Source of the DNA: Escherichia phage vB_Eco_SLUR75 | Sequence record: LR025197.1 | Length of the DNA: 59,880 bases | Reading direction: 5' to 3' (one strand) | In this document: piece after piece, positions 1-59,880 of the stretch | Numbering within the stretch: position 1 is the first letter of the stretch | Layout: every line of letters starts with the position of its first letter | Translations under genes and position numbers: made by a program | Notes under the pieces: model-generated | What the model was told of the DNA's origin: nothing | The model's input: only the letters and a program-made list of their open reading frames with translations | Database searches by the model: none

Positions 1-127
1 CCCTTATCAGTCGCTACACGGGCGAGCCGTTAGCTGTGTTCCATGCAGCTTAAGCTATAACGCACACAGCGCCGCGCTAGCGAGCTAATGTACATAGGTA
101 ATGGTAATGCATTAGCTCGGGCGAAAC
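1..127. repeat. Terminal redundancy, identical to 59754..59880
   Basis: Exact 127-nt identity between window start and end. 127 is the maximal k-mer of common de Bruijn assemblers, so the simplest reading is a circular-contig overlap rather than a biological terminal repeat. Confidence 0.85.
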
Positions 128-489
128 AGGCGCACAGCGTTGCGCACAGCTCGCACAGCGCACACAGACCCACGCAGGCCCAGCCGCGCGACCCGACCCA
201 TCCTTTTCCAGGTACTTGGATCGCTGGGGCGTGCCTTATCCATCCTGATAGTAAGTCCTTGCCTAAATCTCACCTGTCACATTCCTATCCACCTACATCC
301 ATGACCCCCCACCTACCTTCTTTTTGAATATATTGCGCTCATCCTTTCTAAATATATGGATTTTGGTAGTAAATTCTGAGTCGTCAACGTATAATTCGTC
401 TTGTAGCTGCTCCATAGCTATCATCTTTAAGCGGATGCAACCAATTTCTATCAGTTCACACCTGTTTTTAGAGCATCGAGGAGGTATTT

Positions 490-741
490 ATGTGCGACTC
501 CAGTGCAAGCGCTGCACCCAGCACCTCCAGCAATGTGGTTACAGAGGTAAATGCAATGCGATTAGGCCCATATCGCGGGTATTATGGTCGGGCAGCATGG
601 AATGACGCTACTCAACGTTTTGAAGGCTGGATTATCTGTCCGGAACGTGTTAAATTTCATTCCGTAAAAGAGAAAAATATCGTTCTTAATTTTCAAAAAT
701 GTGTCACTAAATATGTAGAGGAGCAAGAAGAATGCGTGTAA
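490..741 (+). CDS. Hypothetical early protein (83 aa)
   Basis: ATG preceded by strong RBS GAGGAGG; first gene after the 5' noncoding region. Confidence 0.5.
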   Translation: MCDSSASAAPSTSSNVVTEVNAMRLGPYRGYYGRAAWNDATQRFEGWIICPERVKFHSVKEKNIVLNFQKCVTKYVEEQEECV

Positions 742-974
742 AAGACGAGCAAAAGACAGTTGACTACTTCGGAATGCAAATTGTTGTTCCGGAATGGGTT
801 AAATGGCTTGCTGTCGATGGTGACGGCAAATTATTCGGTTATGAATGTGAGCCCGACATTTTAGTTAATGAAGATTGGGATGAATGGTACAGTGAAGAAG
901 GTAAATGCCGCTGCATTACAGAAGTCATCCTTGAAGAAGAACATTGGTCACAAACCTTAGTGGAGCTTTTTTAA
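732..974 (+). CDS. Small protein, paralog family member A (80 aa)
   Basis: Shares WLAVDGDGKLFGYECEP and C-terminal HWSQTLVEL motifs with ORFs 1316..1618 and 40076..40330. Confidence 0.55.
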   Translation: MRVKDEQKTVDYFGMQIVVPEWVKWLAVDGDGKLFGYECEPDILVNEDWDEWYSEEGKCRCITEVILEEEHWSQTLVELF

Positions 975-1264
975 TGCACGTAGAAGATATTGTTGAAGGT
1001 AAAGAGTATCGTTTACTGACCGATATTGGTGGTGTCGGATATACTCCGGATGATGCAGCTTGTTTTAATGTCCTTCCGCAAGGTGCTATCGTGACAGTTA
1101 ACAAGGTTGTTACCGATTTATACAGCGTTCATGACGGCAGATGGCCACATGCAGTTATTGTTACCTTCGGTAAAGATGGTTATGTGGACCTTGATGGCGG
1201 AGACGACACTTACGAAGTCGCTTATACAGGTCTGGTGAGTCCCAATTTCCTGGAAGAAGTATAA
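974..1264 (+). CDS. Hypothetical early protein (96 aa)
   Basis: Internal ATG (M11 of track ORF 944..1264) overlapping the upstream stop as TAATG; start uncertain. Confidence 0.45.
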   Translation: MHVEDIVEGKEYRLLTDIGGVGYTPDDAACFNVLPQGAIVTVNKVVTDLYSVHDGRWPHAVIVTFGKDGYVDLDGGDDTYEVAYTGLVSPNFLEEV

Positions 1265-1315
1265 TTATCAATCTATAATGGGCTCTACGGAGCCCTTAAT
1301 TATCTGGAGGTTGTT

Positions 1316-1618
1316 ATGCTGTATTTAGGAATGGACGAAACTGGACACGCGATCCCTTCTGTTAACAAGGAGACGCGAGTATTTACAGACTATTACGGGT
1401 CTGCTGTCCCTGTTGAGCCCTGGGCTAACTTTATCGCTGTAGACGCAGACGGTAAAGTACATTGTTATGACGCCAAACCTTCTTGCTATGAATCTGGTAA
1501 GCAATGGATGCTTGGCGTATACGGTTTGCATGTTCGCTACTGCGGCGAAGTTGACATTGAAGGTGTGGACTGGCGCGATACGCTAAGGGAAATCAAAGAA
1601 TATAGGCTTAACCCATGA
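1316..1618 (+). CDS. Small protein, paralog family member B (100 aa)
   Basis: RBS GGAGG; motifs FIAVDADGKVHCYDAKP and GVDWRDTLREI shared with paralogs A and C. Confidence 0.55.
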   Translation: MLYLGMDETGHAIPSVNKETRVFTDYYGSAVPVEPWANFIAVDADGKVHCYDAKPSCYESGKQWMLGVYGLHVRYCGEVDIEGVDWRDTLREIKEYRLNP

Positions 1619-1839
1619 AAATATTCATGATACTAGGCGTTATAGTTGCCGCTTTCGTTGTATTTGCAATTGTAGACTCTAAAGAAATGGAGCGGCAAAA
1701 CTGCCAACGCACTGGTAACAGCCGTGAGGATATCATTTGGCAATATATTTACGATGCAAAAGGTAATGTTATGTCAATGTATCCTCAGGTTATTACTGAG
1801 TATGAATATAAATGCAATGACCGTAACAGGTGGAGATAA
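1615..1839 (+). CDS. Small membrane protein (74 aa)
   Basis: ATGA start/stop overlap with the upstream gene; N-terminal hydrophobic helix ILGVIVAAFVVFAIV. Confidence 0.5.
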   Translation: MKIFMILGVIVAAFVVFAIVDSKEMERQNCQRTGNSREDIIWQYIYDAKGNVMSMYPQVITEYEYKCNDRNRWR

Positions 1840-1841
1840 TA

Positions 1842-2321
1842 ATGGAAGTTACTGAAGCTGCTAAACGCATGGTAAAATTCTATGTCGGTTCTGATGCACC
1901 TTTAATTCGCGCTTTTGGTCAGGAACTTTATGTTTTCCAGGGCGATCGAGAGGAGGCTGAAGAAATTGCTCAGGCAATCCTCGATATGCAAGCAAAAGCG
2001 GATCGTGCGGAAGCCCTTGAAGCCGAATGGCGTGCTCAGGAAGAACGTGCCGAAAATGCTGAAACTAACCTTGTCGACATGCGTGCTGCTGAGCACGCTC
2101 TATCTGATTCTTATATTCGTTTGCGTCAAATTGTTGGTGCAATGAATCCGCCTGGTGTGAGCAGCGAAGAGGTGTGGGCGCATACCGAGAAGAAGGCTCA
2201 AGAGTTGCGTGATCGCTGCGAAGCTCTGGAAGCTATAGCAAAGGACTTCTTGCGTCGTAATAAATATGGTCCTTTGTTCTATCGTGATTTGTATAACCGT
2301 TTTAAGGAGATTGTGAAATGA
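1842..2321 (+). CDS. Hypothetical protein, acidic coiled-coil (159 aa)
   Basis: ATG at M5 of the track ORF (track start 1830 is GTG), preceded by GGTGGAG. Confidence 0.5.
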   Translation: MEVTEAAKRMVKFYVGSDAPLIRAFGQELYVFQGDREEAEEIAQAILDMQAKADRAEALEAEWRAQEERAENAETNLVDMRAAEHALSDSYIRLRQIVGAMNPPGVSSEEVWAHTEKKAQELRDRCEALEAIAKDFLRRNKYGPLFYRDLYNRFKEIVK

Positions 2322-2587
2322 TTACTGCTCAAGAAGCTCGTGAATTAAGCGATAAGCTGGATATTAGCGAAGATATTGAATTTATCAGTGACAGCATTCG
2401 CGTAGCTGCTACAAAGGGATACAATAAAGTATCACTGGTAACCAAATACGGCGCTGTTGGCAATCCTGACACTCAAGACCCGACCACTATGAAGATTGCT
2501 AAATGGTTAGCTGATTCTGGTTTTACGGTGTTATATTATCCTTCAATGGACCAACGTGATAACGAGCGTACTGAGGTAGCATGGTGA
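2318..2587 (+). CDS. Hypothetical protein (89 aa)
   Basis: ATGA overlap with the upstream stop (translational coupling). Confidence 0.5.
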   Translation: MITAQEARELSDKLDISEDIEFISDSIRVAATKGYNKVSLVTKYGAVGNPDTQDPTTMKIAKWLADSGFTVLYYPSMDQRDNERTEVAW

Positions 2588-2654
2588 TTGAAGAAAATAT
2601 CAAATATTGGAAAGGCTTTATTGACGAAATGTTGAAACCATTGGAGAAGAAATA

Positions 2655-3047
2655 ATGCTATTAGTCGTCACCGGAGGTCGAGATTTTAAGCATGTGGAGT
2701 ATATTTATGCTCAATTGGATAAGCTGCATATGCAAAGAAGGATAACCACACTTCGCCACGGTGACGCTGACGGTGTTGACCGCATTTGCGCACAGTGGGC
2801 AGAGCGCAACGGTATTAAGACAGAAGCGTTCCCTGCCCCGTGGGACAATCTTTCCTTACCAAATACCAAGATACGGTATAACGCCAAGGGTGCTTATAAT
2901 GCACAAGCTGGCGCATACCGTAACCAATTAATGCTGAATACTGATCCTAAACCAGATCACGCTATTGTGTTTCCTGGCGGAGCTGGTACTATGGATATGT
3001 ACAGACGGATTAAAGCATCCGGTATTCCTTATACTTTAGCGGAGTAA
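2655..3047 (+). CDS. SLOG/LOG-like Rossmann-fold protein (130 aa)
   Basis: VVTGGRD near N-terminus, HGDADGVD, and VFPGGAGTMD resembling the LOG-family PGGxGT motif. Confidence 0.4.
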   Translation: MLLVVTGGRDFKHVEYIYAQLDKLHMQRRITTLRHGDADGVDRICAQWAERNGIKTEAFPAPWDNLSLPNTKIRYNAKGAYNAQAGAYRNQLMLNTDPKPDHAIVFPGGAGTMDMYRRIKASGIPYTLAE

Positions 3048-3050
3048 ATA

Positions 3051-3521
3051 ATGGCTGACGTTAAAACTATTGTTGATGCAATGGACGAGTCCAAAGACTG
3101 CCAACTGAAGAAGTCGTTTGAAGTAAAACAGGTTACAGAGACTCAGTTGGTCTGTAATTTTGCGCGTTATTGTGGACTGGGGCGCGGGAAAGACTGGAAC
3201 GGGCTTATTGTTATGCCCACATCGCAGATTCTCGTTTACGTCCGCAATATTGTAGAAGATCTTTTGCGTCTTCAAATAGATATTGGTGACGTAGAAATTA
3301 ACATGACTGCGAGCTCTACCATTGTGGTTAAATGGCAGTCGGGCGAGACACTGCGTTTGGAAGCGTGCCATTGTGCTAAGAGCCTACACCACCTGCGCGG
3401 TTGTCATTACCAGTTCGTTGGGTTTGTACATCCGCAAGGGTTAAGCGAGCGTACGGCGCTTGTAGCGCGTTTGCTGCTGCGTCCTTATAATAACGAGCCG
3501 GAAGTTATATACGAGGCATAA
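3051..3521 (+). CDS. Hypothetical protein (156 aa)
   Basis: ORF packed directly after the upstream gene; no recognisable motif. Confidence 0.5.
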   Translation: MADVKTIVDAMDESKDCQLKKSFEVKQVTETQLVCNFARYCGLGRGKDWNGLIVMPTSQILVYVRNIVEDLLRLQIDIGDVEINMTASSTIVVKWQSGETLRLEACHCAKSLHHLRGCHYQFVGFVHPQGLSERTALVARLLLRPYNNEPEVIYEA

Positions 3522-3522
3522 A

Positions 3523-3948
3523 ATGTCAGTAAATTTTGTCAAACAGCCAACTTTAAATACATGCGTTTCTGCGTGTTTGGCAATGATCCTTAATAAACCT
3601 GTCGAAAAGGTCATTGAGGAATTTCATAGTCGTTATTATAACAACTGGGAAATCACTATCAGCGAATATTTGACTAAAAACGGCGTCCCGCATCATTGTT
3701 CAGAAGGTGGTGGGCGTGAAACTTTGCATATGGGAGGTTTGTTCCTGTGCACGGTGCCAAGTCTTAATATTCCTGGCGCATTGCACCAGATTGTGATTGA
3801 TATGACAGATCACAAGTTTATTGTGCATGATCCAATTAAAGGATGGGAAGGTAAAAAGTTCTATGTTGGTCCGGATCAAGATCCTGAAGAGCCTGGAGCT
3901 TTTATCATTCATACTTGGGTCAAAGACGTTGAAATCCTGCCTTATTAA
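3523..3948 (+). CDS. Putative papain-fold cysteine peptidase, C39-like (141 aa)
   Basis: N-terminal QPTLNTCVSACLAMIL resembles the C39 catalytic Cys signature; candidate His in HKFIVHDP. Confidence 0.4.
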   Translation: MSVNFVKQPTLNTCVSACLAMILNKPVEKVIEEFHSRYYNNWEITISEYLTKNGVPHHCSEGGGRETLHMGGLFLCTVPSLNIPGALHQIVIDMTDHKFIVHDPIKGWEGKKFYVGPDQDPEEPGAFIIHTWVKDVEILPY

Positions 3949-4010
3949 TTTTCTTGCTATCACATAACCCTTCATTGTATTGTGTACCCATCGAATAAGA
4001 GGGGTACACA

Positions 4011-4196
4011 ATGACCAAACTATACGCCGGATTGTTTTTATTTGCGACGTTAATGTTCGCTGGGCTTTATACCTATACAGTAGTCGAACAAACTTCCACG
4101 GTTATCCGAATCTTTGCAAGTACAGGGCTTTGCATCTGTCTTATTCTATTTGTTTTATGCATTGTTATTATCCAAGACCAAAGGAAAGTTAAATGA
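4011..4196 (+). CDS. Small membrane protein (61 aa)
   Basis: RBS AAGAGGGG; two predicted TM helices. Confidence 0.5.
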   Translation: MTKLYAGLFLFATLMFAGLYTYTVVEQTSTVIRIFASTGLCICLILFVLCIVIIQDQRKVK

Positions 4197-4657
4197 CCAC
4201 AATTGCGTTCGATGGAAAAGTATTAGCTGCGGACCGTGGAGTTATGCGCGGGGAAGCTGTGACTGCTTATAAGAAAGTTCATAGCGTGAATGGACATCGT
4301 GGACGGTTTTTACTTGGCTTGTGCGGTTTGACGGCATTTACCGATCAGGTGTTGCGTTATTTTAATAGCGCGGAACCTGTTAAGTTCCCTGATATTAAAC
4401 TTTACAGTAAAGATGATGATTACGGGCAAACTTGCGGTCTTGCTGTCACTCCGGAAGGTACTTGCCATTTTATTTATAATGATGGTACTTTGAGCGAGCC
4501 CATGCTGGATGGATGGGGATCTGAGGGTAGCGGTTGTGTGTTTGCCGCTGGTGCATTAGCCGCTGGTGCAAGCGCAAGCGAAGCTATTGAGCTGGCAATT
4601 AAACACACCACATGCGCATTCCTGGGAGTTGATACAATATCATTTGAGGGTTTTTAA
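4193..4657 (+). CDS. HslV/proteasome-beta-like Ntn-hydrolase (154 aa)
   Basis: Begins MTTIAFDGKVLAAD (Thr directly after Met, as in HslV TTIVSV...); Gly/Ala-rich GSEGSGCVFAAGALAAG...EAIELAI resembles the HslV C-terminal region. Confidence 0.45.
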   Translation: MTTIAFDGKVLAADRGVMRGEAVTAYKKVHSVNGHRGRFLLGLCGLTAFTDQVLRYFNSAEPVKFPDIKLYSKDDDYGQTCGLAVTPEGTCHFIYNDGTLSEPMLDGWGSEGSGCVFAAGALAAGASASEAIELAIKHTTCAFLGVDTISFEGF

Positions 4658-4918
4658 ATGACTACATTCAGTCACCTGATCCCACCTGCTTATCATAGTA
4701 AGGTAGTTGACCACGGGACGCATGTTGTAATTGGTGGCGAAATCTTTATCACAGATAACGAGGAAATCGCCATTGCAATTATTGACAGCACTCAGCATGA
4801 CTTTATGGTTATCCTGCAACACGAACCAGATAACTTCACTTTTTACTCCAGCTACGGGGTCGATAAAGGTGGAAAAAGCCTTGTTGCTTTCTACATTAAC
4901 GACTGGTTTGACGGGTAA
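4658..4918 (+). CDS. Hypothetical protein (86 aa)
   Basis: ATG immediately after the upstream stop. Confidence 0.45.
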   Translation: MTTFSHLIPPAYHSKVVDHGTHVVIGGEIFITDNEEIAIAIIDSTQHDFMVILQHEPDNFTFYSSYGVDKGGKSLVAFYINDWFDG

Positions 4919-5000
4919 TCTCCTTAGATCAATTCTTCTTGCGCCGTATCAAGTTTCTCTGTTACCCTTGAGTGGTTCATGTCAAGCGGAGGAACTCGAT

Positions 5001-5438
5001 ATGGCACTTCAACCTCGTGGTATTCGTAATAACAATCCAGGCAATATTCGCTGGGGTGACAATTGGCAGGGCTTAGTTCCTGCTGATAAGCGAACCGATA
5101 AATCTTTTGCGCAATTCACGCAACCGATTTACGGCATTCGTGCGCTAGCGAAAATCCTGACAAACTACACCAAACGTGAAGGCTTGCCCAATGTGGGTAA
5201 GAAAAACATCGACACTGTACGTGAAATTATCGCTCGCTGGGCACCGCCTAACGAAAACGATACGGAAGCGTATATTCGCTCTGTTGCCAAAGCAATTGGT
5301 GTTCAACCTAACGATCCAATTAATGTCTTCGACAAGGCAATTATGTCAGGATTGGTGAAAGCAATCATTCGTCATGAAAATGGCATGATGCCCTATACCG
5401 ATGACGTAATTAACCGCGCTATTGCAATGGTACTTTAA
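5001..5438 (+). CDS. Putative endolysin (145 aa)
   Basis: ATG at M91 of track ORF 4731..5438 with RBS GGAGGAA; sits directly upstream of holin/spanin genes; conserved GIRNNNPGNIRWG motif; followed by a terminator hairpin. Function is by context only. Confidence 0.35.
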   Translation: MALQPRGIRNNNPGNIRWGDNWQGLVPADKRTDKSFAQFTQPIYGIRALAKILTNYTKREGLPNVGKKNIDTVREIIARWAPPNENDTEAYIRSVAKAIGVQPNDPINVFDKAIMSGLVKAIIRHENGMMPYTDDVINRAIAMVL

Positions 5439-5442
5439 CTGA

Positions 5443-5465
5443 CGGGGCGTTAGCCCCTTTTATTT
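5443..5465 (+). terminator. Rho-independent terminator
   Basis: GGGGC-gtta-GCCCC hairpin followed by TTTTATTT. Confidence 0.6.
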
Positions 5466-5474
5466 GGAGGGAAC

Positions 5475-5819
5475 ATGTTCAATTCACCCAACGAACATTG
5501 GGCAGTTCTAGCGGGGTTTGCGTTTATCTCCCTCATTGGGGGAGCTCTCGGTTATGTCATGCGTACAATAGACGCTGGTAAGAAAGTACGGGCAAGCATT
5601 GCATTTCTTGAAGGCTTATCCGCCGCTTTCTTTGGCGTTATAATGTATGCGATCTACAGGGAGTTTAACATCAGCCTTTGGTTCGCTTTTGGCCTTGCTG
5701 GCCTATTTGCTTGGGCAGGTTCACGTGCTACGCTAAAAGCCCTAACGTCGCTTATAGCTTCACGGACAGGGATCAAACTCGATTCAGGGGACTGCAAACA
5801 TGAAAACGATTCTAAATAA
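5475..5819 (+). CDS. Putative holin (114 aa)
   Basis: Three predicted TM segments with a charged C-terminal tail; position in lysis cassette. Confidence 0.5.
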   Translation: MFNSPNEHWAVLAGFAFISLIGGALGYVMRTIDAGKKVRASIAFLEGLSAAFFGVIMYAIYREFNISLWFAFGLAGLFAWAGSRATLKALTSLIASRTGIKLDSGDCKHENDSK

Positions 5820-6276
5820 CTTCTTCAGTTTTATAAAAACTAAACCGCGTCTGTTTATCGAGTATTTGATGATCGGCGCGGTTGTGTTTTTATGCGGGGT
5901 GGCTGCATACTTGTGGTCACAGAACGAGCTCAGCAAAACTAATTTAAATCATGCTGAGCAAAGACTAACCGTTGTAGAACGGGACAATGCAAAGCTGGGC
6001 GAAGCTGTTGTATTTCTTGCATCCCAACGGGAGAAGGATACTGAATCCTATCGAAAATTGGCTTCAGCGATTGAAAGTGAGCAACATAACCACAGGTTGC
6101 TTCAGGACAAATTAAAAGCACTGGAGAAAAGCAATGCCGACGTCAAAGCTTATCTTAATGAGCGTGTTCCTGATGATTTGCGCAGGCTGCTCGACGGAGA
6201 TACAACCTCCACCACAGCCACAGATAGTCAAGATAAAACTTCCGGCTCATCTGTTGGTAGAATGTCGGGAAGTTGA
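5800..6276 (+). CDS. Putative i-spanin, Rz-like (158 aa)
   Basis: N-terminal TM helix LMIGAVVFLCGVAAYLW followed by a coiled-coil periplasmic domain; overlaps the o-spanin gene. Confidence 0.5.
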   Translation: MKTILNNFFSFIKTKPRLFIEYLMIGAVVFLCGVAAYLWSQNELSKTNLNHAEQRLTVVERDNAKLGEAVVFLASQREKDTESYRKLASAIESEQHNHRLLQDKLKALEKSNADVKAYLNERVPDDLRRLLDGDTTSTTATDSQDKTSGSSVGRMSGS

Positions 6277-6439
6277 TAAATATCCTTTGGTTTATACAAG
6301 GGACATTATCCAACGTTTGCAGGATACAGAAACAGCTCTGACTGAATGTAAACTGAGGGTTAAGGAAATCATACGCTATGAAGCTGAAAATGTTTCGCTT
6401 GATTTTGTAGGATCAAGCAATTATATTCAGCCTAAATAG
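6134..6439 (+). CDS. Putative o-spanin lipoprotein, Rz1-like (101 aa)
   Basis: Signal peptide with lipobox-like MICAGCS, proline-rich QPPPQPQ; starts inside the i-spanin gene in another frame. Confidence 0.5.
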   Translation: MPTSKLILMSVFLMICAGCSTEIQPPPQPQIVKIKLPAHLLVECREVDKYPLVYTRDIIQRLQDTETALTECKLRVKEIIRYEAENVSLDFVGSSNYIQPK

Positions 6440-6459
6440 CAATAAGAAAGGGGGCTTCC

Positions 6460-7017
6460 ATGAACGGGGCAAGTCAAGAGCAATATGATCGTGACTGGAC
6501 GAATTACATCCAGTATGCAAATAGCTTGTCCGCTGAAGAGATGGCAATACGTGACAAAGTTGTTGCTGAGTACATGTTCGACTACAATTGGACTAACGCT
6601 TGCATGAGATGCGGGTTCAATGCTATGTTTGCACAGGAGCTTGGCCAACGCTTTGCCACGGACTGTTATGTTCGATGGAAGCTCAAGGAGATTGAAAGAT
6701 CCCGTGTTCAACGTACTTCTGAGCAAGCTAACATTGAAGCAGACCTTGAGCGTCAGCATATCATTGAAGCATTAAAACGTGAAGCTCATTATACAGGACC
6801 GGGATCTTCTCAAGCTGCTAGAGTCGCCGCATTGGGCAAGCTTGCACAAATTTATGATTTGGATGCTCCCAAGAAGGCTAAGATTGATGTTACTAACAGA
6901 GGCGGCGTAATGATAGTCCCTGCTGTAGCAAATATTGACGAATGGGAAAAAACTGCATCCGAGTCTCAACAACGACTAGTTAAAGAGACTGAAGATGGAG
7001 CTAAACCGACAACCTGA
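6460..7017 (+). CDS. Putative terminase small subunit (185 aa)
   Basis: Size and position immediately upstream of, and overlapping, the large terminase gene. Confidence 0.45.
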   Translation: MNGASQEQYDRDWTNYIQYANSLSAEEMAIRDKVVAEYMFDYNWTNACMRCGFNAMFAQELGQRFATDCYVRWKLKEIERSRVQRTSEQANIEADLERQHIIEALKREAHYTGPGSSQAARVAALGKLAQIYDLDAPKKAKIDVTNRGGVMIVPAVANIDEWEKTASESQQRLVKETEDGAKPTT

Positions 7018-8554
7018 TAACATGCCGCGAGTCGTCTGGAAACCACATCCAGGTTCACAGACACTCGCTCTATCCTGCCCCGCTGATATTATCCTATACC
7101 ACGGAACTCGCGGTCCTGGAAAAACGGACTGCCAGCTTATGCGTTTCCGTAAGAATGTTGGTGTAGGGTACGGTAAATTTTGGAAGGGTATTATATTCGA
7201 CCGTGAATATAAAAATCTTGATGACCTTGTAACTAAATCCCAGCGTTGGTTTCCTGAATTTAAAGACGGGGCTAAATTCCTTAGCTCTAAGTCTGATTAT
7301 AAATGGGTTTGGCCTACAGGTGAAGAGCTACTGTTCCGCGTTGCTTGTAAAGAAAAGGATTACTGGTCTTATCACGGTCACGAATACCCATTTATCGGAT
7401 GGAACGAATTAACAAAATATCCGGACGGGCGTTTGTTTGAAGCTATGATGTCCTGTAACCGTTCATCTTTCTTACCAGAAGATAACCCAATTATTAATCC
7501 AGATGGTACGGTCACATATTTACCGGATATCCCTCTTGAAGTGTTTGCTACCAGTAACCCGTTTGGTGCGGGGCATAACTGGGTTAAGAAACGCTTCATT
7601 GACGCTGCACCGATGGGTAAAATACTCAGGAAGACTACGCGAGTGTTTAACCCGAGGACGCAGAAAGACGAAGATGTGGTTACGACGCAATGCCATATCT
7701 TTGGTTCGTACCGTGAAAACAAAAACCTAAGTCCAAAATATATTGCAGAACTTATGTCTATCACAGACCCGAACAAGCGTGCTGCATGGTTGGGCGGGAG
7801 CTGGGATATTACATCCGGTGGTATGTTCGATGATCTGTGGCGTAGCACTGTTCACAAAGTACGACCATTCCCGATTCCAGCGAGTTGGAAGATTACACGT
7901 TCTTTCGACTGGGGTTCTTCAAAACCGTTCTCTGTCGGTTGGTGGGCTATTAGTGATGGTTCGGATGTTGTGCGTGAAGATGGCACTACATTCTCCACGG
8001 TCCGCGGTGACCTGTTTAGGATTAACGAATGGTATGGGACCAACGGTAAAACAAACGAAGGTCTACATTTGCTGGACTCAGAAATTGCAAGCGGTATACT
8101 GGAGCGGGAATTGGCCTGGGGTATACACGATCGTGTAGTTCCTGGTCCTGCGGATAACTCCATTTGGGATCTGGAGAACAATAACTCCACCGCTGCAACA
8201 ATGGCGAAGAAAATTCGTCTTAACGGGAAGTTATACGACGGTATACATTGGAAGCGCAGTGATAAGTCTGCTGGGTCACGTAAACGGGGCTGGCAGAAAA
8301 TGCGTGAGTTCCTTAAAGCTGCACTGCGGGAAGATGCGAACGGTAAACCTTTGCCCGGTCCGCGCGAGAATCCAGCAATGTACATTTTTGATAACTGCAA
8401 CTATTTCTTTGAGCTGGTTCCAAGTCTACCTCGCGATGAAGTAGATCAGGACGACGTTGATACGGAATGTGAAGACCATATGGGTGATGAAGTTCGTTAT
8501 ATGGTTCTGGATCAAGCTGTTTATACAGGTGTTGGCAAAACTATCGGTATTTAA
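6995..8554 (+). CDS. Terminase large subunit (519 aa)
   Basis: N-terminal P-loop-like HGTRGPGKTD, size typical of TerL, directly upstream of portal. Alternative start at M10 (7022). Confidence 0.8.
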   Translation: MELNRQPDNMPRVVWKPHPGSQTLALSCPADIILYHGTRGPGKTDCQLMRFRKNVGVGYGKFWKGIIFDREYKNLDDLVTKSQRWFPEFKDGAKFLSSKSDYKWVWPTGEELLFRVACKEKDYWSYHGHEYPFIGWNELTKYPDGRLFEAMMSCNRSSFLPEDNPIINPDGTVTYLPDIPLEVFATSNPFGAGHNWVKKRFIDAAPMGKILRKTTRVFNPRTQKDEDVVTTQCHIFGSYRENKNLSPKYIAELMSITDPNKRAAWLGGSWDITSGGMFDDLWRSTVHKVRPFPIPASWKITRSFDWGSSKPFSVGWWAISDGSDVVREDGTTFSTVRGDLFRINEWYGTNGKTNEGLHLLDSEIASGILERELAWGIHDRVVPGPADNSIWDLENNNSTAATMAKKIRLNGKLYDGIHWKRSDKSAGSRKRGWQKMREFLKAALREDANGKPLPGPRENPAMYIFDNCNYFFELVPSLPRDEVDQDDVDTECEDHMGDEVRYMVLDQAVYTGVGKTIGI

Positions 8555-8565
8555 CTGGAGGGTAT

Positions 8566-10062
8566 ATGGGTATTGATGCAACTCACCCGCTATATGACAA
8601 GTGGAAGGACGCATGGGTTAAGTGCAACGACTGCTATGAGGGTGAAGATAAAATTAAGGAAGAAGGTGTTAAATATCTACCACCTTTAGCTTCCATGATT
8701 ATTGATGGGATGAATAATCCTAATGATTTGGGCTTTCAACGTTGGCTCGCTTATCGTCTGCGTGCTAACTTCCCTGACGATTATTCAAGTGCGGTTACAA
8801 ACAATTTAGGTCTGCTACACCAGAAGCCTCCTACAATCCAGCTCCCACCTGAAATGGAATACATGCGGGAGCTGTGTACTGCGGACGGTGAAGACATTAT
8901 TGCTCTGCTACGTCGCATCAATGAAATGCAGTTAAAAAATGGACGTTTGGGCCTGCTGCTGGACTTGCCGAAAGGTGAGGATGTAAATAACAGACCTTAT
9001 ATTAGCGTTTATGATGCTTTATCCATTATCAACTGGGATGATGGTAAAGATGAATTGGGCAATATCAACTTGAACATGGTTGTTCTGGATGAAAGCGGTC
9101 CTGTACGTGTCAATCAGTTTGACTGGAAAGAAGAGAAGCGTTATCGCGTTCTACAATTAGGTCCAATGGACACAGATGAAGTAGCAGGTGGAGCGGTCTA
9201 CTCCCAACATCTGTTTATTAACAATACCAATTATGATGAAGGGCAAATGATTGCTCCTTATTATAAAGGTAATACGCTGGATGAAATTCCTTTCCAGTTT
9301 GTCAATACAACAGATATTACCCCAGCACCGGAAGCGCCGCCATTGTTGGGTCTTGCTAACATTTGTCTAAGCATGTACCGAAGTGACGCGGATTACCGCC
9401 AATGCTTGCATATGCAGGGTCAGGATACTTTAGTTGTTGTTGGTGGTTCCATGGAAAATGGAGATAAAGCCCCTCAGCGTATTGGTCCTGGTGCAGTCAT
9501 TAACGTTTCTCAGGGAGGTGACGCTAAATATGTAGGTGTTAGCGGTGACGGTTTGTCCGAGCAACGTCTCGCACTGGTAGCGGATAAGCAGGAAGCCCAA
9601 ATTAAAGCCGGGCAAATGGTAAACAATACCAAGAGTACGCAGGAATCAGGCGAAGCTATGAAAACGCGTATTGCTGCGCGTACAGCTAGTTTGATTCGGA
9701 TTGCGTATACTGGTGCGGCTGGTCTGGAAAACTTGCTGAAGGTTTGCGCTAAGTGGATGGGCGCTGATCCCGAGAAAGTTGTGGTTAAGCCTAATCTTGA
9801 ATTTACCAAGAGCATGTTTAACGGTCAGGACTTTGTTCAAATTATTACTGCACGCAACCTTAAGGCTCCGATCAGCTTGCAGTCTATTCATGGCTGGCTT
9901 GTTGATCAGGGCTTAACCACACTAAGCTTTGAAGAAGAAATGGCAATTCTTGAAGAAGAGCTTAAGAAGTGGCCTCTGCCCGATGATGCTAAAGCTGATT
10001 TAAACGCAGAGCAGCAAGTAAGCAAAGATCCTAAGGAAGACGACGCTTCCGATAAAGAATAG
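8566..10062 (+). CDS. Portal protein (498 aa)
   Basis: About 500 aa, between terminase and scaffold/capsid genes; acidic C-terminus. Confidence 0.75.
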   Translation: MGIDATHPLYDKWKDAWVKCNDCYEGEDKIKEEGVKYLPPLASMIIDGMNNPNDLGFQRWLAYRLRANFPDDYSSAVTNNLGLLHQKPPTIQLPPEMEYMRELCTADGEDIIALLRRINEMQLKNGRLGLLLDLPKGEDVNNRPYISVYDALSIINWDDGKDELGNINLNMVVLDESGPVRVNQFDWKEEKRYRVLQLGPMDTDEVAGGAVYSQHLFINNTNYDEGQMIAPYYKGNTLDEIPFQFVNTTDITPAPEAPPLLGLANICLSMYRSDADYRQCLHMQGQDTLVVVGGSMENGDKAPQRIGPGAVINVSQGGDAKYVGVSGDGLSEQRLALVADKQEAQIKAGQMVNNTKSTQESGEAMKTRIAARTASLIRIAYTGAAGLENLLKVCAKWMGADPEKVVVKPNLEFTKSMFNGQDFVQIITARNLKAPISLQSIHGWLVDQGLTTLSFEEEMAILEEELKKWPLPDDAKADLNAEQQVSKDPKEDDASDKE

Positions 10063-10157
10063 TTGCAACTTCCAAGTTGATTGGTTTATATTAACGAACA
10101 CGGGGCTGGGACGGCTCAGCTCCAAAAACGTCACACGGGTGACAACGGAGATAAGAA

Positions 10158-11030
10158 ATGAAAAAGAGTTCTGTAGCTATTAGTGTTGGTATGGCTTTAA
10201 TTAATCCACGCGCTCGCGGTGAAGGTGATGTGGAACTGGAATACGAATATGCATCTGAGGAAGAGATCCCGGCAGAGTTTGCAACTCTTTACGCAGAGCA
10301 GGGCGGTAAATACGTTCTTGCAAAAGTTAAAGGTGTAGCCCCTGCTGATAGCGTTCGTCGTCTGGAAAGTGCGTTAGCTAAAGAACGTAACGACCATCGT
10401 CAGGTGAAGCAACAGATTAGCGCACTTGGGCGTCCGGTTGAAGAAGTCCTTGCGGACCTTGATCGTATCCCTCAACTGGAAGCTGCCGCTAACGGTAAAG
10501 GTACTCCGGAAGACATCGAAAAGATGGTTAAAGCCCGTCTTGCTCCGCTCGAGCGTCAATTGCAAACTGTGGCAGCTGAACGCGATTCCGTTAAGCAGGA
10601 AATTGAAGGCTACCGCACTCGCGAAACTAAAGCGAAAATTAAAGACGCAGTTATTGCCGCTGCATCCGGTGCTAAGCTGCGTCCGTCTGCTATCGAAGAT
10701 GCGGTGACTTATGCACAGTTGCAAATGACAGTCGACGAAAACGGCAATGTGGTTACGAAAGATGGGGCGGGTGTAACTCCATACCTAACCCCGGCGGATT
10801 GGCTTAACGAGATCCTCCCGAAACGTCCTCACTGGGTTGAGGGTTCTGCTGGTGGCGGTGCATCTGGTCCGGGTGCTGGCGGTCATCACGGTGAAGACCC
10901 ATACAGTCACGACGGTTGGAACATCTCTAAGCAGATGAATCTCTGGAAAACTAATCAATCTTTAGCTAAACGCTTAGCTGAAAAGAATGGCGTAGATCCG
11001 CTGAAGCCTGTACGTCCTGCTAAGAAATAA
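10158..11030 (+). CDS. Putative scaffolding protein (290 aa)
   Basis: Charged coiled-coil protein between portal and major capsid genes. Confidence 0.55.
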   Translation: MKKSSVAISVGMALINPRARGEGDVELEYEYASEEEIPAEFATLYAEQGGKYVLAKVKGVAPADSVRRLESALAKERNDHRQVKQQISALGRPVEEVLADLDRIPQLEAAANGKGTPEDIEKMVKARLAPLERQLQTVAAERDSVKQEIEGYRTRETKAKIKDAVIAAASGAKLRPSAIEDAVTYAQLQMTVDENGNVVTKDGAGVTPYLTPADWLNEILPKRPHWVEGSAGGGASGPGAGGHHGEDPYSHDGWNISKQMNLWKTNQSLAKRLAEKNGVDPLKPVRPAKK

Positions 11031-11152
11031 GTTGACATCCCGACGTCCCTGATGTTAAGTTTCAACACATCAGGGACACGGGTTCCTAAACAGCCTTCCA
11101 CGGGGAAAGGCTACCAACAGTAAACAAATCAATCCTTTTCCTGGAGACAAGT

Positions 11153-12214
11153 ATGTCTAAATCTAAAATTATTCTGCCATTTGGTCGTGGTGAAACTGAC
11201 CTAACTCGTTTGACGGATGTCATTGTCCCTGAGATCTTCACTGGTTATGTGCAGACGCAGACCGCTGAACTTTCTGCCCTGATTCAATCCGGTGCGGTTG
11301 TGATGGACGAGCGTTTATCAGCTAACCTTGCTGGTGCAGGTCTGACTTTTAACGAGCCGTTCTATAACGACCTGAAAGATGAAGACGAAGATATCGCGGT
11401 TGATAAAGGTAATCCGTCAAAACCGTCTAATATCACTACCGGATCTGAAGTTCAGGTTCGTATGAGTCGTTCAAAATCCTGGGGTTCTGCGGATCTGGTA
11501 TCAGCTTTGATCGGTAACGACCCAATGACCGCTATCGGTAATCGCGTGTCTGCGTGGTGGGTTCGCCGTCTGCAAGCTGCATACATCGCAACCTGGAAAG
11601 GTGTATTTGCTAATGCGAAGAAATCTCATAACGACGATTTGACTTTCGACATTTCTGGCGAGTCCTTTACGAATAACCAGACCAACTTTACCGCGTCTAA
11701 CTTCATCAACGCAACTGCAACGATGGGCGATGCTGCTCGCGGTCTGACCATGATTATGGTACACTCTACCGTTCGTAACCGTATGCGTCAGTTGAACCTG
11801 ATCGACTTCATTCCAGATGCTCGCGGTGAAACTCAGTTTGAGTATTATCAGGGTCTGCGTATTATTGAAGACGACTCCATGCCGCACGATCCGTCTACTG
11901 GTGTGTTTGAAAGCTGGCTGTTCGGCCCGGGCGCGACTGCAATGGGTGCTGGATCACCGAAAGTTCCGACCGCTGTGGTGCGTGACGAAGCCGCTAACCA
12001 AGGCGCTGGTGAAGAAGTTCTTCACAACCGTGTTGAATGGATTCTGCATCCAGTTGGTCATGCTTGGGCTGCTGCTCAAACTGCTAAAGGTGGTCCGTCT
12101 AACGCTGCTACCACTAACAACCTGGCCCATGAAGATTCCTGGCGTCGTGCGTTCCCTGAGCGCAAGCAGCTTAAAGTTGCACGCCTGATCACTCGTGAGT
12201 ATCAGGGTTCCTAA
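11153..12214 (+). CDS. Major capsid protein (353 aa)
   Basis: Position after scaffold; flanked by a TTGACA-plus-hairpin element upstream and a terminator downstream. Confidence 0.7.
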   Translation: MSKSKIILPFGRGETDLTRLTDVIVPEIFTGYVQTQTAELSALIQSGAVVMDERLSANLAGAGLTFNEPFYNDLKDEDEDIAVDKGNPSKPSNITTGSEVQVRMSRSKSWGSADLVSALIGNDPMTAIGNRVSAWWVRRLQAAYIATWKGVFANAKKSHNDDLTFDISGESFTNNQTNFTASNFINATATMGDAARGLTMIMVHSTVRNRMRQLNLIDFIPDARGETQFEYYQGLRIIEDDSMPHDPSTGVFESWLFGPGATAMGAGSPKVPTAVVRDEAANQGAGEEVLHNRVEWILHPVGHAWAAAQTAKGGPSNAATTNNLAHEDSWRRAFPERKQLKVARLITREYQGS

Positions 12215-12245
12215 GGCTTCACTCAACGCCGCGCTGTAGTATTTT

Positions 12246-12272
12246 GGGGACATCTTATGTCCCCTCTTTTTT
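12246..12272 (+). terminator. Rho-independent terminator after capsid gene
   Basis: GGGGACA-tctta-TGTCCCC hairpin followed by TCTTTTTT. Confidence 0.6.
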
Positions 12273-12284
12273 AGGAGAACAACC

Positions 12285-12608
12285 ATGCGTTATCAACGTT
12301 ATGAACGACATGACTTGATGGAAAAATCGTTGCAGGTGGAGCCAATTTCAATTACTCTCGATCCTGCTACGATTGACACCACAACTTCAGAAGTAAAAAC
12401 GGTTACTGTTAAAATAAACTTTGTCCCAGGCGGAACTACAAACAAAGCGTATAGCGCGTCAGTTGACGGTTCCTCTGCTACAATTAAAGACAACGGGGAC
12501 GGTACAATTACTGTGACCACAACCGAAAGCAGTGGTACTTCAAACTTGACAGTAACGTCCAAGGCAAAGGATAGTGTTACTGGTACATGTGTTATTAATG
12601 TGACCTAA
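12285..12608 (+). CDS. Ig-like (Big_2-type) domain protein, likely capsid decoration (107 aa)
   Basis: Thr/Ser-rich beta-strand pattern VTVKINF...GDGTITVTTTESSGTSNLTVTSKA typical of bacterial Ig-like domains. Confidence 0.55.
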   Translation: MRYQRYERHDLMEKSLQVEPISITLDPATIDTTTSEVKTVTVKINFVPGGTTNKAYSASVDGSSATIKDNGDGTITVTTTESSGTSNLTVTSKAKDSVTGTCVINVT

Positions 12609-12624
12609 AAATAAGGATTAAACA

Positions 12625-13278
12625 ATGAAGACATTAATTGAAGCATTGTTAGAACTTGATCCGGATAACCCGAATCATTGGACTAGCGACGGTCTACCTA
12701 AAGTTGACGCTCTGCGTTTCGCTACCGCTAACCCGTCTTTAACCCGCGACGATATTACAACTGCTGCTCCGCTGTTTACCCGCGATAACCGCGTGCTGGA
12801 AGAGCCCGAGGCAGTGGAACCTGTTAAATCTGCTGATCCAGTTTTACATGAAGCTGTCAAACAGGAGAAAGCTCATGAAGAACAAAAGAAAGTCGCGGTT
12901 GCAACGATGCAAATCGAAGTTAAGATTAGCGAAGCACTGCGTGCTCTTCTGGAGCCGGAAAAAATCGGTGACGCTTCCAGCTTAACCGATGAAGAACTCA
13001 AAGCGAAGCGCGAAAAGCTTAGCAATGTGGTTAAAGAGATTGCCCACACTAAGCACGCGTTGGAGCTCGCTATCGCAGACGTTCAAGCGGATCTGGATAA
13101 GATTATCGTTGAGCAGGAGCGTCGTCGTCCTAAGTCCGGTCTTACTGCAACTCAGATGTATCTTGAAGCGCAGAAAAAACGTAAACCGGAAGACATGCTT
13201 TCTGACCATCGCTTCCAGAACCCTATTGACGATCCGGTCGCCCGTATGGTTGCACGTAATATGATGCGTCGAGGTTAA
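12625..13278 (+). CDS. Hypothetical head-associated protein (217 aa)
   Basis: In structural module; charged coiled-coil. Confidence 0.45.
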   Translation: MKTLIEALLELDPDNPNHWTSDGLPKVDALRFATANPSLTRDDITTAAPLFTRDNRVLEEPEAVEPVKSADPVLHEAVKQEKAHEEQKKVAVATMQIEVKISEALRALLEPEKIGDASSLTDEELKAKREKLSNVVKEIAHTKHALELAIADVQADLDKIIVEQERRRPKSGLTATQMYLEAQKKRKPEDMLSDHRFQNPIDDPVARMVARNMMRRG

Positions 13279-13416
13279 CCATGGAAATGAGCCATAGACA
13301 ATATGTGTTGTGGCTCCTCCGACGTAATAGAAAACGGCGTCAAGAAGACGCCGTTTCTGTTCCTGAAGAAGAGCTCCCGCCACTTATCCCTACAACCATC
13401 GCAATGAGGAAGAAAG

Positions 13417-13923
13417 ATGGAGATTCCACTGATAGTTGAAGATGGTACTGGTGTACCGGACGCCAACAGTTATGTCACCATTGAACAAGTCCGCATGTAT
13501 GCAGCAATGCGAGGTATTGTACTTCCAAGTGAAGACGAAGATCTAAAGACAAAGATCTTTGATGCTATGGATTTTGTGGAAGGGTACAGCCAACGCTTTA
13601 AAGGTTATAAAATTAACCCACAGCAACCGCTAAATTGGCCACGCTACGGGGTGTTTGTGGACGGGTTCGAGCTACCCCAAAGCCCCTTACCAAAGGCGCT
13701 TATAAACGCTGTTTGCCAGCTTACAGCGGACTCAGCTACTGGCGGTCCTCTTAATGGGAAAACTACTGCATATGCAGTCAAAAGAACTAAAGTAGAAGGT
13801 CTTGAGATTGAATACGCAACTGGTAGCACAGCACAGTCAGGTCCAGCAAAAACATATGATAAAGCTATGACGTTTTTATCACCTTTGCTGGGTTATCAGA
13901 TGGGTAATAGATTGATACGGTGA
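13417..13923 (+). CDS. Putative head-tail adaptor/connector (168 aa)
   Basis: Position between capsid and tail genes; call by synteny only. Confidence 0.4.
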   Translation: MEIPLIVEDGTGVPDANSYVTIEQVRMYAAMRGIVLPSEDEDLKTKIFDAMDFVEGYSQRFKGYKINPQQPLNWPRYGVFVDGFELPQSPLPKALINAVCQLTADSATGGPLNGKTTAYAVKRTKVEGLEIEYATGSTAQSGPAKTYDKAMTFLSPLLGYQMGNRLIR

Positions 13924-13926
13924 TTT

Positions 13927-14307
13927 ATGAGCTTTCCTTACGAACAGCTAGTTGAAGCTGCAAAGCAAATGATCAACGATGCTGGTGTTAACTGTACCCT
14001 TGTTGTTATGGAGCAAGGGGAAGGTCAAGACGAATGGGACGATCCAAGCGTTGAAAAACGCTACCCATTCATTGGAGCTTTCCTTTCACCGAAGGAAAAG
14101 ATGATTGGTGGCAGTCTTGTTTCTGCTGGTGAACTGAAAGTGTTGACTTACCCAATGACACCTCCATTGACTCGCGATAAAGCAATGACTGCACGCATTG
14201 AGCGTGTGTCACCGGATGGGGAACTGGAAGTGTGGACAATAAATGAGTTTGTTGATACACGACCAGCTAACGTTTCTGTTCTTTACACTTTTAAGGTGAC
14301 GCGATAA
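13927..14307 (+). CDS. Putative head closure / neck protein (126 aa)
   Basis: Synteny; tightly packed. Confidence 0.4.
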   Translation: MSFPYEQLVEAAKQMINDAGVNCTLVVMEQGEGQDEWDDPSVEKRYPFIGAFLSPKEKMIGGSLVSAGELKVLTYPMTPPLTRDKAMTARIERVSPDGELEVWTINEFVDTRPANVSVLYTFKVTR

Positions 14308-14714
14308 TGGGATTCGGGGCGGATATTCGACGTGCAAGTCAGAAGGTACTTGTTCAGACAAGCGAGCAGGCCAAAAAAGTCGTTGTCAAGTTCACAGAGA
14401 ACGTGATACAGGATACTCCTGTTAAGACCGGACGCACAAAAGGTGGTTGGCGGTCATCCATTGGTGCGCCGTATGCAACGGAAACTATCCGCCTCGATCC
14501 TACTGGAGAGATGGCTAAAGCTGAAGCCCGAGTTGTTGCACGCCAACTACCTAATGATAAAGACTGGACTTTCTATTTTAGCAACCTGACACCATATGCT
14601 GGCAAACTGGAGTTCTTAGGTTGGTCACAGCAAGCCCCGAACGGTATGGTTCGTATTAACGTAGCGAAGCTTCCAATGTTGATACGTCAAGCTATAGCAG
14701 AAGGAAAACTATAA
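14307..14714 (+). CDS. Putative tail completion / neck protein (135 aa)
   Basis: Synteny; start overlaps upstream stop. Confidence 0.4.
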   Translation: MGFGADIRRASQKVLVQTSEQAKKVVVKFTENVIQDTPVKTGRTKGGWRSSIGAPYATETIRLDPTGEMAKAEARVVARQLPNDKDWTFYFSNLTPYAGKLEFLGWSQQAPNGMVRINVAKLPMLIRQAIAEGKL

Positions 14715-15163
14715 TGCTTGGATACGATTTCATTAATGATGCATTTAATAAGATGCTACGCGAAGCAGTTGGACTGGATATTGGTATAGCGTGGAAGAAT
14801 AAGAAGTTCACACCTAAAGCCAACCAGATGTGGTTAAAGGCAATCAATGCTCCCGCTTCCACTTACGCTGCAACGCTAGGTGATAACGGTCTGAATGAAA
14901 TTCCAGGCTTCTACCAAATCACAGTATATAGCCCTTTAAACACTGGAACGTCTAAGCAGAATCAAATCTTGGATTCTATTCGGAAAAAGTTTAAACTGGG
15001 CTTGCGTATCCCGTGCCCGGATGACCACACGTTACGGATTGTCAGTTTAGACTTTTCGCAAGGTGGACAAACTTCGCTGAACGATTTTACCAAAGGCGGG
15101 GTTGAAGATAACTGGGACGTTAACTTTATCACAATCTATTGGTCGGCTCGTGAGCCGAGGTAA
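14714..15163 (+). CDS. Putative tail terminator / neck protein (149 aa)
   Basis: Synteny, immediately upstream of the major tail protein gene. Confidence 0.4.
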   Translation: MLGYDFINDAFNKMLREAVGLDIGIAWKNKKFTPKANQMWLKAINAPASTYAATLGDNGLNEIPGFYQITVYSPLNTGTSKQNQILDSIRKKFKLGLRIPCPDDHTLRIVSLDFSQGGQTSLNDFTKGGVEDNWDVNFITIYWSAREPR

Positions 15164-15177
15164 GAGAGGATCTAAAT

Positions 15178-16101
15178 ATGGCTACAGGTTCACGTTATTC
15201 GTGTTACTACGTCAAAGAAGATGTAAGCAACACTACGCCAGCGAGTGCGAAGTTTACTCCGTTCCGTGTGACCAGCTCCGGTCTGGACATTAATATTGCA
15301 ACGCTGGAATCTGAAGAACTGCGCGATGACGCTGAAACTGCGGACTTCCGCCTCGGTGCTCGCAGTGTTGAAGGTACAGTAACGGGCGAAATGTCCTTCG
15401 GCACCTTCGATGATCTTATTGCTGCTGCACTTCGTGGGGAGTGGCAAGACAACGTCCTTAAAGGCGGTATTATCCGTCAGTCATTTACTTTCGTAGACTA
15501 TAACGCAGATCTACCGTCAGGTAAATATACAATTTATCGCGGTTGCGAAGTTAATAGCATGACTTTCTCATTGTCTGCGGAAAACATGACCACAGTGGAA
15601 TTCGGTATTGTTGGTCGCTCAATGGAAATTGCGGAATCGCTTCCATCTGGTGCAACTATTAAAGAGCGTACGACTACTTCACCGATGGATGGTTTCTCCG
15701 GCCGCTTGCTGGAAAACAACGAAGAAATCAGCGTTATTACGGAAATCGGTCTTACCGTTGAAAACGATATTGCGCCACGCTTTGTTGTTGGTTCTAAGTT
15801 CTCCATTGAACCGTCCGCTGGTCGTCGTGCGGTAACTGGTACAGCTAACGTGTACTTCCTGGATAACAAGCTGCGTATGAAGTATCTGGATGAAGTGGAA
15901 ACTTCAATCAAGTTTGATCTGATTGACCCAAGCAATCCGGAACAAAAATACACTGTGGAAATTCCTCGCGTGAAATTCACTGAAGCTCCGCGTCCTATTG
16001 ACGGTGAAGGGGATATCATGCTTAATATGGGCTACCGCGGATTGCTGGACCCAGCAACCGCAAGTTCCATCAAAATTACCCGCGTTGTAGCGGGAGCCTA
16101 A
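15178..16101 (+). CDS. Major tail (tube) protein (307 aa)
   Basis: Position upstream of the chaperone pair and tape measure gene. Confidence 0.6.
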   Translation: MATGSRYSCYYVKEDVSNTTPASAKFTPFRVTSSGLDINIATLESEELRDDAETADFRLGARSVEGTVTGEMSFGTFDDLIAAALRGEWQDNVLKGGIIRQSFTFVDYNADLPSGKYTIYRGCEVNSMTFSLSAENMTTVEFGIVGRSMEIAESLPSGATIKERTTTSPMDGFSGRLLENNEEISVITEIGLTVENDIAPRFVVGSKFSIEPSAGRRAVTGTANVYFLDNKLRMKYLDEVETSIKFDLIDPSNPEQKYTVEIPRVKFTEAPRPIDGEGDIMLNMGYRGLLDPATASSIKITRVVAGA

Positions 16102-16110
16102 GGATAAGAA

Positions 16111-16518
16111 ATGACCGACACCAAAAAAGCCAAAGTTGCAGTAGCTAAAAGCTTCCGTGATTTTAAAACTGTGAGCCGGGCCAACGACCCGGCAAACACT
16201 AAGCCTATGAATGTGGTTATTCCTGGTGTAGGCGACACTGGCGAAAAACTCTACATTCGTAGCCGCTACTGCACAGAGTATCGTGACGCAGAATTGAAAG
16301 CACAACGTCAACTGTTAGCACTTATGCAGGGTAAAGACGGTGAAGTAACGGATGCTATGAAGGAAGATATCCTTACCCGTTCACTGTGTAACCTTGTAGC
16401 AGGTTGGACTTTTGACGAGCCGCCGACTGTTGACAACGTGTTTGAGTTCTTAACGGAGAACCCAACTGTCCGAGAAGATCTTAACGTATTTGCCGCCAAA
16501 GATAGTAATTTTTTCTAA
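16111..16518 (+). CDS. Tail assembly chaperone, G-like (135 aa)
   Basis: Immediately upstream of the tape measure gene; 3' end carries slippery heptamer T_TTT_TTC. Confidence 0.7.
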   Translation: MTDTKKAKVAVAKSFRDFKTVSRANDPANTKPMNVVIPGVGDTGEKLYIRSRYCTEYRDAELKAQRQLLALMQGKDGEVTDAMKEDILTRSLCNLVAGWTFDEPPTVDNVFEFLTENPTVREDLNVFAAKDSNFF

Positions 16519-16916
16519 AAGCGCGCAGACAGTTAATTGATAAGAAGATCCTCCAATGGGAACTAAATAGCAAAGTCCCCGGCGGGGGATCTTCTTTATT
16601 ATCGCAACTGCAAAAGGTTGAGGAACAGTCTGGTAAGACGCCACCTAAGCTTAAAGAATATCGGGAAAAGGAAATACCGGTTTGCTTTGAATACCTGTCT
16701 ACTTTATTTGATGACATTTACACTGGAGGGGATTTTAGTTATACAGAATTGCACAGCTATCAGGTAACAATGGGCTTACATCTTCAACCGTACGAATGCG
16801 AAATACTGCGACAGCTATGGCTTGAAAAGCGCGTGTCTGAAGCTGAACAAAATGCTAAACTCATGGAAAGTCAAATGCAAAATCAGAATAAAGGTAGAAG
16901 GAAAAGGAGAAGGTAA
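16111..16916 (+). CDS. Tail assembly chaperone frameshift product, GT-like (about 268 aa)
   Basis: Fusion of the G-like ORF with the -1 frame extension (LKARRQLIDKK...NKGRRKRRR); requires ribosomal slippage at 16509..16515. Confidence 0.6.
16509..16515 (+). other. Programmed -1 ribosomal frameshift slippery site (T TTT TTC)
   Basis: X_XXY_YYZ heptamer in the zero frame two codons before the chaperone stop; the -1 frame is open for 133 codons, ending at the TAA that overlaps the tape measure ATG. Confidence 0.65.
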
Positions 16917-19900
16917 TGGCCGAAACTGCTTCGCTAGTAATCAGAGTTGACGCGAAAGGGATTAGCACAGCGGACTCCATGCTGCGCAACCTTGCGCGTA
17001 CAGGTGACACAGCGGAGCGTTCCGCTCAACGTGTCACATCAAGCTATAAAACATTGTCTAACACATCTAACGAACTTGCAACTGTCACAAGTCGTTTAGA
17101 TGCTGCAATCGTAGGAATGATCAGCGTTGACACCATTAGTCGTGTTATATCGCTGTCTGACTCCTGGACCATCCTTACCAACAAACTTGAACTAGCTCGT
17201 ATGGGTAATGAAACCGTTGCGGATTCCCAGCAACGTGTATTTGATATTGCTCAGCGGTCACGTACAAGCTTGGAAGCAACTGCAACTCTATATTCCCGTC
17301 TCCAGCGTGCAATGAAGAATACTGGTATGACGGGTATGGAGCTTGGACGTATCACTGAAACAATCAACAAAGCGATGATTGTTTCCGGTGCAACGTCACA
17401 TGAAGCAAGCGCTGCATTGATTCAGTTTTCGCAAGCAATGGCATCCGGTGTTCTGCGTGGGGATGAATTCCGCTCTGTTGCAGAACAAGCTCCGCGCTTA
17501 ACTCAAATCATGTCCGATGCATTAGGTGTTACCATTGGACAATTGCGCGAAATGGCCTACAGCGGCAAGTTAACCGCCGATGTGGTTATCAAATCGTTGT
17601 CTGGTGCTGCGGATACAATTGATAAAGAATTTAGCCGCACTATGCCAACGTTTAACCAGCAATGGACGGTTGCAACAAACAACTTGACTAAGTTCATGGG
17701 CGAATCCCAAAAGACTCAAGGTGCGGTTGCTGCATTGGGACAGACGTTTGTTGCATTATCCGAAAACTTAGGAACGGTTGTAACGGTTGGTTCAGCTTTA
17801 GCCACAGTAATTACCGCCCGTATCATTACGGCGATGCTTGCTAAGACTAAAGCGTCTATAGCTGCTGCAAAAGCATCTCAGATGGAAGCTGCACAGACTG
17901 CGGCAACTACTGCTGTGATGCAAAGCTCTATTGGCGTTACTGCACAGAAAGCGGCGGCCGATCGTGCTGCTTCGCTTGCAGCGTTACAGGTTGCTCGCGG
18001 GTCATTAGCGGTTGCTAAGGGTACGGCAGCGGAAGCAGGTGCACGTCTTGCGCTTATTAACGCTACCCGTGCGCATTCGGCAGCAATTATGGCGGACGTA
18101 CAAGCGCGGCAAGCGCTCAATGCTGCGCTTAATGCAACTGTACCAGCCGCAAGCCGTGCAGCTACAGCAATGAGCGTGCTGCGCGGTGCTATGGGGTTAA
18201 TTGGCGGTCCTGTTGGTGTAGCAATGCTGGCAGCGGGTGCAATTTACTCCTATAAAGCATCGCTGGAAGCTGGTCGTGCGGAAAACAATCAGTTTGCGGA
18301 TAGTGTTGATACTGTACGCGATAAACTGATGCAGATGACAGAAGCTCAGTTGGCAGCTAACGCAGTTAAAGCTCGCGCAATTCTCCCCGAACTTGAAGAG
18401 CAAATGAAGCGGGAGCAAACTGCTCTTAAATCTGCAACGGAAACGCAGAAGTTCTATGAAGCACAATTAAAACGTCGCGCTGCGTCCGGTCGTAATACAG
18501 CTAGTGCCGAGAAGAATTTACAGATTGCTACGGATAACGTCAAGCTTGCTGCTGAACGTGCTGAAGAAGCTCAACGCCGTTACAACAATGTCTTAGAAAT
18601 GACAAGCCCTGCTATCGAGAAGATAATTCCGTTAGCTCGTCAGCTTGCAGCGGATATGAAAGCAGTGCTTAATATCAAATCCGGTCCGCTTATTGACGAG
18701 AAAGTGCTTGATCGTTTTAAAGGCCAGTTAGGTGATGTCAACCGTGAGATTGATGTTAATACGGTTAAGGGTGCTGGCAATGCTCGCCAAGCTGCAATCC
18801 TTAGTGGACTGTATCAGACGCTGGGCAAGGATGCGGATACATACGGAAGTCTTATTCGCAAAGTAGCTATGGGCCAGGACGTTAGCTCAGAGGCAACAAG
18901 CGAATCCGCTAAAGAGCTTGTTAAATATGCTCAAGATTTAGCGCAAGCTCTTGGCAAAAACTACGATCTTGAAGAAGCAGAGAGAAACCGGACTAAAGCT
19001 ACAAAAGACGGTATTAAAGCAGAACAACAGAACGCCAAAGTTATTGACGATTTACGCAACAAGCTTAACGAAGTAACCACAGGAGTTAAGGAAAACGCCA
19101 AAGCAAAAGCTCAAGCTGTGGCTTTAAACAAGCTCAATACGTCTGCAACTGCCGCGGAAAAAGCAGAAGTTATGAGTCTTGCTGCTGCGATTTATGAAGC
19201 GGAAGAAGCTCAAAAGAAACTGGACGAGCGTAAAAAGAATCGTAAAGTTGCTCAAGGTCTGTTAGATGAAGGTATGACGGACTATGAAAAAATCGCGTAT
19301 GAGCAAAATACTAAGATTGCGGATCTTAATGCAAAACAACGGGCGGATGATCTAGCTCACTATCAGCTTTACGAAGACGCTAAGACGCAAGTCCTGAAGA
19401 AAGCGAGCATGGAAAGGGAAAATCTGGATAAAGTCCTTATGAACCGAATGATATCCTTTTCTCAGGAATCCTTAGGCATCATAATGGATGGCCTGTCGCA
19501 GGCTGTAAGCCAGCAGAACTTCTTTTATAAATCTATGTTTGCAGCACAGAAAGCAATGCAAATCCCATCAATCCTTGCTAACACGGAAACGGCAGCATCT
19601 GCGGCGCTTGCATGGGGTACACAGCAAGGAGGTGCTACGATGGGTGCAACAATGGCAGCTATAGTGAAAACTATGGGTTATGCGTCCGCTGCTACTGTGG
19701 GTGGCTTAGCGATTGCTGGTATGGCTCACGACGGTATTGATAACGTTCCGCGTGAAGGTACATGGTTGCTGGATAAGGGTGAACGTGTACTTAATGCTCC
19801 GTCTAATGACAAGTTAAATCGCTTCCTGGATAGCCAAGCTTCACAACAAGGTGGCGTGAATATGTCCGGTGGTGTTAGCATTGTTCAGTATATCACGGTG

Positions 19901-20032
19901 CAAGGAAATGGCGATGCAGCACTCACACAAGCCATGCAAAAAGCGGCCCGTGATGGCGCTGAGCAGGGATATAATAAAGTTCTTAATGACTTTGCATCCC
20001 GAGGAACAATTCGTAGAACTGCAATGGGGTAA
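16916..20032 (+). CDS. Tape measure protein (1038 aa)
   Basis: Very long Ala/Gln-rich alpha-helical protein downstream of the frameshifted chaperone pair. Confidence 0.85.
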   Translation: MAETASLVIRVDAKGISTADSMLRNLARTGDTAERSAQRVTSSYKTLSNTSNELATVTSRLDAAIVGMISVDTISRVISLSDSWTILTNKLELARMGNETVADSQQRVFDIAQRSRTSLEATATLYSRLQRAMKNTGMTGMELGRITETINKAMIVSGATSHEASAALIQFSQAMASGVLRGDEFRSVAEQAPRLTQIMSDALGVTIGQLREMAYSGKLTADVVIKSLSGAADTIDKEFSRTMPTFNQQWTVATNNLTKFMGESQKTQGAVAALGQTFVALSENLGTVVTVGSALATVITARIITAMLAKTKASIAAAKASQMEAAQTAATTAVMQSSIGVTAQKAAADRAASLAALQVARGSLAVAKGTAAEAGARLALINATRAHSAAIMADVQARQALNAALNATVPAASRAATAMSVLRGAMGLIGGPVGVAMLAAGAIYSYKASLEAGRAENNQFADSVDTVRDKLMQMTEAQLAANAVKARAILPELEEQMKREQTALKSATETQKFYEAQLKRRAASGRNTASAEKNLQIATDNVKLAAERAEEAQRRYNNVLEMTSPAIEKIIPLARQLAADMKAVLNIKSGPLIDEKVLDRFKGQLGDVNREIDVNTVKGAGNARQAAILSGLYQTLGKDADTYGSLIRKVAMGQDVSSEATSESAKELVKYAQDLAQALGKNYDLEEAERNRTKATKDGIKAEQQNAKVIDDLRNKLNEVTTGVKENAKAKAQAVALNKLNTSATAAEKAEVMSLAAAIYEAEEAQKKLDERKKNRKVAQGLLDEGMTDYEKIAYEQNTKIADLNAKQRADDLAHYQLYEDAKTQVLKKASMERENLDKVLMNRMISFSQESLGIIMDGLSQAVSQQNFFYKSMFAAQKAMQIPSILANTETAASAALAWGTQQGGATMGATMAAIVKTMGYASAATVGGLAIAGMAHDGIDNVPREGTWLLDKGERVLNAPSNDKLNRFLDSQASQQGGVNMSGGVSIVQYITVQGNGDAALTQAMQKAARDGAEQGYNKVLNDFASRGTIRRTAMG

Positions 20033-20035
20033 TAT

Positions 20036-20620
20036 ATGCTCACTTGGCCCGAAGAAATTAGACCGTCTGAGATGGAATGGTATCTAGTTTCAAACTCTGT
20101 AGAATTTACAAGCCCCTTCAATGGGGCTTCCCAAACTGTGTCCTATCCTGGATCACGATGGGAAGCAACGTTGACATTTAGTAATTTAAATGACTGGCAA
20201 TCCAGAAAGCTCGAATCAACATTAGCTAAGCTTGATGGTAAAGCTGGTCGAATCATGCTCCAGGATTTTGGTCGTTGGGGACGTGCACCGATTGGATCAC
20301 CTGTGGTTAACGGTGCAAACAATACAGGGACAACTTTATCAACTAAAGGTTGGACGCCTAATAGAAAGGTTTTATGGGAAGGGGATTACATCGCAGTAAA
20401 CGATGAATTAAAATTAATAACCGAGGATGCTTGGAGCGATTCTTCTGGTAACGTGATATTAAATATCGCCCCGATGCTAAGGACTATTCCACCGAATGGG
20501 GCTAAAATCGAAACTCAAAAGCCACAAGGGGCTTTCCGGTTAGCGGAAAATACTAACGGGGTTAAGCGTCAGCCAGCTTTTAATAATTCATTCACTCTAA
20601 AATTCTCGGAGGCGTTCTAA
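20036..20620 (+). CDS. Minor tail protein (194 aa)
   Basis: Synteny after tape measure. Confidence 0.5.
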   Translation: MLTWPEEIRPSEMEWYLVSNSVEFTSPFNGASQTVSYPGSRWEATLTFSNLNDWQSRKLESTLAKLDGKAGRIMLQDFGRWGRAPIGSPVVNGANNTGTTLSTKGWTPNRKVLWEGDYIAVNDELKLITEDAWSDSSGNVILNIAPMLRTIPPNGAKIETQKPQGAFRLAENTNGVKRQPAFNNSFTLKFSEAF

Positions 20621-21204
20621 TGCTATTCAGTCCTTTCAGCGATACGCTTCTCAACGCAATGGAGCAGCCGAACGTTAGTCTGGTGCTTGCTGCGGAAATT
20701 GACTTTCCTTCTGGTGTAACGCGTGTGCATACTGGGACAGGGGTTGTTGTTATTAATGGTCAAACTTTCCTTGGCGTTGGTACTCTTGGGGACGTTGGGT
20801 CAGTGACTGAGGAAAACAGCACTAGCTCCAGCACAATGTCCATGGCGCTTAGCGGTCTGGACATGAGTCTTGTTGGGGAGACATTAAACGAAGAAGTTAT
20901 CGGGCGTAATGTTGTTTGCTATATTGCAGTGATGAACGATCAAGGTAATGTCATTGCTGCTAATATTTTATTTGAAGGTTTTATTACAGACACCGCATTA
21001 CAAGCAGGTCAACAGAATGCCTTGAGTTATGTTATTTCCAACGTGTTTGAGCGTTGGTCACAAGGTTTACCGGATCGCTATACAGATGAAAGTCAACAGC
21101 GTTTATATCCAGGCGACCGTTTCTTTAGATACATTGCACAAATGGCTGAACGTTCAATCTTTTGGGGGAGTAAGAAAGATGCGCCAGGGTTCTCCTATGA
21201 GTAA
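20620..21204 (+). CDS. Minor tail protein (194 aa)
   Basis: Synteny; start overlaps upstream stop. Confidence 0.5.
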   Translation: MLFSPFSDTLLNAMEQPNVSLVLAAEIDFPSGVTRVHTGTGVVVINGQTFLGVGTLGDVGSVTEENSTSSSTMSMALSGLDMSLVGETLNEEVIGRNVVCYIAVMNDQGNVIAANILFEGFITDTALQAGQQNALSYVISNVFERWSQGLPDRYTDESQQRLYPGDRFFRYIAQMAERSIFWGSKKDAPGFSYE

Positions 21205-21613
21205 GTTGCCGGGCTGGCAGACACGTTTATTAACCACAGTAAAGGAGTTGTCATCGACTCCTTTTTCTTGGGGTGAAAATGATTGCTGCACCTTCGCGGC
21301 TAAATGTGTTGATGCGCAATACGGCACAAATATCTACGAACAAGTTGCTGGAAAATATAGTACCGAGCTTGGAAGTAAAAAGTTCACTATTGAAAGAGTT
21401 GGAACCGCTTACCTTCCATTGTTATTGGATACTTACCTCAGCGAACGAGTTGACAAGAACTATGCGCAAAGAGGCGATGTGGTTACATTTGAGGGAGCAT
21501 TGGGCTTAACTGCTGGCATATTATGGACTGGATATGTATGGGCTATGGGTCCGAACGGTGTGGAAACATTCCCGCTTAATAAGATCAAAATTACGGATAT
21601 TTGGAGGGTCTAA
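21179..21613 (+). CDS. Tail assembly protein with NlpC/P60-like domain, lambda gpK C-terminus-like (144 aa)
   Basis: ATG at M51 of track ORF with RBS GGGGGAG; ENDCCTFAAKC resembles the Cys motif of the lambda K NlpC/P60 domain. Confidence 0.5.
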   Translation: MRQGSPMSKLPGWQTRLLTTVKELSSTPFSWGENDCCTFAAKCVDAQYGTNIYEQVAGKYSTELGSKKFTIERVGTAYLPLLLDTYLSERVDKNYAQRGDVVTFEGALGLTAGILWTGYVWAMGPNGVETFPLNKIKITDIWRV

Positions 21614-24600
21614 TGCCACCAGCAATAATTGGAGCAGCGATAGCTTTAGGTGCGTCAGCTGCTGCTGCGGCTAGTATTATTTCGGCTACTACCGCTCTCG
21701 TTATCGGTATTGCTGCAACCGCGGCAGGTGCTCTTTTGACTAAGACACCAAATATGAACTTTGATGCTTACAAGGGTCAGCAAGAGCGTAAACAGGTTCT
21801 GCGTGCAGCTACAGCGTCACGTTCTGTTGTATATGGCACGACCGTAGCGTCCGGACTATTAGCATTTGCGGAGGAAGAAGCTGGAGATCAAGATGAAGGT
21901 GAATGGATGCATCTTGTTGTCGTTCTTGCCAGTCATAAATTGGAAGGTATTGAAACGATTTGGTTGGGCGATGACGGAATTGATTGGTTTGGTGAAAACG
22001 CTACTTGGGAGTTCCATAACGACCGTCAGACTGTTGACCCATTCATGTTAAAACATTGTCCTTCCTGGAAGGAGGATATGATTGGCAAGGGTATTGCATG
22101 GCTACGTTTAAGCTTAAAGTTTGATGCTGAAAAATTCCCATCCGGTTTGCCAAACGTCAAGGTGTTGAAAAAGGGACGTAGAATTTATGACCCACGTTCC
22201 GGTCAAACTGTCTTTAGCGATAACGCTGCTCTTGTTATTCTTGATTATTTCCGCACGTATTTAAAGCGCAAGGACGAGAATATTAACTGGGACCAATTCA
22301 AGGAAGCTGCTAACATCTGCGATGAGTTTGTTACTAACGCAGATAACACTACGGAAAGACGCTATCGCATTAACGGGGAGTTTGAAGTGGACGAAGCACC
22401 TGCCAAAATCCTTGATGCTATGCTTGAAGCTTGCGGTGGGGAACTAACCTATATTGGCGGTAAGCATGGTCTGTTAGTTGGTGCTTATTACGGCCCAGCC
22501 ACCATGACTTTGGATGAAAGCTGCATTGCTGGGGATATTAAAATAATCCCTGAGACATCTTATAAAGAGCGTACCAATACCATTACAGGTACATTCGTCG
22601 ACCCGAAGCAAACATACGCTGAAGCAGATTTTCCTCCAGTTGTGGTTAAGGAATGGGTGGAAAAAGATGGCGGTGAAATAACGCAAGACATGGATTTCCG
22701 CTTTGTTACAAGTGAATATCAAGCTCAACGTCTTGCTAATATTATTTTACGTCGTAAGCGTGTTGGTCGAACAATTGAAGTTCCGTGTAACATGAAGGGG
22801 TATAAATTCCGCCCAGGCATGTATGTCAACGTAACCATTTCAAACATCGGAATGAAAAACGTTGAGATGCGCGTTACTAAATGGTCATTCGATCCTAAAG
22901 GTGGGATTAATCTTGTCCTTCGTCAAGACTTCCTGGAAATGTGGGACGACGCTATTGGTAAACCAATGGAGCGCCCGGATCTGGTAGACCTTCCGTCTGG
23001 TGCTATTGCTCAACCGCAAAACCTTCAGTATCAGGTATTGCAGATTAGCGATGTTGTGCAGGGTGTTTTAACGTGGAGCAATATTGGGCAGGTAGCATAT
23101 AACCGCGTAGCCGTGCGACAGGGAGGTACAACGGTTTGGACCGCACAAGTCCCTGGCCAAAACGTTCGCGTTACTGGGTTGCTGCGGGGCGCGTATACAG
23201 CGCATGTTCAAGCGGTAGCTTATAGCGGGGCAGTATCGCCGGAAGCATATCTGGAATTCAATATTCAAGCACCACCTCCGCCAACTTCTGTTGAAGTGCA
23301 ACAGGGTTACTTTGCTATAAGTTTGATCCCAAAATCTGCGGATATTGCAAACGTTAGCACGCAGTATGATTTCTGGACTTCCGGTGAAACAAGATTGTCT
23401 TCCGTGTCTACAGACATTGTAGAACGCGAAGCAACTCGTAAAGGTATGGGTACAACTTGGACGTCGGAAGGGTTGAAGAATGACCACACTTATTACTGGT
23501 ATGTCCGCACCATTAACGCTTTCGGATCATCTGCATTTGTAGAAGTAGCTGCATTGTGCTTTACAACAGCTACAGATTTGATGCCACAAATTGATTCTGA
23601 ATTCAAGAAGACGGAGACTTATAAAGAGCTCACTACTGAAATCACAGGTGTTAAAGATGGAGTTACTCAGCTTAGCCAAACTGTAGTGCAAACTGAAAAG
23701 CGTTTAAGTCAAAGCGTTAGCAATGTTCAACAAAGCGTTATCACTTTGGATGGTGTTGTTCAGGATCATGGCGTTACCATTAATAAACAAGGACAGCTCA
23801 TCGATGCACAGGGTAAGTTGATTGACACTCAAGGTAAGACTATTGAAACGGTTAGCGCGACCGTGCAGGAGACAAGTAAAGCAGTTGTAGATCTGGAAGG
23901 TAATGTTAACGCTCAATGGGGTGCTAAAGTACAGGTAGATAGTAAAGGGCAAAAATACGTTGCTGGTATGCAGTTAGGTATGGAAGGGTCCGGTGGAGCT
24001 GTTCAGTCTTACTTCATGGTAAGTGCTAACAACTTTGCTATCTATAACCCGACAAATAGCGTAGCAGAACTAGCATTTGCTGTTAAGAACGGTCAAGTGT
24101 TCATGAAGGCTGCGTTTATTGAAAATGGTACTATTGACAGCGCTAAAATTTCAAATCAAATTCAGTCAACAAACTACGCAAACAATAGCGCGGGTTGGAT
24201 GATTAACAAGAATGGTAGCGCTCAGTTTAACAACGTAACGATAAGAGGTACTGTATACGCTAGCAACGGATCTTTCACAGGCACAGTGAACGCAACAAGC
24301 GGTAAATTCAAGGGTACTGTGGAAGCTACCAGTTTTGTGGGTGATGTTGCGAATATGTGTGTCATTGCTGAGTCTGCAATACCAAACACACAAACTACAA
24401 GTTCAAGAACCTGGACAAAAACTTTCAAAGACTCATCTGGTTCAACATTATCTAAAGACTTTGTGTTGCTATTAAGTTATAGTTTAACCGCATATACATC
24501 AAATCAGGCGAGTCGTATAATTGTGACTGCTAACATAGGGGGGACATCAATTACAAGGAGGATTGAGCGAGCTGCCAATGGACCTGCGATGGATGTAACC

Positions 24601-24735
24601 ATACCTTTAGCAGTGAAAGGAAAGACAGCGTCGAGCGTAACAATAAGCGTTAAGGAGGAGTATACGAACGTCTATGGGAGCTACTTGCGCCCATCTGTAA
24701 TATTAATGACTCGCGGAACTGGTAGTTGGTCGTAA
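21613..24735 (+). CDS. Tail tip / central fiber protein, lambda gpJ-like (1040 aa)
   Basis: C-terminal segments align by eye with lambda J ([22 protein letters not shown] vs [41 protein letters not shown] vs YYFYIRSVNTVGKSAFVEA). ATG at M5 of track ORF (track start is TTG). Confidence 0.8.
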   Translation: [1040 protein letters not shown]

Positions 24736-24742
24736 TAAATAA

Positions 24743-24770
24743 TTAACCCCTCAAACGAGGGGTTAATTTT
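24743..24770. terminator. Bidirectional terminator hairpin
   Basis: AACCCCTC-aaac-GAGGGGTT with A-run upstream and T-run downstream; between convergent J-like and lipoprotein genes. Confidence 0.6.
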
Positions 24771-25003
24771 CAATAATCAATCACACAGTTTGAAGGTGAG
24801 CCAATTCGTCGGTATTCGTGATCAATTTCATGACACCATTGCCCAGTCATTGGAAGCTTTTCGGTATCATAAATTAAAGAACCGTTACCATCGCGATCCA
24901 AAGGTTTTGGAACGACGCCGGAATTAGGTTTACCAGTATTTAAACCATTACCACATGCGGTAAGGGACAAACATAATGCCAGCATAATTAGAGCGTGTTT
25001 CAT
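24770..25003 (-). CDS. Small lipoprotein, candidate superinfection-exclusion protein (77 aa)
   Basis: Signal peptide with lipobox LSLTAC|G; sole opposite-strand gene in the tail module, between the J-like and tail fiber genes. Confidence 0.55.
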   Translation of the reverse strand: MKHALIMLALCLSLTACGNGLNTGKPNSGVVPKPLDRDGNGSLIYDTEKLPMTGQWCHEIDHEYRRIGSPSNCVIDY

Positions 25004-25085
25004 CGGGACTCCTTTGTGTTGTTGTCAAGGTTCAATTTTAATATACTTGTTGTGTTGAGTAAGTCAAATAAATGTGGGAGATATT

Positions 25086-28000
25086 ATGGCAACTCGTTTA
25101 CGTGGTACTTTAGTTGATGGTTTGAATAAGCCTATTATCAACGCTACAGTTGCGCTTTTAGCTAAAGGAAACAGTCTTACCGTATTATCCGGCAGCGAAG
25201 CTATCTTTAAAACAAGTGCAACCGGAACTTATGATATTACAGTCCAGACAGGTTATTACAAGGTTATTATCGGTCCACAGGGCGTAGAGCCATATAAAGC
25301 TGGTGAAATTGCTATTTACGCGGATAGTAAAGAAGGTACGCTGAATAACTATTTAACTACATGGGCACCGGAAGAGCTAACTCCGGAAGTTATTACTCAG
25401 GTAAAAGATTTGGTTGCACAAGCTGAGACAGCTAAGAACGCTTCATCCACGTCTGCTACTAAATCCGAACAGGAGCGAGTTAAAGCAGAAGCTGCTGCTA
25501 AAAAAGCGGAAGACACTGCTAATGGTATGAAAGCCTCTATTGGCTTAACTACTGCCCCAAGACATGTTGCAAATATTACAGTAGAACCTACAGCATTCTT
25601 AGGCTTCATACGAATTGTACGATCTACCACAGTCGGTTATCCAGATATAGCTTCATCAGAAAACGTATTGGCTGGTTTTATTTCTGCTATGGACGGAACC
25701 CCTGGATATGTCGGGGTATTTGTTGGTGACTTCACCGGAACTGTATACACTTATCGTTGGACTAAGAATGTTGGCGCGGTATGGTGGAAACAAGTTAACT
25801 ACTCTACTGTCAACAGATATACCCAGCTTAACGCAGAAACTAATTTTACAAACCAATTGGGTAACGCCAAACTTCTTATTGACAATAATAAAGTTTGGGG
25901 TGCTTATGATAACGACAATAAACGCTATATACCCCTTGCAATAGCTCAGGGTGGTACTGGCGCGGTAAATGTTAATGATGCTTTGGAAAACTTTGGGTTA
26001 GGTCGTAACTCCGCGCCACGTTTCAAACATCTTGATCTGGACAATGCATCAAATTCTACACAAGCAGCTTCTGGAATTCTAAACGGCTACCTCCGTGATT
26101 CTAGCGGTGTGCAAAGAACTAAGCATAGATTATATTCAGAAATTAAAAGCGATGGGAAAGCGTGGTTAACCATGCAGATCTATTCTGATGAATCTACGCA
26201 GAAGACTTTAGGTTATAACATTGACGGCGATTTCCAAATTGTACGTAATTTTATCGGGCAGTCCTTACAATTATCGGATTTAACCACAACTCATAAAAAT
26301 CTACAGATTGATAGATTTAAGCAGTTGTCCGCTGGAACAAGGGTCTACGGAGGTCCAGCCGATGAGCGATATTTTGAAGTTCATACCGGGGCCTGGGGTG
26401 TTTATAACGTAACAGAAAAGAAATGGATACCTTTAGCCATATCACAAGGTGGGACGGGAGCTGTTACAGTTGCGGACGCCAAGAAGAACCTTTTAATCCC
26501 GGACGGAGGTCTTGATTCGGCTACCCGTGTGGATAAACCCGCTGGAGCGGAAGATGCTAAGTATTATCCAATCATTATTAGCCAACCTAGCGGGTATGAT
26601 GGCACGTACCTAACAGAAATTGAAATGAGCACTCCCAGCAGAAGTGCTGCACAAAGTCCTAACTCTAACATCTTAAGAGCTTGGATTCGAAGCGCTGGAT
26701 GGAGCGATAAAGGTACTGTTGGCTTTGGGAATTTCTTTGCTTATGATAGTAAAGAGGTTGCAATTTTATGTATACGTGGCACATCTAGAGGTCAATATCC
26801 TCATAATGCTGTTTACGTAAAGGGCGATGCTTTCCCTGTTTATATTAGGAAGACTGTTGGATCCACAATTACAGTTCCCACTTCTGACTGGTCTGCAGAT
26901 CCAAATGCGTCAGATAAGTGTGTTTATAAATGGGGCATCACAGGCGATTTAGATGGTATTGGTGATGAATATGGGTGTCGAAATATACTAAACTTTGTCA
27001 AAGGTTTGAACGGATTTTATTGTAACGACTATTTCCGTGATGCTGGAGGGAATGCTTATCTTAAGGATGGGATGAATTATGGAGGTGATATAAAATTACA
27101 ACTCCGTAAATTGGAAATAAACGGTAATCTTACCGCAGGGAACGCTATAACTGCTTTCGGTCCTACTGTAGCAAATAATACATTTGTATCACAGTTAACA
27201 AATGCGGATTCTAGTCAAGCATTGCATCAAAGCGAGTTTAGAGCTGGGGAAAGCGGTGGGCAAATTGTTGTTCGGGATATGTCAGCAGTAGCCAATCATA
27301 AATTCTTTAACTTTAATCTAGACGGAAGCTTCAGTCCGCCAAACGGATTATTGTCTTCTACTGGTGTGGATTGGAACAGTCAAATTAATACCGTCAATAA
27401 GTTCTATGGAATTGCCGGACAAGTTAACTCAGCAGAAAACAATGTTGTTTACGGGGGCATTCACGTAGGTTTTAGCGGTAATTATGCATTTCAACTAGCT
27501 GGTAGAAATAACAAAGCAAGTTTTCGTACATTTGAAGCAGGCACACCTGGACCTTGGATGCGTCTTATTACTGATCAGTATGCAGACTTCAAAGTACCAA
27601 TTTTTGCTAACAAGAATGGTGAAGCTATAACCATTAAATCGACAGTAGATGACAACTCTGAATCTGGATATATCGCTGGGAGGAATAACGCTAATACCCG
27701 TTTGTGGTATATAGGGAAGTCCGGACCTCAAGAAACTGTGGTTATCCGTAATGATATGAATGGAAACCAAATACTCTTAAGGGACGGTGCAGGCGATATA
27801 AGCTTGGATACAAAAGACGGGAACAAAGTTGTATTTGCAAAAGCTTCCAACTTTAGACTTGTTAATAGTAATGGAAAATATACAAGGTTAGTAACATCAG
27901 GAAGTTCAACTCATGCAATTAGCATGGACAACTGGGGTACAAGCGCAAGACCTACTGTGTTCGAATGTAAGTATGAAGACTATAGCACTTCTGCTAACGT

Positions 28001-28472
28001 TGGTTGGATATACTACGGTCAGGTAAATACAGATGGAAGCCGAACATTTCAGGTAAACGGAACTGTCGGTTGTACTAGTGTTGTTCAAAGCTCAGACCGA
28101 GATCTTAAAGACAACATTAAGACTATTGCAGATGCAACTAAAGCATTGCGTAAAATGAATGGCTACACATATACTCTCAAGGAAGATGGTTTACCCTATG
28201 CTGGTGTAATCGCTCAAGAAGTTATGGAAGCTCTACCTGAAGCGGTTAGCAGTTTCACAAAGCATGAGTATATGGAAGGCCAAGATGGAGAAGGTAATGA
28301 TACAAGATATGATCTTGGAAAACGTTATCTTAATGTAGACTACTCCGCGGTAACTGGTCTTCTGGTTCAGGTTTGTCGTGAAGCAGATGACCGCATTACA
28401 AAACTTGAAACTGAAGTTGAGGAACTCAAAAAATTAGTTGCAACACTTGTTAATAAAGAACCACTACCATAA
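25086..28472 (+). CDS. Tail fiber with C-terminal intramolecular chaperone, peptidase S74-like (1128 aa)
   Basis: C-terminal SDRDLKDNIKTI...GYTYTLKEDG...YAGVIAQEV matches the self-cleaving chaperone motif; internal duplicated IPLAI(A/S)QGGTGAV motif. ATG at M5 of track ORF (track start 25074 is GTG). Confidence 0.8.
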   Translation: MATRLRGTLVDGLNKPIINATVALLAKGNSLTVLSGSEAIFKTSATGTYDITVQTGYYKVIIGPQGVEPYKAGEIAIYADSKEGTLNNYLTTWAPEELTPEVITQVKDLVAQAETAKNASSTSATKSEQERVKAEAAAKKAEDTANGMKASIGLTTAPRHVANITVEPTAFLGFIRIVRSTTVGYPDIASSENVLAGFISAMDGTPGYVGVFVGDFTGTVYTYRWTKNVGAVWWKQVNYSTVNRYTQLNAETNFTNQLGNAKLLIDNNKVWGAYDNDNKRYIPLAIAQGGTGAVNVNDALENFGLGRNSAPRFKHLDLDNASNSTQAASGILNGYLRDSSGVQRTKHRLYSEIKSDGKAWLTMQIYSDESTQKTLGYNIDGDFQIVRNFIGQSLQLSDLTTTHKNLQIDRFKQLSAGTRVYGGPADERYFEVHTGAWGVYNVTEKKWIPLAISQGGTGAVTVADAKKNLLIPDGGLDSATRVDKPAGAEDAKYYPIIISQPSGYDGTYLTEIEMSTPSRSAAQSPNSNILRAWIRSAGWSDKGTVGFGNFFAYDSKEVAILCIRGTSRGQYPHNAVYVKGDAFPVYIRKTVGSTITVPTSDWSADPNASDKCVYKWGITGDLDGIGDEYGCRNILNFVKGLNGFYCNDYFRDAGGNAYLKDGMNYGGDIKLQLRKLEINGNLTAGNAITAFGPTVANNTFVSQLTNADSSQALHQSEFRAGESGGQIVVRDMSAVANHKFFNFNLDGSFSPPNGLLSSTGVDWNSQINTVNKFYGIAGQVNSAENNVVYGGIHVGFSGNYAFQLAGRNNKASFRTFEAGTPGPWMRLITDQYADFKVPIFANKNGEAITIKSTVDDNSESGYIAGRNNANTRLWYIGKSGPQETVVIRNDMNGNQILLRDGAGDISLDTKDGNKVVFAKASNFRLVNSNGKYTRLVTSGSSTHAISMDNWGTSARPTVFECKYEDYSTSANVGWIYYGQVNTDGSRTFQVNGTVGCTSVVQSSDRDLKDNIKTIADATKALRKMNGYTYTLKEDGLPYAGVIAQEVMEALPEAVSSFTKHEYMEGQDGEGNDTRYDLGKRYLNVDYSAVTGLLVQVCREADDRITKLETEVEELKKLVATLVNKEPLP

Positions 28473-28488
28473 CCACATCTAACTTCCA

Positions 28489-28514
28489 CAGCGCGTCTTC
28501 GGGCGCGCTTTTTA
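28489..28514 (+). terminator. Rho-independent terminator after tail fiber gene
   Basis: AGCGCG-tcttcggg-CGCGCT hairpin followed by TTTTT. Confidence 0.6.
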
Positions 28515-28643
28515 TTGGCTGTCAATCCCAATTTACAAAATCTTTACATTTGGATCATTGTAAAAAGCATGTTAAGGGCTATGCTTTACTTCGTAACCAG
28601 TTGGTTACATCCGCTTAACAAATCCATATATGGAGATTTTCCT

Positions 28644-29351
28644 ATGTCTGACATGACTCTTTTACCTACTAATCTCGGTGGCGACGGTTTCGGTGGTGAA
28701 GCTGGTGCGGCTGGTATCGGTGGCGCGATCGGTGGCTTAATTGGTTCCTGGATCGGTAATGGTTGGGGCGGCAATGGTGGTTGGGGTGGTCGCGGTAACT
28801 TCGCTGGTCCGGTGGAAGTGCAAGCTTCTGTTGACACCAACGCAATTCTGCAAGCTATCAACAACGGTACTCTTCAGACCATTCAGGGGCAGAACGGTAC
28901 TAACCTGACTGTTGAGCGCTCCGCTGCTTCTACCTATAACGGTATTACTCAGCAGAACACTCAAAACCTGCTGGCTTCCGTTCAGGGCTTTGCTGGTCTG
29001 AACACGCAGATCCAGGGCGGCACCAGCCAAGTGCTCGCGGCTCTGTGTAACAACGAAGCAGCTAACATTACCCGCTCCTTCCAGGCTCAGTTAGAAGCTC
29101 AGAAGTGTTGCTGCGAAACCAACCTGAACATCGAGCGTCAAGCAGAAGCTACTCGTGCTCTCCTGCGCGATCAGCACGCACAAGCGCAAGCTGTTCTGAT
29201 CTGTGACCTGAAGTCCCAGTTGCAGGAAGCTCGCTTTGCAAACTCTCAGTTGGCGCAGACGGCTGGCCTTACCTGTAAAATCAATCAGGTTGAGCAGTTA
29301 GTTAACTTTAAACTGCCAACTCCTCCGACTCCTCCGACTGGCTGCTGCTAA
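28644..29351 (+). CDS. Glycine-rich protein with C-terminal Cys motifs (235 aa)
   Basis: ATG at M44 of track ORF with RBS TGGAG; N-terminal GGDGFGGEAGAAGIGGAIGGLIGSWIGNGWGGNGGWGG, Gln/Asn/Thr-rich middle, C-terminal CCCE...PTPPTPPTGCC. Confidence 0.5.
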   Translation: MSDMTLLPTNLGGDGFGGEAGAAGIGGAIGGLIGSWIGNGWGGNGGWGGRGNFAGPVEVQASVDTNAILQAINNGTLQTIQGQNGTNLTVERSAASTYNGITQQNTQNLLASVQGFAGLNTQIQGGTSQVLAALCNNEAANITRSFQAQLEAQKCCCETNLNIERQAEATRALLRDQHAQAQAVLICDLKSQLQEARFANSQLAQTAGLTCKINQVEQLVNFKLPTPPTPPTGCC

Positions 29352-29372
29352 TCGTTGAAGTGTGGTTAAACT

Positions 29373-29408
29373 AAAGCGCCTTTCGCTCCTCCGCTTGGGG
29401 CGCTTTTA
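29373..29408 (+). terminator. Putative terminator hairpin
   Basis: AAGCGCC ... GGCGCTT stem with a long loop, followed by TTTT. Confidence 0.4.
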
Positions 29409-29422
29409 ACAGAGGTAATATC

Positions 29423-29791
29423 ATGAGCCACATTAAAATCGCAACGATGGGAATACCACGGGTTAAATTGCCTAAGGTTGCTTTACCTCGCATTAGCGTA
29501 GGTGAGCACCACCATGAACACGAGAAAGAGGAATATAAACATGCTCACTCTTATGCTCGAGATCATGAACATATGGCAGCTATGTCAAATGTTCTTGACC
29601 GGATGGAAGAACCTCCGCATACGTGGGCGGCGTACCACGACAAGCCCGGCGGTATGATGTCCATTGTTGAAATGGAATACCGCGAATTAATGGAGTGTAA
29701 GAAAGAAGGCGACCGCGCAGGGATCATGAAAGAGTTGACTGATCTTGCCGCAGCTTGTACTTGCGCTCTTCAAAAAATGAAAGATATGTAA
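29423..29791 (+). CDS. His-rich protein, possible MazG-like NTP pyrophosphohydrolase (122 aa)
   Basis: GEHHHEHEKEEYKHAHSYARDHEH metal-binding-like stretch; EMEYRELME...MKELTDL resembles the ExxE...ExxD pattern of MazG/HisE proteins. Confidence 0.3.
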   Translation: MSHIKIATMGIPRVKLPKVALPRISVGEHHHEHEKEEYKHAHSYARDHEHMAAMSNVLDRMEEPPHTWAAYHDKPGGMMSIVEMEYRELMECKKEGDRAGIMKELTDLAAACTCALQKMKDM

Positions 29792-29806
29792 GAATAGGAA
29801 GCCGAC

Positions 29807-30337
29807 ATGCAAAACGTAAACGCAGGAATGGGCGTAACCCAGTTCAACGGGATGAAACCGAAAAACTCCATCAACATGGGCGGTGTTGATTGGACGTTAC
29901 GTCGGGACGCTACCGATTCAACTACCATGTTCCCACACCAGAAGGTGAGCTGGCTTAATGCTGGCTGTGAACCTATGGGTGATGGAAGGGTTCATTACTG
30001 TTGGATTATGGGAGTGATACCGCCTACGCCGGGCACTATCGAACGACCCGTGAATGTGATGTATGTCGGCTTCCACCAGTTCAAGATCACAATTGCTCCA
30101 AACTCCATTAGTCAGTCAGATCTTGATCGTATGCATGTTTACGTCAGCGATGGTACAGACTTCGCAGGGGATTTTATTAGTAAGTTTCTTGGTATGCAAC
30201 CAGAGCAGCCTGTAGAAGCACGCGAGCATATTAGCCCGTGGCCACCCATGATTGATCAGGAAGTGCTGCAACCAAAGACCGCTCAAACGGTCCCTCAGAA
30301 ACCGGAGCAGAAGGTGAAACCAAATGACGAAGAATGA
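29807..30337 (+). CDS. Hypothetical protein (176 aa)
   Basis: RBS-like GGAAG upstream; no recognisable motif. Confidence 0.5.
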   Translation: MQNVNAGMGVTQFNGMKPKNSINMGGVDWTLRRDATDSTTMFPHQKVSWLNAGCEPMGDGRVHYCWIMGVIPPTPGTIERPVNVMYVGFHQFKITIAPNSISQSDLDRMHVYVSDGTDFAGDFISKFLGMQPEQPVEAREHISPWPPMIDQEVLQPKTAQTVPQKPEQKVKPNDEE

Positions 30338-30608
30338 AGGTATTGATAAAGTCGTTGAAGGGCTTTCTATTCGTGCTCATGTTATAGCAGACGAAGGTCA
30401 TGATCAACTCACAATTATGAAATCTGCATTCAGCGATTTTAAGTCTCTTGGAAACTTAAGCGGGTTAATGACTGTGGTGTCGACCGGAAAATTAACCCAG
30501 CAGCAAATCAGTCTGGCTCAGCGTATTGCTGTTAAAGTTATTGCGGTACTTGGGATGATTGAAGCTGAAAAGCCCAGTTCCAAGCAGGATAACGAAAGCG
30601 ACCTTTAA
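30324..30608 (+). CDS. Hypothetical protein (94 aa)
   Basis: Overlaps upstream gene end. Confidence 0.45.
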   Translation: MTKNEGIDKVVEGLSIRAHVIADEGHDQLTIMKSAFSDFKSLGNLSGLMTVVSTGKLTQQQISLAQRIAVKVIAVLGMIEAEKPSSKQDNESDL

Positions 30609-30619
30609 GGAGGTCTACT

Positions 30620-30823
30620 ATGTGTGGTAATACTAACCGTTGCTGTCTAGGCAGTCCTGCAACACAAGCAGGTATACTTCAGGGGCAATTAGCTCAAGCA
30701 GCGTGTAATTGCAAAACTTTTCAACCAGTAGCGCCAACTCCTGTGTTTGTGAATGCTTTTGCACCGCCTGTTTTCAATACTTTTGGCGTATACCCATACG
30801 GTGCTTTCTTTCGTATATTCTAA
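30620..30823 (+). CDS. Small Cys-rich protein (67 aa)
   Basis: RBS AAGGAGG; CCLGS...CNCK cysteines; last gene of the forward arm. Confidence 0.45.
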   Translation: MCGNTNRCCLGSPATQAGILQGQLAQAACNCKTFQPVAPTPVFVNAFAPPVFNTFGVYPYGAFFRIF

Positions 30824-30825
30824 GA

Positions 30826-30855
30826 AGAGAAAGGGGGCAAACGCCCCCTTTCTTT
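30826..30855. terminator. Bidirectional terminator at convergence of the two arms
   Basis: AGGGGGC-aaac-GCCCCCT hairpin flanked by A-run and T-run; stops of converging genes at 30823 (+) and 30854 (-). Confidence 0.7.
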
Positions 30856-31135
30856 AACGCTTATGAAAAGCTGACAGGATTGCAAGTGTTACAGCACCCA
30901 ATCCGACGACGGTAGCATAAGTGAGTTGGTGTTGAACTTTAACAAAGCCATAATAGGTGCTAGGGATGTCTACAATCCCAAACGCCATAGCAAAACTGGT
31001 CCCAAGCAGTGCTACAGCAAGGGCGCGTAATAACGCCCTGCTCATTGCTGTAAAGCCCTTCTCATTACTATCTCCGGTCATTATAACAACAATGATTAGA
31101 AATAGCGAAACGACAACTAATAGATATTCCATCAT
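30854..31135 (-). CDS. Small membrane protein (93 aa)
   Basis: Three predicted TM helices. Confidence 0.5.
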   Translation of the reverse strand: MMEYLLVVVSLFLIIVVIMTGDSNEKGFTAMSRALLRALAVALLGTSFAMAFGIVDIPSTYYGFVKVQHQLTYATVVGLGAVTLAILSAFHKR

Positions 31136-31338
31136 TTGCGTCTCCTGTACATGTATTGATCATACGCAGTCGCAATAATAGTGACTGGCCAGCAAGCGAG
31201 TATACATAGAAGACTTACAATCTTCTCCCAACGTTTCTTATGGGCTAGCGCATAATCATAGTTATTCCAACAAAAGAAATAAGTCATTGTTGCAATAACT
31301 GCACCAATTACAAAATACATAACCACATATTCATGCAT
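31132..31338 (-). CDS. Small membrane protein (68 aa)
   Basis: Two predicted TM helices; ATGA coupling to neighbour. Confidence 0.5.
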   Translation of the reverse strand: MHEYVVMYFVIGAVIATMTYFFCWNNYDYALAHKKRWEKIVSLLCILACWPVTIIATAYDQYMYRRRK

Positions 31339-31525
31339 CGGTAAACTCCCAAATCAGAGTATAATTATTTCCCGCTTGTACATAGCGGCCTGGACGTGGA
31401 TCGAAGCTTTTCACTGAAAACTCCAGCGTTCCAGCGCTATATAGTTGCACCTTTTGTCCGTCCCACGGTCCGCCTATCAATTTAAAAGTCTGTCGATAAC
31501 CTTTTGCAGCTTTAGCCATGCTCAC
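31331..31525 (-). CDS. Hypothetical protein (64 aa)
   Basis: Overlaps neighbouring ORF ends. Confidence 0.4.
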   Translation of the reverse strand: MSMAKAAKGYRQTFKLIGGPWDGQKVQLYSAGTLEFSVKSFDPRPGRYVQAGNNYTLIWEFTDA

Positions 31526-31561
31526 TCCTTAAATACCCGCGCGAACGCGGGTATTATTTTA

Positions 31562-31759
31562 TTACGCTTCCGGTGATGGTTCATCAGGAACAACAATAAC
31601 GTCGGCTAAAACTTTTAACGCTTCTTGTTGCTCCGCGGTCATATTATTCCAGTAATAGACGTGAATGTAAACTACTGGTTTGTCACCATGTTGCCACGGT
31701 TCGCGACTTACTACATCCGCAGCTAAATCGCTTGCTACGCTCTTTTCTTTACCAGCCAT
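31562..31759 (-). CDS. Hypothetical acidic protein (65 aa)
   Basis: ORF with upstream RBS-like sequence. Confidence 0.4.
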   Translation of the reverse strand: MAGKEKSVASDLAADVVSREPWQHGDKPVVYIHVYYWNNMTAEQQEALKVLADVIVVPDEPSPEA

Positions 31760-31791
31760 GCTAATGTACCCCTTTAAGGTTTTACACGCGG

Positions 31792-32085
31792 CTAGCCCCC
31801 AAAAGTACCCATATGATCAAGGGTTCTAATGCGCTGCTCCAGCCAACGTGCGTTCTTTTCAAAATGTTTATTGGTACGCGCTGCTTTGCACGCATCAATA
31901 ATACCTAACTCACATCCAAGCTGCGTTTGTCCCATCACGTAAGAATGGGTTAACATGCTGGATACAAGCTCTTCACATTGTAACTTAATAGGATGGTCTT
32001 GGCATAGTTTCTTTGCTGCATCTTTTAAATCCACAGCTTGGACACCAGGCGCTATCAACAAAGTTACGAGTAATAAACGTTTCAT
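31792..32085 (-). CDS. Secreted Cys-containing protein (97 aa)
   Basis: N-terminal signal peptide MKRLLLVTLLIAPGVQA; four Cys in the mature part. Confidence 0.5.
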   Translation of the reverse strand: MKRLLLVTLLIAPGVQAVDLKDAAKKLCQDHPIKLQCEELVSSMLTHSYVMGQTQLGCELGIIDACKAARTNKHFEKNARWLEQRIRTLDHMGTFGG

Positions 32086-32369
32086 TATGCTTTCCCTTTA
32101 CGACATAAGGCTTGAAGTTCCAGAAGCGCATCAATGTCTTCCTGTGGAGTTACACCAACGTGAATTGGATATTTAGCGCGACATTCGTTGCCGACTTCAA
32201 CAGTGTGGTTAATGTAGCCGTAAACACATCCACCAATAAGAGTGAAGATAAGCGCAACAATCATTGTAAGGTACTTACCTTGTTTGCGTTCTTCATTTTG
32301 TTTATTAAGCTGACGGTTAAGTTCTACCGCGTCGATTTTACCTTTATTGTAATCGTCTACTAAGCTCAT
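32085..32369 (-). CDS. Membrane-anchored protein (94 aa)
   Basis: ATG at M20 of track ORF with RBS GAGGAG; single TM helix. Confidence 0.45.
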   Translation of the reverse strand: MSLVDDYNKGKIDAVELNRQLNKQNEERKQGKYLTMIVALIFTLIGGCVYGYINHTVEVGNECRAKYPIHVGVTPQEDIDALLELQALCRKGKA

Positions 32370-32433
32370 TTTGTATCTCCTCTTGTTGTATGCATATATT
32401 AAAACAGACCCGCGAAGGGTCTGCAAGTAGAAT

Positions 32434-34419
32434 TTAGGCGTATCCCATGTCTTCGAGATACTTCTCTGCTTTAGCTATATAAGCATCATAATCTATGTCG
32501 TCCGGCACTTTATCCGGTAGCGTCATGATCGGAACACCTCCCGCGCTACCAGCTACACGGTTGCCCGTGTTAGCATAGATTATTTCAGGTGTTTCTTCAT
32601 TAGTGCTTAAGTACCAGCGTACAACCTTACCCAAAAATTCGCCATTCCATACCGCGCCACCTTTTACCGCACGTAAGATAATGAATTTTCTAATATCGTT
32701 GCAATTGCGTATAGTACGAGAAACAGGCGTACCGTGGGCCAAACATTCACATACAGCTTCCATAATAATCTCACCAGTACAGTTCTTTTGAAGACCTGTC
32801 TTTGCGAACCACCCTTTACGCTTAATTTCAACATTTCCTTCCTCGTCAGGTTCTTTTACTGCAACATAGTTATTGACGTTAGCACTGTACAGCTTGTCAT
32901 AGTAGTTGGATTCCATTTCAAAACCTGTTACGGATTCCCACCACTTGATCATATTATCAACGAAGTCCTGCATGTGGTCCGGATACTTAACCACAATACC
33001 GTCCGTGTTGGCTGAAATTACTTTAACACCATTTAACTCAAATGCTTCAATAAGCATCAACAGTGAAAGCTGTCCGGTTAATGTAACTTGTATCAATAAT
33101 TGCGGCGCGTACAGTACGGACCACATAGACCCCAGCTTACCAAACGATCCGTTGATAACGATCTTCAGCGTGTTGGCTGTGTTTTTGTCCCCTGAGTGCT
33201 TAGCTGCAATACGACGATCTACAATACTCTTATAAACACGAAGGAACGCTGGTCCCAACTGTTCTGGATATAAGCCCTGATTAAGAATGATTGTAGGATA
33301 ATAAGACGTTACGTCAATGTCCCGCTTTTTGATACCAGGCTCTTTACCGTGGCCAGCACACTCTTCGGAGCTATGCAAACCACCAATACCCATACGGTAG
33401 ACACCGTCCGCAATCTTGATTTCAAGACCTGTCAATGCAGGAGGTAAGCTGACACCACCGTTATCGCTAACAATAAAGCGACAGTCCCGAACAATATCCA
33501 AAACACTATTCATCAAAGGTGTTTGAAAACGAATAAAGTCCGGTATGTTGTATACATACTTTGTTCCAGGATAAACTTGCGGACGCTGTGGGCGCACGCC
33601 CGTCAACGCTTGGATTTCGTGCTTAATTACGTCTTCTGCAATTTGTGCATCGGAGCGTGAACGCAGGTCCACACCGTACTCTTGCGACATAATTTCACGA
33701 AGGTGTAAAGGTTCTTGTAATGCAATAAAACATTCTTCCGTCTGTACAAGGTCGTTAATACAGTACCAGCGCACAATAAGCATCTGGTCTTGCGTCAACA
33801 TTGTATTAGGCTTGAACGGTAAATCCTGCATACGACGAGTATGTACACGTCCGCCGTATTGTTTCAAACCGCCGGACCCAGGCAGCACTTCCATGATATC
33901 GATGTGGTTAACGTTCTGCATACGCTTGAGACGGTAACTCTTCAATACATCCGAAGGACGCCAGTCTTCAACGATTATTTTATCAGTTGCGTCTTTAAGC
34001 TGAGCATTAGAGCAGCCGTTAAGCGCAAGCGTAGCAATGGGCATATCGTACCCGTTACCGTTAAAGCTCACGATAAGGAAGTTTGTCATTACCCAGTTAA
34101 GTAGCAAGCAATTCAAACTACAACCGTGATACATCTCGAAGTAGACAACTTTCTTAGTTCGCACTCCGCGAAATGCAATTAAGAAATAATTTGGATAACA
34201 TTCTATATCATATACAAGCGGTTCGCGGTTAATCCATGCTTGAATAAGTTCGTCCTGTGTGTACAGGTTGTATTGGAAGTTCCGCGCTTCCTCAAGGTTA
34301 GGCAAATAATCCGGGCGCTCCCAAGTGCGCTCCGGCGGTAAACGTTTAACTTTTTCTTTCTTTGCTTTTGGCTCAGGCGGTAAGTCCTGCCAAAAGAAAC
34401 CAATAGCATCTGTCCGCAT
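32434..34419 (-). CDS. DNA polymerase, family B, with 3'-5' exonuclease domain (661 aa)
   Basis: Exo I LVYDIECY, Exo II NGNGYDMPI, pol motif A-like DIDVTSYYPT, motif B KIVINGSFGKLG, motif C-like ISANTDGI. Start at M19 of track ORF, overlapping upstream stop as TAATG. Confidence 0.8.
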   Translation of the reverse strand: MRTDAIGFFWQDLPPEPKAKKEKVKRLPPERTWERPDYLPNLEEARNFQYNLYTQDELIQAWINREPLVYDIECYPNYFLIAFRGVRTKKVVYFEMYHGCSLNCLLLNWVMTNFLIVSFNGNGYDMPIATLALNGCSNAQLKDATDKIIVEDWRPSDVLKSYRLKRMQNVNHIDIMEVLPGSGGLKQYGGRVHTRRMQDLPFKPNTMLTQDQMLIVRWYCINDLVQTEECFIALQEPLHLREIMSQEYGVDLRSRSDAQIAEDVIKHEIQALTGVRPQRPQVYPGTKYVYNIPDFIRFQTPLMNSVLDIVRDCRFIVSDNGGVSLPPALTGLEIKIADGVYRMGIGGLHSSEECAGHGKEPGIKKRDIDVTSYYPTIILNQGLYPEQLGPAFLRVYKSIVDRRIAAKHSGDKNTANTLKIVINGSFGKLGSMWSVLYAPQLLIQVTLTGQLSLLMLIEAFELNGVKVISANTDGIVVKYPDHMQDFVDNMIKWWESVTGFEMESNYYDKLYSANVNNYVAVKEPDEEGNVEIKRKGWFAKTGLQKNCTGEIIMEAVCECLAHGTPVSRTIRNCNDIRKFIILRAVKGGAVWNGEFLGKVVRWYLSTNEETPEIIYANTGNRVAGSAGGVPIMTLPDKVPDDIDYDAYIAKAEKYLEDMGYA

Positions 34420-35372
34420 TAGACACGTTCTCCAATTAACACACCGCGAAGATTTTCCCCAAAGAATGCGCAAGGTTGCGGATATAAACTAAAGTCCGCA
34501 GTCTTAACCACATTTTCGAGTAATAACAGGATGTCAATATTGTAAACTCCCGTTATTGATCTGTCCTGCAATACGAAGCTTGCACCTTCCGCATCATCGT
34601 AATGAGTACGCGCTAGACCGTTTTCAATATATACGCGAGGACGATCTTCCGCAAAAGGTTTAATTTTATGCAAGCCCTCAAAAAGACCTGGATCAACAGG
34701 ATGTGCATTGCATTGAACATTTAAAATACGACGAATATCAGGCCACTCCGCATCAATAAGCTGTGTTCGCAACCAGCGACCTTCCGGATAATGAAATGTT
34801 ACATTGTTCTTGCTAACCTGAATATGTGTCGGGTTAGCTTTAATGCGCAGTATTTCTTTAATAGCAACAGACGGTATTATGCAGTCAATAGGGAATTGAT
34901 TACCAAACCAATATTCCGCAATGGTGACGTTATTTGTAGCAAACAGGCTACCGTTATTAATCAGGATACCGCAAGCCCACGGGCGGGACGCATCCGAGCC
35001 TACGAACGGAGCAACGGATTTCACACCGTGTACGAAGCGAGCACCGTCTATTTCGTATAAATCGCCTTCAGGGAATACGTGAGGCGTTTCTTTGTCAATG
35101 CAGCGTATAGCAACACGAAACGGTCCGGACTTGATATTAAGTTTACCGTTAGCCATCATTGTTAACTGTACGGTTTCGTCACAGTTTGAAATAGCTTTAA
35201 TCATAGGTCCAGCTTCGGGCTTGCAATCAATATCCAGCTCAATAGGGCTACCCAGTGCAATAACACCGTTAAAGCCCTGTACCTGTCCATCACGGATAAG
35301 AAAGCTGGTAAGCCCTTCTACCAGTTCCTTTTTAGCGACGGAGCCTTGAACAAATTTAAGAGCGTCTAACAT
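34419..35372 (-). CDS. Hypothetical protein coupled to DNA polymerase (317 aa)
   Basis: Stop overlaps the polymerase start by 1 nt; no recognisable catalytic motif. Confidence 0.5.
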   Translation of the reverse strand: MLDALKFVQGSVAKKELVEGLTSFLIRDGQVQGFNGVIALGSPIELDIDCKPEAGPMIKAISNCDETVQLTMMANGKLNIKSGPFRVAIRCIDKETPHVFPEGDLYEIDGARFVHGVKSVAPFVGSDASRPWACGILINNGSLFATNNVTIAEYWFGNQFPIDCIIPSVAIKEILRIKANPTHIQVSKNNVTFHYPEGRWLRTQLIDAEWPDIRRILNVQCNAHPVDPGLFEGLHKIKPFAEDRPRVYIENGLARTHYDDAEGASFVLQDRSITGVYNIDILLLLENVVKTADFSLYPQPCAFFGENLRGVLIGERV

Positions 35373-35599
35373 TAGCGATCCTCGATTGCTCTAATTGTGG
35401 TTAAATCTAATTCACAGGTTGGAGGGTATCCATAAAGTCCCATTTGTTTTCCTTGTGCATTAAACCATGTACCTGACGGATCCTGCCACTGCTTAGGTGT
35501 CTTGTGGAGAAATACTACTCTGTTTTCACCGTAATAATTAATTCTTACGCCTGTGTGAGTATATTTACGTTTACCTTTTGGTCTTCTTAAGTTAGCCAT
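35372..35599 (-). CDS. Hypothetical basic protein (75 aa)
   Basis: Start/stop overlaps with both neighbours. Confidence 0.45.
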   Translation of the reverse strand: MANLRRPKGKRKYTHTGVRINYYGENRVVFLHKTPKQWQDPSGTWFNAQGKQMGLYGYPPTCELDLTTIRAIEDR

Positions 35600-36519
35600 C
35601 AGAACAACTCCATTACACGATCACGGAATGTGCCGTCATGGGTAGCGTTAATGTTTGCAGCAATTACACCATAAGCCCATAAATTGAAGGCAGCACGTGA
35701 TTCATAGATTGTTGATAAACGTTCGTAAGTGAAACCGTTTTGCTCAAGGTATTTAAGGACAGCGTCTTGTTCAATCTCAGTTAATGTTGAAACATGCTTA
35801 CCAAAATGATGGCGGTCCGGTGACTTATCGGATACGCGCATTGGACCCCACGGAGGAGTAACCACACTTCCAAACGCTGCCGCTTGAATCCAGGAGGATG
35901 AGTCACAGCTATACCACGGGTAACGCTCCATAATGGTTGTGGACGTAATACCAAACGCATGAAGTTTAATCTTAGCACGTCCGCTACCGTCGCAAATATA
36001 TTTGTCCCACATGCGGTCAAGCCAAGTCTTAAGCGTGTCCGTGGAACGTCCTACCATACCCCCGATAGTGATATATTCGTAGTTCTTCATGTAGTATTCA
36101 AGATAGCGGAAGTCCTCCCCAAAGTGAAAGCAAGGTAACGGTTTAGCACCGCGTGCTTCCATTTCAAGTTGGTTACGGTAGGTTTGCAACGGATCACCGA
36201 TACCATCGAGCACCGACGCCATTACTGCGCCATCTTCTACGCGAAGGATGTCTTTGTTGCGCTTGATGTATTCGCAGTATTCAACAATATCAATGTGAGC
36301 ACCTAACGAGTGCGCGGAGAATGCACCGGAGTCGAGAAACACTTTAGCCCCGTCCGCACGCATTTGATCAACATACTTCTGACGCCCAACGTAGTGGTAG
36401 GATTCCAAAATATGAGGCAGATTGCGCGTGATATTTTTCTCATGCTCTGACAGCTTTTCATAACGCTGCTGGCCAGGCATATATCCGTTCGTGTAAACTG
36501 CTGCCATAAAAACGTTCAT
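35599..36519 (-). CDS. dpdA: DpdA-like 7-deazaguanine DNA transglycosylase, TGT superfamily (306 aa)
   Basis: KVFLDSGAFS motif as I recall for phage DpdA; co-located with the preQ0 synthesis genes. Confidence 0.65.
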   Translation of the reverse strand: MNVFMAAVYTNGYMPGQQRYEKLSEHEKNITRNLPHILESYHYVGRQKYVDQMRADGAKVFLDSGAFSAHSLGAHIDIVEYCEYIKRNKDILRVEDGAVMASVLDGIGDPLQTYRNQLEMEARGAKPLPCFHFGEDFRYLEYYMKNYEYITIGGMVGRSTDTLKTWLDRMWDKYICDGSGRAKIKLHAFGITSTTIMERYPWYSCDSSSWIQAAAFGSVVTPPWGPMRVSDKSPDRHHFGKHVSTLTEIEQDAVLKYLEQNGFTYERLSTIYESRAAFNLWAYGVIAANINATHDGTFRDRVMELF

Positions 36520-36749
36520 TTTTGGAACGGTCCTCCAAACTGATCAATTAGTTCTAAAGTACGCCACGCTTCATTAAATGCTTCGTCCGCTCGATGTTTA
36601 GCGTCAATAAGCTGCTGCTTTAAAACATCTGTAGGCGCGTCATTCTGTATTGCAGAGCAAGCATCCGCAGTACCTGCTTTAAGCTGGTAGAATGCTGTCT
36701 CTAAGATTAGTTGTCTTGACATATTTCCTCCAATGACTAAAAAGCCCAT
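36516..36749 (-). CDS. Hypothetical protein (77 aa)
   Basis: ATGA-type overlap with dpdA start. Confidence 0.45.
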   Translation of the reverse strand: MGFLVIGGNMSRQLILETAFYQLKAGTADACSAIQNDAPTDVLKQQLIDAKHRADEAFNEAWRTLELIDQFGGPFQK

Positions 36750-36793
36750 ATCAGTATTATGACCGATATGGGCTTGATCTGTAAAGCTATCTA

Positions 36794-37435
36794 TTATTTA
36801 CAAGCTTCGAGAAACTCCCGGCGCCATTCTTTGCCAATATCGCTACCATGCCACAGTTCTGTAGCGCCCCGGAACGCTTTGGTAATAGTAGAGCTGCCGC
36901 ATACCTGCTTAACACCGCGCGACTCCATGCACATATGCTTGGCGTCAATATAAACACATACAGCTTTCGGGTTTAAATGCTCCTGAATAGCGTCTGCAAT
37001 CTGGTTAGTAAGACGTTCCTGAACTTGCAGTCGACGACTAAAAGCATCCACAACGCGAGACAGCTTACTAAGCCCAACAATCTTCCCATTGGGGACATAA
37101 CCAACAACAGCATGACCGATGATAGGAGCCATGTGATGCTCACAATGACTGTATACAGGAATATCACGGACAATGACCATTTCATTGGTGTTTTCCGCCC
37201 CATCCTCAAAGGTTTTAAACAGACCAGCGATATCTACATCGTAACCGCTAAACCATGTAGCATAAGCTTTAGCGACACGGTCTGGAGTCTCTGCTAATCC
37301 TGGACGTAATTCAATGCAATCTTCAATCTGAGTTAGTAAAGTATGCACCGCGCGAGCAATACGGAATTGAGTACCTTCGTTATCAATAGTAAATTTTGGC
37401 ATGGTTTGCAGTTTCCTTGTTGTTAATGTGGTCAT
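36794..37435 (-). CDS. folE: GTP cyclohydrolase I (213 aa)
   Basis: [20 protein letters not shown] and RLQVQERLT motifs match E. coli FolE. Confidence 0.9.
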
Positions 37436-37436
37436 A

Positions 37437-37973
37437 TTACAGGCTATAGTTTACGTGACATTTCGAAGTTTCTTCGATGGTGCATTCTACAAGTTGAACA
37501 CCATGTTCGTCAAGCAGTTGCGGACCAATCACGTCAACCATATATGCAGCTAAGTTTTCCGCAGTTGGGTTGAATGGTAAAGCTACCAATGAGCTTAAGA
37601 AATGCTCATGGTCTTCATGTTCCAGAGGACAACTCGGGCGACTTGCTGCAATTTTCAAAGCGTCAATCAAATTATCACGATTCCAATGCAGGAACTTATG
37701 ATCCCAATTATCTTCCAGCCACTGGCAGAGCGTAGTTTTAACCACACTAAAGTCGATAACTCGGCCCACATGGTCCAGCTTAGCTCGCTCTTTTACTTCG
37801 ACGTTGACAAGACCTCCGCCCATTTCAATTGGTACTTCTTTAACTGTTTCTTTCGGCGCAACCTTAAAGTGAAACTTATAGTTGTGACCGTGAAGGTGAC
37901 GACACTTGCTTTCATGCCCTACAACACGATGTCCAGCGCAAATTTCATGTGAACGAATTACTGTATAACTCAT
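37437..37973 (-). CDS. queD: 6-carboxy-5,6,7,8-tetrahydropterin synthase (178 aa)
   Basis: [22 protein letters not shown] (CxxH...C..HGH zinc/catalytic motif). Confidence 0.85.
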
Positions 37974-38560
37974 TTTAATACCTCTTTAGACTGTTCAATT
38001 TCTAACGCACGCTGCGCCGACGCAATAATGTCTTTCAAATCTTCTACCACATGCTTATGACCGCGTTCGCCAGGCTGCAACGCCTTTTTAATCAAATGTT
38101 GTAAAGCTGGGTTAGTTGTCTTCCAAGCTTCCAAGACATCATACACGTCCACGATGCATTTTACAACATTCCCATTTTGATCTTTACCATAAATAACTTT
38201 CTGATATTTATTCATGGGAATTTTAGACGGTTCGTATTTCGTAAAAACCGCACCATTAAATGTATTACTTATGCTTATTCCAGAAGAAGGTTGATTGTAC
38301 AATCCGGAGCGAGTGTTTTCGCTAGCCTGTTTGACGTAATCATCCGCAACGATATAGCGCCAGGCTATAATATCTTGAACTTTATAAGGGCTATTTTCAT
38401 CCATAGCTGAACGCCCTTCCATAGCCCAATCCCATCCATGTAATAGATTCTTAACGTGTGTGCCGTTGCGCAAACGAACTTCAAACTTCTCATTACGAAG
38501 AAAAATAGGCATTCCTTTACCGTCGTGTTGGTGCCAAATTTTATTCAAATTATCTTTCAT
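37970..38560 (-). CDS. Hypothetical protein inside the 7-deazaguanine cluster (196 aa)
   Basis: First ATG (M16) of track ORF, which begins with TTG; 2 nt after upstream stop. No QueF motif or other signature. Confidence 0.5.
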   Translation of the reverse strand: MKDNLNKIWHQHDGKGMPIFLRNEKFEVRLRNGTHVKNLLHGWDWAMEGRSAMDENSPYKVQDIIAWRYIVADDYVKQASENTRSGLYNQPSSGISISNTFNGAVFTKYEPSKIPMNKYQKVIYGKDQNGNVVKCIVDVYDVLEAWKTTNPALQHLIKKALQPGERGHKHVVEDLKDIIASAQRALEIEQSKEVLK

Positions 38561-38562
38561 TT

Positions 38563-39042
38563 TTACGCTCTCGCTGTACGTGAATGAACTTCGTAAACAA
38601 CCCAAAGGATAGCAGACGCTGTGAACTTACTTAAGCTCATTGCTACCATCGATCCCGGATTAACAATACCTATAATACTTAAGAACACAATGGAGTCAAT
38701 TGGTACAGCTACCAAAGAGCTGATAAATACTCGTTGATGGAAAGGCTTCTTGGTGACCGTGTATACTACATAGTCCGCAAACTCACTAAGCGCAAAAGAC
38801 GCAACGGATGCAACTACAACCGCAGGATTACCGAACACCCAGCTAAGGATGCAACCAACAATCATTGCAGGGATGACGCCTTTGCCAGCGTTACGCTGTG
38901 CGTAATCACGCAGAACAAAGATAATGCCTACAAAGAAAGCCATCATGGGGACTACGCCAAGTGGCGTATTAAGCATCGGAAGGTAGGAAAAGCCCAGGTT
39001 TACGAATGTAATTGCAGCCAGATAAGCAACGATAAATTTCAT
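38563..39042 (-). CDS. Integral membrane protein, possible queuosine-precursor transporter (159 aa)
   Basis: Four to five predicted TM helices; located between queC and queD. Transporter assignment is inference from context only. Confidence 0.3.
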   Translation of the reverse strand: MKFIVAYLAAITFVNLGFSYLPMLNTPLGVVPMMAFFVGIIFVLRDYAQRNAGKGVIPAMIVGCILSWVFGNPAVVVASVASFALSEFADYVVYTVTKKPFHQRVFISSLVAVPIDSIVFLSIIGIVNPGSMVAMSLSKFTASAILWVVYEVHSRTARA

Positions 39043-39162
39043 ACTTTTGTTCTCCAGTTTTAACAGCGTTATTCGCTGGTTGTTGGGTTTAAAAGCTTTA
39101 GTAGTATAGTTGGGTTACCGCACCCTAAACAATGCGCTAGCGGTGCGGTTTTCGCGGTAAGA

Positions 39163-39870
39163 TCAAGCTTTGCTAATAAATTCGCTGTACCCTTTAGCAC
39201 GAAGTTTACACGCTGGACATTCCCCGCAACCGTATCCCCAGTCATGCAGAGTACGACGGACGCCATTATAGCACGTATGGGACTGCTCAATTACTGTGGT
39301 TAAGAAACCAACCTTATCCGCCAGCTCAAACGTTTCCGCTTTGTTTAAACGCATAAGCGGAGTAACAAAATGGATATCTGTTTCATATCCAACGTTTAAG
39401 GTAGCTTCAAGTAGATCTACAAACTGCTGACGGCAATCCGGATAACCGCTATAGTCCGTTTCACAAACGCCTGTAACCACATATCGAGCTCCAACCTTCT
39501 GCGCGTAGGCGTGCGCGGTAGTCAGGAAAAGAGCATTACGGTTTGGCACAAAGCTTGCCGGAAGGTTGTTGTGCTGTTCGTGATGTTCGTTAACATCACC
39601 TTCATTCCCGATTAAAGCACTATTGCCGATCTGTTTCAAAGCAGGTAATTCAAAGACAACAAACGGGACATTGTGCTCTTTACAAATTTGATTAGCACAA
39701 GCCAGCTCAATGTTATGACGTTGACCGTATGCAAAACCGATAGCGTAGACTTTGTCATAGTTATTAAGTGCAAGACCTAGACAAGTCACGCTGTCCTGGC
39801 CGCCAGACAGGACGACAACGGCGGAGTTATGATTTTTTACAGGGAATACCAGTTTATCTAATTTATTCAT
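39163..39870 (-). CDS. queC: 7-cyano-7-deazaguanine (preQ0) synthase (235 aa)
   Basis: PP-loop VVLSGGQDS, GVCETDYSGYPDCR, C-terminal Cys cluster CYNG...GCGECPACKLR; aligns with E. coli QueC. Confidence 0.9.
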   Translation of the reverse strand: MNKLDKLVFPVKNHNSAVVVLSGGQDSVTCLGLALNNYDKVYAIGFAYGQRHNIELACANQICKEHNVPFVVFELPALKQIGNSALIGNEGDVNEHHEQHNNLPASFVPNRNALFLTTAHAYAQKVGARYVVTGVCETDYSGYPDCRQQFVDLLEATLNVGYETDIHFVTPLMRLNKAETFELADKVGFLTTVIEQSHTCYNGVRRTLHDWGYGCGECPACKLRAKGYSEFISKA

Positions 39871-40075
39871 TTACTTCACCTTTAATATCACAAGGGTTAA
39901 TTGTTACGTTAGACATTACAATTGGGTGATTACGCGCTCCAATTGTGCTAACGTAATTAATATCTAATTCTACATGCACGCCCTGCATAGTAGCATGGGC
40001 AATTGAAGAATTAAGTTTTTCTACCAGCTCAGTGATCATTTCCTGATGCTGTTTCGCTTCTTCCAAAGTGATCAT
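39863..40075 (-). CDS. Hypothetical protein (70 aa)
   Basis: Overlaps queC start by 8 nt. Confidence 0.45.
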   Translation of the reverse strand: MITLEEAKQHQEMITELVEKLNSSIAHATMQGVHVELDINYVSTIGARNHPIVMSNVTINPCDIKGEVNE

Positions 40076-40330
40076 TTAAACCTCCGTTAATGTTTGAGTC
40101 CAGTCTAAGCCTTCAAGATCTACATCAGCTATTTCATCGTACTCGTAAGCTTCCGGATCTGCTGGCAACCATCTATCAAAGCGATGGCTAAGTTCTGGAG
40201 GAATTGCTTCATATCCCCAAACCTTCCCATCCTTGTCGGCTGCCAGATAATCAACTCGACTTGGAACGGTTAAAGTGACACCACAAAAATTAACATCTTT
40301 AGTATGCACAACCTGGCTTAACACACGCAT
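40076..40330 (-). CDS. Small protein, paralog family member C (84 aa)
   Basis: YLAADKDGKVWGYEAIP and GLDWTQTLTEV motifs shared with paralogs A and B. Confidence 0.55.
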   Translation of the reverse strand: MRVLSQVVHTKDVNFCGVTLTVPSRVDYLAADKDGKVWGYEAIPPELSHRFDRWLPADPEAYEYDEIADVDLEGLDWTQTLTEV

Positions 40331-41037
40331 TATTCCACTCCGATATATTTGTGAACCTGAAGCTGCAACGTGTAACCGTGTTTCATACAGCTTTGGACAA
40401 CGGCTTGGATATTACTGTGGTTAAGGTCTTCATCCTGCTCGTCCATTGGCTGTAAATATATCTTACCCTTGAAACCCTTCGGAGGTCTAGCGATAAATGG
40501 CGTAGCTTGATGATCTAATGCTTGAAGAGGTAAACCATCTTCCACGTTTACACAGCACGCTTTAAGTACATATTTAAATGCATTAGCGCGGCGCAGCACA
40601 GAAGGATGAATCTTTGAGGTCTTGGGACTACATACAATTACAGGTAACTGGGAAAAGTTCTTAGGTAAAGGCATAGACCCATTAGTTTCAATTTGCACCA
40701 AATAGCCGCGCGATAACAGTTGTTCAATAAACGGGTTAATTTGCTGACGGAACGGTTCACCCCCAGTGATAACCACAAGTGAGGTGCTATTACCTGATTC
40801 CAGCTTACGGCTTTCGATTAAACGCATAATATCGACAATATGATAAAGACTACGACCAACAGTATAATCGGTATCACAGCCAGGGCATTGCAGATTACAC
40901 CCAGCAAGACGCACAAATACAGCAGGTTGGCCGCAGAATGGACCTTCACCCTGAATGGTAGAGAATACCGAATGCACGTCTAAATACATATCGTTTTCTT
41001 TAGAACGGGACTCGGGAGCTTGTTGATTAATATTCAT
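40330..41037 (-). CDS. queE: 7-carboxy-7-deazaguanine synthase, radical SAM (235 aa)
   Basis: FSTIQGEGPFCGQPAVFVRLAGCNLQCPGCDTDY aligns with E. coli QueE; strong RBS GAGGA before the ATG. Confidence 0.85.
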   Translation of the reverse strand: MNINQQAPESRSKENDMYLDVHSVFSTIQGEGPFCGQPAVFVRLAGCNLQCPGCDTDYTVGRSLYHIVDIMRLIESRKLESGNSTSLVVITGGEPFRQQINPFIEQLLSRGYLVQIETNGSMPLPKNFSQLPVIVCSPKTSKIHPSVLRRANAFKYVLKACCVNVEDGLPLQALDHQATPFIARPPKGFKGKIYLQPMDEQDEDLNHSNIQAVVQSCMKHGYTLQLQVHKYIGVE

Positions 41038-41059
41038 CTTAAATCCTCTAGTGAAAAAG

Positions 41060-41081
41060 AAAGCGCCTCATTGGGCGCTTT
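41060..41081 (-). terminator. Terminator hairpin downstream of KA-rich gene
   Basis: AGCGCC-tcattg-GGCGCT stem; on the reverse strand it is followed by a T-rich run. Confidence 0.5.
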
Positions 41082-41106
41082 CATTATAACGTGATATGTT
41101 TTGATA

Positions 41107-41919
41107 TTACAAGCCGTTCAGGGCTTCCGGTACTGGCATAGGTACGCGACCAGTTACACCATTAAACTTCTTCCAACGTGCATACTGAGTTTTAACAGTA
41201 TCTTCGTTCAGACCGTGACGACCTGCCAGATTCAGAACATAAGAGATTGGAGCAGGCTGACCCAGCGTAGCGCTAATCTGATCCATCAGGGCCCAGGCAC
41301 GACCGCAGGAAGTTTCAGGTTGCGGACGACGAACACCATTCTGTTCAGGCATACGGTTCGCTTCTTTCGCTTTTTCACGTTCAGCTTTTTCGCGGGCTTT
41401 TTCAGCAGCCTTTTCAGCCTGTTTAGCAGCGCGGATCTTGTCTTTGAAGCCTTTGATAGACGAATCCAGTTCGTCAACCATGCTCTGAGCAGCAGTTACT
41501 GCACCGGACAGATCTTCACCTTTGGATTTTTTAACAACTGCTTTCAGATCTTTCAGAGCATTCTTTAAATGCTTCAGCTGTTCGGAACCCTTAGATTCTG
41601 CTTCCGTAATCTGTTCAACAGTGCTTTCATCGGTAATACCGGATAAAGCAAACTTCACGGTTTCAACTGCCTGGGAAAGAGCGGTAAATTTATTTTCCGC
41701 TTCAATACGAATTTCAGCTTGTTTCTTTTCAGCGGCAGCTTTTTTCTCTGCTTCTTTTTTCTCTTTTGCTACGCGTGCAGCTTCAGCAGCAGCGGCTTTT
41801 TTAGCCTCTGCGTCGTTAGCAGTAGCTTCTTTCTTTGCAGGCTTAGCAGATTTTGCAGCGGCAGCAGCGGCTGCGGCAGCAGCGGCTTTCTTATCTTCAA
41901 TATTACTCATTTTCTTCAC
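41107..41919 (-). CDS. Lys/Ala-rich histone H1-like protein with conserved C-terminal domain (270 aa)
   Basis: N-terminal KKAAAAAAAAAAAKSAKPAKKEA and KEKKEAEKKAAAEKK repeats; C-terminal domain shares a motif with ORF 57541..58122. Confidence 0.6.
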   Translation of the reverse strand: MKKMSNIEDKKAAAAAAAAAAAKSAKPAKKEATANDAEAKKAAAAEAARVAKEKKEAEKKAAAEKKQAEIRIEAENKFTALSQAVETVKFALSGITDESTVEQITEAESKGSEQLKHLKNALKDLKAVVKKSKGEDLSGAVTAAQSMVDELDSSIKGFKDKIRAAKQAEKAAEKAREKAEREKAKEANRMPEQNGVRRPQPETSCGRAWALMDQISATLGQPAPISYVLNLAGRHGLNEDTVKTQYARWKKFNGVTGRVPMPVPEALNGL

Positions 41920-42037
41920 TCCGAATTATTATGGGTTCGTTTGTTACCAACGGGGTTAAATGTACCAAAGGATTTTGTGACACGCAACCCCTTACATAAA
42001 CATTTTTAAAAATATTTTTGATCAGGGTTAGAACTTA

Positions 42038-42532
42038 TTAGCTCTTCGCACCTCTGCCCGGTGTCCATGCTGCTTGCAATGCGGGTTGCTCACAAATGAC
42101 CCTGGCACCGGAAATAATACCACCCTCCCGTTCAGCATCGTATTTGACACGGGCAGGTTTCCAAAGTCCTTCATCCATTGACGGTACGTATTGCCCAAGT
42201 TGAGGCGAGCAAAAGCCCTGGATATCATATTCCACACAGAATTCGGCTTGTGCGCTAATTTGGGCGTGATCCAGGATTGTTTCTGGAAGTTGCGTAAAGT
42301 AATCAGACAAAATGCGCTCAACGATTTCCCGTTCATATGGTGCAGCTCCTAAGTTTTCTGTCAGGTTAATATAAAGCATTTGAAGATCAACATCTTCAAG
42401 ATCTTTTAAATCGTTTACTGGTGTTACCAGTGTTGACTCCGGACAACAGATAATTCCAAGTTGGTGTAGTGTCAACCAATTGGGATGTTTTGCCAAGAGT
42501 TCAAATTTATCTGTATCAATTAGGACGTACAT
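42038..42532 (-). CDS. Hypothetical protein (164 aa)
   Basis: ORF with RBS-like GGGGATTG upstream; no recognisable motif. Confidence 0.5.
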   Translation of the reverse strand: MYVLIDTDKFELLAKHPNWLTLHQLGIICCPESTLVTPVNDLKDLEDVDLQMLYINLTENLGAAPYEREIVERILSDYFTQLPETILDHAQISAQAEFCVEYDIQGFCSPQLGQYVPSMDEGLWKPARVKYDAEREGGIISGARVICEQPALQAAWTPGRGAKS

Positions 42533-42591
42533 TGCAATCCCCTATAAATAAGTAATGCCCCAATAGTAGGGGCATTAGATGTTGAAGTCAA

Positions 42592-44568
42592 TTAGAACGG
42601 GACGTAATCCGGATCATCTACTTGTACAGGGTTAACCACATTGTTCACCGTTATGCCTTGCGTATTCTGCGAAACAATATCGTCCCAGCTTACATCATCG
42701 TTATAGCTCGGACCTTCTGTTGTTCCATCCTGCCCGTATACTTTAACCTGAATTGCTTCGTCGTCCTGTGGGGCTTCAAACTTACCGAAGCACGTACCGT
42801 CATAATCATAGTTCAATATCTCAGGCCACTTCTTATTGGTATGAACTTTGATGTATTTTGGTGTTTTAAGCATTGCAGCAACATCAAGAGCTTCTTCTAT
42901 AGTTTGTGGTAAAGGTAAATGTGTCCTTTTCTTCCACCATGCGACAGCTTTACGACCTGCCCAGTCCCCATGAAGCAGAGCTACCCATTCGCTGAATATT
43001 TTACTACCGCAATAATAAGTCACCTTCATTGTTGGAGGTTTAGAGCTGTCATTGCGTTTAGTATGCTTTGCATAAGTAACATGCGTAACTTTGAAGTCTT
43101 CAACTACTGGAATATCCTGCTTGATCAGGGCTTCCGTACTTGCAGCTTTCTTGAGTTTGGTCTGGAACTTAAACTCATGACCGCAAAAGCCTTCTTTAAC
43201 GTAATCCGTCCCGCGTAGCCTAAATCCTTTCAGATATAATTGTTGAACTTGTTCCTGTGTGACGCTGTCCATTGGGATTGGTGCGAAGCCACCGCAATAG
43301 CGAGCGGATGCATGATTATACGACCCACATACATCGCATTCTTTAACCGGAGCAGTACCAGCACCTTTTTCGCCAGGGCGCTTGGGTTTAACAGGGTCGT
43401 TAATAGGGCCCAAACGGCGCGTATTACCGCTGAAATCCAGTACAAGGCAGTTCTGCTTGGGGCTTGCCGCAATAGCTTGTAAGCGCCCCTCCTGCGTGGA
43501 AAGATCAAAGCCCTCCGCGTACACCGGACGCGTACCGCGACCCAGCATCTGGACCCATAGCACCGCCGACGCAGTGGGGCGGAGCATGATAATTAAGTCC
43601 AGCATTGGATGATCAAAACCTGTGGTTAAGACGTTATTGTTAGTTAATGCTCGAAATTCACCGCGCTTAAACTTTTCAATAATCTCGTCACGTTCTTTTG
43701 CATCAAGCTTAGAGTGAATACATCCACAGCTAATACCCATATCGTTCAGCATATCACACGCGTCTTTAGCGTGTTCAATACCAGAACAAAATATAAGCCA
43801 GCTTTGACGGTCTTCACCACATTCAATTGCTTCCTCAAGTGCGCGGAGTGTTGCGTCATCGCGGTTTACCGCACTTTGCAGCTCACTCTGGATAAACTCA
43901 CCGCCGCGTTTACCTACCCCGTTGAGGTCCAGCTCCATCTTAGTACGCTTTGGCACAACCGGAAGAAGATAACCTTGTTCCAGGAACCAGTTGAAGGCTT
44001 CCGGAGTAGTTGCATCAAACGTTACCTTATCAAATAACGCATCATCGTCTTCGTTTTCCTTAACAATTGAACCATACCCCAGTCGATAAGGTGTAGCAGT
44101 AAGACCGATAATTTTTAAGTAAGGGTTAACTTCACGCAACGCTGCAAAGAACTTCTTATACATTGTTGCATCACGCGGACTAATAAGATGCGCTTCGTCC
44201 ACAAAAATAAGATCAACTTTGCCGAACTTTTTCGGATGCTTAGCAACGGACGCAATCCCTGCAAAGGTAATAAGATTATAGACTTCTTTACGCTTCAAAC
44301 CCGCGCTGTAAATACCTGCTGGCGCTTCGGGCCAGACTTTCATTAATTTATCATAGTTTTGTGCAATTAACTCTTTGACGTGAGTTAACATCATTACGCG
44401 CTGGTTTGGATACCATTTGTAAAGCAGATCGAGGAACCCCGCGATAACGAGCGATTTTCCTGTCCCTGTTGGTAACAGGATCAAAGGGTTCCCCGCGTTA
44501 CCCTTTTCAGCATCAAAATAGCGGAATACGCTATAAACTGCTTCCTGTTGATAATCGCGGAGTTGCAT
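42592..44568 (-). CDS. SF2 DEAH-box DNA helicase (658 aa)
   Basis: Walker A LLPTGTGKS, motif II FVDEAHLIS, Q-motif-like DYQQEAV; C-terminal Cys pairs. Confidence 0.7.
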   Translation of the reverse strand: MQLRDYQQEAVYSVFRYFDAEKGNAGNPLILLPTGTGKSLVIAGFLDLLYKWYPNQRVMMLTHVKELIAQNYDKLMKVWPEAPAGIYSAGLKRKEVYNLITFAGIASVAKHPKKFGKVDLIFVDEAHLISPRDATMYKKFFAALREVNPYLKIIGLTATPYRLGYGSIVKENEDDDALFDKVTFDATTPEAFNWFLEQGYLLPVVPKRTKMELDLNGVGKRGGEFIQSELQSAVNRDDATLRALEEAIECGEDRQSWLIFCSGIEHAKDACDMLNDMGISCGCIHSKLDAKERDEIIEKFKRGEFRALTNNNVLTTGFDHPMLDLIIMLRPTASAVLWVQMLGRGTRPVYAEGFDLSTQEGRLQAIAASPKQNCLVLDFSGNTRRLGPINDPVKPKRPGEKGAGTAPVKECDVCGSYNHASARYCGGFAPIPMDSVTQEQVQQLYLKGFRLRGTDYVKEGFCGHEFKFQTKLKKAASTEALIKQDIPVVEDFKVTHVTYAKHTKRNDSSKPPTMKVTYYCGSKIFSEWVALLHGDWAGRKAVAWWKKRTHLPLPQTIEEALDVAAMLKTPKYIKVHTNKKWPEILNYDYDGTCFGKFEAPQDDEAIQVKVYGQDGTTEGPSYNDDVSWDDIVSQNTQGITVNNVVNPVQVDDPDYVPF

Positions 44569-44569
44569 A

Positions 44570-45478
44570 TCAATCTTTCCCGTAATAATTAGCTACTTGA
44601 TAGTTTCGACAACCAACTTTCTGCCCTTGCGTATCCACTGCGGCGGAATGGAAATTGCAATACCATGTTCCATCTTCTTTTGGTTCAAGGAATTGGCATG
44701 TGCGGCAGTTTACTTCCGGCATAGTTTTACGCCAGCATAGTGAGGAGTGATCGCACCATTTACATTCGAAGAAAGTGGAATCTTTAAATGCGCGGTCCGG
44801 AATATCTGTAGCAATAGCAATCTGCACACCACGATCAATATACATGTCCGCGGTAACAGGATCAAACGGAATAATTTCTGCGTAAACTTCATCGTCATTC
44901 TTGTTTACAGCAAGATATAACGCTGCGCCAAGACCTAGTTTTCGCATGTACACGTTCATCTGTACATAGTGCTCAGGTTTGGCTTCTTTAACACCTTTAG
45001 CTTTCAGCTTTTTAAAAGACTTATCGTTATGCGTCTTCATTTCGGTGAGCACAGGCATCCCAGGCTGCACGTCCGGACAACCTATAACCACACCATCGCA
45101 GGAACCGCCAAAGTGTCCGCCAGCTTCGCTGATACGGAACTGGTGTCCATTTTCGTCCTGCTGATAGACCTGCATACCTGCCGCAAGAAGCATAGCAATG
45201 AAACGCGCTTCTTCAAGATGTCCGCGGTTAAACAGTCGAAGCTGGCGTCCGTCAAACTCTTTGCGTGTAGCCCAGCGATATCCATAGAAAAGCTTGCGTG
45301 CGCATTGCTGCCCAATAAGGGAAGCGCCTAAGTGGCTGCGGTTACCGCTTTCAGGGCGATAAGCGTCTTCAATTGTGGGAATGACTACGCCAAGATACTT
45401 ACGGTAAGTCCCACCCTGATCTTTTTGCACACCGTCATTGATCGCTTGAAGTGTTTTTTCTGCAATATAAATAGCCAT
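44570..45478 (-). CDS. PD-(D/E)xK exonuclease, Cas4/RecB-like (302 aa)
   Basis: SCDGVV...LTEMKTH (D...ExK) and C-terminal CKWCDHSSLC (CxxCxxxxxC) with additional Cys. Confidence 0.5.
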   Translation of the reverse strand: MAIYIAEKTLQAINDGVQKDQGGTYRKYLGVVIPTIEDAYRPESGNRSHLGASLIGQQCARKLFYGYRWATRKEFDGRQLRLFNRGHLEEARFIAMLLAAGMQVYQQDENGHQFRISEAGGHFGGSCDGVVIGCPDVQPGMPVLTEMKTHNDKSFKKLKAKGVKEAKPEHYVQMNVYMRKLGLGAALYLAVNKNDDEVYAEIIPFDPVTADMYIDRGVQIAIATDIPDRAFKDSTFFECKWCDHSSLCWRKTMPEVNCRTCQFLEPKEDGTWYCNFHSAAVDTQGQKVGCRNYQVANYYGKD

Positions 45479-45543
45479 TGGAATACCTTAGAAAAATAAG
45501 CCGTCTTTCGACGGCTTATGGACACTACAGAGGGAGGGTTATC

Positions 45544-46431
45544 TTACTGCTGCCACGGCGGGACTGCTGCTTGTGCCGGATGCGGTTCAGCTTGCTGCTG
45601 CGGCTGAGCTTGCTGCTGAGGTGCTGCTGCCTGGCCCGGCTGTGCTACCTGCTGCGCCCACGGCTGCTGAGCTGCTTCCGGTGCTACTGGCTGTTGTACC
45701 GGAGCTTGCTGCACTGGCTGCTGAGGTGCTGCGTTTTGAGCAGGATTATCCCACGGCTGCGGTGCGGCATTCTGCCACGGTTGTGCTGCTGCGCCCTGCT
45801 GTGGTGCTTGTTGCTGCTGCACAGGCTGCTGAACTGGCTGCTGTTGCTGCACCGGAGCTTGCTGCTGTACAGGCGCTTGCTGTTGCTGAGCAAACGGGTT
45901 AGCTGCTGGTTGCTGTGGTGCTGCGCCCGGGAAAGCTGGCTGCTGAGCTGGCGCACCTGCACCGAACGGGTTAGCTACTGCCGCTTGAGCACCCATTGCT
46001 GGAGCACCTGCTTCTTTTTCCGCATACTTAACCGGATCGTTGATGTTAGCATAACCGTTAGGCTCGTTGCTGTCTTCATAACCTTCCTGAGAACGAACTT
46101 TCAGACGCAGGTTCAGCGGAATGTTATGCAGTTGAGCAGGAGTATCCCAGCGAATTACGCCAACCGCATGGGAAAGCGCGCCCAGTTGCTCGTAAGCGAT
46201 ACGCACGGTATCTTCGTTATCGTTGATAACGTTATAACGAGCGAAGATTTTACGACCTTTAGCAAAACCATCAATGATGCTAAACGTTACCTGGATCGCC
46301 ATACCGCCATTTTTGGTCGCTTTGAACTCAGACGCTTCAATTACCGCTTTATACCAACCTTTTGGCAATGCGCCATAAGAAGGTGCTTGATAGCTGCTCG
46401 CGTCAAAAGAGAATTTAGTTGGCATAGTCAT
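45544..46431 (-). CDS. Putative ssDNA-binding protein (DUF669-like) with Gln/Pro/Ala-rich tail (295 aa)
   Basis: Adjacent to and coupled with the Sak4-like ATPase gene; C-terminal low-complexity QQAPVQQQ tail. Confidence 0.4.
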   Translation of the reverse strand: MTMPTKFSFDASSYQAPSYGALPKGWYKAVIEASEFKATKNGGMAIQVTFSIIDGFAKGRKIFARYNVINDNEDTVRIAYEQLGALSHAVGVIRWDTPAQLHNIPLNLRLKVRSQEGYEDSNEPNGYANINDPVKYAEKEAGAPAMGAQAAVANPFGAGAPAQQPAFPGAAPQQPAANPFAQQQQAPVQQQAPVQQQQPVQQPVQQQQAPQQGAAAQPWQNAAPQPWDNPAQNAAPQQPVQQAPVQQPVAPEAAQQPWAQQVAQPGQAAAPQQQAQPQQQAEPHPAQAAVPPWQQ

Positions 46432-47159
46432 TAGTTAATACCTTTCATTTTGTTGATAACAGAACCTAAGTGTGGGACTTCAACCGCATCTAAACGTCCC
46501 GAACGATCCTTAGCGATTGTATTAAAGTCCGGTTGAGTTTGCAAGTAACGATACGAGTTACCTTGCTGATCCTTATTTACATTCAGACGAAACACTTCGT
46601 CGAAGAAGTAAGGGAGCATTTGCCCCAATTTGGATCCAGGCATAGATGGAGCATACGCGGTAACACCGGAGACTTCATCTTTGTCTTTGCCCATTTTAGC
46701 AGACATATAAACATGTTTGCCAGGAATATCGCGAAATTTACGGATCAGATCTTGCATCTTTTCAAGCAAAGTACCATAAGCTTGACGAGGATCTTTCGTT
46801 CCCTTTTTCGCGTTGTTTAAACATTGTTCAGCAATTTCGCTCAAGCTGTCAAGCGCAATAGAATCGAAATACTGCTGGTTAGCTGGAGTTACGCACCACT
46901 GATAAGCCGCTTCAACGTCTTCCAGACATTTCACTTCAATTACCGGAATATCGTAAACGATGGGCAAACCCATGTTACCATAAACACGGTTAAGGTTTTC
47001 CGCTGCAATAGACAACAGACCGGATTCTGCGCTGATTAAAATTGGTTTAGGTAATGTGGCTACAAGGCTGGTTTTACCCATACCTGCTTCACCGTAAACC
47101 AGAATTTTGACACCTGTGTCCTGCACAACTTGTGAAGACATTTTAATTTCAATGGCCAT
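46431..47159 (-). CDS. Sak4-like RecA-fold recombination ATPase (242 aa)
   Basis: Walker A ILVYGEAGMGKTSL near N-terminus; size typical of Sak4. Confidence 0.6.
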   Translation of the reverse strand: MAIEIKMSSQVVQDTGVKILVYGEAGMGKTSLVATLPKPILISAESGLLSIAAENLNRVYGNMGLPIVYDIPVIEVKCLEDVEAAYQWCVTPANQQYFDSIALDSLSEIAEQCLNNAKKGTKDPRQAYGTLLEKMQDLIRKFRDIPGKHVYMSAKMGKDKDEVSGVTAYAPSMPGSKLGQMLPYFFDEVFRLNVNKDQQGNSYRYLQTQPDFNTIAKDRSGRLDAVEVPHLGSVINKMKGIN

Positions 47160-47224
47160 TTAACGCCTCTCTTTTAAGTTCGCGCTCATTGTAACGTAAT
47201 ATACTTTGAACCCTCAATTACTTT

Positions 47225-48139
47225 TTAATCTAAAACCTGATCACTTTCATCGCGGAAATGCATAAAGTTTGCAAAACGCGGTTTATCTTTCACGCCATGA
47301 GGGAAGTGTTTATATGAAATAGTCCGACCTTTAATTTTGTCAGGGTTATTCCAATAATAAATCTTATCCTCTTGCGTTAGTTTACCAGGACTAACGTTGA
47401 TTGTATTGCCCGTCTTAACGTCTTTACAAACCAACGTCCCGATCATACCGTTAGGAACTTTATTTTCCTGATGTGAAGATCGTGTAGTCCTTCCCAGCTC
47501 GTTAACAGTAGCTTCATTAAGATTAGTTTCACCCTCAATAATATCAAGGACAATAGCATCTTCCTGAATAAAGCGTTTAATACGAAGATATCCACCTTCA
47601 CGAACTGTGCCGCGCCCATGTTTATAAGGCTTGTCAGGATCACGGATAATAATACCTTCATAACCCATATCAAGCCAGATGTTTTCCCAGTAGAGCAACT
47701 CTTCTAAAGACTTAACCACATACATTGGCACAACTTGCAGGTCGAGCAATTCACCTTTCGCGTGCTGTGTGGTTATAAAATCTTTCATCATGTTGTAGCG
47801 GGCTTCATAGCCCAGCTCTGCAACACTCTCAGCGCACAGATCAAAGATGTGCCATTTCAGGAACGGTTCACCTTCAATTGTGTTTACCGCACTGGTTGTT
47901 TTACGACACAGGTCTGGATCTGTTTCCACCCCTGCTGCAAGCTCACCGTCATAGCCCATGTATTGAGAACCGCTGAAAATTGCGCTGGTATGGCGGTTTT
48001 TAAACAGCTTTAAGCTTCGCCCTACTATCTGCCCGTCCGGATTTAAACCGCGCACACCGTCGATTTTAGGCAGTATACAGCACGGAAACTTAATCTTTTC
48101 TTCAACCGCGTCAGTCGCTAAATGTGGCTTGAATGCCAT
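47225..48139 (-). CDS. ATP-dependent DNA ligase (304 aa)
   Basis: Motif I KIDGVRG (KxDGxR adenylation lysine), motif IV-like EGIIIRDP. Confidence 0.8.
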   Translation of the reverse strand: MAFKPHLATDAVEEKIKFPCCILPKIDGVRGLNPDGQIVGRSLKLFKNRHTSAIFSGSQYMGYDGELAAGVETDPDLCRKTTSAVNTIEGEPFLKWHIFDLCAESVAELGYEARYNMMKDFITTQHAKGELLDLQVVPMYVVKSLEELLYWENIWLDMGYEGIIIRDPDKPYKHGRGTVREGGYLRIKRFIQEDAIVLDIIEGETNLNEATVNELGRTTRSSHQENKVPNGMIGTLVCKDVKTGNTINVSPGKLTQEDKIYYWNNPDKIKGRTISYKHFPHGVKDKPRFANFMHFRDESDQVLD

Positions 48140-48148
48140 ATGTCCTCC

Positions 48149-48802
48149 TTACATTTCATAGTCAAAGTCTGACCAGTCTGAGCGAGTTGTAATTGAATTT
48201 ACGCCCATACCTTTACCCATAGAACGCCGCCAAACGGTTGCAGCTTTTTGAGCTTTCTCTTTCATACGAGTATTGCGACGTAAATGTCCGCTGCCCTTTT
48301 TAGGTCTATTTTCCTTTTTCTTTGCTTCGGAAATAAGCTCTTTGCATTCCTGCAAACGGATCTTGCTTCTTTCCAATCGCATAGCAGAACGCGCACGTTC
48401 ATCGCAAAATCTTTGGGCTTTACTACGCTGGTCCTGATTACTTGTATGACCTTTAACGTGGCGAAACTCAATAGTAAGATTATATTTACGAAGTTGATCG
48501 TTCAACCATTTGAAAGCTACACCTTCCTGTTCACTCTTCCAGCTTGCCTCTTTATACACTTTAATAGCTGTTGAACAATCTGTTTGCACAATTAAATGAT
48601 CGCCCGGATGGATTAATTTAGCCTTCATTCCCTCCCAAATAACATTACAGATTGCCATTGTTTCAGCTGCATTATTATCAGGAGCTCCGCGTAACGGTCC
48701 ACCGTTAGCGTTATTTCCACGGTTGCACACTACCCAGCCACCGTATCCCGCGGCTTTTGTATTTGGACAAAAACTTGCATCAGATATAATTGTTACTCTC
48801 AT
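48149..48802 (-). CDS. RNase H-like nuclease with basic C-terminal extension (217 aa)
   Basis: Catalytic-residue pattern ISDASF...AETMA...VQTDCS...VKGHTSNQ...DERA. Confidence 0.6.
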   Translation of the reverse strand: MRVTIISDASFCPNTKAAGYGGWVVCNRGNNANGGPLRGAPDNNAAETMAICNVIWEGMKAKLIHPGDHLIVQTDCSTAIKVYKEASWKSEQEGVAFKWLNDQLRKYNLTIEFRHVKGHTSNQDQRSKAQRFCDERARSAMRLERSKIRLQECKELISEAKKKENRPKKGSGHLRRNTRMKEKAQKAATVWRRSMGKGMGVNSITTRSDWSDFDYEM

Positions 48803-48843
48803 TATTTATCCTTAATAAAAAGGGGTCTGTTGACCCCTTATAG

Positions 48844-49074
48844 TTATGCAGGAATGGATTCTTCCGGTGCTTCCGGAATAACAATCTCGATCTCTTCCTC
48901 ATTCTGGAAGGTTAGTTGAAACCCGTCTCCTGGACGCCCGAAAGCAAAGGTAAGGGCTATCGTATTATCCTGCTCGTAATGACAGATACTTTCTACTTTC
49001 ATTTCGTTACCGTAAAAGTCACGGTAAATCATTCCAGGTAGCGCATCGGTCGCTTTGATCTTTCTTACAGCCAT
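48844..49074 (-). CDS. Hypothetical protein (76 aa)
   Basis: ORF with RBS-like sequence upstream. Confidence 0.45.
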   Translation of the reverse strand: MAVRKIKATDALPGMIYRDFYGNEMKVESICHYEQDNTIALTFAFGRPGDGFQLTFQNEEEIEIVIPEAPEESIPA

Positions 49075-49085
49075 TATTCCCCCGT

Positions 49086-49877
49086 TTACAGTTTGTCTTT
49101 GAACTCTTCGATATATTGCTCGATCGGATACTGCTTACGCTTGAAACGATCAAACAAGATTTTAGCAGATTCTACGTCTTCGTCGCTCTCTTTACTTGCG
49201 CCCGGTGCCATAAAATCACGCCATGTAAAACCGTTCAGATTATGCATCTTAGCGATGTGCTTGTTGTAACGGCTTTCCCAGTCCACACGCGGACCTTCCA
49301 TCTTGCGTAAACCGCGCCCAAGCACCTGTACATACAAATCTTTCTGACGTTGTACAGCTTCACCATTATAAGGTCCGGTTTTAAACTCAACAACACTACC
49401 GTTAAGATCTGCACCATCCGCAAAGTTGTGTAGCATAGTTTCAATAACGTCATTCAATGTTGGAACCGTCACTTTGCCCTGGGCAATGCCTGCCAAATAA
49501 CCGACGTTTTCTTCACCGTACAACTCGATCAGTTCTTTCTTGGTTGCTTCTGCTTCTTTGTTTGCGGACAAAGCCAACATCTGTTGTTCGAACATGTGTT
49601 CCTGTTCCAGGAAGTGAGCATAGCGCTCTTCGTCTACTTTGCACACAATCCATTTATATTCAACATCCTTGCTGAAGTCCGGATACTGATCTACTTCTAC
49701 TACTTCCGTAGTAAAGAACTTGCCGTTATATTGAATAACAACTGTATCGCCCGGCTGCAATTCGTCACTTTCCAGAGCACGGTAGGTATAAAGGCGACCA
49801 CCTGCTTCAAACTTAACTTTGACAGTTACAACGCCTTTTAACAGAGCATGATAAGCTTTCTGAAATTCTTTACGCAT
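49086..49877 (-). CDS. Hypothetical protein (263 aa)
   Basis: ORF in replication arm; no recognisable motif. Confidence 0.5.
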   Translation of the reverse strand: MRKEFQKAYHALLKGVVTVKVKFEAGGRLYTYRALESDELQPGDTVVIQYNGKFFTTEVVEVDQYPDFSKDVEYKWIVCKVDEERYAHFLEQEHMFEQQMLALSANKEAEATKKELIELYGEENVGYLAGIAQGKVTVPTLNDVIETMLHNFADGADLNGSVVEFKTGPYNGEAVQRQKDLYVQVLGRGLRKMEGPRVDWESRYNKHIAKMHNLNGFTWRDFMAPGASKESDEDVESAKILFDRFKRKQYPIEQYIEEFKDKL

Positions 49878-49918
49878 TTTAGTTTCCTCTTGGGCGGATT
49901 GACCGCCCGTTAATGTGG

Positions 49919-50329
49919 TTAGGCTTTATTCGGCACAATTTCCAGAGACGCGGAACCAACTTTCGATTCAACGCACTGGTTAAAGACTGCGGCTTGCTCC
50001 GCTGTAAGTTTACGCCAAGCCGCAACTTTCAACACAGGTTTATTTTCCACAAGCTGATCAACGTTAACACCAACTTTAATCAGATCGCCCAGGATTCCGT
50101 TAAGGCTTGGAAGATCAATCTTGCGATCAATCTTGTGTGTCATTTTCATAACCCCGCCAGTAATTTCAACTTTATTAGTCCCTTCTGATGGAGCAGGGAA
50201 ATAGGACTTAATAATCTTTTCGCGTAGTGCTCGCTCGCGAGCTTGAAGCTTTTGTAATTCTGCTTTGGTTTTATACCACTCAATTACATCTGCTTCTGTT
50301 GCTTGTACTGCTTTATCTGCGTCGAACAT
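49919..50329 (-). CDS. Hypothetical protein (136 aa)
   Basis: ATG at M21 of track ORF, preceded by AGAGGA RBS. Confidence 0.5.
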   Translation of the reverse strand: MFDADKAVQATEADVIEWYKTKAELQKLQARERALREKIIKSYFPAPSEGTNKVEITGGVMKMTHKIDRKIDLPSLNGILGDLIKVGVNVDQLVENKPVLKVAAWRKLTAEQAAVFNQCVESKVGSASLEIVPNKA

Positions 50330-50570
50330 TTTTCTATCCTCTGTTGTGTTTCGATGTATGTATAATAGCACATCCATGTGACAGGGCAAGACTCAATTCG
50401 TATCAATTAATCTTTTTAAACGGATTTGTAATCTAGCAACCTTCCTCCATTCAGCATCCTCCATTAATGGTGCAGGCTTATAGGCTTCAGGTATCGGACA
50501 AGGTATATAGGGTTCCATGTCAGATATTACTTGCTTTGATAACTTTTTCTTCCGTTTACCCATAAATAGC

Positions 50571-51227
50571 CTATTTCAAATAGCGGGAAGTCATAATTGG
50601 ATGCAAAGACACTTCTTCCTCAGATGTAACCACATTGGTGGCAGGTACAAAGTTGTTGGACTTCTTGTCTCCAACTTTCCACCCTTTACCGTTACCCTTT
50701 TTAAGTTCACCCGTGCCAGTGGACCCGAAGCCGTTGGCACCGCGCTCAGTGCTCTTAAGCTCGTCCACTTCTACCAGTTGCACGCTGGGTAGCTTAATAA
50801 GCATAGCTTGCGCAATGCGATCACCATGATTGACAGTAAAACTACCATCGTTATCAATAGTAATCTTAACCTTAAGTTCCCCAGTGTAGTCGCTATCAAT
50901 GACGCCCACGCAGTTTGCCAGACGCACGTCGTTTTTGAATCCGTGTCCGCTACGGGAATAGAGCATAAGCGCGTAACCTTCAGGAATATCAAACGCTAAC
51001 CCTGTGCGGAATATGTGTTCATAAGAGAAAATGATTTGTTCACAACCTTCTTCACTCTTAAGGTCCGCGTGCAGGTCAAAGCAAGCTGCCCCAGCACTGG
51101 CAAACGATGGCAGGATTGCGGTGTCTGTTAAGCGTTTTACCCCGAGAAGAGTTGGCGCAAAGGATGTAGCAGTTATGCTAGAATTAGTCATAGAAATAGT
51201 GTGCATGTTATTTAATACGTCAGTCAT
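50571..51227 (-). CDS. dut: dUTP diphosphatase with N-terminal extension (218 aa)
   Basis: dUTPase motifs AGAACFDLHA and CVGVIDSDYTGELKV. Confidence 0.75.
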   Translation of the reverse strand: MTDVLNNMHTISMTNSSITATSFAPTLLGVKRLTDTAILPSFASAGAACFDLHADLKSEEGCEQIIFSYEHIFRTGLAFDIPEGYALMLYSRSGHGFKNDVRLANCVGVIDSDYTGELKVKITIDNDGSFTVNHGDRIAQAMLIKLPSVQLVEVDELKSTERGANGFGSTGTGELKKGNGKGWKVGDKKSNNFVPATNVVTSEEEVSLHPIMTSRYLK

Positions 51228-51236
51228 AATTTCACC

Positions 51237-51704
51237 TTATTGGATTGATCCGCGATCAATTAACCATTGTTTCGCGTGCGCTTTAAAGATAATGCGGTAG
51301 TCATCGAGACTAATTTCCGCGCGGATGGAATCTTTAACTTCATACCACTGCCATTCACCATTACTGAAGACAACCGGATTAAGCGGTAGAACGACCTTCC
51401 ATCCTTTACGTTCTATTTTATACATCAGAACTGGATATCTGCCAAGCTCTTTAGCAGATTGGACAGTCTGCTTCCACCATGTGTTTACTTGTGGCGTAGC
51501 ATGGTTTTTTACTTCAACCGCATGGTGGCATGTATTGCTGATATCACAACCACCGACAGCACTTTGATTCTGGTTTCGCTGAGCAATAGGTTTTTCCGGT
51601 AACTGCATCCCCAGCTCTGCGTAGATTTCGGCATAAATTGCATTAAAGAAATCACATACTTCCCGCTCACCGCGTTGACCTTTAGCGCGAATATTTACTG
51701 CCAT
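51237..51704 (-). CDS. Hjc-type Holliday junction resolvase (155 aa)
   Basis: N-terminal AKGQRGEREV matches the KGxxxERE motif of archaeal-type Hjc; ATG at M11 of track ORF with GGAG RBS. Confidence 0.55.
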   Translation of the reverse strand: MAVNIRAKGQRGEREVCDFFNAIYAEIYAELGMQLPEKPIAQRNQNQSAVGGCDISNTCHHAVEVKNHATPQVNTWWKQTVQSAKELGRYPVLMYKIERKGWKVVLPLNPVVFSNGEWQWYEVKDSIRAEISLDDYRIIFKAHAKQWLIDRGSIQ

Positions 51705-51776
51705 GTTTGTCTCCATAACTTTAATGTAAAACACTTCATAAAGAATTTTATATTGAAGTTATGTTGATCGCAAGGA

Positions 51777-51809
51777 ACAAAAAAGCCCAGGCATAAGGAT
51801 TCCTGGGCT
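51777..51809 (-). terminator. Rho-independent terminator (reverse strand)
   Basis: AGCCCAGG-cataaggatt-CCTGGGCT hairpin followed on the reverse strand by TTTTTTG. Confidence 0.65.
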
Positions 51810-51921
51810 CTCTTGATTGTCGGATAGCTTACTTTGACTGCCGTCTTCGTCTACCCTGGCCTACTTGTACAGCCTCGCCAAAGGCTGGTGACGGTTTGGT
51901 ACATCTGGCGCCGTCTCGTTA

Positions 51922-52085
51922 AACATCGTTTACATCGTTCAGTAAGTTGCGGGTTTACCCTGTCCGCTCCAGGAAGCCCAGCGAAAGTAGTTGCTGTAAG
52001 GAGGTACAGCTACCGCTTTCAAGGGCTTGAGTTAAGCATCGTTCACTAAGTTAATGTTGTTAAATTGTTAAACCTCGTTAACTGT
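51922..52085. repeat. Direct repeats CATCGTTCA(G/C)TAAGTT and clustered GTTAA motifs in noncoding region
   Basis: Two 16-bp near-identical copies about 104 bp apart plus a partial copy; five GTTAA within about 55 bp. Confidence 0.5.
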
Positions 52086-52121
52086 GGTTATCTTAAAGGA
52101 TGCAGTCTTGAATGGCAAGCT

Positions 52122-52436
52122 TCAATTTTGCGCGGTTCCCTTTGCCGCTTTTGGTGCTAAAGTACCATCATTTAACATCAACTCAAAACCTGTTACTTGA
52201 TCGGTTGGAACAATAGGGTAATTCATAATAGCCATGTGGATACGATGCCCTCCGTCACATTCATCGATGTATTCATTACCCCAATAGTATAAATGCCCAT
52301 CTCTTCGAATATCCATTGCTGTTGGGAAATCTACAAGAATTCTTTTGATTTCTTTTCGTCCTTCTTTATGCAGATTAGTTTCAATACGGATAAGCTCCGC
52401 ATAAATTGCTTCACAGATAGTGTTTACAATTCCCAT
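52122..52436 (-). CDS. Hypothetical protein (104 aa)
   Basis: ORF with HxxxH/Cys content (ECDGGHRIHMAI). Confidence 0.5.
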   Translation of the reverse strand: MGIVNTICEAIYAELIRIETNLHKEGRKEIKRILVDFPTAMDIRRDGHLYYWGNEYIDECDGGHRIHMAIMNYPIVPTDQVTGFELMLNDGTLAPKAAKGTAQN

Positions 52437-52439
52437 TTT

Positions 52440-52655
52440 TCATTCCTCACAGTCTTTGATATTTTTAGGGATGAGAATATAACGATTGTGTTTTGGAAAA
52501 TTATCACTGCAACAATTACAAAGACCTCCCATTACATTTTGATTACCTACAGCATGTAAAGAACCGTCTAATCCGATAATAATTACATCATTATTAATGT
52601 AACCAAATTGATCAACCGGAGCCTGGCCTTCAATAACTTCTAATTCAATTTTCAT
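52440..52655 (-). CDS. Hypothetical protein (71 aa)
   Basis: ATG at M59 of track ORF with RBS GAGGTG; the longer GTG-initiated version lacks an RBS. Confidence 0.45.
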   Translation of the reverse strand: MKIELEVIEGQAPVDQFGYINNDVIIIGLDGSLHAVGNQNVMGGLCNCCSDNFPKHNRYILIPKNIKDCEE

Positions 52656-52663
52656 CTTACACC

Positions 52664-52738
52664 TCACAGAATATACATAAACCAGAAATAACCAGCTACG
52701 AAAATAGCACCCGCAAATAATTTTAAAAGCTCGAACAT
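52664..52738 (-). CDS. Candidate 24-aa hydrophobic peptide (MFELLKLFAGAIFVAGYFWFMYIL)
   Basis: ATG with strong RBS GGAGGG; stop overlaps the RBS of the downstream gene; below the ORF-track size cutoff. Confidence 0.3.
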   Translation of the reverse strand: MFELLKLFAGAIFVAGYFWFMYIL

Positions 52739-52837
52739 TGTTCCCTCCGTTAACGTTATGCTGTAAGTATAGCAGGACTTGCGATGTGTGCAACAACTTT
52801 AGACTTGAAACGCATCTATAAAATAGCACGATTTGCC

Positions 52838-52866
52838 TTTACCTCTGATCCGTCTAGCTGTACTAT
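52838..52866 (+). promoter_or_regulatory. Sigma70-like promoter candidate for ORF 52897..53121
   Basis: TTTACC, 17-nt spacer, TACTAT. Confidence 0.3.
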
Positions 52867-52896
52867 TAACCCATAAACAGAGCGGAGGATTACAAA

Positions 52897-53121
52897 ATGG
52901 TCATGCTGAATAAAGTATATAGCACAATGGGCGCGGATTATAAAGTTGTACGTCACCCGCGTACTGGTAAATTTGAAGCATACATCCGTCCAATGGGTGA
53001 AGGTTGGATGTATTACGGTACTTATGATGACGCTGAGCAAGCTTATAAAGAAGCGGAAAGTGTAGCGGAAGCATCCGAAATTATGGCAAGGTACGACGTC
53101 GATGATTACTACCTTAACTAA
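52897..53121 (+). CDS. Isolated forward-strand gene within the reverse arm (74 aa)
   Basis: Strong RBS GGAGG 8 nt before ATG; followed by a bidirectional terminator shared with the primase gene. Confidence 0.55.
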   Translation: MVMLNKVYSTMGADYKVVRHPRTGKFEAYIRPMGEGWMYYGTYDDAEQAYKEAESVAEASEIMARYDVDDYYLN

Positions 53122-53125
53122 CAAT

Positions 53126-53149
53126 AAAGGGCCTTTCGGCCCTTTATTT
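53126..53149. terminator. Bidirectional terminator
   Basis: AAAGGGCC-tttc-GGCCCTTT hairpin with flanking A- and T-runs. Confidence 0.65.
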
Positions 53150-55490
53150 ATTCCTCTTCTCCTAAGTTTGCCATAATACCTTCAACATCTTGCGTAATGC
53201 GCCAAGCTGCGCCAGTGAATCCCAGTTTGATAGTCTCCTCCCGTGTTACCGGAACAAGAGCACCCATAGCAACCATCTCCTTGATCGTAGACTCAATTGC
53301 TGCGGACAATCCGTGGTGATAGTTTTTAAACGCGGACTTACTTGCAAGACGAGTAGTAATATCACCCCGCGTGATTATGCCTTCCTTACGCAGATCTACA
53401 CGTTTAACTTTCACCCAATCTTTAGTTAGATAATTCACACAAACCTGGCACATAGTACGGATACGAGCTTCGTCATTAGTACCGATACCCCCACTATGCC
53501 ATTCCTTCATAATGATATCCTGTCCATGACGCACAAAGTCCAAGGCCCATTGAACATGATAGGTCTGCACAACCGGATTGATCCAGTTTTCTCCCACAGC
53601 TAACAGGGCGGATAGACGTAACACCTTCAGGTGCGCACGGTTCCACGGCTGACGGATTGCTTCGTCTTTGGTTGCGTTAATATTACGGTCACATTCGTCG
53701 TTAAACTGATCACATAATGCTTCCGCATCCGGGCTAAACTGCACTTCAATACTTTGATGCTTTGCCATTGCGACTAAGGTGTGGTTAACAAGATGGCACA
53801 CCATATCCCGCAAATGCTGATCCATTGTAGTCTGCTGGTTCTTGTTTAAAGGTGGTCGATCCCCTTCATAGCGGACAACATGGAAACGGGATAAGAAACC
53901 ATCCTCCATCATTTCACGCGTCAACGCTTCAAAAAACGTGTCCGGTGTCGTTTCGCCCATGATGCTATAGGCCACACCTTGTTGAGCTTCCGTATTATTA
54001 GCCTTATCAGAATAAGACATACCACCGACAATAGACATCTGACCAGACTTTTGATAAACATCGGTGAGGTCGTTCTTGAAGCTTTGCATCGGTGAACCTG
54101 CTGGCGCTGTTGCCATTGCTTTAATAATCTTACCAAACTCACCGTTCAAGTTGATAAAAGATTGTTTGTCCGCAAAAGATTTACGCAACGCAGAGCCGGA
54201 AGCGCATCGGTCAAAAGATACAAAGCTATGAATCTGCGGAAACGGTTCCTGAAGCTGGCTAACTATATTAGATAGACCACTGTTCAACGTTTCTTTACCA
54301 ACACCAGAACGAGCAATAAGGACAAAATATCCATTAAGACCGGATTGAGGAATCTGCCAAACCTTCCCGCATACGCCAGCCATAAATCCTAGTGCTGTCA
54401 CAATAGAAATTTCTTTCACTGGTCGGACGGATGCTTTGTAGATGTACTTCGCAAGCTCCCCAGCAAGTCCCGGCGGCCAGTCAATAGCGGTTGCATCAAT
54501 AGATGTACTTTCTGCAACTACTGTCTGCCCCTGTGTTGTTTCAACAGTTACGGGCATTTCCGCTACCTGCTGCATTGCACTGTGTGCCGCTTGCATACGG
54601 GCAGCATAATCCCGCGCCAGCGCCGCTACGTTTTCCTGGGCAATGCGCTCACGCTCCATGCGACCGCGACACATACGCAAGCAACGGTCAATATGAACAT
54701 TGTTCTTATTAGCCTTCTCACGTTTGCCCAGTGCGCTATAACGGAACAGACGACGACATTGCTCATTACTTTCCGTGTAAAATGCATACATAGAAATAAG
54801 GGCAAGGTCTGCTTCAGACTGGGAAGGGAATCCCATTTCAACCCATTCACCATTAAATAACCGCGCATACTTATCACCGTTATCTGCTTCAAGTGCGCGC
54901 TGATGAATAGTTGCATCATCTTCTACCGGATCTTTTTCTACCAGTTCAATTTCATATGTCTTGCGCTGAAGATCAATTTCATTCACAAGCATCGTAAGGT
55001 AATGATCACGTTCTGCAACTGGTTTGTTGTAGACGGGATTGCCCGTGCAGATAATAAAACGCTCCTGACTATAAACCTCGACACCATCACGTCGACGACC
55101 TTTACCGATGTTACCTCTTAACCACAGGTGAACACCCAAGCCTGAGCGGCTCACTTCGGTGTAAGTATCGAACGCAGTCATGATCTGTTCGAAGCGGCGC
55201 AACTGCTCCGGCGTCGTGTGCTTCTTGGGATCAGGTTCATTGGTTGCATTCTTCACATCCAGGTCGATGCAGGTGAACGGGTCTTGTGCAGTAAGCACGA
55301 ATCCAATATAAGGTTTATTGAAATGAGCGGCGCAACCTTTGGCAGCTTCAAACGTCATAAGCATATCCGGATCGGTAACGTCCGCCGCCATCAAACGTCC
55401 AATATCGCTATCCCATACCAACGGCTTTTTATCCGCATCGGCGACCGCCCATTGTGGGAAAGCTTTAATTTCAGCGGGAAACAGTTCCAT
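53148..55490 (-). CDS. Primase-polymerase / helicase fusion (780 aa)
   Basis: N-terminal archaeo-eukaryotic-primase-like motifs CIDLDVKN and GLGVHLWLRGN; central P-loop LIARSGVGKETL. Confidence 0.6.
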   Translation of the reverse strand: MELFPAEIKAFPQWAVADADKKPLVWDSDIGRLMAADVTDPDMLMTFEAAKGCAAHFNKPYIGFVLTAQDPFTCIDLDVKNATNEPDPKKHTTPEQLRRFEQIMTAFDTYTEVSRSGLGVHLWLRGNIGKGRRRDGVEVYSQERFIICTGNPVYNKPVAERDHYLTMLVNEIDLQRKTYEIELVEKDPVEDDATIHQRALEADNGDKYARLFNGEWVEMGFPSQSEADLALISMYAFYTESNEQCRRLFRYSALGKREKANKNNVHIDRCLRMCRGRMERERIAQENVAALARDYAARMQAAHSAMQQVAEMPVTVETTQGQTVVAESTSIDATAIDWPPGLAGELAKYIYKASVRPVKEISIVTALGFMAGVCGKVWQIPQSGLNGYFVLIARSGVGKETLNSGLSNIVSQLQEPFPQIHSFVSFDRCASGSALRKSFADKQSFINLNGEFGKIIKAMATAPAGSPMQSFKNDLTDVYQKSGQMSIVGGMSYSDKANNTEAQQGVAYSIMGETTPDTFFEALTREMMEDGFLSRFHVVRYEGDRPPLNKNQQTTMDQHLRDMVCHLVNHTLVAMAKHQSIEVQFSPDAEALCDQFNDECDRNINATKDEAIRQPWNRAHLKVLRLSALLAVGENWINPVVQTYHVQWALDFVRHGQDIIMKEWHSGGIGTNDEARIRTMCQVCVNYLTKDWVKVKRVDLRKEGIITRGDITTRLASKSAFKNYHHGLSAAIESTIKEMVAMGALVPVTREETIKLGFTGAAWRITQDVEGIMANLGEEE

Positions 55491-55496
55491 ATTAAA

Positions 55497-55700
55497 TTAA
55501 GACCTCCGACGCTTATCGCCTTGCATCTTTTCCAGGGCGGGTACTGCTAAGGAACGTTTGTAGATGTACTGGTTAGCAATTCTGATGGCGCCCGGGATGC
55601 TGTCACGTATGCGCGACATCTTAAACTTAGATATGCCATAACGGTCTTCAATTTCCGCCGCCGTTATGTAGTTCAAATCAAATTCTGATTCGTGATCCAT
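55497..55700 (-). CDS. Small HTH DNA-binding protein (67 aa)
   Basis: ATG at M19 of track ORF with RBS GGAGGG; helix-turn-helix-like ITAAEIEDRYGISKFKMSRI. Confidence 0.5.
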   Translation of the reverse strand: MDHESEFDLNYITAAEIEDRYGISKFKMSRIRDSIPGAIRIANQYIYKRSLAVPALEKMQGDKRRRS

Positions 55701-55765
55701 AATACCCTCCGTTACAACCGTCCACACAATACACAGTAAAGTCTTATTTTGCAACTATTTTTGCA

Positions 55766-56494
55766 TTATTGCGGAGTTGTGATAATATGGTTACCAACTT
55801 CTAACATAACGTCTTGAGGCTCCCGTCCCTGTCTTAAGCTAATGAGCCAATTATCAATATTAGGAAGAATATTTTTAGCCTGCTCAGAATCCCTGTATAG
55901 TGCAAGATCTACCCATTGAGCCCCAAGCTTCACACGGATAGCGGTAGCGGTTTCGTAATGGTGGAGGGAACACGTAGGCCAGCGACCTCGATTGTCCCAG
56001 TCCTGGATATCGCCGCTCCGGCGCATTCTGTACCAGCGATGGGTTAGTTTATCCATTTCCTTATCCGTCAAAGCATCCCCTTTGAGCAAAGCTTGGCGCT
56101 GTATCCAGGCCTTGAGCTCGGCGTTTTCCTTGCGCCCGGTTTTACCCTTAACTACTTTTACCTTCAGTGCTTCCTCATAGGGATCGTTACCCTTGCCCAT
56201 GTGGTAATTGAATTTGCCCGTATAGCTGCGAAGCTCTTTGGCGTCCAGTTCATGTCCCAGCTTATCGCTAACCCATGCAAGGAAAGCCGTACGCTCTGCA
56301 TCCAGTTTACCCGCTTTTTGTCTTACCGCTTTTTTAACTGGTTGCTCCACATCTTCGTTGAAGTAATCCTCCACCATAGCAAGCGCCTGAGCCTTAGTGG
56401 GTACGCCCCGTAACCGCGAGCACGCTTGCACGACCCAGGCAGCAAAGCACAAATCCTTGACCACAGTTTTAGATGTAATAGTTTCTTCGCTCAT
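55766..56494 (-). CDS. Hypothetical protein, possibly replication-associated (242 aa)
   Basis: Strong RBS AGGAGG; directly downstream of the iteron/AT-rich region. Confidence 0.5.
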   Translation of the reverse strand: MSEETITSKTVVKDLCFAAWVVQACSRLRGVPTKAQALAMVEDYFNEDVEQPVKKAVRQKAGKLDAERTAFLAWVSDKLGHELDAKELRSYTGKFNYHMGKGNDPYEEALKVKVVKGKTGRKENAELKAWIQRQALLKGDALTDKEMDKLTHRWYRMRRSGDIQDWDNRGRWPTCSLHHYETATAIRVKLGAQWVDLALYRDSEQAKNILPNIDNWLISLRQGREPQDVMLEVGNHIITTPQ

Positions 56495-57163
56495 AAATCC
56501 TCCTAGTGAACTGGTAATGCCACTATAAAACAGCTATTAGCTATTTGCAAGAATTGTTTTAATATAGTGCTTAGTGGCGTACATAGTGGGCAAAAACGTG
56601 TATAGTACGCCGTTACTGGCTTTGTAAAAGTTTGCCACTATAAACCACTATCCCACTATTCACTAATTTTTTATTTTTACACAGAGCAAAGTTTATAAGT
56701 TTACGGTTTCCCCCTTATTACCCCGTTTTCAAACAAAGAATTAGTAGTAGTAGTGAAAACGTGTAAATGCCACTATCACTACTATACTATTAATTATCTG
56801 AAAAAAGTTGGGAGTATACCCCTATAAACTTATAAACTTTCAGTCAACTAACTAAAATAAAACTAATTAAACTAATATTAATAATAACTATAAATATATA
56901 TAAAATAAGGATTTATTATTATTGTATATAGTACCTATTGGTATTATGTGATGAGTTTATAGTCACTAAATAAACTCTATAAATTTTAATAAACCTGAAC
57001 GGATGCAGATCAAAAATGAGAAGTCAAGTGCTTTTGAGGGAAATTTATTGAACTATTGTGATCGGGAGGTATATCAAGCTATAATGCGCTTAATCGCGGG
57101 ATATTGGAGGAGGACTTTATTGCGCGGTTAACCGGACCAGTAGGAGGGCTGGCCCGGAGTAGT
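56495..57163. promoter_or_regulatory. Candidate replication origin / control region: CCACTAT iterons plus AT-rich tract
   Basis: At least five direct and two inverted copies of CCACTAT within about 56520..56776, two copies of AAACGTGTA, then about 200 bp of extreme AT-richness (about 56800..57000). Confidence 0.45.
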
Positions 57164-57490
57164 TTAGAGCTGTACAGGTATGAAGTGGGCTAATGTGTCG
57201 TCGGACATGATACCCGACAATTTTTCGCTTACCCATTCGGACCAAATGCTATCCGGTTCCTGGCGGTGTACAAACCAGATTTCGGATGTGCCTTCTTTGC
57301 GCATCGGCTGCACTTCTACAAGGAACTTGTCCTGCATGAGGCGGGTGAAGCATACGCTAGTCATTGGAACTGGCTTTTCGTGTTTATTGTAATAAGGAGT
57401 CAGTAATTTATTTCCGAAGTTGGCAACTTCATAAACTGTTCCTTTGCGAAGACCTCTGATGTCTGTGTAAGAGCGGATAAATGTTTTCAT
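57164..57490 (-). CDS. Hypothetical protein (108 aa)
   Basis: ORF with AGGAG-like RBS upstream. Confidence 0.5.
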   Translation of the reverse strand: MKTFIRSYTDIRGLRKGTVYEVANFGNKLLTPYYNKHEKPVPMTSVCFTRLMQDKFLVEVQPMRKEGTSEIWFVHRQEPDSIWSEWVSEKLSGIMSDDTLAHFIPVQL

Positions 57491-57540
57491 GTTTACTCCT
57501 AGGGCTCCCGCAGAAGCCCGTTGGTTGATGTGGTTATAGA

Positions 57541-58122
57541 TTATGCGTCCAGTCCGTTATATTTGCGCCAGGCGTAGAACTGAATGGCAACCGTTGTCCC
57601 GTTGTAAGAAGGCATTGCAGCTTTCATTTCTTTCAGCTCCGGCGTGCGGCCCAGTTCGGCTAAAAGTTTATCGCCCATTGCCCACACTTCGGCGGTTTTT
57701 CCTTTCAGGGGCTTGCGAGCGCCATTTTTGAAATCACAGCGAGCAGCTTTTGCATCCTGTTTTGGCGCGGCAGCTTTTGGCTCTTCAATTTTGATTTCAG
57801 AAACCTGCGTGGCAGCTTTTGCGTGTTTCATATCTTTCTCTTCCTCCTGCTCCAGAGCTTCGAGGCAGCTTTTGACGATTTCCGGATTTACCATCGGGCG
57901 CAGTACCGAGACGCTGGCAGCTGGCGCGGCGGTCGGTGCCGGGACTTTCTGCTCCGGCTGTTGCGCTTTTTTATGGTCGCGCAGCACCTGAAGCACTTCT
58001 TTCTCGACGATGTAAAAACCAATCTCGTCCTGATGGATAAGCTGTTCGTGTGCGTCGCGTGCAACCTGGCCCCAGCGGGTCTTAAGGGCGCGGCGTGCAT
58101 TCGTTTTCATGGTGTAGCGCAT
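57541..58122 (-). CDS. Hypothetical protein sharing C-terminal domain with the KA-rich protein (193 aa)
   Basis: ATG at M27 of track ORF (track start is GTG); C-terminal AEVWAMGDKLLAELG...YAWRKYNG parallels RAWALMDQISATLG...YARWKKFNG of ORF 41107..41919. Confidence 0.5.
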   Translation of the reverse strand: MRYTMKTNARRALKTRWGQVARDAHEQLIHQDEIGFYIVEKEVLQVLRDHKKAQQPEQKVPAPTAAPAASVSVLRPMVNPEIVKSCLEALEQEEEKDMKHAKAATQVSEIKIEEPKAAAPKQDAKAARCDFKNGARKPLKGKTAEVWAMGDKLLAELGRTPELKEMKAAMPSYNGTTVAIQFYAWRKYNGLDA

Positions 58123-58228
58123 TTTGTCCTGTTCGCGGTGGGTTACTTTAGACACGGTATAGCTCCTTTCGTTAATATTAGTTTGCTTATTACTGCCCAC
58201 CGTAATGATGAGCAGTGTATAAGAAAAC

Positions 58229-58477
58229 TTACTGCACGATTGCTACGAAATCGGCGGTTGCGATATCCATGCTTGCGAAAGCAACGATGCTATAGTCGGT
58301 GTCGTTGTCCGCGTTAAACGCTTTGAGGAACTGCTGTACTGCTGCTTTATGGTTAAGAGTTACGTCGACAGCGTAGTCCCAGCTATAGACTTTGCGCTTG
58401 CCAAAACCTTTAACAGCAATGCGTGCGCTTTTAGTGTTGGTTGGTGCCAAAAATTTGGTGACGATAGAAGTAGCCAT
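58229..58477 (-). CDS. Hypothetical protein (82 aa)
   Basis: ORF with GAGGA RBS upstream. Confidence 0.5.
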   Translation of the reverse strand: MATSIVTKFLAPTNTKSARIAVKGFGKRKVYSWDYAVDVTLNHKAAVQQFLKAFNADNDTDYSIVAFASMDIATADFVAIVQ

Positions 58478-58545
58478 GATGTAATCCTCGTTTTGTTTAA
58501 GTTGACTTATTATTGCCCAGTCAGATCAACTAGGCAAGATATAAA

Positions 58546-58758
58546 TCACTTAATTTGTACTAAATCGTATTCCTTGTAGATGTCGCTAATGTACATATCG
58601 AACTGGCCCATTAAGAAGATTTCGGCCTCCTCCCAGCTTGGGGCAGATACATAACCAGCTATTTTACCGGACGCGAGTTCCACTAATTTGAATTCCATGA
58701 TGTAACCCTTAATGTGGTTAAGCAGTATTGCTTTGTTGAAGTAATAATAGCCTTGCAT
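58546..58758 (-). CDS. Hypothetical protein (70 aa)
   Basis: First gene of the reverse arm. Confidence 0.45.
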   Translation of the reverse strand: MQGYYYFNKAILLNHIKGYIMEFKLVELASGKIAGYVSAPSWEEAEIFLMGQFDMYISDIYKEYDLVQIK

Positions 58759-59376
58759 CGTGATATTGAATAGGCCAAAAGTGCTATTTTAGAATTGTTT
58801 TGTATCTATAGTAGTACACATGCAGCTACGTAAAAAGTTGGCGCCAACAATACTGCAAACGATATAGATTTTGTGTGCGTCTTCCATAGTGCGGATAACG
58901 TCTATTATGTTAAATAGCTAAGTTGTTGATTTATGGTATGCCCTGCAATGCATTGGATAGTTAAGTGGTCTAAGCTATTGTTTTAAAAGGAGTTAAAATT
59001 TTGCTGTCTGCCAGCTGTAAAACGTTATGTCATTTACTGACATAAAATGTTGTCACCGAAATAGCACGTTTGGCCTAGACACAGATCAGGTCATGCGGTA
59101 CTATATAGTCAAAGGAAAGGGAAGCAGAAGTTGCAAAGTACCAATCCCGAGTAGTAAAGGTTAGGGAAAGCTGAATAGCTAAAGTACCTAACAGGTAGTC
59201 GGAAGGTGAATCGTCCGGATGAAAAAGGCCGGCAAGTGTTGAGACAAGGGCACGTTGAGTAACTCCCGAACAGGGGGCCTCCAAGACACCTTCTCCGGTC
59301 CCGCGGGATCCGGGACCTTCCGGGACTACCAACCAAAGAAGCAACAAAATAGTAGACAAAGCGAGAGGTAGGTATC
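58759..59376. promoter_or_regulatory. Divergent control region between the two arms
   Basis: About 620 bp without convincing ORFs: AT-rich proximal part, then purine-rich GC-rich segment with hairpin GGTCCCGCGGGATCCGGGACC. Confidence 0.45.
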
Positions 59377-59520
59377 ATGGTCCGCAAATACACGCTTACA
59401 CGCGCACAGCACGCGTTATTATTGCAGGTCATGCGCATGGAGTACGAAGAGACTACATGGGCGCAAGCTATGCAGACAGGGCGCGAGTTCTACGCGCAAC
59501 TAATAGCACAAAATGCCTAG
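59377..59520 (+). CDS. Candidate small ORF (47 aa)
   Basis: ATG preceded by GAGAGGTAGG; below the ORF-track size cutoff. Confidence 0.3.
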   Translation: MVRKYTLTRAQHALLLQVMRMEYEETTWAQAMQTGREFYAQLIAQNA

Positions 59521-59578
59521 ACAACATGATCGGTCTGGTGGATACTACACACATCAACCAAACAACGGGGTAAACAAA

Positions 59579-59806
59579 ATGCGTAGTTTCAAATGTGTAA
59601 GCGTAAATGCTACTGGTAACGGTCTGTTCACGGCAGGTAATGTATATGACTTCAACATGGAAAGTTATAAAGACACAACGCTTACAGGTGTAATGTTCGG
59701 TGGCGCTCGTGTCGTTCGCTGCCATTTAAACAAGAACACGGAAAATGAATATACCCTTATCAGTCGCTACACGGGCGAGCCGTTAGCTGTGTTCCATGCA
59801 GCTTAA
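59579..59806 (+). CDS. Hypothetical protein spanning the terminal-repeat junction (75 aa)
   Basis: ATG at M23 of track ORF 59513..59806; its last 53 nt lie inside the 127-nt repeat, so a partial copy occupies window positions 1..53. Confidence 0.4.
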   Translation: MRSFKCVSVNATGNGLFTAGNVYDFNMESYKDTTLTGVMFGGARVVRCHLNKNTENEYTLISRYTGEPLAVFHAA

Positions 59807-59880
59807 GCTATAACGCACACAGCGCCGCGCTAGCGAGCTAATGTACATAGGTAATGGTAATGCATTAGCTCGGGCGAAAC
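59754..59880. repeat. Terminal redundancy, identical to 1..127
   Basis: Same 127-nt sequence as the window start. Confidence 0.85.

Follow-up and report, generated by a model that had tools for sequence, protein, structure and literature searches.

Introduction

Overlaps of 127 bp between the two ends of circular phage contigs have been described as a k-mer artefact of the SPAdes assembler (PMC5923482, PMC7372960, PMC8104045); one of these three papers is the announcement of phage U136B (PMC8104045). The point at which a circular genome is opened may also be a matter of choice. Opening just before terS, which corresponds to position 6460 of the sequence analyzed here, is a stated convention that many GenBank relatives of this phage follow (PMC8594841, PMC4342423).

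Physical ends have been described for phages of the subfamily Queuovirinae. For the Nonagvirus 9g, run-off sequencing placed the terminase cut at nt 28243, within the non-coding DNA that precedes the rightward operon. Restriction mapping of 9g implied that its terminal repeat is about 3.0-3.2 kb long and "might be edited out" during assembly (PMC5567051). The Queuovirinae phage iggy of Pseudomonas has a 1,091-bp repeat, which was defined with nanopore reads (PMC10484667).

We analyzed a stretch of 59,880 nucleotides, designated the window, that represents an E. coli siphophage of the genus Seuratvirus, subfamily Queuovirinae. The 127-bp duplication at its two ends is not a biological feature, and the unit genome is 59,753 bp after one copy is trimmed.

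Results

Terminal duplication of the window

Positions 1..127 and 59754..59880 were identical, base for base, as an earlier note on this DNA had claimed. Direct sequence comparison showed that 127 bases is the longest prefix equal to a suffix, and that the bases immediately outside the two copies differ. No other repeated 25-mer was found in the 59,880-base window; the end pair is thus its sole long repeat. The chance of a 127-base identity is negligible (4^-127). The copy at 1..127 is the redundant one, assigned to the k=127 overlap of a circular contig. The other copy, at 59754..59880, is continuous with position 59753 on its left and, once the sequence is circularized, with position 128 on its right. 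The overlap length equals a k used by common assemblers, 127 being the largest k of SPAdes.

Both ends of the window matched about 33 phage records with 86-98% identity. Nearly all were E. coli Seuratvirus, and they included Seurat, CAjan, slur01, Greed and the BASEL phages WildeMaa, KurtStettler and SeppeHuegi. The genes for the small (6460..7017, + strand) and large (TerL; 6995..8554, + strand) terminase subunits were assigned from PHROG and Pfam matches. They are located about 6.3 kb downstream of the junction, and the portal gene follows the TerL gene. TerL was 100% identical to that of slur01, at least 99% identical to that of 30 records, 67% identical to that of Nonagvirus and 63% identical to that of Pseudomonas phage PCCM_PaP002. 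The 67% identity to Nonagvirus places it in the same lineage as the TerL of phages with mapped ends. No match by sequence was found between TerL and solved structures.

A conserved gene spans the junction

The earlier note had drawn an open reading frame, 59579..59806, across the junction. This frame is present, with an ATG at 59579, a TAA at 59804-59806 and a product of 75 aa. It lies entirely within the tail of the window, yet the left edge of the duplication (59753|59754) is inside it. Because this edge interrupts a conserved coding gene at the second base of codon 59, we counted it in favor of an artefact. An upstream ATG at 59513 is preferred by the annotators and gene callers of relatives (bas23_0079 in WildeMaa), and it gives a hypothetical protein of 97 aa (59513..59806, + strand).

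The junction gene is real. At least 20 public contigs encode the exact 97-aa protein at an internal position, and in every case the 83-aa gene that begins at position 490 of the window comes next, about 435 nt further on. Among 14 relatives, the variable sites at codon positions 1, 2 and 3 of 59513..59803 numbered 10, 11 and 24, which is a coding pattern; the corresponding numbers for the next gene (490..738) were 19, 11 and 33. The product of the junction gene had no Pfam or PHROG family match. Read directly, bases 1..53 (+ strand) are a truncated duplicate of the 3' end of this gene, comprising its last 17 codons and the stop codon, and the window does start inside a gene, as previously noted.

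The duplicated sequence is single and internal in relatives

The 127-mer was internal and present in one copy in each of 15 related loci from GenBank, IMG/VR, ENA and Logan. One alignment crossed both of its boundaries in 14 of these loci, and the remaining locus was divergent. In WildeMaa, the match to the window tail stopped at 53798 and the match to the window head began at 53672, so that exactly 127 bases were shared. The same arithmetic was obtained for slur01, Greed, KurtStettler, OddieOddie and KS_A8. In base-level alignments, WildeMaa and slur01 ran gap-free from the window tail through one copy of the 127-mer to position 128 and onward. The sequence joined after trimming one copy is continuous in independent genomes.

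Genuine terminal repeats are also collapsed by assemblers. For this reason a single copy in relatives cannot, by itself, exclude a true terminal repeat, and we therefore looked into the real ends of related phages.

Ends of Nonagvirus genomes

Exact terminal repeats are present in the GenBank records of HdK1 (3,367 bp) and HdSG1 (3,363 bp). Their right edges are identical (..GCCGCGGGGCGGCTC|TTAGATC..) and coincide to the base with the terminase cut of 9g, and their left edges are within 3 nt of each other. Judged from these sequences, two defined ends would be a better fit than headful termination, the reading put forward by the authors of the 9g study. Nonagvirus thus has a defined end on which public records and run-off sequencing agree to the base, a result of modest use to phage genomics.

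No sequence similarity was found between the 9g cut region and the non-coding DNA of this window, and synteny narrowed the equivalent of the 9g pac region only to a span of about 4.8 kb that runs through the junction. The 12-bp core motif of the 9g pac repeats, SRYCRCGGGRCG, was also considered as a guide and rejected. It had one exact match, GACCACGGGACG, at 4709-4720, inside an 86-aa gene (4658..4918), which is at chance level: by our own estimate from the degeneracy of the pattern, about 0.2 exact matches are expected. Allowing one mismatch gave 5 matches against 2.9 expected. A cryptic copy of the pac repeat within a gene is likewise reported for 9g (PMC5567051).

A long terminal repeat is predicted from ECP2304

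The Seuratvirus ECP2304 (OR880647.1) has an exact direct terminal repeat of 3,695 bp, positions 1-3695 of the record being identical to 59896-63590. It is the only Seuratvirus record with two copies of the region, and both edges of its repeat are in non-coding DNA. In base-level alignments, its right edge (..CCTT|ATCCATCCTGATAG..) aligned to 237|238 of the window. This point is the start of a block, ATCCATCCTGATAGTAAGT, that was conserved in all seven aligned genomes. The homologous right-edge sequence, ..GCCTT|ATCCATCCTGATAGTAAGT, is present in the window, and by this homology the right physical end of the virion DNA is predicted within 231..256, at 237|238 (..GTGCCTT|ATCCATCCTGATAGTAAGT).

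The left edge of the ECP2304 repeat extrapolates to about position 56773. We infer that the biological repeat of this phage would be about 3.2 kb long, extending from about 56.8 kb through the junction to position 237, with one copy in the assembly. The junction would then lie inside a predicted repeat that makes up 5.4% of the genome, 110 nt from its predicted right edge, a mild coincidence if breaks are random.

The extrapolated left edge falls in a gene-free, AT-rich region (56495..57163) beside the replication genes. This region reaches 92% AT (56850-56899). Motifs of the TGCCACTATAAA/CCACTAT type recur in it, and it contains a 16-nt inverted repeat with perfect arms (56688-56703 / 56825-56840). 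From its sequence it looks like an origin. It is variable in relatives (79-99% identity, some alignments being partial), and it is a hot spot of contig ends in other assemblies, several public contigs ending in or near it.

Non-coding DNA around the junction

The right boundary of the overlap, 127|128, falls within a non-coding region of 436 nt (54..489), designated region B, which separates the junction gene from the gene for the 83-aa product (490..741). Region B was 84.9-96.3% identical in the related loci, 10 of the 15 aligning over all 436 nt, and its conservation equaled that of the flanking genes. Left of about 233 the relatives split into two sequence classes, which converge at 237|238. 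Four repeats of about 17 nt and of the CGCACACAGCG type are located at 61-77, 129-145, 159-175 and 173-189, and a perfect 10-bp hairpin (81-90/110-119) lies among them. The segment 128-230 is 68% GC, and 231-330 is C-rich and G-poor. Region B is a candidate for the site of terminase recognition or for a regulatory role. In the junction region, no Rfam family match was found, a terminator scan returned no terminator-like site, and the RNA fold energy was no better than that of shuffled sequences (z = -0.4).

BASEL records annotate a coding sequence of 71 aa (bas23_0080; 4461..4676 in the coordinates of its own locus) or 58 aa (10329..10505, likewise in the coordinates of its own locus) inside region B. 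The frame in the window, 88..327, showed variable sites of 15, 16 and 14 at codon positions 1, 2 and 3 among the 14 relatives. This pattern is flat and the length of the frame differs (79, 71 or 58 aa), so 88..327 is probably not a gene but a spurious call; no protein family match was found for it.

A second non-coding region, region A (58759-59376), was considered as a pac candidate and rejected, as WildeMaa is the only relative that has it. It is a mosaic region between the leftward and rightward gene blocks; in most of the other relatives its place is taken by two small genes, of 87 and 94 aa. A 19-nt inverted repeat (58771-58789 / 59059-59077; 95% complementary, 269 nt apart) brackets region A, which holds a GC-rich palindromic cluster (59292-59315) with two copies of TCCGGGAC (59309 and 59319).

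Opening points of other assemblies

None of the examined contigs and records of relatives was cut at the junction of this window. The SPAdes contig NODE_91_length_59804 ends at the equivalent of 57121, where an ENA scaffold of equal length reads through with 100% identity. Other genome-length contigs were cut at about 57140, at 57987 and within the gene 55766..56494. GenBank relatives were cut at 6459/6460, 6276, 6347, 57725 and scattered other positions, and further records were cut far from the junction, at the equivalents of about 18.4, 36.9, 45.1 and 47.6 kb of the window. Other assemblies of the same or near-identical genomes thus break at positions of their own.

Ends of contigs or records inside the predicted repeat zone were found at 56902, 57121, about 57140, 57235, 57725, 57987 and about 58950, in a search biased by selection, as only contig ends lying no more than 6-10 kb from either query gene were visible. 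We considered the ends clustered at 56.9-58.0 kb as virion ends and did not adopt them beyond a weak lead: one is a remnant of adapter sequence, the zone is both mosaic and rich in AT, and visibility was biased to the query genes.

The MEGAHIT contig k111_20613 of ENA assembly ERZ27238624 begins with the Nextera mosaic-end adapter AGATGTGTATAAGAGACAG (positions 1-19), fused to phage sequence at the equivalent of 56921. Untrimmed Nextera adapter thus remains in this deposited assembly.

Discussion

The earlier note had held an assembly closure artifact likelier than a biological terminal repeat. Our results support this view through the single copy and continuity in relatives, the other positions at which related assemblies are cut, and the literature on SPAdes. 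We consider it almost certain that the 127-bp identity is the overlap of a k=127 assembler on a circular contig. A de Bruijn graph assembler running at k=127, such as SPAdes, metaSPAdes or another, would leave this overlap on a contig that closes on itself, as the contig would be written from one 127-mer node through the whole cycle until that node is reached again. The cycle would close owing to the terminally repetitive DNA of this Seuratvirus phage. Homology to ECP2304, HdK1, HdSG1 and 9g makes a direct terminal repeat of about 3.2 kb most likely for its virion DNA, and reads from both copies would collapse into one. The artefact, the single copy and the continuity are shown by the comparisons above. 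The attribution to k=127 draws on the overlap length and on the literature on such overlaps; which program was used, and exactly how far the biological repeat extends, are likewise stated here as probable.

Exact repeats at both ends of a record are also what a genuine short direct terminal repeat of the T7 or SP6 type, rightly kept on a linear assembly, would look like. Such a repeat would be compatible with a single copy in relatives, as assemblers collapse repeats, and the subfamily does use terminal repeats. However, the length is exactly the commonest maximal k, and the left boundary splits a codon of a conserved gene instead of falling at a conserved, normally intergenic position. The repeats recorded in the lineage are not of comparable length, being 1,091 bp in iggy, about 3.0-3.2 kb in 9g, 3,363 bp in HdSG1, 3,367 bp in HdK1 and 3,695 bp in ECP2304, and no recorded edge in the lineage corresponds to 59754 or 127. 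Moreover, a 127-bp repeat in a de Bruijn graph would not yield a linear contig bounded by that repeat. We regard this explanation as exceedingly improbable. The overlap could also be an artefact whose position is not arbitrary, if reads stopping at the physical right end of the long repeat (predicted at 237|238), or a shift in depth close to that end, had created a graph branch next to which the cycle was then opened. The junction does lie inside the predicted repeat, at a distance from the predicted right edge (110 nt) smaller than k, and the ends of other contigs and records likewise fall in the predicted repeat zone. Nevertheless, the node 1..127 ends at 127, not 237, and the k-mer adjoining the predicted end is a different one. 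As for the other contig ends, they were seen only near the query genes, one of them is the Nextera adapter remnant, and an AT-rich, strain-mosaic zone alone breaks metagenome graphs; other records are cut far away, at positions between about 18.4 and 47.6 kb. A non-arbitrary position is therefore quite unlikely in our view.

The mode of packaging is a separate matter, as the 127-bp overlap is an artefact whether the phage packages by headful or has a defined long repeat. Pac-headful packaging would give circularly permuted virion DNA with no fixed ends, and the circle would close for that reason and not through a defined long repeat. This mode was inferred for Seurat from a comparison of TerL (PMC4342423), and the authors of the 9g study read their own data as pac plus headful (PMC5567051). 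OddieOddie is described as "circularized upon assembly" with "possible headful", and PhageTerm gave no reorientation for the Seuratvirus phiHS1. Against this stand the exact repeats of HdK1 and HdSG1, with identical right edges and nearly coincident left edges that point to two defined ends, the repeat of iggy defined by nanopore reads, and the location of both ECP2304 repeat edges in non-coding DNA. We consider purely headful packaging somewhat unlikely. A tentative proposal, which we rate a little higher and still short of an even chance, is that Seuratvirus virions, including those of this phage, have a direct terminal repeat with defined ends, about 3.2-3.7 kb long, and are not simply pac-headful as inferred for Seurat. 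Under this proposal the right end would be at 237|238 (..CCTT|ATCCATCCTGATAG) and the left end near 56.8 kb, within the AT-rich, gene-free DNA. Terminase would recognize the CGCACAG repeats and hairpin of region B, and the point at which the contig was opened would be a footprint of the right end and not a random one.

The artefact has practical consequences. The genome is 59,753 bp long, not 59,880 bp, and bases 1-53 yield a false gene fragment that is a hazard for annotation. Tools that score a direct terminal repeat as a sign of a complete genome would correctly call this one complete, but on mistaken grounds. The 127-mer should not be reported as a terminal repeat of the phage or used for inferring a packaging strategy. 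The biology of interest adjoins the duplication: a conserved non-coding region in which terminase probably cuts, and a probably collapsed terminal repeat with a length of about 3 kb. The corresponding end can be predicted in this genome from one Seuratvirus record.

Compared with the k=127 overlaps that SPAdes leaves on circular phage contigs, the duplication described here shares the exact identity of the first and last 127 bases, their lossless removal and the continuity of the joined sequence in relatives; we detected no difference. In T7- and SP6-like phages, whose terminase is of a different lineage, the boundaries of the repeats are conserved and intergenic. The likeness to these phages consists in an exact direct repeat, of 100-500 bp in their case, at both ends of a linear record, whereas here the boundary splits a codon and the length is an assembler parameter. 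With the Nonagvirus phages 9g, HdK1 and HdSG1, the window shares the subfamily (67% TerL identity), the genome layout and a non-coding region upstream of the rightward operon leading to the terminase genes; in contrast, their repeat is 3.0-3.4 kb and not 127 bp, and its right edge is a mapped terminase cut. Ends of this kind are what we would expect for the phage of this window. ECP2304 belongs to the same genus and is about 91-92% identical in the shared parts, but it has the other sequence class of region B and is without clear homology to the window from about 58.8 kb to 233. Its repeat covers the homologue of about 56.8 kb to position 237, which includes the point at which this window is opened.

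Follow-up and report, generated by a model that had tools for sequence, protein, structure and literature searches.

The closest described counterpart of the locus considered here is tR1 of bacteriophage lambda, a Rho-dependent terminator (with rutA, nutR and rutB) that occupies the untranslated gap between cro and cII of the rightward early operon, where it follows a small early gene and precedes the delayed-early genes. The put sites of phage HK022 are cis-acting antiterminator RNAs made of two stem-loops. The R-loop origins of ColE1 (RNA II) and of phage T4 (oriF and oriG) combine a promoter-like site directing synthesis of a G-/purine-rich RNA, a C-rich template and an AT-rich neighbour. 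As set out in PMC7815308, rut sites are rich in C, poor in G and lack structure, termination takes place 100-200 nt downstream of them, and the resulting 3' ends are trimmed by exonucleases. The Rho regions of Escherichia coli reported by Dar and Sorek (2018, via PMC7815308), insofar as that source describes them, run from a stop codon through one or more stem-loops lacking a U-tract to a C-rich tract and a termination zone 100-200 nt further on; they lie in host 3' UTRs and leaders and were defined by Term-seq with and without bicyclomycin.

A similar arrangement is found in Escherichia phage vB_Eco_SLUR75 (LR025197.1), a Seuratvirus, at positions 54-489 of the window, that is, of the whole 59,880-nt stretch of DNA that was analysed. 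These positions constitute a real, conserved non-coding spacer within the rightward early block, and no genome end. Like tR1, the spacer interrupts a rightward early operon with untranslated sequence, comes after a small early gene, and has a C-rich, G-poor sense RNA with a hairpin near the rut-like sequence. It differs from tR1 in size (436 against 118 nt) and in composition, with a C-minus-G of 27 and 25 YC dinucleotides per 80 nt against 17 and 11 in the annotated rut region of lambda, and, unlike lambda, it comes with no recognised boxA, boxB or N-like gene; the only sequence that the two share is the 8-mer CACATTCC, probably by chance. Whereas tR1 is a Rho-dependent terminator, the spacer is a candidate one, predicted, unlike the Dar and Sorek sites, from its sequence, and it carries conserved boxes that the E. 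coli Rho regions, as described in that source, do not need. Tentatively, and at somewhat less than an even chance, 54-489 is taken to be a boundary between transcription units, in which a candidate Rho terminator would be followed by a restart for the next genes. Seuratviruses are common E. coli phages, represented in the BASEL collection and in therapy-oriented sets of isolates. If the proposal is true, the spacer marks the end of immediate-early transcription, host Rho is needed by these lytic phages in the way that lambda needs it at tR1, and engineering or timing studies have a defined target at hand. The one unusual point is the presence of discrete conserved boxes in a tract that generic Rho loading does not constrain; the rest is of an ordinary kind and would not surprise a specialist.

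The setting of the spacer is defined by the following features.

1-53, plus strand: 3' end of a small upstream gene, which starts at 59580, wraps the artificial junction and ends with the stop codon TAA at 51-53.
478-558, plus strand: ribosome-binding site GAGGAGG with ATG at 490, and a second possible start, ATG at 556, proposed from sequence and from variation among relatives.
59754-59880, no strand: assembler overlap of a circular contig, an exact duplicate of 1-127.

The assembly is circular, and the genome proper measures 59,753 bp once the 127-nt overlap is discounted. Because 1-127 recurs at the far end, the 5' position that the preliminary description gave to the spacer reflects an arbitrary cut, and its junction-spanning gene is likewise an assembly artefact; it was right, on the other hand, in ending that gene at about position 53. 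The cut falls within the rightward gene arm, roughly 700 bp from where the arm begins, and the terminase genes (terS and terL, 6460-8554) follow 6.4 kb downstream; the genes on either side of the spacer are co-directional. In related records the spacer lies anywhere between about 3.4 kb and 57 kb from the record start, and the CAjan reference record begins, by convention, at the start codon of terS. Alignments of relatives, in which the upstream sequences differ, place at least five unrelated genes in the slot before the spacer. This hyper-variable slot adjoins the spacer on its upstream side, and a homing-endonuclease insertion site adjoins it on the downstream side.

The noncoding status first proposed for 54-489 is confirmed on both strands, as is the suspicion that ORFs 88..327 and 324..605 are spurious. 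Among 14 close relatives, variable sites are spread evenly over the three codon positions in ORF 88-327 (16, 16 and 15), in the 324-489 part of the second ORF (10, 10 and 9) and in a minus-strand ORF at 293-424 (5, 5 and 4), in contrast to the core of the neighbouring gene (556-741), where they number 2, 1 and 12. Insertions or deletions of 1, 2 or 31 nt occur in the alignment of relatives at 226, 270, 282, 305-306, 361, 433, 465, 478 and 487, and no spacer ORF matched a PHROG or Pfam family. Several relatives are annotated with a protein-coding gene here, inconsistently in ORF length and strand; five ORFs, on both strands, were rejected on periodicity, frame-breaking indels and lack of homologues. 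Variation over codons 1-22 counted from ATG 490 is also unlike that of coding sequence. Within 54-489, Rfam yielded no match either at the gathering threshold or at E values up to 10, and no tRNA was found. The GC-rich part was looked for in 5,426 E. coli genomes without a match, and a host origin for it was rejected.

Within the spacer itself, the elements on which the comparison rests are these.

57-70, plus strand: sharp left boundary of the conserved module in alignments, ATAACGCACACAGC, including the first CACAGC copy.
81-119, plus strand: stem-loop with a 10-bp perfect stem, CGAGCUAAUG / CAUUAGCUCG, with no U-tract following.
132-168, plus strand: three GCACAGC copies (132, 144 and 153) and GCACACAGA (160) in a T-poor, GC-rich stretch.
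190-217, plus strand: conserved block ACCCGACCCATCCTTTTCCAGGTACTT, invariant in three distant lineages and in most of the E. coli group.
234-333, plus strand: C-rich, G-poor, YC-rich tract, rut-like in composition, including the conserved box CCCCACCTACC at 307-317.
236-253, plus strand: most conserved block, T(G/T)(T/A)TCCATYCTGATAGTA, found once in the genome.
320-357, plus strand: direct repeat CTTTTTGAATATAT / CTTTCTAAATATAT, 24 nt apart, at the start of an AT-rich segment where Rho termination would be expected.
360-387, minus strand: alternative promoter-like site TTGACG-16-CAAAAT, called by the promoter scan and reading into the tract's G-rich complement.
367-395, plus strand: candidate sigma-70-like promoter TAGTAA-17-TATAAT, read from the sequence and from its register in relatives.
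422-444, plus strand: conserved leader block CATCTTTAAGCGGATGCAACCAA, which can form a small 5-bp hairpin.

The C/T-rich tract of the preliminary description proved to be extreme for this genome, holding the genome-wide maxima of both C-minus-G and YC on the sense strand. Positions 240-319, with 33 C and 6 G, have the largest C-minus-G of all 80-nt windows of the plus strand (z about 4.3), and 234-313 contain the 25 YC dinucleotides, against a mean of 7.8 (sd 3.2; z about 5.4). The RNA thus has a C-rich, G-poor stretch of at least the 70-80 nt looked for in Rho loading and is untranslated, as looked for likewise. When the spacer is folded alone, much of the tract (about 272-313) stays unpaired in the minimum-energy structure, and small hairpins form upstream of it; folded in a 1.8 kb context, the tract has a probability of being unpaired of 0.38, about the average (mean 0.41). 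The bias outlasts the sequence itself: in STP-SP5, in yong3 and in Providencia phage PSTCR7, it is in the matching gap that the locus has its strongest C-minus-G window, the homology of the PSTCR7 gap to the spacer being marginal (z 3.2). In Nonagvirus ChristophMerian, a gap read on its own sense strand presents the order gene, terminator hairpin, C-rich tract and AT-rich part; no homology was detected and the gap was rejected as a homologue. Given that intrinsic terminator before the C-rich tract, Rho loading would be partly redundant there. Two pairings of the tract were considered and set aside, one with the purine-rich leader at 59105-59380, whose duplex energy (-80.1) did not differ from that of shuffles (-78.2 +/- 5.6), and one between ACCTACCT (311-318) and AGGTAGGT at the ribosome-binding site of the first gene, a site without a match in the first genes of STP-SP5 and yong3.

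Upstream of the tract, at least five copies of GCACAGC had been described. Only the three listed are exact, the supposed copies at 62 and 160 reading GCACACAGC and GCACACAGA, and it is the 6-mer CACAG(C/A) that occurs five times (65, 133, 145, 154 and 163). Three GCACAGC within 28 nt were reached by none of 150 Markov-1 genomes; the cluster is not a chance product. Tandem Repeats Finder reports a repeat of period 9 at 142-167. STP-SP5, yong3 and L026 retain two or three of the copies, and the block 132-168 is absent from the SLUR25 / SA126VB lineage. The Rho boundary model leaves the cluster unexplained. In STP-SP5, yong3 and L026, the first CACAGC copy supplies the 3' arm for a 7-bp stem-loop (GCGCUGU / ACAGYGC), which the E. 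coli phages do not form within the module. A hairpin at the position of 81-119 is found in every lineage with differing stem sequence (z-scores -1.2 to -4.8); in STP-SP5 it reads GAGCUAGCCC / GGGCUAGCUC and lies a single base from the other stem-loop. The isolated spacer RNA as a whole folds no better than its shuffles (z 0.19, and 1.29 for the other strand), and the consensus fold (energy -8.2) has a covariation term of +0.8, that is, no covariation support; a globally structured RNA on either strand was rejected on these grounds.

The module is common to the genus, and when viral and metagenome contigs were scanned for its pattern, one further diverged copy only was gained, the metagenomic L026. 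Conservation of the boxes ACCCGACCCA..GGTACTT, TCCATYCTGATAGTA and CCCCACCYACC extends to relatives with an overall identity of about 68%. None of them recurs elsewhere in the genome, and the idea that they are a repeated operator or promoter motif was accordingly rejected. Variable columns make up 12-16% of 131-253 and 314-455, against 8% of the neighbouring gene, and 35% of the fast-evolving sub-segments 254-313 and 456-489. Replacement has also occurred, of 115-232 in one lineage, of part of block 190-217 in the SLUR25 lineage, and of 319-531, lost or replaced by an HNH endonuclease gene, in Skure and SA80RD, which keep 57-318. By-eye look-alikes of a DnaA box, an IHF site, a sigma-54 promoter and boxA were dropped as not conserved among relatives.

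According to the boundary model, host RNA polymerase would start at the early promoters at 59061 and 59503, transcribe one or two small genes and then enter 436 nt without ribosome cover, the spacer RNA being ribosome-free because it is noncoding. Directly after the stop codon it would pass one or two stem-loops (57-119), hairpins being present behind the upstream stop in all lineages. A 200-nt stretch of C over G would come next, its core at 234-333 having the composition of a Rho-loading tract, and in the AT-rich segment at about 334-530, after another 100-200 nt, Rho would release the polymerase; exonucleases would then trim the transcript back to the stem-loops. The genes from 490 (or 556) would be served by the weak sigma-70-like promoter at 367-395, whose conserved palindrome-like spacer may be an operator, or else by transcripts that evade Rho and read through. 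What is observed is the noncoding status, the conservation, the extreme composition, the hairpins and the promoter layout; sense transcription, Rho action, 3'-end trimming and promoter activity are predicted from these. The spacer is probably transcribed in the sense direction, because it lies downstream of two conserved copies of the early promoter motif and its flanking genes are co-directional. Between those promoters and the tract there is one weak terminator-like hairpin (5-bp stem, 59400-59416, inside a 47-aa gene), which is within chance expectation for the terminator scan. That the relatives with an HNH gene retain 57-318 agrees with a core whose action is on the arriving transcript, irrespective of the sequence behind it. 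Literature searches found no transcriptome for this genus and nothing useful on Seuratvirus termini or transcription. Generic rut sites need no specific sequence, yet several boxes of the spacer are conserved, a hint that its ligand or function may be more specific.

An unlikely alternative is that the spacer is mainly a promoter/operator, in which a regulated sigma-70 promoter TAGTAA-17-TATAAT would serve the genes from 490, a phage or host dimeric regulator would bind the palindrome-like TGAC-NN-GTCA spacer, and the rest would be leader and spacer. The promoter was the idea of the preliminary description, and this alternative is compatible with the boundary model, the difference being that the promoter is made the main function. 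The hexamer TATAAT is indeed present at 390-395, is a perfect -10 and is invariant in 16 close relatives; the same register is kept in STP-SP5 (TAGAAA-17-TATACT) and L026 (TAGCAA-17-TATACT), with the intervening spacer, which holds a conserved TGA(G/C)NNGTCA at 377-386, better conserved than the hexamers, and the leader block downstream is conserved as well. Against this, the -35 TAGTAA agrees with the consensus at three of six positions and, at a 17-nt spacing, the site stays below the threshold of the promoter scan. The lone hexamer is not significant, because the genome has 33 copies of TATAAT where 44 are expected. There is no -10 hexamer at the equivalent site of yong3, and Skure and SA80RD lack the whole element and yet keep 57-318. 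The site also differs from the phage's own early promoters, ATAGCAC-N5-GCCTAGACA-N17-TACTAT, a class marked by the upstream motif and a TAGACA -35, at 59061(+), 59503(+) and 58787(-); a genome scan for that motif found none in 54-489, and two matches with three mismatches, at about 45.6 and 52.8 kb, were taken as chance. The TATAAT element thus stands as a promoter candidate with a retained register, poor in its -35 and missing from some relatives, and making it the main function leaves the conserved, strand-biased 130-333 unexplained.

That the core, 57-318, is a dedicated Queuovirinae cis-element acting on single-stranded nucleic acid, either a Rho switch or decoy or an R-loop replication origin, appears improbable. 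Instead of a passive terminator it would then be, as a Rho switch or decoy, a combination of stem-loops and C-rich RNA by which host Rho is controlled or titrated, setting the timing of the passage from immediate-early to later genes; as an R-loop element it would operate through the other, G-rich strand.

The corresponding claims for the spacer as a whole are each quite improbable. As a replication origin, it would either have an initiator bind the repeats or the unique boxes, or have a leftward R-loop RNA prime the family-A DNA polymerase, the minus-strand promoter-like site (387 to 360) making a purine-/G-rich RNA hybridised to the C-rich template. Several features agree with this, namely conserved boxes that are single in the genome, a repeat cluster adjoining a more AT-rich segment, a strong strand asymmetry with a G-rich complement into which TTGACG-16-CAAAAT points, a divergent early control region nearby, and large repeat-bearing gaps at analogous places in Nonagvirus and PSTCR7; the R-loop version resembles ColE1 RNA II and T4 oriF and oriG. 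Most of the origin features looked for were, however, not found. The repeats, of 7-9 bp, are below iteron size (about 17-22 bp), the AT-rich part has only about 63% AT against 55% in the genome, and cumulative GC skew reaches its minimum at 56888, away from the spacer; repeat size, AT content and skew all speak against an iteron-type origin. The R-loop version, which gains no support from GC skew, differs from the known origins in its weak promoter, which is not present in all relatives: by our reading of the alignments STP-SP5 and L026 have a minus-strand -10 that is weak or has been lost, and the relatives with an HNH gene are without the minus-strand promoter block.

That the spacer controls the early transcript as a cis-acting RNA element is of the same low probability. 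In an antitermination version, put- or nut-like 5' stem-loops would decide whether polymerase passes the Rho-loading tract; in a decoy version, abundant C-rich RNA would soak up Rho. The resemblance to HK022 put, a lead only, consists in two neighbouring stem-loops placed between early promoters and a terminator region. The paired stem-loops of STP-SP5, the presence of hairpins in every lineage despite differing stem sequences, their place directly upstream of a rut-like tract in a long co-directional arm that needs read-through or re-initiation, and boxes of conserved primary sequence beyond what a generic rut site needs are all in keeping with such an element. The likeness to put does not extend to sequence or to an Rfam match, the E. 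coli phages lack the first stem-loop inside the module, neither covariation nor the whole-region z-scores support a fold, and none of the neighbouring genes was identified as coding for an antiterminator.

Very improbable is the absence of any function, the spacer being a decayed gene remnant or a recombination scar with a strand bias inherited from a former coding strand. Its location between a hyper-variable slot and a homing-endonuclease insertion site, the lineage with 115-232 replaced and the fast-evolving sub-segments would fit. The module is, however, kept behind at least five different upstream genes, its discrete boxes and strand bias are conserved in lineages only 68-70% identical, and 131-253 and 314-455 have a density of variable sites close to that of the neighbouring gene.

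In T7 and Mu, end or pac signals lie far from the terminase genes, and such remote signals, with the short repeat cluster and the unique conserved boxes, are what speaks for the packaging or terminus site (pac or cos, with GCACAGC as binding sites of the small terminase subunit) that had been suggested; it is nevertheless highly improbable, since the window start is an assembly artefact, terS and terL are 6.4 kb downstream, none of the related records ends at the spacer, CAjan starts at terS by convention, the SLUR25 / SA126VB lineage has no repeat cluster, and PhageTerm is reported to have failed on phiHS1, in the one paper found that tried it on a Seuratvirus. No evidence for a packaging or terminus role was found in this analysis, and an attempt to derive the packaging type from TerL was set aside, the protein having no better than a weak match to Terminase_6N and none among PDB sequences.

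For annotation, the gain is that the genes placed across the spacer in several GenBank records can be recognised as spurious and that codons 1-22 of the gene downstream are open to doubt. The leader block at 422-444, together with 352-363, has a near-copy elsewhere in the genome, at 28601-28631 on the minus strand.

Between the stop codon of a small upstream gene (TAA, 51-53) and the ATG at 490 lies a conserved non-coding control spacer, an element of a known general kind that is uncharacterised in Seuratvirus. The phage belongs to this genus (subfamily Queuovirinae), whose members include the Escherichia coli phages CAjan, Seurat and slur01 as well as BASEL phages, with 90-98 % identity by megablast. 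Positions 59754-59880 are an exact copy of 1-127. This 127-nt duplication is an assembler overlap left on a circular contig, so that the genome is really 59,753 bp long and its numbering starts at an arbitrary point. On the gene map, the rightward arm starts at ~59377 with small genes, continues with the lysis genes (~4.7-6.4 kb) and the terminase genes (6460-8554), and ends with the structural genes at ~30.3 kb; the leftward arm extends from ~58.9 kb to 32 kb. The region thus sits not at a genome end, as its preliminary description as a 5' region had presumed, but within the rightward arm, ~700 bp from its start and 6.4 kb ahead of the terminase genes. In relatives' records that open at the small terminase gene, as the CAjan record does by convention, it falls at 52-54 kb of 58-60 kb. 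A role as a packaging or terminus site is unsupported, given this location, the assembly artefact, the lack of any related record with the region at its end and a reported PhageTerm failure.

The non-coding status of the region was assessed by tallying variable sites per codon position in an alignment of 14 close relatives.

Variable sites at codon positions 1, 2 and 3
556-741, gene core: 2, 1, 12
88-327, ORF: 16, 16, 15
324-489, ORF: 10, 10, 9
293-424, minus strand, ORF: 5, 5, 4

Among these four segments, the third-position bias typical of coding sequence was confined to the gene core. The same alignment has scattered indels of 1, 2 and 31 nt across 226-487, PHROG and Pfam searches matched none of five ORFs of the region, and the ORFs annotated here in GenBank relatives differ in length and strand, where any are annotated. 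The lack of codon periodicity, the frame-breaking indels and the absence of PHROG or Pfam matches bear out the earlier suspicion that the ORFs displayed here are spurious. A coding signature is also missing from codons 1-22 of the downstream gene (490-555; variable sites 8, 2, 4), the equivalent stretch of phage SLUR25 carries a 1-nt deletion (a frameshift), and alignments with distant homologues start only at residue 15-23; the ATG at 556, preceded by GAGG, may be the real start.

The strongest feature of the region is its C/T-rich tract, which is real and a genome-wide extreme in both C-minus-G and YC content. Positions 240-319 hold 33 C and 6 G, the top C-minus-G value among all plus-strand 80-nt windows, with the second-ranking window (131-210) adjoining; no window of the genome has more YC dinucleotides than the 25 in 234-313 (mean 7.8, SD 3.2). 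The preliminary description was largely right in substance, but besides the 5'-end premise its repeat count needs correction: of at least five GCACAGC copies claimed, three are exact (132, 144 and 153) and the other two are GCACACAGC (62) and GCACACAGA (160), although the 6-mer CACAG(C/A) does occur five times. With 9 copies versus 8.2 expected, GCACAGC is not enriched genome-wide; three copies within 28 nt were reached in 0 of 150 Markov-1 simulated genomes, and Tandem Repeats Finder reports a repeat of period 9 at 142-167.

The module has a sharp left edge at position 57 (ATAACGCACACAGC), preceded in relatives by at least five unrelated upstream genes. The gene in slot 1-56 is wholly different between relatives, all of which join the module at the same base; this shared base marks a mosaic recombination joint. 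Three diverged copies with ~68-70 % identity, in Salmonella phage STP-SP5, Hafnia phage yong3 and the metagenomic contig L026, align as discrete conserved boxes with variable spacers between them.

Conserved boxes in the STP-SP5/yong3/L026 alignment
two or three copies of CACAGC
190-217: ACCCGACCCAyC..TTTCcAGGTACTT
236-253: TGTCCATyCTGATAGTA
264-270: AAAATCT
306-318: CCCCACCyACCT, then GAATAT
354-386: ATATGGrTTTTGGTAG.AAATTCTGA...GTCA
422-437: CATCTTTAAGCGGATG

Each of the three boxes searched (239-253, 307-317 and 371-386) occurs once in the genome. Which parts can be lost is seen from replacements in two lineages, and 57-318 is left as the persistent core. In SLUR25 and SA126VB, 115-232 is swapped for ~270 nt of different sequence, while Skure and SA80RD keep the sequence through CCCCACCTACC and have an HNH homing endonuclease gene in place of 319-531, so that the AT-rich part with its TATAAT is not essential. 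The SLUR25/SA126VB segment is unrelated to the GC-rich part and GCACAGC cluster that it displaces and bears another CCCCACCTA box; in SA126VB, its depositors placed a terminator annotation and a promoter annotation in this segment. The endonuclease gene is free-standing (1830-2312 in SA80RD; 1656-2129 in Skure). WildeMaa and phiG7 have a homing endonuclease at the same locus, with the match to the query ending at ~280, and the locus is an insertion hot spot.

Conservation of the strand bias extends beyond that of the sequence. In STP-SP5, yong3 and Providencia phage PSTCR7, which is of a different genus and carries a homologue of the downstream gene, the top C-minus-G window of each 5-kb locus lies inside the matching gap. 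The PSTCR7 gap (640 nt, 730-1372) has the same relative position and marginal similarity to 338-380 (z 3.2); it contains an intrinsic terminator, five AATAACA repeats recurring regularly every 15-16 nt, and two CACCCCACTA boxes. In the leftward arm of the Nonagvirus ChristophMerian, an unannotated 1-kb gap (3181-4219) without detectable homology to the region has, on its own sense strand, the same order of gene, intrinsic terminator hairpin, C-rich tract (C-minus-G 31 and YC 26, the locus-wide maximum) and AT-rich part with repeats. These are four TTTATAAA-type repeats, and the gap could be a control region or origin of Nonagvirus. A bias that follows the transcribed strand suggests a role played on single-stranded nucleic acid, the sense RNA being the simplest case.

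Whole-region folding was no better than that of shuffled sequence (z 0.19 and 1.29 for the plus and minus strands), the consensus fold had no covariation support, no Rfam family matched inside 54-489, and a leader-tract pairing was rejected as no better than shuffles. Locally, a hairpin comes immediately behind the upstream stop codon in each lineage, its stem sequence differing from one lineage to the next.

Post-stop hairpins
81-119: stem CGAGCUAAUG / CAUUAGCUCG
STP-SP5: stem GAGCUAGCCC / GGGCUAGCUC, z -4.8

STP-SP5, yong3 and L026 have an extra 7-bp stem-loop ahead of it, and no U-tract follows any of these hairpins.

The region lies downstream of the early promoters, whose motif (ATAGCAC-N5-GCCTAGACA-N17-TACTAT or GATACT, also present in STP-SP5 and yong3) is absent from 54-489.

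Early promoters flanking the divergent control region
59061-59104, plus strand
59503-59546, plus strand
58787-58767, minus strand

The sole terminator-like hairpin between the two plus-strand promoters and the region is a weak 5-bp stem (59400-59416) inside a 47-aa gene. Within 58809-59363, a 270-nt purine-rich stretch without a convincing ORF separates the first rightward promoter from the first gene (ATG 59377); it is only partly similar to Seurat and non-homologous to KurtStettler, CAjan and Greed, which have a 285-nt gene in this slot.

Rho acts from C-rich, G-poor, unstructured rut sites by termination 100-200 nt downstream, followed by exonuclease trimming of the 3' ends (PMC7815308). 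Being non-coding, the region offers 436 nt of ribosome-free sequence on the sense RNA, and its core exceeds the annotated rut region of lambda tR1 in C-minus-G (27 vs 17) and YC (25 vs 11) per 80 nt. The predicted termination zone, ~334-530, coincides with the AT-rich segment, and the stem-loops are placed where trimmed 3' ends would gain stability. The region is therefore read as a putative boundary between an immediate-early unit and the following genes: a putative Rho-dependent terminator or attenuator, then a weak, possibly regulated promoter and leader. We infer sense transcription, Rho action, trimming and promoter activity. Retention of the core alone in the HNH-carrying phages fits an element acting on the incoming transcript.

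The promoter is plausible but secondary. The predicted TATAAT is present at 390-395, but the site was not called by a promoter scan and the hexamer is not enriched (33 in the genome vs 44 expected). Its partner is a weak -35, TAGTAA (3/6 positions, 17-nt spacing). STP-SP5 (TAGAAA-17-TATACT) and L026 (TAGCAA-17-TATACT) preserve this register, but yong3 lacks a -10 hexamer at the corresponding site. The spacer holds a conserved, palindrome-like TGAC-NN-GTCA, and the minus strand of the same block reads TTGACG-16-CAAAAT.

Generic Rho loading requires neither the conserved boxes nor the GCACAGC cluster, the tract is not unusually unpaired within a 1.8-kb folding context, and the Nonagvirus tract comes after an intrinsic terminator already. 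On these grounds a more specific element is conceivable, though we consider it unlikely; examples would be an RNA that controls Rho and, on the G-rich strand, an R-loop origin. An iteron-type origin is unsupported (repeats too short, flank just modestly AT-rich, GC-skew minimum at 56888), and a host origin of the GC-rich part was rejected (no match among 5,426 E. coli genomes).

Two motifs of the region, at 352-363 and 427-444 (63 nt apart), recur side by side at 28601-28631 on the minus strand as ATATATGGATTT and TTAAGCGGATGTAACCAA. That site occupies the gap between the tail-fibre terminator (28490-28509) and a gene at ~28644, a gap that is part of a receptor-binding module common to T5-like phages and Nonagvirus.

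Follow-up and report, generated by a model that had tools for sequence, protein, structure and literature searches.

A very probably canonical holin-endolysin-spanin lysis cassette in a CAjan-like Seuratvirus infecting Escherichia coli

The region 5001-6439 of the window, which here means the whole 59,880-nucleotide stretch of DNA that was analysed, carries four genes on the plus strand in the order endolysin, holin, i-spanin and o-spanin, with a GC hairpin and a T-run between the endolysin and holin genes. The earlier note had given this order and these coordinates, and all four open reading frames (ORFs) are present as it described. Pfam scores lie above the gathering cut-offs for the holin and for the o-spanin (family LysC), and PHROG matches across the cassette range from E 5e-63 to 4e-14; the four ORFs and their family matches are beyond chance, and the gene structures and family memberships are direct observations. 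The window is 99% identical at the nucleotide level to the published Seuratvirus phages SLUR25, SLUR63 and Greed and is CAjan-like. In BASEL phage KurtStettler the same four genes are labelled putative endolysin, holin, i-spanin and o-spanin. The CSP1 genes CSP1_091 (endolysin), CSP1_092 (holin) and CSP1_093 (spanin) are orthologous to the cassette, with amino acid identities of 96.6% for the endolysin, 93.9% for the holin, 79.7% for the i-spanin and 91.1% for the o-spanin. We therefore regard the region, with high confidence, as a lysis cassette of the canonical holin-endolysin-spanin kind, belonging to a CAjan-like Seuratvirus infecting E. coli.

The endolysin gene (5001..5438, plus strand) encodes a protein of 145 aa starting with MALQPRGIRNNNPGNIRWG; it has the Shine-Dalgarno (SD) sequence GGAGG at 4988-4992 and the stop codon TAA at 5436-5438. 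An HMM search of this gene, proposed as a check in the earlier note, returned no match in Pfam and NCBIfam and matched PHROG 873 ("endolysin") with E 4.7e-63. A phmmer search against the PDB recovered 7Q47, the catalytic domain of the ORF39 endolysin of Hafnia phage Enc34 (E 7.1e-34, residues 5-130). The AF2 model (pLDDT 87.3) has six helices in an all-alpha arrangement like the alpha-lobe of lysozyme and was matched by Foldseek to 7Q47 with E 2.5e-14 and TM 0.86-0.88; no other PDB entry was matched below E 0.1. Identity between the Enc34 and window proteins is 41-44% in the structural alignment and 45% by tblastn. Both have an all-helical fold, the N-terminal motif RGIRNNNPGNI and a Glu/Trp/Tyr signature, in which Glu131, Trp79 and Tyr95 of Enc34 align to Glu126, Trp80 and Tyr91 of the window protein. 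W80, Y91 and E126 are invariant in 33 homologues, and a "putative endolysin" of VogelGryff is 100% identical to the window protein; the analysis shows the fold, the conserved residues and the conservation across relatives. By its sequence and model, the protein is a clear member of the Enc34/PHA02564 type, a single-domain, lysozyme-like glycosidase with predicted catalytic Glu126 together with Trp80 and Tyr91. The earlier note was right to call it an endolysin, while its view that the call stood by context only, with the class unclear, is superseded by the matches to 7Q47 and PHROG 873, the fold and the conserved Glu/Trp/Tyr.

A homologous catalytic domain is also present in the endolysin M4Lys of Salmonella phage BSPM4. 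Enc34 and M4Lys both have a C-terminal two-helix membrane domain and holin-independent lysis, whereas in the window protein nothing follows the catalytic domain. Their two-domain architecture is not found in its 145 aa, and a hydropathy scan detected no hydrophobic segment (maximum KD19 0.92, KD19 being the Kyte-Doolittle hydropathy of the best run of 19 residues). Since it lacks the C-terminal membrane domain of Enc34, the protein should be a soluble enzyme and is predicted to be strictly holin-dependent.

Many database records name homologues of this protein structural protein P5, capsid and scaffold protein, or virion protein, and the domain does occur within true virion proteins, namely at the N-terminus of the K1F-type (Kayfunavirus) gp16 internal virion proteins (N-terminal lytic domain of the same family, 35-37% identity), in tape measure proteins and as the N-terminal lytic domain of Gp29 (PDB 9vvp, 1295 aa). 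It is nevertheless very improbable that the 145-aa protein is itself a virion structural protein and not the lysis enzyme. The gp16 and Gp29 domains sit in large ejection proteins acting from outside at infection, whereas the window enzyme belongs to late lysis and is a free-standing domain encoded directly 5' of the holin and spanins. In addition, the catalytic domain of Enc34 has muralytic activity and its crystal structure was solved as that of an endolysin, the CSP1 orthologue (96.6%) serves as the endolysin in co-expression lysis assays, and no other lysin was found among 87 scanned ORFs of the window. The "P5" and virion labels appear to trace to the name provisionally given to the conserved-domain model and would then be without experimental weight.

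The earlier note had named a match to a non-lytic family, or an endolysin elsewhere, as arguments against its call. The family matched is lytic, a Pfam scan of 87 window ORFs revealed no further peptidoglycan hydrolase, and searches of the window with the family HMM and tblastn gave no second copy of the endolysin domain. A 141-aa protein resembling C39-type cysteine peptidases (3523-3948) was considered and rejected as a lysin; its Pfam match is sub-threshold (14.2 vs 22 bits) and confined to an N-terminal motif, and it has no PDB match.

The catalytic domain of Enc34 (ORF39deltaC) shows muralytic activity against E. coli, P. aeruginosa and H. alvei after permeabilisation, and in superposition its Glu131, Trp79 and Tyr95 coincide with the catalytic residues of GH73 and GH23 enzymes; its closest structural relative is the GH73 glucosaminidase TM0633, and the authors conclude that it is a glucosaminidase (PMC8943055). 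The endolysin subfamily is not covered by the tests in PMC13084259. By analogy with Enc34, the window endolysin is predicted to be muralytic on Gram-negative peptidoglycan, and beta-N-acetylglucosaminidase is its most likely activity, as proposed for Enc34. It is possible, with a clearly smaller probability, that the enzyme cuts another bond, as a muramidase, a lytic transglycosylase or a dual glycosidase and endopeptidase. Lytic transglycosylases typically work with one catalytic Glu. Relatives are labelled exotransglycosylase, and the N-terminal homologues in podovirus internal virion proteins are labelled transglycosylases. The GH23 lytic transglycosylases phiKZ gp144 and MltC are also similar to Enc34 in fold (PMC8943055), and HPLC of M4Lys digestion products suggested two activities, glucosaminidase and endopeptidase (reported in PMC8943055). 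The proximity of Enc34 to TM0633 and the preference of its authors argue for the glucosaminidase assignment instead, and no peptidase-type residues are evident in the window endolysin.

A conserved untranslated leader (4919..5000, plus strand), which includes the SD sequence, lies 5' of the endolysin. CSP1 and STP-SP5 match it almost letter for letter beginning near 4935, and also over the ~20 nt that precede the ATG, and yong3 keeps it in part; in the same comparison the flanking coding DNA is more diverged than the leader. The leader is possibly a promoter or regulatory site. Further copies of the leader (4936-4964) were sought across the genome and none was found, the occurrence in the window being single. 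A sigma-70-like promoter candidate (TTGACA-16-TATGGT, 4782-4809), which paired with the hairpin would delimit a monocistronic endolysin unit, was not adopted; its -10 element is not kept in STP-SP5, and promoter matches are at chance level.

The intrinsic-terminator-like element between endolysin and holin (5444..5465, plus strand) consists of the hairpin GGGGC-GTTA-GCCCC (5444-5457) and TTTTATTT (5458-5465), with an RNAfold energy of -10 kcal/mol for the hairpin. CSP1, STP-SP5 and yong3 have hairpin and T-run at the same place between the two genes; the stem is invariant, without covariation, and the loop varies. Both elements of the terminator that the earlier note placed after the endolysin are thus present and conserved, while a terminator scan is by itself at chance level, with no enrichment in the region over shuffled sequences (6 found, 5.4 expected); the terminator reading derives from hairpin quality and conservation, not from scan enrichment. 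Judged from its sequence, the hairpin probably sets the ratio of endolysin to holin and spanins, either by partial termination or by stabilising the 3' end. We consider it less likely that the element is an mRNA-stabilising or processing structure, or functionless, and not a transcription terminator. Such a role would suit the stem of only 5 bp, the chance level of terminator-like matches in the region, and the distance of 17 nt from the hairpin to the holin start; this leaves no room for a new promoter, so that the holin, spanin, terminase and structural genes must be read through. The all-GC stem, the tetraloop and the 8-nt T-rich tail speak for a terminator, as does the retention of position and stem in relatives with endolysins ~70% identical in amino acids.

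The holin gene (5475..5819, plus strand) encodes 114 aa of the LydA family (holin superfamily III), with matches to PF16083 (39.8 bits, gathering cut-off 28.4, residues 15-86) and to PHROG 785, a holin family (E 8e-25). Three hydrophobic and (nearly) uncharged stretches, at residues 9-29, 40-61 and 66-83, have mean KD values of 1.85, 1.64 and 1.49, and the charge analysis gave a K+R count of 4 in loop 1 and 6 in the C-tail. These segments and family matches agree with the three-TM holin of the earlier note, and the protein is predicted to be a holin of class I that has three TMDs in N-out/C-in orientation. The third predicted TMD (66-83) is moderately hydrophobic. The CSP1 holin, which has been studied experimentally, is predicted to be of class I, with three TMDs by TMHMM (PMC13577005). 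Only two segments of the window holin exceed the KD19 threshold of 1.6, and a Phage_holin_3_3 homologue in phage Bhz54 is labelled with two TMDs; all the same, a two-TMD holin or a pinholin in place of the class I large-hole type seems quite unlikely. The 18 aa of segment 66-83 carry no charge, the charge distribution suits three spans with N-out/C-in, and the TMHMM result concerns a CSP1 holin 94% identical to that of the window. As the endolysin has no SAR or signal sequence, a pinholin would be unable to release it.

The i-spanin gene (5800..6276, plus strand; 158 aa) overlaps the holin gene by 20 nt, and its product matches PHROG 5975 (E 8e-62) and PHROG 89, Rz-like spanin (E 8.7e-11). It has an N-terminal TMD at about residues 22-40 (KD19 2.25, within residues 16-41), and single-sequence AF2 gave a continuous helix over residues 16-122 (pLDDT 74-94) followed by a disordered C-terminal tail; the earlier note had described an i-spanin with an N-terminal TM and a coiled coil. 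The match to TIGR03495 LysB (E 8e-9, 35.8 bits) is below the curated cut-off of 92.75.

The o-spanin gene (6134..6439, plus strand; SD GGAG at 6123-6126) encodes a prolipoprotein of 101 aa matching PF23793 LysC (46.4 bits, cut-off 27) and PHROG 456. It lies in frame 2, +1 relative to the i-spanin in frame 1, overlaps that gene by 143 nt and ends beyond it at 6439; the ORF of the proposed Pro-rich lipoprotein (MICAGCS), which had been reported to start inside the i-spanin gene in another frame, is confirmed. The signal peptide (residues 1-18) reads MPTSKLILMSVFLMICAG|C, followed by QPPPQPQ and a Pro-rich linker. The lipobox is C-A-G-C, with a putative lipidated Cys19, Ser and not Asp at +2, and conserved Cys44 and Cys72. 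Cys at lipobox position -3 is atypical, the usual consensus being [LVI][ASTVI][GAS]C. The match to NF038368 P2_Rz1 is marginally below its cut-off (26.6 vs 27). By these family scores the o-spanin belongs to Pfam LysC, a broader family, and the pair are not P2 LysB/LysC equivalogs under the NCBIfam cut-offs.

The protein-database search with the o-spanin returned only four near-identical proteins, a result of the overlapped ORF being passed over by gene callers; homologues were instead found by tblastn against phage genomes, with the frames read by hand. The AGC|ST motif and both downstream Cys are kept in STP-SP5, yong3, Erebus, Bhz54 and the PRD1-type PR5 ORFv, and AGC|S is conserved across six diverged homologues, including PRD1-type ORFv. 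Both overlapped frames are conserved in relatives; within the overlap, conservation between the window and CSP1 is higher in the o-spanin frame (87%) than in the i-spanin frame (72%). The same overlapped two-component architecture is found in P2 LysB/LysC and in the Rz/Rz1-like ORFu/ORFv of the PRD1 group. PR5 ORFv has 32% identity to the window o-spanin by tblastn (E 9e-4), with a common AGC|ST lipobox and two periplasmic Cys. The window o-spanin differs from the P2 and PRD1-group proteins in the Cys at -3, and from STP-SP5 and yong3 in a 16-aa C-terminal extension.

Dinitrophenol (DNP) is an uncoupler that collapses the proton motive force (PMF). [quoted passage not shown] PMF-dependent hole formation releasing a cytoplasmic endolysin is predicted for the window holin by analogy with this DNP-triggered lysis of the CSP1 orthologue. 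The window has a candidate antiholin at 28644..29351 (plus strand), with 97.9% amino acid identity to the 708-bp CSP1 gene CSP1_021, and a CSP1_022 homologue at 29423..29791 (plus strand; 98.4%). CSP1_021 is holin-interacting in a two-hybrid assay, and CSP1_022 is a co-factor required for CSP1 lysis suppression (PMC13577005). Between CSP1_020, the tail-fibre component, and its window counterpart the overall identity is only 47%. By analogy, lysis timing is probably modulated by this remote antiholin set at 28.6-29.8 kb. LydA of phage P1 belongs to the same Pfam family, PF16083, as the window holin but is distant in sequence (E 5e-10); it is described as belonging to class I and as being under the control of an antiholin with a single TMD (PMC13577005). 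P1 lydB adjoins lydA, whereas the candidate antiholin of the window lies ~23 kb from the holin.

It is a long shot that the 145-aa domain combines glucosaminidase and endopeptidase chemistry and, separately, that hairpin and remote antiholin form an unusual lysis-timing circuit. If true, an M4Lys-like dual activity would place two chemistries in one small all-helical domain, and a conserved hairpin without room for a downstream promoter, with an antiholin ~23 kb off beside the tail fibre, would be an unusual timing circuit for a virulent siphophage.

In the mechanism that we propose, the 145-aa endolysin, which has neither a signal or SAR sequence nor a C-terminal membrane domain, would accumulate as a soluble protein in the cytoplasm. 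This would last until the class I holin of the LydA family triggers and opens large holes in the inner membrane. The enzyme would then reach the murein and cleave glycan strands, with Glu126 as general acid and Trp80 and Tyr91 positioning the substrate. The i-spanin would stand in the inner membrane with a long periplasmic helical rod and the o-spanin would be held in the outer membrane as a lipoprotein via Cys19; once freed from the murein mesh, the pair would fuse inner and outer membranes. The CSP1_021/022 homologues would probably tune the timing, and the hairpin 3' of the endolysin the ratio of endolysin to holin and spanins.

Phages Bhz54 and Erebus have the same order of endolysin, Phage_holin_3_3 holin, i-spanin and overlapped o-spanin, and their endolysins, an L-Ala-D-Glu peptidase and a metallopeptidase, are unrelated, which makes the first slot of the module an exchangeable endolysin slot. 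The cassette is of an already known, ordinary four-gene type and biologically a textbook system, and the main value of the finding is curation. The endolysin domain is widespread, with at least 791 phage records and at least 4568 protein clusters containing it, and it has no Pfam or NCBIfam model; as the wrong labels "structural protein P5" and "capsid and scaffold protein" are widely given to it, automated pipelines call no endolysin in such phages. Most GenBank records of the genus omit or shorten the o-spanin: that of KurtStettler starts at a TTG 40 codons downstream, by which signal peptide and lipobox are lost, and the CSP1 and Greed records have short hypothetical proteins at this position. 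The long ORF of the earlier note includes the conserved lipobox Cys19 and improves on most GenBank annotations, and the full o-spanin ORF with the conserved lipobox should supersede the shortened GenBank versions.

Reading of the region bore out the four lysis genes proposed in the earlier note, which lie consecutively on the plus strand. The endolysin ORF (5001-5438, 145 aa, N-terminus MALQPRGIRNNNPGNIRWG) is preceded by GGAGG 8 bases upstream, and is followed by a membrane protein, the holin (5475-5819, 114 aa), and by an i-spanin (5800-6276, 158 aa), whose gene shares 20 nt with that of the holin. The o-spanin ORF (6134-6439, 101 aa) has its own GGAG 7 bases upstream and lies in the +1 frame of the i-spanin gene, which it overlaps by 143 nt before running 163 nt beyond its end. 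A 4-kb segment round the cassette was 99% identical to Escherichia phages SLUR25, SLUR63 and Greed, ~99% to CAjan and the BASEL phages KurtStettler and SeppeHuegi, and 92.5% to phage CSP1; these relatives are Seuratvirus (Queuovirinae) siphophages. The KurtStettler record names the same four genes putative endolysin, holin, i-spanin and o-spanin. VogelGryff has a 100% identical endolysin, and CAjan a 100% identical o-spanin frame. The cassette is thus already known, with near-identical GenBank entries and closest orthologues that have been studied experimentally. The window represents a whole or near-whole phage genome in circularly permuted form, with a 7-deazaguanine DNA-modification cluster typical of Queuovirinae on the minus strand (32437-41037; Pfam matches to QueC, GTP cyclohydrolase I, PTPS, QueF-like and Radical_SAM families). 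The modification genes annotated there in KurtStettler are DpdA, FolE, QueD, QueC, QueE and YhhQ.

The earlier note considered the endolysin callable by context only and its class unclear. An HMM search of 5001-5438 gave no match to Pfam or NCBIfam models, which accounts for that doubt, but returned PHROG 873 'endolysin' (E 4.7e-63), and the top match among PDB sequences was 7Q47 (E 7.1e-34), the catalytic domain of the Hafnia phage Enc34 endolysin. This domain (PHA02564) showed muralytic activity against permeabilised E. coli, P. aeruginosa and H. alvei and has an all-helical fold, like the alpha-lobe of lysozymes; its Glu131, Trp79 and Tyr95 overlay residues with catalytic roles in the GH73 glucosaminidase TM0633 and GH23 transglycosylases, and the authors judged beta-N-acetylglucosaminidase to be its most probable activity (Cernooka et al. 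2022, PMC8943055). The PDB sequence alignment, in which the 7Q47 chain numbering is shifted by +1, places these residues at Glu126, Trp80 and Tyr91 of the window endolysin, all invariant, together with an RGxRNxNPGNI motif, across 33 aligned homologues (52-87% identity). The AlphaFold model derived from these aligned sequences (pLDDT 87.3, six helices) had 7Q47 as its sole match among PDB structures (E 2.5e-14, TM 0.86-0.88; next E 0.6). The endolysin call is therefore upheld by PHROG 873, the 7Q47 match and the invariant residues, and it falls in a known, structurally characterised family.

That family comprises at least 791 phage records and at least 4568 protein clusters, including Chi-like phages, Pseudomonas transposable phages, corticoviruses and the N-termini of K1F-type gp16 internal virion proteins, and the domain is also present in PHROGs for tail injection transglycosylase, tape measure proteins and a head protein. 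Its records are often labelled 'structural protein P5', 'virion protein' or 'capsid and scaffold protein', which is annotation noise. Enc34 and M4Lys, the endolysin of Salmonella phage BSPM4, have a C-terminal two-helix membrane domain, with which lysis is possible without a holin, whereas the window endolysin ends directly after the catalytic domain, without a hydrophobic stretch (best 19-residue hydropathy window 0.92). No signal or SAR sequence was found at its N-terminus. Judged from these sequence features, the enzyme should be soluble, cytoplasmic and dependent on a large-hole holin. A longer ORF is used in some records (Dru_SM1 'endolysin', 214 aa); the corresponding 213-aa ORF from an in-frame upstream ATG (4797) overlaps the upstream gene (4658-4918) and is disfavoured by the family alignments and the SD site at the 5001 start.

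No convincing endolysin was found elsewhere in the genome: Pfam scans of 87 window ORFs returned none of the lysozyme, amidase, peptidase-M15/M23, CHAP/NlpC or SLT families, and neither a family HMM nor tblastn picked up another Enc34-type domain in the window. The diverged phages Bhz54 and Erebus have unrelated endolysins in the same slot ahead of homologous holin/spanin modules, which independently supports the positional logic of the call.

Several features were observed upstream of the cassette. The untranslated leader (4919-5000) occurs once in the genome, is conserved beyond the flanking coding DNA in CSP1, STP-SP5 and partly yong3, and may have promoter or regulatory function. Less than 1 kb upstream of the cassette, a 61-aa protein with two hydrophobic helices (4011-4196; PHROG 22841, unknown function) immediately precedes an HslV-like peptidase (4193-4657; PHROG 1040, Pfam Proteasome sub-threshold). 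A 141-aa protein at 3523-3948 (PHROG 4049, unknown function) has a C39-like cysteine-peptidase signature (QPTLNTCVSACLAM ... HQIVID ... HDP), sub-threshold against Pfam Peptidase_C39 (14.2 vs 22 bits) and without a PDB match.

Between endolysin and holin, a hairpin, GGGGC-GTTA-GCCCC followed by TTTTATTT (5444-5465, plus strand, -10 kcal/mol), starts 5 bases past the endolysin TAA stop. The GGGGC-N4-GCCCC stem and T-run are also present in CSP1, STP-SP5 and yong3, with variation in the loop only and no covariation in the stem, and a generic terminator scan of the region gave no enrichment over shuffles. Only 17 nt separate the hairpin from the holin ATG, too few to accommodate a new promoter, and any termination must be leaky. 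With moderate confidence, we regard the hairpin as a partial terminator or a 3' stabiliser favouring endolysin mRNA.

The i-spanin gave a full-length match to PHROG 5975, a match to the Rz-like PHROG 89 and a weak match to P2 LysB under the cut-off. Its single strong TMD (~residues 22-40) agrees with the N-terminal TM previously described, and a single-sequence AF2 model gave an unbroken helix (16-122) followed by a low-confidence Ser/Thr-rich tail. The Greed record begins this gene at an internal ATG (window 5869).

The overlapped o-spanin, a predicted lipoprotein, matched Pfam LysC (46.4 bits vs 27) and PHROG 456; the P2_Rz1 equivalog scored 26.6, marginally under its cut-off of 27. Its N-terminus, MPTSKLILMSVFLMICAG/CS, holds an unusual lipobox with Cys at -3. 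In the homologous frames of five diverged phages (STP-SP5, yong3, Aminobacter phage Erebus, Stenotrophomonas phage Bhz54 and ORFv of PRD1-group PR5) the motif (A/V)(G/S)C-S-(T/M) and two downstream cysteines (here Cys44 and Cys72) are kept throughout, and this conservation of the lipobox points to Cys19 as the predicted lipidated residue. By the general Lol rule, its Ser at +2 predicts sorting to the outer membrane. Within the overlap, conservation is higher in the o-spanin frame than in the i-spanin tail (87% and 72% vs CSP1; 81% and 62% vs STP-SP5), the overlapped-spanin pattern described by Kongari et al. 2018, who also noted gene-caller bias against overlapped o-spanins. The gene is shortened or missing in most GenBank records: KurtStettler begins it at a TTG (window 6254), giving 61 aa without signal or lipobox, CSP1 has a 50-aa hypothetical protein at the locus, and Greed also lists a short hypothetical protein. 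The longer ORF of the earlier note, from ATG 6134, is the better gene model. The CAjan-type protein has a C-terminal extension of ~16 aa (..AENVSLDFVGSSNYIQPK; 6392-6439), past the point where the Pfam LysC model ends and missing in the STP-SP5 and yong3 homologues, which end at 86 aa.

The holin matched Pfam PF16083 (LydA holin, superfamily III; 39.8 bits, cut-off 28.4) and PHROG 785 holin (E 8e-25), and hydropathy gave the expected three segments (9-29, 40-61 and 66-83, with 0, 1 and 0 charged residues), a strongly basic loop 1 (K+R 4), a short, neutral loop 2 and a charged C-tail. This arrangement appears compatible with class I, N-out/C-in, with a third span of only moderate hydrophobicity. 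The CSP1 holin and endolysin are 93.9% and 96.6% identical to those of the window, and three TMDs were predicted for the former (Kim and Ryu 2025, PMC13577005). In that study CSP1 holin and endolysin were co-expressed in E. coli, and CSP1_020 (tail fibre), 021 (candidate antiholin) and 022 (co-factor) jointly suppressed lysis; suppression was lifted by holin overexpression or by DNP, and 021 bound holin in a two-hybrid assay (PMC13577005). Homologues of CSP1_021, 022 and 023 are found at 28644-29351, 29423-29791 and 29807-30337 (97.9%, 98.4% and 98.9% aa identity). They adjoin a tail fibre (25086-28472) with a Peptidase_S74 chaperone domain and 47% overall identity to CSP1_020. By analogy with the CSP1 data, the holin is probably under the same remote antiholin, though the fibre is divergent, and may be controlled from ~23 kb away.

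Which bond is cleaved by the Enc34-type family is the remaining point of interest, glucosaminidase being assigned only as 'most probably', and for Enc34. The residual value of the finding lies partly in annotation hygiene, both in correcting mis-called o-spanins and in recognising an endolysin domain for which Pfam and NCBIfam have no model.

What the first reader, a model, noticed from the sequence alone, without database searches (positions are those of the whole stretch)
16509..16916. Programmed -1 frameshift in the tail assembly chaperone, not represented in the ORF track
The G-like chaperone ORF ends ...AAT TTT TTC TAA. The heptamer T_TTT_TTC fits the X_XXY_YYZ slippery consensus, and I read the -1 frame codon by codon: it is open for 133 codons from the slip site to a TAA whose last base is the A of the tape measure ATG. 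The extension has no ATG-initiated ORF of its own above the size cutoff, so it can only be expressed as a G-T fusion (about 268 aa). A possible downstream stem (AAGATCC ... GGATCTT, about 16545..16593) could act as a stimulatory structure.
Basis: seen in the sequence. Interest (0 to 1): 0.6.

Follow-up and report, generated by a model that had tools for sequence, protein, structure and literature searches.

The report
Tail chaperone G/GT frameshift site
This is the ordinary programmed -1 ribosomal frameshift that lets a tailed phage make a short and a long tail-assembly chaperone from one gene pair; it is real here, but it is already annotated in the type phage of the same genus.

Summary
The 135-aa ORF 16111..16518 ends AAT TTT TTC TAA. 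The -1 frame is closed by TAG and TAA just before 16509, then open to TAA 16914..16916, which overlaps the tape measure ATG. The two frames overlap over 10 nt only, and those contain an in-phase T_TTT_TTC. The first 78 extension codons have no ATG, GTG or TTG, yet evolve as coding sequence. The window is a Seuratvirus, 98.7% identical to phage Greed.

The predicted 268-aa fusion differs by 2 residues from the joined "tape measure chaperone" CDS ("ribosomal slippage") in the phage Seurat record. In 93 of 93 related loci the T part lies in the -1 frame. At least 82 carry an in-phase heptamer at the homologous codons, 61 of them T_TTT_TTC.

So this is a lambda G/GT-type frameshift, already known. 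No experiment on this phage group was found.

The downstream stem is real and longer than described (16538..16600), and its arms do not vary within the genus. Five divergent lineages have a hairpin at the same place. It starts 22-26 nt after the heptamer, outside the usual 5-9 nt, so a stimulatory role is unproven. More distant relatives have a helix at +5 to +8 instead.

The parts
15178..16101 (+). Major tail (tube) protein gene, immediately upstream of the chaperone pair
   Evidence: Pfam PF18906 Phage_tube_2, E = 2.4e-41. PHROG 290.
16111..16518 (+). G-like tail assembly (tape measure) chaperone ORF, 135 aa, the zero-frame product
   Evidence: ORF list. PHROG 569 positions 11-126 and PHROG 313 'tail assembly chaperone', E = 3e-11. 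Pfam PF08748 Phage_TAC_4 only at E = 0.048 for this protein, but matched at E <= 0.01 (best 1.9e-4) in 5 of 12 aligned relatives.
16509..16515 (+). Slippery heptamer T_TTT_TTC in X_XXY_YYZ phase, the only possible shift site
   Evidence: Sequence. The -1 frame is closed at 16503-08 and the zero frame closes at 16516-18. The same in-phase heptamer is present in 61 of 93 related loci. Annotated as the slippage site in Seurat and SA80RD.
16516..16518 (+). Zero-frame stop codon TAA directly abutting the heptamer ('shifty stop' context)
   Evidence: Sequence. The same arrangement occurs in the Seuratvirus records examined, JenK1, HdK1, Kpn2-P2 and two IMG/VR relatives. More distant relatives have the stop 18-114 nt further on.
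16515..16916 (+). T extension in the -1 frame: 133 codons plus stop TAA 16914-16. Expressed only as the C-terminal half of the 268-aa GT fusion, join(16111..16515,16515..16916).
   Evidence: Translation. Pfam PF23812 Phage_TAC_18, E = 1.5e-9, above cut-off. PHROG 569 positions 130-256. Third-position-biased substitutions in codons 1-78.
16538..16600 (+). Long irregular RNA hairpin inside the T coding sequence. Arms 16542-64 and 16574-96, apical loop 16565-73. Function not established.
   Evidence: MFE -33 kcal/mol, z = -5.1. More stable than synonymous recodings, p = 0.003. The most over-structured of 40 windows across G, T and TMP. No variable site in either arm among the Seuratvirus sequences compared, while the loop and flanks vary.
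16770..16916 (+). 48-aa ATG ORF in the T frame that many GenBank records annotate as a separate gene. It is the tail end of the T extension, not an independent gene.
   Evidence: Annotated in Greed, KurtStettler, CSP1C and SHIN8. Homology and coding constraint extend 85 codons upstream of this ATG.
16916..20032 (+). Tape measure protein gene. Its ATG overlaps the T stop (TAATG). GGAG at 16906-09 is the likely ribosome binding site.
   Evidence: Pfam PF20155 TMP_3, E = 1.6e-59. PHROG 339. Sequence.

Best explanation
Most ribosomes translating the tail assembly chaperone gene (16111..16518) terminate at TAA 16516-18 and release the 135-aa G protein. A minority slip one base backwards on U_UUU_UUC (16509-15). 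The Phe tRNA reads both UUU and UUC, so it can re-pair perfectly in the -1 frame. These ribosomes then read CUA at 16515 and continue for 133 codons to TAA 16914-16. The result is a 268-aa GT fusion.

By analogy with lambda gpG/gpGT, both proteins would bind the tape measure protein (16916..20032). The T half of the rare fusion would recruit the tube protein (15178..16101) so that the tail polymerises to the right length. Neither protein would end up in the virion.

Shown here: the frame geometry, the heptamer, coding constraint on the start-less extension, and conservation across the family. Inferred: that the shift is ribosomal, its efficiency (probably a few per cent), and the assembly role.
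For: - **Geometry.** The two frames overlap over only 10 nt, and these consist of the heptamer plus the stop codon.
- **No independent start.** There is no ATG, GTG or TTG in the first 78 extension codons.
- **Coding constraint on those codons.** Differences by codon position are 1/2/17 against phage Skure and 14/5/35 against STP-SP5. Synonymous to non-synonymous counts are 14:4 and 25:14. Nearly every change would be non-synonymous in the other two frames.
- **Protein families.** The extension matches Pfam PF23812 Phage_TAC_18 above its cut-off. PHROG 569 covers the G part and the T part consecutively, as a single protein.
- **Colinear fusions.** Fusion proteins built the same way from 12 lineages align without a break across the junction.
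- **Family-wide frame.** In 93 of 93 loci with both halves, T is in the -1 frame.
- **Family-wide slippery motif at the homologous codons**: T_TTT_TTC in 61 loci, T_TTT_TTA in 5, A_AAA_AAG in 8 (moved about two codons downstream, with the Phe-Phe lost), A_AAT_TTT in at least 8, and only a U_UUU tetramer in 11.
- **Motif efficiency.** In E. coli U_UU.C is the second most shift-prone tetramer. [quoted passage not shown]
- **Synteny.** The order is tube gene, G, T, tape measure gene.
- **Prior annotation.** The Seurat record (KM236243.1) and the SA80RD record (OL960575.1) carry a two-piece CDS and a 'ribosomal slippage' note at the same heptamer. The window fusion differs by 2 aa from each.
Against: - I found no protein-level evidence for this phage group, such as mass spectrometry or a reporter assay. 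The Seurat paper names the chaperone but does not discuss the shift.
- No canonical stimulator was seen. There is no obvious Shine-Dalgarno-like sequence in the about 25 nt read upstream of the heptamer (by eye, not scanned). No helix begins 5-9 nt downstream.
- The efficiency cannot be estimated from sequence.
- The window's G part alone does not reach any Pfam TAC cut-off.
- The only structure model obtained was unusable, with pLDDT 42.8.
Confidence: 0.9

Rival explanations
1. A sub-variant of the best explanation, giving the same product. The shift would not be a tandem P/A-site slip. Instead a single P-site tRNA-Phe would slip from UUC (16513-15) to UUU (16512-14) while the A site holds the slowly decoded stop codon UAA (a 'shifty stop'). 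The adjacent stop would then replace the proximal stem-loop used by distant relatives.
For: TAA abuts the heptamer here and in the Seuratvirus and Nonagvirus-like records examined. Vid5 has the stop one codon later. Among 27 non-redundant relatives whose G frame continues at least 18 nt, most have a helix that starts +5 to +8 after the motif. In published tail-chaperone sets the mean distance from slip site to stop is 26-36 nt, so a distance of 0 is an extreme (PMC10885494). Stop-adjacent shifting is an established phenomenon (Weiss et al. 1987, cited in PMC5009743).
Against: A full heptamer, not just a tetramer, is conserved, which points to two-tRNA slippage. K4PH164-type phages keep T_TTT_TTA with the stop 18 nt away and no strong proximal helix. 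The two mechanisms cannot be told apart from sequence.
Confidence: 0.3
2. Transcriptional slippage. RNA polymerase adds one extra U on the T6 run (16509-14), and the edited mRNA is read by standard translation into the G-T fusion.
For: A homopolymer run is present, and many relatives have T7 (CTTTTTTTC). Slippage at homopolymer runs is a known alternative route to the same kind of fusion (PMC5009743).
Against: Six T is short for productive slippage by bacterial RNA polymerase. From my own knowledge, well-documented cases use about 9 or more A or T. Eleven relatives keep the -1 arrangement with only T4-T5 (AAT TTT ATC, GTT TTT ACC), where polymerase slippage is implausible but a U_UUU tetramer shift is possible. 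In at least 82 loci the motif fits the X_XXY_YYZ phase, which matters only to ribosomes.
Confidence: 0.04
3. No recoding. The distal part of the frame is translated on its own, from ATG 16770 (48 aa) or TTG 16749 (55 aa) as many records annotate it, or by termination-reinitiation after the G stop.
For: Many GenBank records annotate a separate 48-aa ORF or a similar one.
Against: Protein homology and third-position-biased substitution begin directly after the heptamer, 78-85 codons upstream of those starts. The Pfam TAC_18 match (extension residues 35-104) begins 43-50 codons upstream of those starts and lies mostly before them. In relatives whose G continues 48-114 nt past the heptamer, the conserved T sequence overlaps the G tail, so reinitiation after the stop could not produce it.
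Confidence: 0.04

Closest known systems
Bacteriophage lambda gpG/gpGT tail assembly chaperones and the conserved G/GT frameshift of dsDNA phages (Levin et al. 1993; Xu, Hendrix and Duda 2004, 2013, 2014; as summarised in PMC5009743)
   Same: Two ORFs lie between the major tail gene and the tape measure gene. The second ORF is in the -1 frame, has no start of its own and ends at the tape measure gene. An X_XXY_YYZ heptamer sits at the end of the first ORF. The expected outcome is abundant G and rare GT.
   Different: The heptamer is U_UUU_UUC, whereas lambda uses G_GGA_AAG (from my own knowledge). Here the zero-frame stop abuts the heptamer. No significant sequence similarity to the lambda proteins was shown; the matching families are Pfam Phage_TAC_18 and Phage_TAC_4. 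Nothing has been tested experimentally in this phage group.
Escherichia phage Seurat CPT_Seurat13/14 'tape measure chaperone' (KM236243.1) and vB_EcoS_SA80RD SA80RD_14/15 (OL960575.1)
   Same: Same genus, same heptamer, same join position and the same 268-aa product, with 2 aa differences from each.
   Different: Essentially nothing. Most other records of the genus (CAjan, Greed, slur01, the BASEL phages) lack the joined CDS and annotate a 48-aa ORF or nothing.
Phage T7 gene 10A/10B -1 frameshift (G_GUU_UUC)
   Same: An E. coli phage structural gene with a tRNA-Phe slip on U_UUC near the end of the ORF. The known stimulatory element is not at the canonical 5-9 nt distance: a sequence more than 200 nt downstream is involved (PMC5009743).
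   Different: A different gene (capsid) and an imperfect heptamer. The distal element there is part of the transcription terminator. Here the candidate element is a hairpin 22-26 nt downstream whose role is untested.
Phage P2 E/E+E' tail chaperone frameshift (T_TTT_TTG; recalled from Christie et al. 2002, not checked here)
   Same: A tail chaperone pair that uses a U-rich heptamer for a -1 shift.
   Different: A myovirus with a different protein family. The last base is G rather than C, so the A-site codon is read by tRNA-Leu, not tRNA-Phe.

Membership tests
Phage G/GT tail assembly chaperone pair with programmed -1 frameshift (Xu et al. 2004 type) | The gene pair lies between the major tail (tube) gene and the tape measure gene. 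| tested here: met
   Tube gene 15178..16101 (PF18906), G 16111..16518, T to 16916, tape measure gene 16916..20032 (PF20155).
Phage G/GT tail assembly chaperone pair with programmed -1 frameshift (Xu et al. 2004 type) | The second ORF overlaps the end of the first in the -1 frame and lacks its own start for most of its length. | tested here: met
   The overlap is 16509..18. There is no ATG, GTG or TTG before 16749. T is in the -1 frame in 93 of 93 relatives.
Phage G/GT tail assembly chaperone pair with programmed -1 frameshift (Xu et al. 2004 type) | A slippery sequence (X_XXY_YYZ) lies in the overlap, in the phase of the upstream frame. | tested here: met
   T_TTT_TTC at 16509..15. Conserved or replaced by another slippery motif at the homologous codons across the family.
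Phage G/GT tail assembly chaperone pair with programmed -1 frameshift (Xu et al. 2004 type) | The extension is under protein-coding selection and belongs to a chaperone family. | tested here: met
   Substitution pattern. PF23812 Phage_TAC_18 above cut-off, and in 12 of 12 family members. PHROG 569 spans both halves.
Phage G/GT tail assembly chaperone pair with programmed -1 frameshift (Xu et al. 2004 type) | The G part has the tail assembly chaperone sequence or fold. | tested here: inconclusive
   PHROG 313 'tail assembly chaperone', E = 3e-11. Pfam PF08748 only at E = 0.048 and below cut-off for the window protein, but matched in 5 of 12 relatives, best E = 1.9e-4. No PDB sequence relative. 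The AF2 single-sequence model has pLDDT 42.8 and is unusable.
Phage G/GT tail assembly chaperone pair with programmed -1 frameshift (Xu et al. 2004 type) | Both G and the GT fusion are made, at a high:low ratio, and both are needed for tail assembly. | not testable with these tools
   This needs proteomics or genetics. No such data were found for the Queuovirinae.
Canonical -1 PRF cassette (heptamer plus 3' structure at 5-9 nt) | A stable stem-loop or pseudoknot starts 5-9 nt after the heptamer. | tested here: not met
   The main helix starts at 16538-42, 22-26 nt after 16515. A weak outer helix at 16530 (14 nt) is not conserved in STP-SP5. Many of the distant relatives do have a helix at +5 to +8. 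The spacing rule is from PMC5009743.
Programmed transcriptional slippage | A long homopolymer run (typically 9 or more A or T in bacteria; from my own knowledge), with no dependence on reading phase. | tested here: not met
   The run is T6 here, and only T4-T5 in 11 relatives that keep the -1 arrangement.
Rfam frameshift or other RNA families | A match at the gathering score to a curated RNA family over 16300..17000. | tested here: not met
   The best hits are generic hairpin-like miRNA models at 15-26 bits against cut-offs of 49-90.

The most novel reading that the evidence does not exclude
In enteric Queuovirinae and Vidquintavirus, the proximal stem-loop found 5-8 nt after the heptamer in Pseudomonas and marine relatives has been replaced by a different signal. 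That signal is a stop codon abutting U_UUU_UUC plus a selected hairpin about 20-35 nt downstream.

The hairpin would then be either an unorthodox long-spacer frameshift modulator or an element that protects the sparsely translated 400-nt T region from Rho-dependent termination or RNase, so that the tape measure gene is still expressed. Either way it would be a second, undescribed architecture of the G/GT recoding signal.
Probability: 0.3. Interest if true: 0.4.

Novelty: already known. Interest (0 to 1): 0.15.

Why it matters
For this window it matters mainly for annotation. The region 16519..16769 is coding, and the correct gene model is a joined CDS, join(16111..16515,16515..16916). Most public Seuratvirus and Nonagvirus records lack that model. 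They carry a spurious 48-aa ORF, or label G a "tail length tape measure protein".

The G/GT frameshift itself is textbook biology and is already annotated in the genus type phage. The only point of wider interest is the comparative pattern. One chaperone family keeps the same slip position over very large divergence, yet appears to use two different downstream contexts. That would give a compact natural system for asking what substitutes for a proximal stimulatory structure in bacterial -1 frameshifting.

Tried and rejected
- **Structure prediction.** A single-sequence AF2 model of G gave pLDDT 42.8, so I ran no fold search.
- **PDB profile search with A1.** It returned only a designed repeat protein and sub-threshold noise.
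- **NCBIfam.** Nothing relevant.
- **Rfam.** No family matched over 16300..17000.
- **RNAalifold on nine Nonagvirus-like sequences.** No shared set of base pairs emerged. The hairpins occupy the same place but pair in registers shifted by 1-2 nt or more between clades. I therefore make no claim of classical covariation and built no covariance model.
- **Terminator scan.** The apical part of the hairpin (16575-90) matches a loose terminator pattern, but the number of such matches in the region is no higher than in shuffles. I rejected this as evidence of a terminator.
- **Upstream stimulator.** I saw no Shine-Dalgarno-like sequence in the 25 nt upstream of the heptamer. This was by eye on the sequence.
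- **Literature.** I found no paper that describes or tests this frameshift in Seuratvirus or Queuovirinae. The prior knowledge is the GenBank annotation.
- **Not run.** I did not use the search for homologous proteins, the representative-protein search, or the metagenome and genome scans. The phage records and IMG/VR loci already answered the question.

Full report
**What is in the sequence.** The 135-aa ORF 16111..16518 ends AAT TTT TTC TAA. The -1 frame carries TAG at 16503-05 and TAA at 16506-08. It is then open from 16509 to TAA at 16914-16, whose last base is the A of the 1038-aa tape measure gene's ATG.

The two frames can therefore be joined only within 16509..16518. That stretch is the heptamer T_TTT_TTC, in X_XXY_YYZ phase, followed by the stop codon. 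A shift there gives 135 + 133 = 268 aa.

The extension frame has no ATG, GTG or TTG until 16749 (TTG) and 16770 (ATG). At this base composition an open run of 135 codons has probability about 4e-4. In-phase heptamers occur at 8 of 3304 codon positions in the surrounding tail genes. The only imprecisions concern the late starts and the length of the stem.

**What the locus is.** The window is a Seuratvirus (Queuovirinae). The 1-kb region is 95-99% identical to 32 phage records, with Escherichia phage Greed the best at 98.7%.

The gene order is tube protein (PF18906), G, T, tape measure protein (PF20155). The extension matches Pfam PF23812 (Phage_TAC_18) above its cut-off. PHROG 569, a 256-position model, matches the G part at positions 11-126 and the T part at 130-256, so the family was built from fusion proteins. 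On its own the G part reaches PHROG 313 "tail assembly chaperone" but not a Pfam cut-off. Pfam Phage_TAC_4 matches at E <= 0.01 (best 1.9e-4) in 5 of 12 aligned relatives.

**Is the extension translated?** Against the more divergent Seuratviruses Skure and STP-SP5, differences in the first 78 extension codons fall 1/2/17 and 14/5/35 on codon positions 1/2/3. These are the codons that have no possible start. Synonymous to non-synonymous counts are 14:4 and 25:14. In the other two frames almost every change would be non-synonymous. The stretch is therefore under selection as protein in the -1 frame. Given the frame geometry, it can be reached only from G through the heptamer.

**Comparative evidence.** A tblastn search with the T part found 86 phage records, down to 25-35% identity, in several genera and hosts. 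I built the fusion in the same way for 12 lineages. These span Seuratvirus, STP-SP5, a Klebsiella Queuovirinae phage, Vidquintavirus, Nonagvirus, Craquatrovirus, Amoyvirus, Abidjanvirus and unclassified Pseudomonas and Klebsiella phages. The proteins align colinearly across the junction, with the first Phe invariant.

A scan of IMG/VR added 72 loci. HMMs of the two halves, searched against the three forward frames, place T in the -1 frame relative to G in 93 of 93 loci where both halves are found. The in-phase motifs at the homologous codons are listed below.

| Motif | Loci | Note |
|---|---|---|
| T_TTT_TTC | 61 | same motif as the window |
| T_TTT_TTA | 5 | |
| A_AAA_AAG | 8 | about two codons downstream; the Phe-Phe is lost, so the shifty motif, not the residues, is what persists |
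| A_AAT_TTT | at least 8 | |
| U_UUU tetramer only | 11 | AAT TTT ATC or GTT TTT ACC |

The motif also suits the host. In E. coli U_UU.C is the second most shift-prone tetramer. [quoted passage not shown]

**Already known.** That position maps to the last T of the TTT codon of the same heptamer. The record of vB_EcoS_SA80RD does the same. The window's fusion differs from each by 2 residues and is identical to the unannotated fusion of CAjan.

Most other records lack the join. CAjan, Greed, slur01, the BASEL phages and the Pharokka-style records annotate a 48-aa ATG ORF, a TTG ORF or nothing. RefSeq calls G a "tail length tape measure protein".

The general phenomenon is the lambda G/GT frameshift, conserved in dsDNA tailed phages (reviewed in PMC5009743). 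The Seurat paper names the chaperone but does not discuss the shift. I found no paper that tests it in this phage group.

**The downstream stem.** Its arms are 16542-64 and 16574-96, extended to about 16538 and 16600. MFE is -33 kcal/mol and z = -5.1 against dinucleotide shuffles. Four results suggest it is under selection.

1. **Synonymous recoding.** It is more stable than recodings of the same peptide drawn from the phage's own codon usage (p = 0.003). The same holds for the corresponding 102 nt in:
   - Vid5 (0.007)
   - JenK1 (0.010)
   - Kpn2-P2 (0.027)
   - an IMG/VR relative (0.007)
   - STP-SP5 (0.023)

   It does not hold for the K4PH164-type phages.
2. **Window control.** Among all 102-nt windows tiled over G, T and the tape measure gene, this window is the most over-structured in the window (1 of 40), Vid5 (1 of 29) and L027 (1 of 40). 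It is second in JenK1 (2 of 30) and Kpn2-P2 (2 of 13).
3. **Variation within Seuratvirus.** Among the seven Seuratvirus sequences compared there is no variable site from 16504 to 16531, nor in either arm (16539-64, 16578-97). The apical loop and the flanking coding sequence vary freely.
4. **Different sequences, same place.** The hairpins of different clades use different sequences and pairing registers at roughly the same codons.

For that last reason RNAalifold finds no common pair set, and I claim no classical covariation.

**Is it a stimulator?** Its main helix begins 22-26 nt after the heptamer. Typical 3' stimulators start 5-9 nt away, and a minority 12-15 nt (PMC5009743). A weak outer helix at 14 nt is not kept in STP-SP5.

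The family appears to use two contexts. Among the non-redundant relatives whose G frame continues at least 18 nt beyond the motif, most show a helix beginning at +5 to +8. In that group the mean pairing probability rises from 0.3 to 0.9 over +5 to +10. The enteric clades instead place the zero-frame stop 0-6 nt after the heptamer and carry the distal hairpin.

In published tail-chaperone sets the mean distance from slip site to stop is 26-36 nt (PMC10885494), so a distance of 0 is an extreme. A reasonable but untested reading is that slow decoding of the abutting stop supplies the pause. The hairpin would then have some other or additional role, such as protecting the rarely translated T region or modulating the shift at long range. 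Rfam holds nothing similar.

**Rivals.**
- **Transcriptional slippage** is unlikely. The run is only T6, and 11 relatives keep the arrangement with T4-T5.
- **Independent initiation or reinitiation** fails. Homology and coding constraint start directly after the heptamer. In relatives the conserved T sequence overlaps up to 114 nt of the G tail.
- **Tandem slip or P-site slip at the stop** cannot be distinguished from sequence. Both give the same protein.

**Verdict.** The finding is correct and well supported. It is an ordinary member of the best-known class of phage recoding, and it is already annotated in the same genus, so interest is low. What is new here is modest. It consists of the family-wide documentation of the slip position, the correction of widespread mis-annotation, and the observation of a selected but non-canonically spaced hairpin.

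**Limits.**
- No experimental data exist for this phage group.
- The hairpin statistics rest on five or six lineages and on energy models.
- The synonymous-site analysis within the genus used seven sequences.
- No usable structure model was obtained.

Noticed in passing
window 16538..16600; homologous positions in L012, L013, L015, L027: A hairpin that appears to be under selection lies 20-35 nt downstream of the slip site in five divergent enteric phage lineages. Each lineage uses a different sequence and pairing register. More distant relatives instead have a helix at +5 to +8. The function is unknown.
   Followed up: partly
window 16111..16518 and 16770..16916; records NC_028776.1, NC_028831.1, MZ501091.1, KX534337.1, PP627280.1: The public annotation is inconsistent. 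RefSeq and Pharokka-style records call the G chaperone a 'tail length tape measure protein', which is PHROG 569's label. Many records carry a 48-aa ORF that is only the tail of the T extension. Only Seurat, SA80RD and probably SA126VB have the joined CDS.
   Followed up: yes
L029-L032, L035, L041, L058, L067 (IMG/VR loci): In one sub-clade the slippery motif is A_AAA_AAG, placed about two codons downstream of where the others have T_TTT_TTC, and the Phe-Phe is not kept. The slip site has been replaced rather than lost.
   Followed up: partly
L073, L075, L077-L081, L087, L090, L092, L093: Eleven related loci have no full heptamer in the 22-91 nt overlap, only AAT TTT ATC or GTT TTT ACC (a U_UUU tetramer). 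The zero-frame stop is 9 nt downstream and, in heptamer-bearing loci with the same junction layout, a helix starts at about +7.
   Followed up: no
L016 (Escherichia phage HdK1, MK373794.1): The tape measure gene is annotated in two pieces (837 nt, then a separate ORF). The T frame runs a few codons past the tape measure start. This may be a sequencing error or a real frameshift in the tape measure gene.
   Followed up: no
Hits H20 (Aeromonas phage SD04, MH230177.1) and H25 (Cronobacter phage CSP1, KY982929.1): Phages recorded as infecting Aeromonas schubertii and Cronobacter sakazakii are about 96% identical to E. coli Seuratviruses over this region. Either the host range is unusually broad or the host labels deserve a check.
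   Followed up: no
window 16079..16094: A GC-rich inverted repeat, CCCGCGTTGTAGCGGG, lies at the very end of the tube gene, just before the G ribosome binding site, with no T-run after it. HdK1 annotates a putative terminator at the equivalent place. It may be a partial terminator or stability element that sets the tube-to-chaperone expression ratio.
   Followed up: no
window 16914..16918 and 16906..16909: The T stop and the tape measure start overlap as TAATG, with GGAG 6 nt upstream of the ATG. The same T-stop/tape-measure-start overlap is seen in most of the enteric relatives examined.
   Followed up: no
L054 and L065/L066: In these IMG/VR loci the -1 frame is open for 355-592 nt upstream of the G stop, far more than the 10-180 nt seen elsewhere. 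I did not check whether this is chance in GC-rich DNA.
   Followed up: no
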